17,419 nt of DNA from Gammaproteobacteria bacterium (lineage in GTDB: Bacteria > Pseudomonadota > Gammaproteobacteria > GCA-001735895): contig JBNKUM010000055.1 in the NCBI GenBank assembly GCA_050298595.1, positions 1-17,419 of the forward strand, given 5' to 3'. The position numbers and the translations under genes were made by a program. The notes beneath the pieces are model-generated. The model searched no databases. It worked only from the letters and a program-made list of their open reading frames with translations, and was not told where the DNA came from. Below, piece after piece: positions 1 to 17,419 of this stretch (position 1 is the stretch's first letter; every line of letters begins with the position of its first letter).

Positions 1-838
1 TCAGGTGGGATCAAGAAATGTTCCTACGGTTTTTAACGCTGCATTTCAACGCGTCTTTTTCTGGGATGGTCGCGCTGGGTCGTTAGAAGAACAGGCTAAA
101 GGGCCTATTCTCAATCCGATAGAAATGGGCATGCCTTCGCATCAGCATGTAGAAGTTAAACTACGAGCTATCGATGAATACCAGAGTCTGTTTAAGCAGG
201 CTTTTGCAGAAGATGATGCAATCACATTTGATAATATTGCAAAAGCGATAGCAGCCTATGAACGTACCCTTATAACACCCAATACTCCTTTTGACCGTTT
301 TGTAAGGGGGGATGAAAGCGCATTAACTGAACAACAGCTTCGAGGTATGGCATTATTTGAATCAAGTGGATGTATACATTGCCACTCAGGACCCAATTTT
401 AGCGAGGCTAGTATATTCAGCGTCAATTCGGCGTATAGAATATTTCCTTCGATAGAAAATACTGAGTTTGAAACGAAATATAATCTGGTAAATGATCAGG
501 GGATGGCTGAAGGTTCAACGGAGACGGATAGAGGGATATGGCGAGTGCCATCATTGAGGAATGTCGCGATATCAGGACCTTATCTACATAATGGGTCAGT
601 AGATGAGCTGGAAGAAGTGGTTCGCATTATGTCGCGTGTTCAGCTTGATATGCGGTTATCAAATGGCGTTCAAAAGCCGAAAGCCATTTACTGGTCAAGT
701 GCGGATAAAAAATTATCGGTTAAGGATGGGAATGTGTTAACAGATAAAGATGTATCTGATATTGCGGCATTTTTGAGATCATTGACGGCTGATGAGTTAG
801 GGCCTGTTAACACTAATGTTAACAGGCCCTTAGGGTGA
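1..838 (+). CDS. Di-heme cytochrome c peroxidase (CCP/MauG family), 5'-truncated by window edge
   Basis: Motifs RNVPTVFNAAF, FFWDGRAGSLEEQAKGPILNPIEMG, heme motif CIHCH, RVPSLRNVAISGPYLHNGS. The frame is open from the window start and the first CxxCH lies outside the window. Confidence 0.92.
   Translation, partial: QVGSRNVPTVFNAAFQRVFFWDGRAGSLEEQAKGPILNPIEMGMPSHQHVEVKLRAIDEYQSLFKQAFAEDDAITFDNIAKAIAAYERTLITPNTPFDRFVRGDESALTEQQLRGMALFESSGCIHCHSGPNFSEASIFSVNSAYRIFPSIENTEFETKYNLVNDQGMAEGSTETDRGIWRVPSLRNVAISGPYLHNGSVDELEEVVRIMSRVQLDMRLSNGVQKPKAIYWSSADKKLSVKDGNVLTDKDVSDIAAFLRSLTADELGPVNTNVNRPLG
800..829. mobile_element. 30-bp palindromic IS/MITE footprint (fused terminal IRs) with TTA direct repeats
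   Basis: GGGCCTGTTAACA-CTAA-TGTTAACAGGCCC is a perfect 13-bp IR, flanked by TTA at 797-799 and 830-832. Confidence 0.6.
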
Positions 839-843
839 TTATC

Positions 844-2448
844 TTAAGCAACCCTGGATATACTAAGCTGACTTGCCAGATACTCTTCATAAGTACCCTG
901 AAAGTCATGGATTTTTTTATCCTTGATTTCAATCACTCGGGTTGCCAGTGAAGATACAAACTCGCGGTCGTGGCTGACAAAAATAACGGTGCCATCGTAG
1001 TTGGCCAGCGCCTGGTTAAGCGCTTCAATCGATTCCATATCCAGGTGGTTGGTCGGTTCATCGAGAATCATGATATTGGCTTCCGACATCATTAACTTGC
1101 CGAACAGTAAACGATTTTTTTCACCACCAGAACAAACCTTAGCTTTCTTTTTCGAGTCGTCTGCAGTAAACAGTAAGCGTCCCAGGAAGCCGCGTACCAT
1201 TAGCTCATCGTGCTTTGGTTTGCGCCATTGCGACATCCAGTCAAACAGCTCCAGATTGTTGTCGAATTCCGACGTGTTATCCTGCGGGCAATAAGCGATA
1301 TTGGCATTTTCTGACCATTTGATAATGCCCTGATTGGCTTCTATCTCATTCATCAGACAACGTAGCAGGGTGGTTTTACCGCAACCGTTTTCACCGATTA
1401 TGGCGAGACGGGATCCTGCTTCAAGAATAATATCGCCACCTGAAAACAATGACTCTCCATCAAATCCATGTGCCAGATTTTCCAGCACCAGTGCCTGGCG
1501 ATGGAGTTTCTTTTCCTGTTTAAAGGTGATGTAAGGCGTCATGCGGCTGGATGGTTTTACTTCGTCCAGTTTAATCTTTTCCATTTTCTTGGCGCGCGAA
1601 CTGGCCTGTTTGGCTTTGGACGCATTGGCGGAAAAGCGGTCGACAAACTGTTGTAACTCAGCAAGTTCTGCGCTCTTTTTCGCGTTAGATGATTGCAGCT
1701 GTTCACGGATCAGGGTGGATGCCGCCATGAAGTCTTCATAGTTACCAGGGTAGATACGTAACTCGCCATAATCGATATCCGCCATGTGCGTGCATACCGA
1801 GTTCAGGAAGTGACGATCATGCGAGATGATTATCATGGTGGATTTGCGTTGACTGAGTATATCAGCCAGCCAGTTGATGGTGTGTATATCCAGGTTGTTG
1901 GTCGGCTCGTCCAGTAGCAGGATGTCAGGGTCGGCAAACAGTGCCTGTGCCAGCAGCACACGCAGCTTCCAGCCGGGGGCAACCTGACTCATTAAACCAT
2001 AATGAAAGGATTCTTCTATACCGGCTTGCAGCAAGATCTCACCCGCACGGCTTTCTGCGCTGTAACCATCCATTTCGGCAAATTCACCTTCCAGGTCAGC
2101 CACCTTCATACCATCTTCTTCCGACATTTCGGGTAATGAATAGATTCGGTCACGTTCCTGCTTGACCTTCCATAATTCAGCATCCCCCATGATCACGGTA
2201 TTAATGACGCTGTATTCTTCAAAGGCAAATTGATCCTGACTTAACACGCCCATTTTTTCGCCGGGCGTGATGGATACGTTGCCGGAAGAGGGTGCCAGTT
2301 CGCCGCTCAGTATTTTCATCAGGGTCGATTTTCCACAACCGTTTGCACCGATCAGGCCATAGCGATTGCCATTGCCGAACTTGGCTGAAATATTTTCAAA
2401 TAATGGCTTCGCGCCAAACTGCATGGTGATGTTTGCGGTGGAAATCAA
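844..2448 (-). CDS. ybiT: ABC-F family ATPase (ribosome-associated), YbiT-like
   Basis: Two ABC domains (GANGCGKS and GENGCGKT; [11 protein letters not shown] and [10 protein letters not shown]), no TM segments, N-terminus [22 protein letters not shown] typical of YbiT. TTG start. Confidence 0.93.
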
Positions 2449-2560
2449 TGGGGTATACCTGGGGTGCCTGTAAAGAAGATAAATAATGAAGATCGCTGCC
2501 GGCCAATAAGAGACGCTCAGCGGGGGCGCACTTTAATGAATTTGACCCTGAAAGTCGAGT

Positions 2561-2598
2561 AAAACCCCATATTACCGACTAAAAGCGGCATTATGGGG
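2561..2598 (-). terminator. Probable intrinsic terminator downstream of rdgC
   Basis: On the minus strand CCCCATAATGCCG-loop-CGGTAATATGGGG followed by TTTT. Confidence 0.55.
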
Positions 2599-2652
2599 CG
2601 TTGTTTACCTGTTTAAGGTCCGTGTTGCGGTACTTGAGCCTGGGTTGAATGC

Positions 2653-3573
2653 TTATTCAGCCTGACGCGAGTCATCTTCCCCACCAAACGCAGGGATGAG
2701 TGCCTTGAAAAATTCCGATAGCTCCAGCGTCATGATGGAGAATTCGATATCGAATTGTTGGGCCACATCTTCAGCTTCTGCTTCATTGGCTTTTTCATGC
2801 ACGATATCGGTGAACTTCAATCTTTTAATATTCAGCTTTTCATCGATGATGAAGTTGATACGTTCCTGCCAGCACAGCGCGAGCTTGCTCACATGCATAC
2901 CACTTTTAAGGTGGTTGAGAATCTCGGTGGTGCCCAGATCATGATTTTTACAGCGGATAATGCTGTGAATATCGGCATTGTCACGCAATTCACATTCCTC
3001 TCCCAGCACAAAGTTGTGCGTGGGATTGCCACTATTAACCCACTGCGTCATGACCTCTATCGGTACATTCTTGGGCGCTAGAGGAATCAATGATAAAGGG
3101 CCAACTGCTGAGCGCAGTTCGTGTAGTAGGTCTTCCGCGCGCTGGGTGGATGATGAATCGATCAGTAACATATTGTCACGTAAGGAGATATAGGCAAAGT
3201 TCAGGCTTGATCGAACAAAAGCCTTGGGCAACATGCTGAAGGTGATTTCATCCTTCATCGAAATGCGTTCTTTGCGCGATAGTTTGCGTGCCTCGGTCTG
3301 TTCAATGTGCAGAATTTTTTCTTCCATAGCTTCGCGAATAACTGCGGCAGGGAGTATCTTATCCTGACGCTTTAAACAAACCATCAGATAGTCATTAACC
3401 GAATGCACAAATTCACTGCCATGACGACCCAATGGGGGCACCCAGCCGGAGCGGGTCAAATCCTGACTACCACAGGGCTCGAAGCTGTGTTCAGTGAGAA
3501 AATCGTTAAGCGATTGCGCCGTTAATTCGCAGGGTTTGGTAAAGCGGTATGCCTGTATGTTCTTGAACCACAT
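2653..3573 (-). CDS. rdgC: Recombination-associated protein RdgC
   Basis: MWFKN..YRF start, GWVPPLG, KILPAAVI, 306 aa, C-terminal AFGGE: all typical of RdgC. Confidence 0.95.
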   Translation of the reverse strand: MWFKNIQAYRFTKPCELTAQSLNDFLTEHSFEPCGSQDLTRSGWVPPLGRHGSEFVHSVNDYLMVCLKRQDKILPAAVIREAMEEKILHIEQTEARKLSRKERISMKDEITFSMLPKAFVRSSLNFAYISLRDNMLLIDSSSTQRAEDLLHELRSAVGPLSLIPLAPKNVPIEVMTQWVNSGNPTHNFVLGEECELRDNADIHSIIRCKNHDLGTTEILNHLKSGMHVSKLALCWQERINFIIDEKLNIKRLKFTDIVHEKANEAEAEDVAQQFDIEFSIMTLELSEFFKALIPAFGGEDDSRQAE

Positions 3574-3621
3574 ATAAAGTGTATAGCCTCAATATTTTCA
3601 TGGATGGGAAGGGGTTTATCA

Positions 3622-3634
3622 GGCGCGCATTCTA
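3622..3634 (-). promoter_or_regulatory. Putative sigma70 -10 element with GC-rich discriminator for rdgC
   Basis: Minus strand TAGAAT followed by GCGCGCC, about 50 nt upstream of the start. No clear -35. Confidence 0.35.
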
Positions 3635-3995
3635 TCAGTACTAATATTCCGTGTGTTTATAAATTATATCTGTATGAAAATTGACAAAGTCGTGAAAATT
3701 TTAACTTTCTAAAAAGTGTGGATAGTGATTAATCCAACAGTTATTATTTTATTGGTGTATAGATAAAATTAATTAACTTAATTATTTGATATTTAAGTAA
3801 AAAAATTGTACAGAGTGAAATTTTTATAAATTGTTTTATGCGACCAATTTAATCCACAAAGATTCAATTCAATTTAAATTTAATTGATCCATGCTAATCA
3901 GGCCAGTAAATGGAACAATATTGATTGAGGTGCCTCCTGTATTGCACTAAAATTCAATTCTTTTTATCTAACCAATCAATAATTCGGAGTACTCT

Positions 3996-4289
3996 ATGAA
4001 AAAACAAAATGCTGATCAAGGCCGTCGTTCAATCCTGAAAGGGTTGATGGGCATTCCTGTAATTGCTGTTGCTGGCTTCCAGACTTCTGCACAGGCTGCA
4101 ATGGTCGATGTCAATGATCCAACTGCAAAAGCACTGAAATACACAGAAACTAGCACTGTAGATGGTAGCTCTTGCTCTAACTGTGTTTTGTTTTCTGGTG
4201 GTACTGCTGATGCAGGCCCTTGTGCAATCTTCCCCGGTAAAGAAGTTAAGGCAACGGGCTGGTGTGCTTCTTACGCTAAGAGGCCTTAA
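3996..4289 (+). CDS. High-potential iron-sulfur protein (HiPIP) with Tat signal peptide
   Basis: GRRSILKG twin-arginine motif, AQA cleavage site, DPTAKALKY, four Cys in CSNC..GPCAIFPGK.V...GWCASY. GGAG RBS at 3986-3989. Confidence 0.95.
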   Translation: MKKQNADQGRRSILKGLMGIPVIAVAGFQTSAQAAMVDVNDPTAKALKYTETSTVDGSSCSNCVLFSGGTADAGPCAIFPGKEVKATGWCASYAKRP

Positions 4290-4309
4290 GCTTAAGCTTA
4301 TTGCACTAC

Positions 4310-4351
4310 AAAACTGGCTTTTCGGGATTTTCCTGGAGCCAGTTTTTTTTT
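4310..4351 (+). terminator. Intrinsic terminator after HiPIP
   Basis: AAAACTGGCT...AGCCAGTTTT stem followed by a long T run. Confidence 0.85.
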
Positions 4352-4894
4352 GCCTGCAGAAAAATGCTGATAACGGTTTTCTTAGCATAAAGTCAAGCTA
4401 TATCAAAGCTTTGCGCCGATCGGCGTAAACACTCAAGAAGTTGCTATGCCGATTTTTCAGGGTGTTGCTCAAAGTGTCAGCACATACATACTATTCCCGG
4501 AGAGCTGCCTAGCTCTAGCCCAAAATTCAGAATACTGATCAGCCCTCGGGTAAAAAAATATCTGGCAACATGTTCCGAGCTTATTGAAATCATATCGCTA
4601 TGACTGAGTAGTCATAGACTACTCACCTGTGAATCAGACTCGATATGGTAATGCGCTGGTTTTCTTCCGGCCCTGGCGAGTGTGACGTCAAGTTTGCTGC
4701 GGATCGACGGCGCGCCATGCAGCAGACTATCCACTCTTATCGGTACAGAGTTTCCCTGCTCAACGATTTTACCAGTCCAGTGGATGGTCCTTAGGAGAAG
4801 TGACGTAGAGCTTTTTACTATAATGCTTTCATGGGTCTCTATATGTGTTTCAGGGTAAAGCCTTAAAAACTCCATGATGGCTTGAGGGGCGAAA

Positions 4895-5080
4895 TTGACC
4901 GAAGAGGCTGGCGAAGTGCCAATGGTAATAAGTGGAGCAGCGATTATCTGGGGCGAAAAAGATATCGCTGCAACTCCTGGCTATTGTGAAGTTGGGCTGA
5001 CCAATGAGTCGCCAAATGAGCCAGCATCCCTGATAATTGTGGATGAAAAGCTGCTACACCAATATCTGGGCATTTATTAA
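4895..5080 (+). pseudogene. Probable C-terminal remnant of a gentisate 1,2-dioxygenase-like cupin
   Basis: WGEKDIAATPGY..LTNESPNEPASL...DEKLLHQYLGIY resembles the C-terminal cupin of gentisate dioxygenases. It lies directly upstream of an FAH hydrolase and has no N-terminal part. Confidence 0.5.
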
Positions 5081-5107
5081 TAATATTGTTTCAAGAGAGA
5101 AAACAAC

Positions 5108-5806
5108 ATGTCGAACAAATTTGTATTTCCTGAACCGGCTACATCCACAGTTCCCGTTGAAGGTAGTGATGCACTTTTTCCGGTCAATCGAATTTTCTGT
5201 GTGGGTCGTAATTACCATGCACACGCAGCCGAAATGGGTGTGAGCATCGATAAGACCAGGCAGCAACCTTTTTACTTCACCAAGCATCCATCGGCGATTG
5301 TGGCCAGTGGCAGTCATATCGATTACCCCCCTCAGACTGAAAATTATCATTACGAGATGGAACTGGTTGTAGCGATTGGTAAAGCCGGATTTTGTGTTAG
5401 CGAAGATCAGGCCAATGATATGATCTTCGGTTATGCCTGCGGACTGGATATGACACGTAGAGACCTTCAGCTCGTAGCGCGTGAAAATAGACACCCCTGG
5501 GATCTGGGTAAAGACTTTGAACAGTCAGCGGTGATCTCGTCTATCGTACCTGTTGAAAAAACAGGTCTGATTGAGTCGGGCAGTATTGAATTATCGGTGA
5601 ATGGCGAAGTAAAGCAAAAATCAGATATCGAAAAACAGATCTGGAATATCAATGAAATTCTGGTTCATCTATCCAAATTCTATCATCTGCAAGCAGGCGA
5701 CCTGATATATACCGGGACACCAGAGGGTGTAGGCCCTGTGGTTGCTGGCGATGTTATCAAAGGCTCTGTTGAAAGAGTAGGTCGTATTCAATTGACCATC
5801 AAATAA
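5108..5806 (+). CDS. Fumarylacetoacetate hydrolase family protein (fumarylpyruvate hydrolase-like)
   Basis: RIFCVGRNYHAHAAEMG, YHYEMELVVAIG, GLDMTRRDLQ, GDLIYTGTPEGVG. Confidence 0.92.
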   Translation: MSNKFVFPEPATSTVPVEGSDALFPVNRIFCVGRNYHAHAAEMGVSIDKTRQQPFYFTKHPSAIVASGSHIDYPPQTENYHYEMELVVAIGKAGFCVSEDQANDMIFGYACGLDMTRRDLQLVARENRHPWDLGKDFEQSAVISSIVPVEKTGLIESGSIELSVNGEVKQKSDIEKQIWNINEILVHLSKFYHLQAGDLIYTGTPEGVGPVVAGDVIKGSVERVGRIQLTIK

Positions 5807-6038
5807 TGAACTAGAGCCCCTTTCAAATGCATAAAAGGTTCTCATGCCAATAGGGAAATTATTTATCTTATTTTAAAATGCTGGTGAGTTTTGTAGATCA
5901 TTAGCATGGATGTTTAAAAGTTCTACCTGGTTCACGATGTCTGGATTTCACATTGTTTAACATTTGCCCTCTAGCTATGGTGCCCTGAACAGGGTGTCAT
6001 AGAGATATCAAAATCAAAGCAGTCAGTGGAATCTTTAA

Positions 6039-6173
6039 ATGCAAGCAGTGAGTAATATTTTTAAGTGGTCGGTTTATGCAGTTACCTTCGTGGGTGTGCT
6101 GACGGTGGGTGGTGTTGTGGGCTTCTGGTTAAGTATAGAAACGCTAATCTTATTGATGGGTGTTGCTGCTTAA
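6039..6173 (+). CDS. Putative 44-aa small membrane protein (not in ORF track)
   Basis: ATG..TAA frame MQAVSNIFKWSVYAVTFVGVLTVGGVVGFWLSIETLILLMGVAA, strongly hydrophobic. Weak RBS. Confidence 0.4.
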   Translation: MQAVSNIFKWSVYAVTFVGVLTVGGVVGFWLSIETLILLMGVAA

Positions 6174-6255
6174 CTACTTTTGTTAAAGGGCGGAGTTAAT
6201 CGATCATTTAGAGCCAGTTATTCTTCATTTACCAGTTTTCTAGTGGCATCCTTAT

Positions 6256-6643
6256 TTAGATGCCACTCTTTTCATACCAGAATTTTGGAAAACTCTGTCC
6301 TGTCCTAACCAACCACTTTTTGAAGTCAGATTTTAGTACCGCTTCATCAGTCAAAATAATCTTCATTTTCTTCCGCGACATTTATTAAATGGGCCAGGAT
6401 TGCTGCTTTTAAAATTATGGGACCTTCAAATTCTATGACGGTGTAGCCAATATAGGGATATGACAGAAGATCGTCTTTAGAGTCCATCCATTTTGGATTT
6501 TAGCTTTGCATCCACAGTCCCTGTTTAATGACACCATTTGCAAGTTTTTTAGCGACCAGGACATCATGCTCTAAGGTTTCTCTGCCCCAGAGACTGACCA
6601 CATCCCAGAATTTATATGATTCTACGTATATCCCTTCATTCAT
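6256..6643 (-). pseudogene. Decayed hypothetical gene (in-frame stop plus frameshift)
   Basis: MNEGIYVESYKFWDVVSLWGRETLEHDVLVAKKL..MQS*(TAA 6500-6502)NPKWMD..YPYIGY..AHLINVAEE, then another frame near 6365 continues IILTDEAVLKSDFKKWLVRTGQSFPKFWYEKSGI*. Confidence 0.65.
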
Positions 6644-6712
6644 GATTTTTCCAGGGTACCTCTGAACAATTATGATGTGTCTCTGGGAAGTAAGTGAAAA
6701 ACTTGCTGCAGG

Positions 6713-7204
6713 TTATGCACGCTTTTCATTTTTCCACTTTAGGTAGAGTGAAATATCACTCCACACAGCCCCTGTTGCATAAAGAGCAATAGCTAGAAAT
6801 GCTACATACGCGCCAATTTCTCGGCGATCAGCAAAAAATGTGGATGCGAAATCGACGACAAAAAGTGAACCAGCTAAAAAGAATGGTTCGAGAAACCTGA
6901 TTGTTAAATCAACTCCTCCATTGGCCTTCCAACTGTTAATCCCTATAAGCAATAGTGGCCAGATGAACGCCAAAACACTGATCCAGCTTCCAGGGTCTGA
7001 AGCTACAAAATGATTAAGCACGTAGATTTTCTCTTCTCGTGTTGAAGCGTTTTCTTTAGAGTCCTCACTCGTTGATAATGAGTAACTGTCGATTGTTGAA
7101 TTCGGTTGAACTGAGACGGTGCATGTAGACATTGGAAGTGAAATGCTTAGTAGCAATAAAATAGCTCCAATGGCTTTCAGTATTTTAGTTGCAGTCCATT
7201 TCAT
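6713..7204 (-). CDS. Hypothetical membrane protein
   Basis: 163-aa ORF with an N-terminal hydrophobic segment and about 3 further hydrophobic segments. Confidence 0.7.
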   Translation of the reverse strand: MKWTATKILKAIGAILLLLSISLPMSTCTVSVQPNSTIDSYSLSTSEDSKENASTREEKIYVLNHFVASDPGSWISVLAFIWPLLLIGINSWKANGGVDLTIRFLEPFFLAGSLFVVDFASTFFADRREIGAYVAFLAIALYATGAVWSDISLYLKWKNEKRA

Positions 7205-7414
7205 TGTTTTATTTTAGTTTGCCTTTTTGGTGTCAAAGCTGCGCGAGTGGAGCGCTTTTTCGTAATTCTGAACAAGCCTGTTGTTATGTGCTTTTCGCAT
7301 TTATCTCTCTATATTCCCATTCATGGACTCTTTAATCAACTACAGCTTTTTATTTGTGAATTAGCTCAATGAAGTTACTATATTTCAGATTAGTTAGATA
7401 CTACGAGGAGTAAA

Positions 7415-7726
7415 ATGATTGCCAGAGAATGGAAAGCCAGATGTCCCCAGGCTCACAGGGCAGGGTTTATCAAATATCTGTACCAAACTGGAATCAAAGA
7501 TGCTTCATCGACTTCAGGTTTCAAAGGTGCTCAAATATTTACTCGTGAACTGGATGACAATTTTGAGGTGACTTTAATCACCTATTGGGAATCACTGGAT
7601 TCAATCAAGGCCTTTGCTGGTGATGATATTAATGTTGCTCGTCTTTATCCGGAGGATTACCAATACGAACTGGAACCGGATGACTTTGTGATTCATTACC
7701 AGGTAGTTGAGAATCAATGGCTATAA
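7415..7726 (+). CDS. Antibiotic biosynthesis monooxygenase (ABM/dimeric alpha-beta barrel) family protein
   Basis: MIAREWKA..TSGFKGAQI..LITYWESLDSIKAFAGDD...ARLYPED. Strong RBS GAGGAG. Confidence 0.82.
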   Translation: MIAREWKARCPQAHRAGFIKYLYQTGIKDASSTSGFKGAQIFTRELDDNFEVTLITYWESLDSIKAFAGDDINVARLYPEDYQYELEPDDFVIHYQVVENQWL

Positions 7727-7747
7727 ATAAAAGAGTTTATACAACGT

Positions 7748-8206
7748 TTACTGTTCTGATTTTGAAATTTTAAAGTGATGGTTGAACTTAAACTTTCTCC
7801 ATACGCCACGTGGCTCAGATAAATAGGGGATAAGCCATTGCGCTTTTGGATACAATGTTATTTCCCAGTCGTCTCGTGTAAAAAACTGAAACTTGACCCT
7901 GTTAGGCTGGAGGATATTTCTTAAGGTGAATGAACCCGTCCCATACGGCCATGATAAGCTAGCCCGGTCTAGAATACTTAAATCCTGATCAAGATAATGA
8001 ATATTTAAAGTATCTTCATAAGGGCAGTCATTCGTTGTAAACACGAGGTAACAATCCTGATATTTGATAGCGGCTTCAAGAATTGCGCCTTCCAGGATTG
8101 AGTCGGTAGCTGTCCCATTAATGTATATCTGGCATTTAGGTATTTCTGTTTCTGAAGCTTCAGATATTTGTTTTGTTAAGAATTCTCCGGAGTTTAGAAC
8201 ATTCAT
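7748..8206 (-). CDS. Hypothetical protein
   Basis: 152-aa ORF starting 10 nt after the lrp stop on the same strand. No recognised motif. Confidence 0.7.
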   Translation of the reverse strand: MNVLNSGEFLTKQISEASETEIPKCQIYINGTATDSILEGAILEAAIKYQDCYLVFTTNDCPYEDTLNIHYLDQDLSILDRASLSWPYGTGSFTLRNILQPNRVKFQFFTRDDWEITLYPKAQWLIPYLSEPRGVWRKFKFNHHFKISKSEQ

Positions 8207-8216
8207 TGGTTTTTAA

Positions 8217-8687
8217 TCAGCTAACAGGCAATGCCGTGGTATTAATCGGTGATTTGAGCACAAACGATGTATGCACTCCGGAAACGCCTTCAATACGGGT
8301 CAGCTTGTTTAATAAGAATTGCTGGTAGCTATCCATGTCTTCGACCACGACCTTGAGCTGGTAATCGGCAGTCTGGCCAGTGATTAGATGACACTCGAGT
8401 ACCTCGGGATAGTCTGCCAGCGTAGATTCGAACAGTACAAAACGTTCGGGGATGTGCTTATCCATGCTGATACCGATCAGGGCCATGAGTGATAGCCCGA
8501 GCTTTCTTGCGTTTAGTAGAGCAACATATCCATCGATGAGGCCGTTTTCTTCCAACATCTTGACACGACGCAGCGTGGGGGAGGGTGACAGGTTGATGGC
8601 TTCTGCCAGTTCCTGATTTGAGATGCGGCCATTTTTTTGCAGGATATCAAGGATCTGTCGATCATATCTATCAAGTTGAAGTGTCAT
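8217..8687 (-). CDS. Lrp/AsnC family transcriptional regulator
   Basis: LDRYDRQIL..LQKNGRISNQELAEAINLSPSPTLRRVK HTH plus the EVLECHLITGQ.DY RAM domain. Divergent from leuA. Confidence 0.95.
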   Translation of the reverse strand: MTLQLDRYDRQILDILQKNGRISNQELAEAINLSPSPTLRRVKMLEENGLIDGYVALLNARKLGLSLMALIGISMDKHIPERFVLFESTLADYPEVLECHLITGQTADYQLKVVVEDMDSYQQFLLNKLTRIEGVSGVHTSFVLKSPINTTALPVS

Positions 8688-8810
8688 AATATTTCCTGAA
8701 AAAATAATACATAAGAATAATATACCAATATAATTAAAATTATTAGCAGTAAATGCTTTGAAATCAATAATTCATGTGATTATTGAAATTTAATTCCAGA
8801 GCGCAGCCCT

Positions 8811-8994
8811 TATACTTTCTCCATGCCTGAAACCGGTAGCGATGCGAGTCACAAGCTCCTCCTGGCACGATTGGCCCATTAGCATCACAAGTGCTAAGCG
8901 GTAATCGTAAACCTCTGGGTTAGTCACCACACCAGAGTCGCCAGGAGTTCGCAACAGGGTTTTTATGAGCATATTCTTTTATCAGGAGTTACCC
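8811..8994 (+). promoter_or_regulatory. Leucine-responsive attenuator-like 5' leader of leuA
   Basis: Leu codons CTCCTGGC (8859-8866) complement GCCAGGAG (8940-8947) and the SD region CAGGAG (8983-8988). Hairpins TTAGCA/TGCTAA (8879-8897) and CTCTGG/CCAGAG (8913-8937). Confidence 0.65.
8823..8882 (+). CDS. Putative leuA leader peptide MPETGSDASHKLLLARLAH
   Basis: 19-codon ORF with tandem Leu codons CTC CTC CTG plus TTG upstream of leuA. TATACT -10 at 8811-8816, 6 nt before the ATG. Confidence 0.7.
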   Translation: MPETGSDASHKLLLARLAH

Positions 8995-10686
8995 ATGATC
9001 ACCAACCCACAGCAAAAATACCGCAGCTTTAATCCGATTCAGTTAAGCGATCGTCAATGGCCCAATAAAGTACTGGAAAAGCCACCGATCTGGATGAGTA
9101 CTGATCTTAGAGATGGTAATCAGGCGCTTATCAATCCCATGTCTGTTGAAACCAAGCTGCTTTTTTTCACAGCGCTGGTGGAAATGGGGTTTAAGGAGAT
9201 CGAAGTGGGTTTTCCTTCAGCCTCAGAAACCGAGTTCAATTTTGTACGACGTTTGATTGATGAAAACCGTATTCCTGCTGATGTGACCATCGAAGTATTG
9301 ACCCAGGCACGGGAAGAATTAATCGAAGGTACCGTGGAGTCACTCAAAGGTGTACATCGAGCAATCCTGCATATGTATAACCCGATAGCGCCCAGCTTTC
9401 GCGATCTGGTATACAACACCGATAAAGCCGGTGTGAAGGAGATTGCCGAGCGTGGTACGCGCTGGGTGAAACAATATACCGAGGCACAGGCTGATACCGA
9501 ATGGGTGTATCAGTATTCACCGGAAGTCTTTTCAAGTAGCGAGGTGGAATTTGCCAAAGAAGTCGTCGATGCGGTTTCAGAAATCTGGCAGCCCACACCT
9601 GAGCATAAGATGATTGTTAATCTGCCTGCCACCGTTGAAATGTCGACCCCTAATACCTATGCCGATCAGATTGAATGGATGCATCGCAATCTGAACCGAC
9701 GTGACAGCCTTATCGTCAGCATACATCCGCATAATGATAGAGGCACTGCTGTGGCTGCGGCTGAAATGGCAATGATGGCAGGTGCCGATCGTGTTGAAGG
9801 CTGTCTGTTCGGCAATGGTGAGCGCACCGGGAATGTGGATCTGATTACACTGGCACTTAATCTGTATTCGCAGGGTATAGATCCAGGTCTGGATTTCAGC
9901 CATATCGATCAGGTACGTCAGTTGGCGGAAGAATTCACACAGTTGCCGGTGCACCCACGACACCCTTATGCCGGTGAGCTGGTATTTACCGCTTTTTCAG
10001 GTTCACATCAGGATGCTATTCAAAAAGGTTTTAACCGACAGAAGTCCGGGACACATTGGGAAGTCCCCTATCTGCCGATAGACCCTGCTGATCTGAGTAG
10101 AAGCTACGATGCTGTAGTCCGCGTAAACAGCCAGTCAGGCAAGGGCGGTGTGAGCTTTCTTTTGCATCAGCAGGCGGGGTTTGAGTTACCTCGTCGTCTA
10201 CAGATAGAGTTCAGCAAGGTCGTGCAGCAGGTGAGTGATTCGACAGGAAAAGAAATCAGTAGTGAAACGATTTATCAGCTTTTTGATAAGGAGTTCTTAC
10301 AGGCGGATCATCCTTATAAATATCAGGCCAGTCAGTTCGTAAATGAGAGCGAGACAGAAGTGACTGCGCAGATTCAAAGCCGACATAAAGACAAAGATCT
10401 GACCTTAAGCGGTAAGGGTAATGGCCCTATAGATGCGGCAGCAACCGCTATAGCCGGACATGTTGGTCAGTCAATAACCGTAGTGGATTATCACGAACAC
10501 GGACTGGGCCTTGGTTCAGATGCAACAGCTGTGTGTTATGTAGAAGTAAAGATAGGCGAGCAGCATCCTGTGTTTGGCGTGGGGCAGGATCAGAATATTA
10601 CTACTGCCGCAATAAAAGCTTTAATGAATGGTGTTAATCGAGCGCTTAGATCGGGTGAAAAACAGGGGCAGGTTTTAGCTGCATAG
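8995..10686 (+). CDS. leuA: 2-isopropylmalate synthase (LeuA2/yeast-type)
   Basis: [66 protein letters not shown]. Start moved from 8965 to ATG 8995 because of the AGGAG RBS. Confidence 0.96.
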
Positions 10687-11108
10687 CGATAAGTGTAGTA
10701 GTTCATAGTTGCCCCGAATGAGTTGAATGATTAATTAACCACGAAGCACACGAAGATTATTTAGTCTATTGTTTGCTGTAGGGTTACACAGGTACTATGG
10801 CAAACTCAAAGGCCAATCTATGTTGGAAGGCATCGTTCGCGGATTTTCACCCTGTGATTCTGGGTTATGGGCTGTTTTTAATATTGAGTATCAACTATCA
10901 GAAAGCAGCCATTTGAATTCCGAATATCAATAGATGCAGTCGACCCGAAGCGGCCATTTGTAGTTGAAAAGATACTGGCAGAAATCGGCACATACCCGCG
11001 ATTAACAAACTGGTGAACACTGTCTCTGAAGTACCAAGCCGGGACTTAGGTTATTTATTGAGTTATATTTATCCTCAAGAGAATTATAAATCTAGACGGG
11101 GGAGTACG

Positions 11109-12083
11109 ATGAATTTGGAAATCATAGATAACTGCGACGTCACAGTCCTGATAGATAACGTCATGGATATTCTTTCCACCACGTCCAGGTCGGTTACCGG
11201 GCATATCCCGAACGTTTTCAAAGCGGGAGCCACGGAGCTTTCGGGAAAATGCCTTTGCTGTTCCCATTGGGGGTTATCCCTGGTAATCACTGCCAGGCAA
11301 AACGACCACAAGAGAACACTCCTGTTCGACTCGGGTCCGGAAGGAAAGACGGTTGAACGAAACGGTAGTCGCCTTGGCGTCGATTTTTCGTCGATCGATG
11401 CCGCTATGTTTTCGCATGGGCACTGGGATCATGTCGGCGGGATGTTGTCGGCCCTCACGTTGATAAATGAGGCAAAAGGCGGAAAGAAAATTCCCGTCTA
11501 TGTTAACGACGATATGTTCGTTCATCGGGGAATTCGCGTCAGCGAAGACAAGGTCATTCCATTCGAAGACCTGCCCGCCAAAAGTGAACTGGAAGAGGCG
11601 GGGGGTGTCATTCGATCGATAGCCGCAGAACACGCTGTGCTCGACGACATGTTTTACATCAGTGGTGAGATTCCTCGAATAACAGCTTACGAAAAAGGCT
11701 TACCTACGCATGTAAAGGACGTGGGCAAGGGCTGGGAGCCCGATCCCTGGATAATGGACGAACGATATGCAGCCATACATCTCAGGGAGAAGGGTATCCT
11801 GGTATTTACGGCTTGCTCCCATGCGGGCGTGGTAAACGTGCTCAAGGATGCCCAGAAACGATTTGATCCGATACCGCTTTACGGCGTCATGGGTGGATTC
11901 CACTTGTCCGGCAAGGAGTGCGAAGCGATCATTCCCGAAACCATCCGGGATATGCAAGAATTCAACCTGAAGCTAATCGTTCCTGGTCACTGTACCGGAT
12001 GGAGGGCCGTTCACAAACTGGTTGAAGTATTCGGCGAGGACGTCGTGGTCATGTCGGCCGTCGGGAACTCCTACAGTTTTTGA
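11109..12083 (+). CDS. MBL-fold metallo-hydrolase (7,8-dihydropterin-6-yl-methyl-RFA-P synthase-like family)
   Basis: HWGLS, LLFDSG, SHGHWDHVGG, ACSHAGVVN, GGFHL, PGHCTG. Start set at ATG 11109 after GGGGGAG. Confidence 0.88.
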   Translation: MNLEIIDNCDVTVLIDNVMDILSTTSRSVTGHIPNVFKAGATELSGKCLCCSHWGLSLVITARQNDHKRTLLFDSGPEGKTVERNGSRLGVDFSSIDAAMFSHGHWDHVGGMLSALTLINEAKGGKKIPVYVNDDMFVHRGIRVSEDKVIPFEDLPAKSELEEAGGVIRSIAAEHAVLDDMFYISGEIPRITAYEKGLPTHVKDVGKGWEPDPWIMDERYAAIHLREKGILVFTACSHAGVVNVLKDAQKRFDPIPLYGVMGGFHLSGKECEAIIPETIRDMQEFNLKLIVPGHCTGWRAVHKLVEVFGEDVVVMSAVGNSYSF

Positions 12084-12270
12084 TATCTGGAATCGGACGA
12101 ACATTAACGATCCCAAAGGCTACCGGAAGTGCCCTCTGCCAGCCTTCCGGCGAAAGCCCGAATTCATCCCGCAGACTGTAATAACATTTCCTCCAGCGCA
12201 GGCCCGGAAACGGTGTATAAATGTCACAAATAAGTAACGGTGCGTTGGCCGTAAAGACGGCTTCCGGCAC

Positions 12271-12351
12271 ACCAGAGACAATCACTCATTGACCCGGAAT
12301 GACCGCTTCCAGGAAGGAGTCATTCACTTGCTGACCTTAAATGACTTCTGA
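12271..12351 (+). repeat. 81-bp repeat copy 1
   Basis: ACCAGAGACAATCACTCATT...AAATGACTTCTGA, 78/81 identical to 16727-16807. Internal stem GAATGAC..GTCATTC. Confidence 0.95.
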
Positions 12352-12355
12352 CGAC

Positions 12356-12527
12356 CCAGACTGTGTGAAAACTATTTTCCAATTTTTCAAGTGGAATATG
12401 TGGGCATATATAGAATCAATTTCGTATGGTTAGTGGTTATTGAACTCAAAATAATACTGAAAAATCATTCCGCAGTGGGAAATATTTTTGGTGTCATCAG
12501 TTTGAAGCGAGTCTTCACACAGCCTGG
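12356..12527. mobile_element. 172-bp non-autonomous MITE with 18-bp terminal inverted repeats (IS1182-like ends, tentative)
   Basis: Left CCAGACTGTGTGAAAACT and right AGTCTTCACACAGCCTGG match at 16/18. AT-rich non-coding interior. AC on both sides. Confidence 0.8.
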
Positions 12528-12692
12528 ACCCATACCAGACGTTCAGTGGCTCTATTTTTAAAAACAGTAAAAGCGTATCAACCCTTGACTTTATTGCCTA
12601 ATAAGCACTTCATGGAGCCTACCCTCATGAGCTTCAGATCAATTGGTTAAAATTTAATCTCTCCGACCCCTTTTATTCATCGCCTTTGGCTC

Positions 12693-12784
12693 ACCAGAGA
12701 CAAACACTCATGAACCTGGAACGACCGTTTCTAAAAAGGAGCCGTTCACATCTTGGCCCTCAATGACGACCCTTCTGTGACATT
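12693..12784 (+). repeat. Diverged repeat copy 3
   Basis: ACCAGAGACAAACACTCATGAACCTGGAACGACCGTTTCTAAAAAGGAGCCGTTCAC..AATGAC, colinear with copies 1 and 2. Confidence 0.85.
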
Positions 12785-13021
12785 CGTGTTGCCTAGTCTA
12801 TAACCTAAAACTACCTTATCCTTAGTAGTTTGAGGATAAATACTTGGGCTATCTAGGCTGTATTGATGATGCACCCTTCACCATCGTTGGAAATAATTAA
12901 TTCTTGTTTCATTGCTCCATCGTGAAAGTCGTATACTAAGAGACTCGGATGGTGTTTGTCATAGGATTGCCCAAAGAACACACAAATGGCATTCGATGCG
13001 CACGGAAGTACATGTACCTTA

Positions 13022-14254
13022 CTACCGCGAGCGTCTCTTCAGTAGATAAAATGTGCGGACAGCCAGGTTGGCGAGCCAGTAGAAAACGTTGTCAATTACT
13101 CCAGCGGTAGTCAATACAACAATACCAAGAGAAAGCATCAGAACCCCAACCCAGACACCAATTGCCGCAATAATCGCGTAAGCTGGAAAAACGAGCCCGG
13201 TATAAAACAATACTTGCCAGATGTCCCGTGGAAAAAATTCCGCGCTCAGTATCAGTGCAATCATCAATGCGCCCCAGGCCAGCCAGGCCCTCAACGAAAA
13301 CGCATAGGTGCTAAATACTTGCAAAAACCTGGTCACCGCATCAACATTCGTTATGTACGCCAGCGCGAGAAATGGAATTTGGGCCAAATGCACAACAAGT
13401 ATTCCATAGAGCCTTATTACACCTACCAGATCATCGTCTGCTTCGGGCGTATGTGAATATATATTGGCTACCAGTCCTGCAATACCAATCGAAATTAAGA
13501 TGTTGACGGGACGTCTGAGATGCTCCCCTAGCCTTCTATTAAGATTCTTCCAGGATTTCGGTTCTATTGGACCTTCGAATATCCCCGCTTGATCCATACG
13601 TTTTGAGGCGGCAATGGTGACATCGCTAGCGGTAGAGTATAACTTTTCGAATTGAACGCTGTCTGAAAACCAATGAAAGGTTTGATCCAGGAATTCGAGG
13701 TAGTCGATAGATACTTTTTTGGGGAATGTTGGTATTCCTTTTGCATCAAATTCCAATTTACCATATGTGAATTCAAATACCGTGGTTTCCAGAGTCTGCA
13801 AGGCATCCGGGTCATCAAATATCTTATCTTGCCAGATCATGCGAATTCGTTTTTCGTCTGTTTCTCCCACGCGAGTCAAAGCAACACGGTCGCACAATTC
13901 GTGTACTTGGTGCCAGTCAGTCTCAAATTCAAAGTCGGGTTCCCGGGATTGTTTTGTTGGTGCCTCTGCCTTTTCCGTTGGCATATGTGGCACTGCGACG
14001 AGTACCGGTGCTGGAGGATTTATAGCTTCTTGTGGGTCGGTCTCGACCTGATCGTCAACCTGTGCAGGGACTTGCAACTCGGATAGTGCCGCTTCGTAGG
14101 CCCTGCGCAATTCCTGAAACGCGCCCCCCTCAGATACCTGATCAATCTTCTTGAGTTTTACGGCATACGCTTTTCGTACCGTCTGTTTAGTCGCGTTTGA
14201 TCGTTGAATGTCGAGGACAACGAACGGCCAGTCTCTTGACTCAGAACTGGACAT
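13022..14254 (-). CDS. Membrane protein with N-terminal degenerate J-like domain (DjlB/DjlC-type HscC partner)
   Basis: WPFVVLDI..VRKAYAVKLKKIDQ..AFQELRRAYEAAL is J-like with no HPD, followed by a Pro-rich linker and several C-terminal TM segments. ATG 14254 overlaps the hscC stop (ORF track starts at 14266). Confidence 0.75.
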   Translation of the reverse strand: MSSSESRDWPFVVLDIQRSNATKQTVRKAYAVKLKKIDQVSEGGAFQELRRAYEAALSELQVPAQVDDQVETDPQEAINPPAPVLVAVPHMPTEKAEAPTKQSREPDFEFETDWHQVHELCDRVALTRVGETDEKRIRMIWQDKIFDDPDALQTLETTVFEFTYGKLEFDAKGIPTFPKKVSIDYLEFLDQTFHWFSDSVQFEKLYSTASDVTIAASKRMDQAGIFEGPIEPKSWKNLNRRLGEHLRRPVNILISIGIAGLVANIYSHTPEADDDLVGVIRLYGILVVHLAQIPFLALAYITNVDAVTRFLQVFSTYAFSLRAWLAWGALMIALILSAEFFPRDIWQVLFYTGLVFPAYAIIAAIGVWVGVLMLSLGIVVLTTAGVIDNVFYWLANLAVRTFYLLKRRSR

Positions 14255-15950
14255 AACCACTCTCAAATCGGTCCAACTCTTCGGTTATCCGTTCTCGCAA
14301 CAATGTGATATCCGTCGGGTCCTGACGCGCTAGGGTATCTTCGAAACTAACCAGCATTTCCTGTAGATACTCACGATCTTCAAAACGCGCCATGGCGTAG
14401 CATTGTTCAATTCGTGCCTGAACCGCCATATTTTCCTGCTGATCCCGCGGATGTATCTTGAGTTTATTAAGCGCCGATAGCTTTGTCCGAATCTCGTTGT
14501 CTGAGAGTTCGCCGGACAATTCAGTAATCAAAAGATTATGTTGTTCGCCGGTGGATAACACCTTGACATCAACCTCCAACAAACCGGAAATGTCGTAACT
14601 GAAACGTACAGCTATGCTTTCATGCTGTTGAAAATTTCGGGGAACTTTGATCTTCAACGATGCCAGAAAAATATTGCCTTCCACGCGCGCAGCTTCTCCC
14701 TGATAGACTCTAACCTCAATATTTCGCTGACCCAGCTGTGCGGTATGGAAAATTTCTTCCCTTGAAATTGGCACCACTGAGTTTCGCTCGATGATTGGTG
14801 CGTAATACCCAATATGGTTGGCACCATACCCACTCTTTTGGGTTTCGATACCAAGCGTAAAAGCGCTGACATCGGTCATCACAACATCGTCCAGCGCAGC
14901 ATCTTTTCCGACCAGTCCCGCCTGGATGCCGGCACCAAGCGCTACCACCTGGTCGGGGTCCAGTCCTATCTCCGGTAATTTCTTAAGCAACTTGCTGATG
15001 TAACTACGGATTAGCGGCATGCGCGTGGCACCGCCAACCAGGACAACTCGATCAATATCCTCAACCCGTAATTTGGCATCGTAGATCGCGCGTTCAACAG
15101 GCCGGTGCAGCCGACGGGTCAATTCGCTGGACAGCTCTTCGAATCGGCCACGCGATATCTCGAGTGTCACCTCCTTGCCTGAGACTTGTGCCTTCAAGGA
15201 GACCTGATGACGACTGGACAACTCGTGCTTGATGATTTCCACATTACGTCGTAGTGCTCCTTTTTCTTCGTATGTTAATTTTTCCAACCCAAGATCTTTG
15301 ACAAAATGCTCCACCAGGACACTGGTGAAGTCTTCACCTCCCAGGAAGGCATCGCCGGCCGATGACTTCACCTCCATGACACCTTCAAAAACCTCCAGGA
15401 TTGATACATCAAATGTACCACCACCAAGATCAAATACTAGAAATGTACTTTCCTGGGCGATGTCATGCAGACCATAAGCTAGTGCTGCCGCAGTCGGCTC
15501 ATTGATCAAACGGAGCAGGTTCATCCCTGCGATTTGGCATGCCGATTTGACTGCTTTACGCTGAAATTCATTGAAATAGGCTGGCACTGAAACCACGACA
15601 TCCGTAATCGGAACCTGCAAATAGGATTCAGCATCACGCTTTAGCGACGAAAGAACAATTGCGGACAACTCTTCCGCCGTGAATTTTTTTCTTCCTAACT
15701 TATATGTTTTTTCAGCCCCCATGGTGCGTTTAAACACAGAAGCTGTACGTTCTGGTGAAGTGACTAACTTGGATTGGGCTACATCTCCGCAGACCACAAT
15801 ATCACCATCTATGTGCACCACCGAAGGCGTCAGAAATTTACCAAGTGCGTTCTTAACCAATACAGGTTTTCCATCCTCAAAGACGCAGACCAACGAGTTG
15901 GTGGTGCCGAGATCAATTCCAATGTAGGGCATCTTCGTTATAATTTTCAT
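14241..15950 (-). CDS. hscC: Hsp70 family chaperone, HscC (Hsc62)-like
   Basis: IGIDLGTTNS, VSVPAYFN, INEPTAAALAYG, DLGGGTFDVS, LVGGATRMP. Short 569 aa with C-terminal KIHPRD and an adjacent J-like gene. The start may be ATG 15932. Confidence 0.9.
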   Translation of the reverse strand: MKIITKMPYIGIDLGTTNSLVCVFEDGKPVLVKNALGKFLTPSVVHIDGDIVVCGDVAQSKLVTSPERTASVFKRTMGAEKTYKLGRKKFTAEELSAIVLSSLKRDAESYLQVPITDVVVSVPAYFNEFQRKAVKSACQIAGMNLLRLINEPTAAALAYGLHDIAQESTFLVFDLGGGTFDVSILEVFEGVMEVKSSAGDAFLGGEDFTSVLVEHFVKDLGLEKLTYEEKGALRRNVEIIKHELSSRHQVSLKAQVSGKEVTLEISRGRFEELSSELTRRLHRPVERAIYDAKLRVEDIDRVVLVGGATRMPLIRSYISKLLKKLPEIGLDPDQVVALGAGIQAGLVGKDAALDDVVMTDVSAFTLGIETQKSGYGANHIGYYAPIIERNSVVPISREEIFHTAQLGQRNIEVRVYQGEAARVEGNIFLASLKIKVPRNFQQHESIAVRFSYDISGLLEVDVKVLSTGEQHNLLITELSGELSDNEIRTKLSALNKLKIHPRDQQENMAVQARIEQCYAMARFEDREYLQEMLVSFEDTLARQDPTDITLLRERITEELDRFESGYVQF

Positions 15951-16336
15951 TCCTTCAATGATACAAAACAGTTATAGCAGTTATTTGATGCTCCATTTCG
16001 CTAGAGCTTGTTAACACTCGCAGATCGCTGCGCAAGAATACAATGCCCATTAAACTACAGAAAACAATTGATTTCTGGCACAGTTTTTCATTCTACGCTG
16101 CAACGAATGGGTTGACGACACCGGTCATATCCCTCGAGTACATGTTTTTATATTCTTAGCCCTTATACGTATAACGTGACTGCGATATGTTACAGGGATT
16201 ACGGAGGGGTAGGCAATATAGTGAAACAGGCGTCTAATGGATGCTTCTGGCACGTCGGTGACAAGTTATTGATTTTAAATGACAGCTTTGAAGTTGGCCA
16301 GAGATCAGCATTAAACCAATCCCTTGTCAATTTACT

Positions 16337-16577
16337 TCAAACTTCGGTCTGCTCAGCCATCTCCAGAGCGTCATCGACCTCAAAGTGCAGATATCGTATG
16401 GTACTTTCAAGCTTGGTGTGGCCAAGTAAAAGCTGAACAGCACACAGATTGCGGGTACGCCGATAGATCAAGGTTGTCTTGGTCCGTCTCATCGAGTAGG
16501 AGCCATAGGCTGAGGGGGCAAGTCCAATCTGCTTGATCGCAGCTTTCAACGATGCGGCCGTACTGACGGGGCGACAG
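16337..16577 (-). pseudogene. Tyrosine recombinase/integrase C-terminal remnant, frameshifted
   Basis: LSPRQYGRIVES, frameshift near 16540, then IKQIGLAPSAYGSYSMRRTKTTLIYRRTRNLCAVQLLLGHTKLESTIRYL..EVDDALEMAEQTEV. The HxxR His reads Tyr and the N-terminal part is absent. Confidence 0.9.
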
Positions 16578-16726
16578 CAAAGTCCTGCGGACTTATAGAT
16601 AGAACTTAATGGTTGTCAAGCTCTTGTATGATCATGAACGGAGTATTGCGCATAACAAACCAAATACCTGCTTCCATTTTCTAGAGTACTATCACGTTTT
16701 CCTAAAGTGAATGGCCGCTCCTGGCA

Positions 16727-16807
16727 ACCAGAGACAATCACTCATTAACCCGTAATGACCGCTTCCAGGAAGGAGTCATTTACTTGCTGACCTTAAATGA
16801 CTTCTGA
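16727..16807 (+). repeat. 81-bp repeat copy 2
   Basis: Direct repeat of 12271-12351 with 3 substitutions. Confidence 0.95.
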
Positions 16808-16866
16808 TTGGCACATTCTTGCCTATTGCGCCGCAACATACCAATGGCTGCTTTATCAACATTGCC

Positions 16867-17148
16867 TTAAAAAGCGTAAATTAACCCAAGGTATATTTTC
16901 CTGATCTGTTTTTCAGCCACGATAGGGCTGTCTGTAATGCTGGAGTCAAGCATAACCTGCTCGATACCGGTTAGCGCGAGTAATTGAGCAATAATTGAAT
17001 AGCCCACCATCAGGGATGTCAGTGTGTTGATGGCTTGACCACCCCTGTAGGCTGGCGGACCATCCTGAGCTTCAGAGACCATAATTCCGTGGTAGAAGTC
17101 CACCAGATCCGCACTTTGCAGTTGCAGACCTATGGATGGCTCGAACAA
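16867..17148 (-). CDS. Hypothetical ORF or gene fragment
   Basis: 93-aa ORF with TTG start. The frame stays open upstream to about 17256 without a clear start, so it is possibly decayed. Confidence 0.3.
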   Translation of the reverse strand: MFEPSIGLQLQSADLVDFYHGIMVSEAQDGPPAYRGGQAINTLTSLMVGYSIIAQLLALTGIEQVMLDSSITDSPIVAEKQIRKIYLGLIYAF

Positions 17149-17419
17149 CCTTTGTCCTGATTGTTCACTCCAGAACCAGGCTAAAATGCCGAGTTTCGAT
17201 CTCTCATTCCTATGACTTTTAAATCCTTGTTCACATTCAGGCAGGCTGAATAGAAGTTACGCGAGCGCATCTGGCCTTATATGTAAGCCTTAGCGCTTCT
17301 CCAGAGCTGAATTGATATTCTAGAGTCCCTCCAATGTAGCTGAATCTATCATCAATATAATTGACCATGGGTAAAATGATAGTTTTTTCATGATCACCGA
17401 CAAACGGTTTTTAATGGGG

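Follow-up and report, generated by a model that had tools for sequence, protein, structure and literature searches.

A variable chromosomal patch probably built from very small tyrosine-recombinase elements

The stretch of DNA analyzed here (the window, 17,419 nucleotides) contains between positions 10878 and 16807 a variable patch that, in our reading, was assembled from very small tyrosine-recombinase elements of one family (a probability of roughly 0.6). The patch, now decayed, then comprises miniatures without an integrase, a single master copy that is dead, and two blocks of acquired genes. Judging from the sequence, the short motifs mark the joints of these foreign blocks with the chromosome, the sites probably serve an Xer-like recombinase of ~208 amino acids, and in its working the system seems closer to dif modules or MITEs than to an integron. 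The original prediction for this region, an integron-like cassette array or platform, could not be maintained since its motif classes are the ends of one element whose copies are mostly single and scattered across 19 contigs of this genome.

The observed anatomy is displayed in Table 1. The ORF descriptions of the original prediction (MBL-fold, Hsp70/partner pair and tyrosine recombinase remnant) hold as given. The MBL-fold protein falls below the cut-off of every beta-lactamase model, the 569-aa Hsp70-family protein (labelled "HscC-like" in the original prediction) stays under the equivalog cut-offs for DnaK and HscA, and the sole Pfam match of the 414-aa partner protein is a weak one to ATP11. 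The genes of this pair overlap by 26 nt. In miniature copy 1, CGACCC is the inner half of an LE word interrupted by the 169-nt MITE, and the outer arm ATACCAGACGTT lies past the insertion, at 12532-12543. The LE end of copy 3 is replaced at 16808, and the MipA/OmpV-family remnant is the conserved right flank of the variable segment.

Table 1. Features of the variable patch and its right flank (window positions)
Feature	Position	Strand	Remarks
Partial miniature copy, LE side	10890..10958	+	Starts just past the end of synteny with relatives (~10877); ends in perfect reverse-read LE word CGACCCGAAGCGGCCATT (10941-10958)
MBL-fold metallo-hydrolase gene	11109..12083	+	ATG 11109, GTG at 11013 also open; cargo block between LE word (10958) and RE word (12253)
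Miniature copy 1	12253..12357	+	RE word AAAGACGGCTTCCGGCAC (12253-12270), body 12271-12351, CGACCC 12352-12357
Unrelated 169-nt MITE	12358..12526	.	Inverted ends AGACTGTGTGAA.../...TTCACACAGCCTG; 5-bp duplication GACCC
Miniature copy 2, diverged (73% over body)	12675..12784	+	Degenerate RE word (8.2 bits); LE word CGACCCTTCTGTGACATT (12767-12784)
Hsp70 partner protein, 414 aa	13022..14266	-	C-terminal part hydrophobic
Hsp70-family gene, 569 aa	14241..15950	-	Cargo block 2, together with the 414-aa partner gene
RE word AATGGATGCTTCTGGCAC	16236..16253	+	18.5 bits; right end of truncated integrase unit
Tyrosine recombinase remnant	16337..16573	-	Last ~78-90 codons of ~208-aa gene; HxxR, LLGH and Y motifs
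Miniature copy 3 (96% to copy 1)	16710..16807	+	RE word AATGGCCGCTCCTGGCAA (21.3 bits) and body
Second, variant element, start	16806..16860	+	GGCACATTCTTGCC...; G011 homology begins exactly at 16808
MipA/OmpV-family remnant	16867..17148	-	C-terminal 93 codons; upstream frames carry stops
Class 1 motif instances	12260; 16243; 16717		GCTTCCGGCA; GCTTCTGGCA; GCTCCTGGCA

The MBL gene and the "hscC pair", as had been proposed, lie between such ends and are rare accessory blocks. Among the 40 other genomes of the family, the MBL protein was found at high identity in one and the partner protein in none. The Hsp70 pair turns up by itself in runs X5 and X6, both from another study, which cover only positions 13156-16041 of the window, with 0-6 differing letters per piece. 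The MBL block, which lies between inversely oriented sites, is also present in genus g4, where the shared sequence extends to the hexamer.

All the quoted motif strings are present in the window where they had been placed, and they are commoner than chance according to both shuffles and an external weight matrix. The class 1 pattern is …GCTYCYGGCAC and the class 2 pattern is CGACCC-N8-CATT. GCTYCYGGCA has three matches in the window against a shuffle mean of 0.15 (at least three in 0/200 shuffles), and CGACCC-N8-CATT has two, at 10941 and 12767, against 0.04 (at least two in 0/200), although both counts are flattering because the patterns were composed post hoc from their instances. The third class 2 site (12352) consists of CGACCC, the MITE and then the outer arm. 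The fairer test was an 18-nt matrix trained on 12 copies, all of them outside the window, which gave 16.3 bits at 12253, 18.5 at 16236 and 21.3 at 16710, that is, three sites of at least 16 bits where the genome's own density predicted 0.21. The weakest class 1 items, ATCGGCACAT at 10984 and TTGGCACATT at 16808, have only GGCACAT in common and score below 7 bits; the second is the exact start of homology with the relative G011. The strings of the two proposed classes are real, but they are not free-standing sites: in the alignments, they are the two inverted ends of one intergenic repeat of ~105-125 nt.

This miniature element is present in 27 copies (nhmmer, E<1e-3), and the alignment of 18 genomic copies is conserved from AATGACCGCTCCTGGCAC through CTGACGACCC plus a tail, with the 12-nt arm AATGNCCGCTYC inverted at both ends. 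The 81-nt direct repeat with three copies in the window (12271-12351; 12693-12773, 73%; 16727-16807, 96%), formerly viewed as an empty cassette, is instead the body of this element. In size, copy number, non-coding nature and inverted ends the element agrees with a MITE. No target duplication was seen by eye around the copies with readable ends (a scripted 3'-end finder succeeded for only 2 of 20 copies), and this absence agrees better with a recombinase than with a DDE transposase. The miniature is the same end pair minus the gene, and may be either a MITE-like deletion derivative or a bare site receiving the gene. Only four of 41 family genomes yielded copies of the ~105-nt family, namely G000 (13), G001 (13), G011 (2) and G013 (1), each of them with integrase hits; no copy was found in the eight genomes of the genus that lack the integrase, one of which (G010) carries other repeats ending in the same word. 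Furthermore, the genome is rich in other small repeat families, which are nested together and pile up in the same spacers, and in five loci the same spot has been hit by a second MITE.

The link between these ends and a recombinase comes from relatives and from other families of the class, where intact integrase units of 0.77-0.88 kb are flanked by the same two end words, in line with the recombinase association claimed for the motifs. The full unit carries the LE word AATGNCYGCTTY+GGGTCG on its left and the RE word GTGCCA+GGAGCGGTCATT on its right (reverse-read, AATGACCGCTCC+TGGCAC). The LE word lies ~60-95 nt upstream of the ATG in 7/7 loci of the genus and family, and it was also located upstream of the integrase in loci L087, L090, L091 and L093 of other families. 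Perfect words were found in G200:C7 at 97971(+) and 98828(-), which delimit an 875-bp unit, and in G321:C3 at 121677(+) and 122424(-). Of 10 loci of relatives, three have the RE half, inversely oriented, 50-150 nt past the integrase stop, and so does the window, where the word at 16236 lies 84 nt beyond the stop. When 18 integrase loci were scanned with a matrix made from G000 copies only, an RE word of at least 12 bits was found in reverse orientation within 250 nt past the stop in four loci, and in forward orientation in none, against 3.6% of 305 control windows scored on both strands. The LE word with up to two mismatches exceeded its backwards control in G154 (22 vs 1), G001 (21 vs 4) and G000 (21 vs 5), but not in the other two of the five genomes, G321 (4 vs 5) and G331 (4 vs 6). 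At their ends, the relatives' units show only ~60-65% likeness by eye to the high-copy miniature, and no direct parent with near-identical ends was found among them. When inverted repeats flanking the gene were sought without bias, only 3/18 loci outdid the shuffles (L026 and L089, 0/100 each; L090, 1/100). The two genomes without an LE excess, these two results and the small number of loci (4/18) with a strong RE word count against our reading.

Regarding the recombinase itself, intact relatives encode a protein of ~208 amino acids with the catalytic domain only (PF00589, 64-70 bits against a cut-off of 27.1). The remnant in the window lacks the N-terminal ~117 codons and the first Arg, reaches 23.5 bits with the same model and is judged inactive from its sequence. 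The invariant columns of the alignment include R59, H156, R159, H182 and Y191, which we read as the catalytic residues of the R..HxxR..H/W..Y pattern. The best model matches of the family are XerA/XerC/XerD and not invertases, at 37-59 bits against XerC/XerD cut-offs of 330-335. The integron-integrase models TIGR02249 (17.4 and 24.6 bits, cut-off 265) and NF011946 (16-21 bits, cut-off 435) agree with the original prediction that the enzyme is not IntI, a type that carries an extra domain. The idea of a working recombinase in the window did not hold, given that the only copy of this family in the genome is 5'-truncated and no intact gene was found; the patch would thus be inert now unless a recombinase is supplied in trans.

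Breakpoints of homology coincide with the motifs, as had been anticipated. Window positions 11480-12270 are matched at 90% by a genome of another genus (G043), with the match ending directly behind GGCAC, the 838 bp common to G001:C92 and G011:C37 (95.7%) end exactly at GTGCCA, and the 798 bp common to G013:C85 and G002:C122 start right after the LE ...CGGGTAGAG. In these three independent comparisons, homology breaks exactly at the hexamer adjoining a 12-nt arm, which fits a 12-6-12 recombination core, and the homology of G011:C90 to the window starts at 16808. The relatives compared are kin and draft assemblies whose contigs often end in these repeats, and breakpoints near repeats are partly expected because other small repeats pile up in the same spacers. 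The X6 contig departs from the window at 16041, where no strong word lies.

From this geometry we infer where the recombinase would bind and where the crossover would lie. Each end would be a duplex core in which a 6-nt overlap (TGGCAC or GGGTCG) separates a 12-nt arm from an inner arm of 12 nt, and the recombinase would exchange strands inside the hexamer, so that DNA beside one word is swapped for DNA beside another. The MBL-fold block and the Hsp70 pair could have been brought between words in this manner. Since the LE and RE hexamers differ (GGGTCG and TGGCAC), it is not evident that a simple LE x RE excision could occur, and rare excision or inversion would be invisible in contigs.

Other explanations could account for part of these data. 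An ordinary MITE or REP-like repeat could be immobile or moved by an unrelated transposase, with an integrase that merely prefers inserting there, as IS1111 inserts into attC or REP, and with cargo that came in along unrelated paths, for instance by homologous recombination at a hot spot rich in repeats. The nesting of many small repeat families, the second MITE at the same spot in five loci and the missing near-identical parent agree with it, as does the persistence of 27 copies without an intact integrase, which also counts against our own reading. We consider it rather unlikely, as the words flank the integrase in families where the ~105-nt repeat was not found, homology breaks at the hexamer and not anywhere in the repeat, target duplications were not seen and the miniature is confined to integrase-hit genomes. 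A 3' element that is a structured RNA or resembles a terminator, and has no part in DNA movement, would suit copies that lie between genes, in most cases downstream of a gene that converges on them, with a central hairpin (GAATGAC...GTCATTC) that shows one apparent compensatory change in copy 2 by eye. This is very improbable: Rfam gave no match to the miniature at E<=10, folding was no better than in shuffles (z -0.25 to -2.18), copy number within one genus differs between species, from 13 down to 0, and the ends are common to integrase units.

The folding and Rfam results also bear on the integron-like platform, in which a resident integrase would capture promoterless cassettes serially at a fixed site and the cassette ends would be folded hairpin sites; the degenerate hairpins originally proposed find no support in these folds, and the geometry of the ends looks like a duplex 12-6-12 core. 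Genes do lie between related sites with a tyrosine recombinase remnant adjoining, breakpoints fall at the sites, and a gene runs into the LE side in 21 of the 26 copies having an ORF call there, which resembles a gene-then-site order. Against these points stand the dispersal of the copies, a recombinase gene that is itself flanked by sites like a cassette, the low integron-integrase scores and the cargo on both strands of the window, where neither attI, nor a common promoter, nor a one-way array was seen; we regard this platform as improbable. The same orientation bias is unlike the free flipping of an invertible switch, in which the recombinase would invert its own gene or the ~100-nt miniature between inverted words and toggle neighbouring genes. 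In favor of a switch, the words enclose a short segment as inverted repeats, and ~208 amino acids with the catalytic domain only is the size of FimB/FimE-type invertases, whose models NF007371/NF007370 gave weak hits (E 1.5e-4 to 2e-3; 17.6-21.4 bits, far below the cut-offs of 221-222). The end hexamers differ, the best family hits are Xer-type, and no opposite-strand joint was found at the words in contigs, themselves weak evidence, so that a switch seems slightly more improbable still.

Several known systems are comparable to the recombinase elements favored here. In the intergenic mosaic elements (dRS3/RS repeats) and minimal mobile elements of Neisseria, short repeats are stacked as mosaics and delimited by a conserved inverted word, which is also an integration target, in spacers of strain-variable gene content. 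Mosaic stacks, an inverted word and variable-gene spacers are shared; the sequences and taxa are different, and the enzyme acting there is not known to be a small recombinase of the Xer-like kind located between the words. Integron cassettes share tyrosine-recombinase sites at junctions of unrelated accessory genes and, in most copies, gene-then-site polarity. Their attC sites, which recombine in the form of folded single strands, are imperfect palindromes carrying R''/L''-L'/R' boxes. Here, there is no sign of such folded sites, no GTTRRRY/RYYYAAC boxes were seen by eye at the miniature ends, and no IntI, attI, Pc or array next to the integrase was found, the sites being dispersed. MITEs are likewise small, multi-copy and intergenic, with lineage-specific copy numbers and inverted ends; the ends are apparently common to a longer gene-bearing unit, although at only ~60-65% by eye in the present case, where that unit encodes a tyrosine recombinase and not a DDE transposase, and the ends look like cores with a crossover hexamer and without target duplication.

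The dif sites bound by XerC/XerD have an 11-6-11 geometry, and the one read from the breakpoints here is 12-6-12, with words that look unlike dif. The recombinase best matches XerA/XerC/XerD, but it is a dedicated enzyme lying between two sites, far below the XerC/XerD cut-offs and without an N-terminal core-binding domain. In Acinetobacter plasmids, dif (pdif) modules are reported to be gene blocks bracketed by short, inversely oriented Xer-type core sites, with IS1202-family insertions adjacent (PMC6449649, PMC13141974, PMC10132070). In both cases, arm-spacer-arm cores bracket gene blocks that would be shuffled between replicons, and an IS or MITE family inserts specifically at the site, here the 169-nt MITE in the LE word; the sites studied here are chromosomal and occur as two-ended miniatures of ~105-125 nt. 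It is tentatively possible, if somewhat doubtful, that a self-contained module-shuffling system exists in several families of the class, in which a ~208-aa Xer-like recombinase, itself carried between two ~30-bp 12-6-12 cores with the crossover in TGGCAC or GGGTCG, exchanges any bracketed DNA and seeds gene-less two-ended miniatures as landing pads. If true, such a system would be the equivalent of dif modules on the chromosome, equipped with an enzyme of its own, and would add a third way of capturing genes site-specifically to integrons and Xer-dependent modules.

Whole-genome searches with BLAST and nhmmer in the genome holding the window (G000) revealed that the 81-nt repeat belongs together with its flanking motifs in a single unit, here called the miniature. 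It has 27 copies on 19 contigs (nhmmer, E<1e-3), and the window carries three copies of the 81-nt repeat. In the + orientation the miniature starts with AATGACCGCTCC followed by TGGCAC, which is the class 1 motif of the original prediction (RE word), and ends with CGACCC, about 8 nt and CATT, which is its class 2 motif (LE word). Reversed, class 2 reads AATG-N8-GGGTCG, as in the site at 10941 (AATGGCCGCTTCGGGTCG), and therefore both classes are the same 12-nt arm, inverted, followed inward by different hexamers.

The motif strings quoted in the original prediction are all present in the window. GCTYCYGGCA showed 3 matches there versus 0.15 expected (0/200 shuffles reach 3) and CGACCC-N8-CATT showed 2 versus 0.04 (0/200 reach 2), both patterns having been defined after the fact. 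A weight matrix for the RE word, trained on 12 miniature copies that all lie outside the window, gave 67 genome sites of at least 16 bits versus about 12 in shuffles, and 3 window sites versus 0.21 predicted by the genome density. A sigma-54 promoter reading of TGGCAC...TTGC was dropped, as the spacing was, by eye, one base short.

The miniature copies are intergenic, and 21 of the 26 that have an ORF of at least 110 aa on their LE side are met there by a converging gene (crude ORF calls, two copy pairs sharing a neighbour gene; one-sided binomial of about 0.001 by our own arithmetic). The ~105-nt family is limited to four genus genomes, every one with integrase matches, and the miniature had no match among PLSDB plasmids. 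The word that the matrix describes also opens other repeat families, such as one of ~90 nt adjoining the copy on contig C32; another relative, G010, has no integrase match, yet some of its other repeats terminate in this word. The stretch separating the integrase remnant from miniature copy 3 is itself repeated, three times in G010 and once in G001, and ends in the RE word; different left-hand modules therefore share one terminal word. Small repeats are unusually abundant in G000 and in its genus, and a ~50-nt unit occurs both in tandem and scattered over more than 25 contigs of the genome.

Regarding the enzyme, only the last ~78-90 codons of the integrase gene are left in the window, and no second copy of this remnant was found elsewhere in G000. 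Intact relatives are proteins of 208 aa with the catalytic domain only (PF00589 at 64-70 bits). Their best curated matches are XerA/XerC/XerD, far under cut-off, and the integron-integrase and invertase models score still further under, in agreement with the proposal that the enzyme is not IntI. Matches to this integrase family came from 463 plasmid records, from 10 of the 40 other genomes of the taxonomic family and from 14 of 400 sampled across the class. Two other Phage_integrase matches of G000, outside the 208-aa family, lie 3.8 kb (C32) and 4.3 kb (C100) from miniature copies; including the window, 3 of 11 PF00589 matches are less than 5 kb from a copy, versus about 0.5 expected by our own arithmetic.

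The integrase and the words are associated in several genomes. In the window and in three relatives (G001:C92, G011:C37 and G049:C261), an inverted RE half of the repeat is located 50-150 nt past the integrase stop. With the independent matrix, the RE word reached at least 12 bits in reverse orientation at 4 of the 18 integrase loci compared and in forward orientation at none, while 3.6% of 305 control windows reach 12 bits. Upstream of the ATG, GAATGAC(T)SCT..CGGG.AG...TCATAC is common to all seven genus and family loci, and AATGNCYGC...GGGTCG occupies the equivalent place in loci from four other families. The gene lies inside a perfect inverted word pair 875 bp apart in G200:C7, and in G321:C3 a word pair is 765 bp apart. 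Read in the orientation of the integrase, the miniature runs from an LE word at its left to an RE word at its right, as the gene-bearing units do. The miniature is the integrase unit minus its gene; it may have originated as a deletion derivative or may be a bare target that holds the gene in those units. In G154 (22 vs 1 in the control), G001 (21 vs 4) and G000 (21 vs 5) the LE word is present in many copies, and it is not above control in G321 and G331. Pairwise local alignments of the integrase flanks to the miniature scored 15-43 with ambiguous orientation, and multiple alignments and the weight matrix were used instead; an unbiased inverted-repeat search around the gene was clear in only 3/18 loci. 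An integrase homologue on a P. aeruginosa plasmid (L026) lies between the arms of a perfect 16-bp inverted repeat, TTGGCCGGTTAGCGAC, one 60 nt upstream of the ATG and the other 45 nt past the stop (0/100 shuffles reach it), with the same layout as the other integrase units and a different word.

The original prediction also placed the motifs at boundaries between unrelated cargo, and in G043 and two further genome pairs homology ends at the hexamers. G043, of another genus, matches window 11480-12270 at 90% and diverges directly after GGCAC. An 838-bp integrase unit (95.7%) common to two species (G001:C92 and G011:C37), whose leuA genes match that of the window at 89% and 76% identity, ends exactly at GTGCCA, and the 798 bp in common between G013:C85 and G002:C122 begin directly past the LE hexamer region. 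At all these breakpoints the 12-nt arm stays with the flank and the hexamer is common to both sides, as would be expected from strand exchange within a 6-nt overlap. GACAAT, nearly the inverse of AATGAC, closes the inner side of the RE hexamer, and by eye this gives a 12-6-12 layout. Contrary to these breakpoints, a contig of run X6 departs from the window at 16041. Also contrary to them, the C40 copy is represented in G011:C123 by its RE half alone, beside a 99% identical gene, and the break falls inside an inner arm, not a hexamer. Two species with leuA genes of only 76% identity share, at 99%, a 493-bp stretch that starts inside a miniature copy (L008); this suggests that it was exchanged recently or that the assemblies have DNA in common. 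The search of five relatives for an empty site of copies C40 and C8 gave no filled/empty pair, one flank never being shared. The contigs of four runs, which cannot show rare forms, contained no word joint indicating excision or inversion, and their 12346->12529 joint comes from a paralogous copy that lacks the MITE.

The signal behind the proposed recombinase-associated array is thus real and its enzyme class is right, but the architecture is not that of an integron. The degenerate hairpin sites it invoked gained no support: folding either strand of the three copies as single-stranded DNA gave unconvincing values (z -0.25 to -2.18), and Rfam had no match at gathering score in the whole window nor at E<=10 in 12150-12900. 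The ends of small recombinase elements explain the data better, and their anatomy as described here is very probable. The whole explanation, in which recombination at the words would also have captured the cargo, is given a probability of about 0.6.

The window contig (17.4 kb) belongs to a 5.49-Mb draft genome in 119 contigs. Homology with genus relatives stops on the left at ~10870-10877 and restarts on the right at 16808 (G011:C90) or, at the MipA-family remnant, at 16866 (G010:C61) and 16861 (G012:C16). Given this gap from ~10877 to 16808, the interval 10885-16860 of the original prediction is strain-specific. In the relatives its two flanks sit on separate contigs. No tRNA or tmRNA was found as an integration target. 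Two more short repeat families lie just 3' of leuA, and the MipA/OmpV-family gene is broken, with its last 93 codons open and several stops in upstream frames; one contig of run X1 skips window 16898-17155.

Coordinates of the features in the window, in G000 and in other records
Feature	Sequence	Position	Remark
Syntenic flank	window	837-10877	di-haem peroxidase, ABC-F ATPase, RdgC, HiPIP, FAA hydrolase, Lrp/AsnC regulator, 573-aa isopropylmalate synthase
Short repeats 3' of leuA	window	10721-10877	
first family	window	10721-10787	repeated at G010:C61, 4.6 kb from mipA of G010
second family	window	10786-10875	repeated on several contigs of G010, G012, G011, G004
MITE in LE word	window	12358-12526	
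MITE in LE word	G000 C32	~3971-4141	
MITE in LE word	G000 C100	~159170-159340	
MITE in LE word	G000 C26	~1052-1228	
MITE in LE word	G000 C86	~18272-18442	
Integrase remnant	window	16337-16573 (-)	
Repeat ending in RE word	window	16608-16727	
MipA/OmpV-family gene	window	16867-17419	broken
Phage_integrase match	G000 C32	8008-8445	
Phage_integrase match	G000 C100	154870-155058	
~50-nt unit	G000 C32	10056-10105	
493-bp stretch (L008)	G000 C40	57621-58113	
493-bp stretch	G011 C123	6427-6919	
Integrase homologue (L026)	NZ_CP129201.1	474515-475240	

Concerning the cargo, the MBL-fold protein is under every beta-lactamase cut-off, and a single one of the 40 other family genomes yielded it at high identity; the Hsp70 partner protein was found in none of the 40. 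Two salt-marsh runs from another study (X5 and X6) contain, nearly identical, only 13156-16041 of window 8900-17419, the regions without cover being not by themselves evidence of absence. Both cargo blocks are thus horizontally mobile, and we infer that the words moved them.

Taken alone, the window is a modest result, in which a dead integrase copy accompanies three miniatures and a pair of acquired gene blocks. If the words are core sites of this small recombinase, a widespread integrase family so far only generically annotated would gain a role, a class of bacterial miniature repeats would be tied to a tyrosine recombinase and not to a DDE transposase, and the junctions of horizontally acquired chromosomal gene blocks would receive a simple sequence signature. 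The openly accessible literature covered, PMC8138268 among it, describes neither these words nor a tyrosine-recombinase unit that has miniature derivatives; such a unit may have been published under another name.

Finally, a MITE of 169-171 nt has about 20 copies in the genome. In five loci it sits at the identical spot of the LE word, after CGACCC, with a 5-bp duplication (GACCC) and in both orientations, and it therefore targets the recombination word. The recombinase element itself shares traits with MITEs as well as with dif modules, and the aiming of the 169-171-nt MITE at the LE word resembles that of IS1202-family elements at pdif sites.
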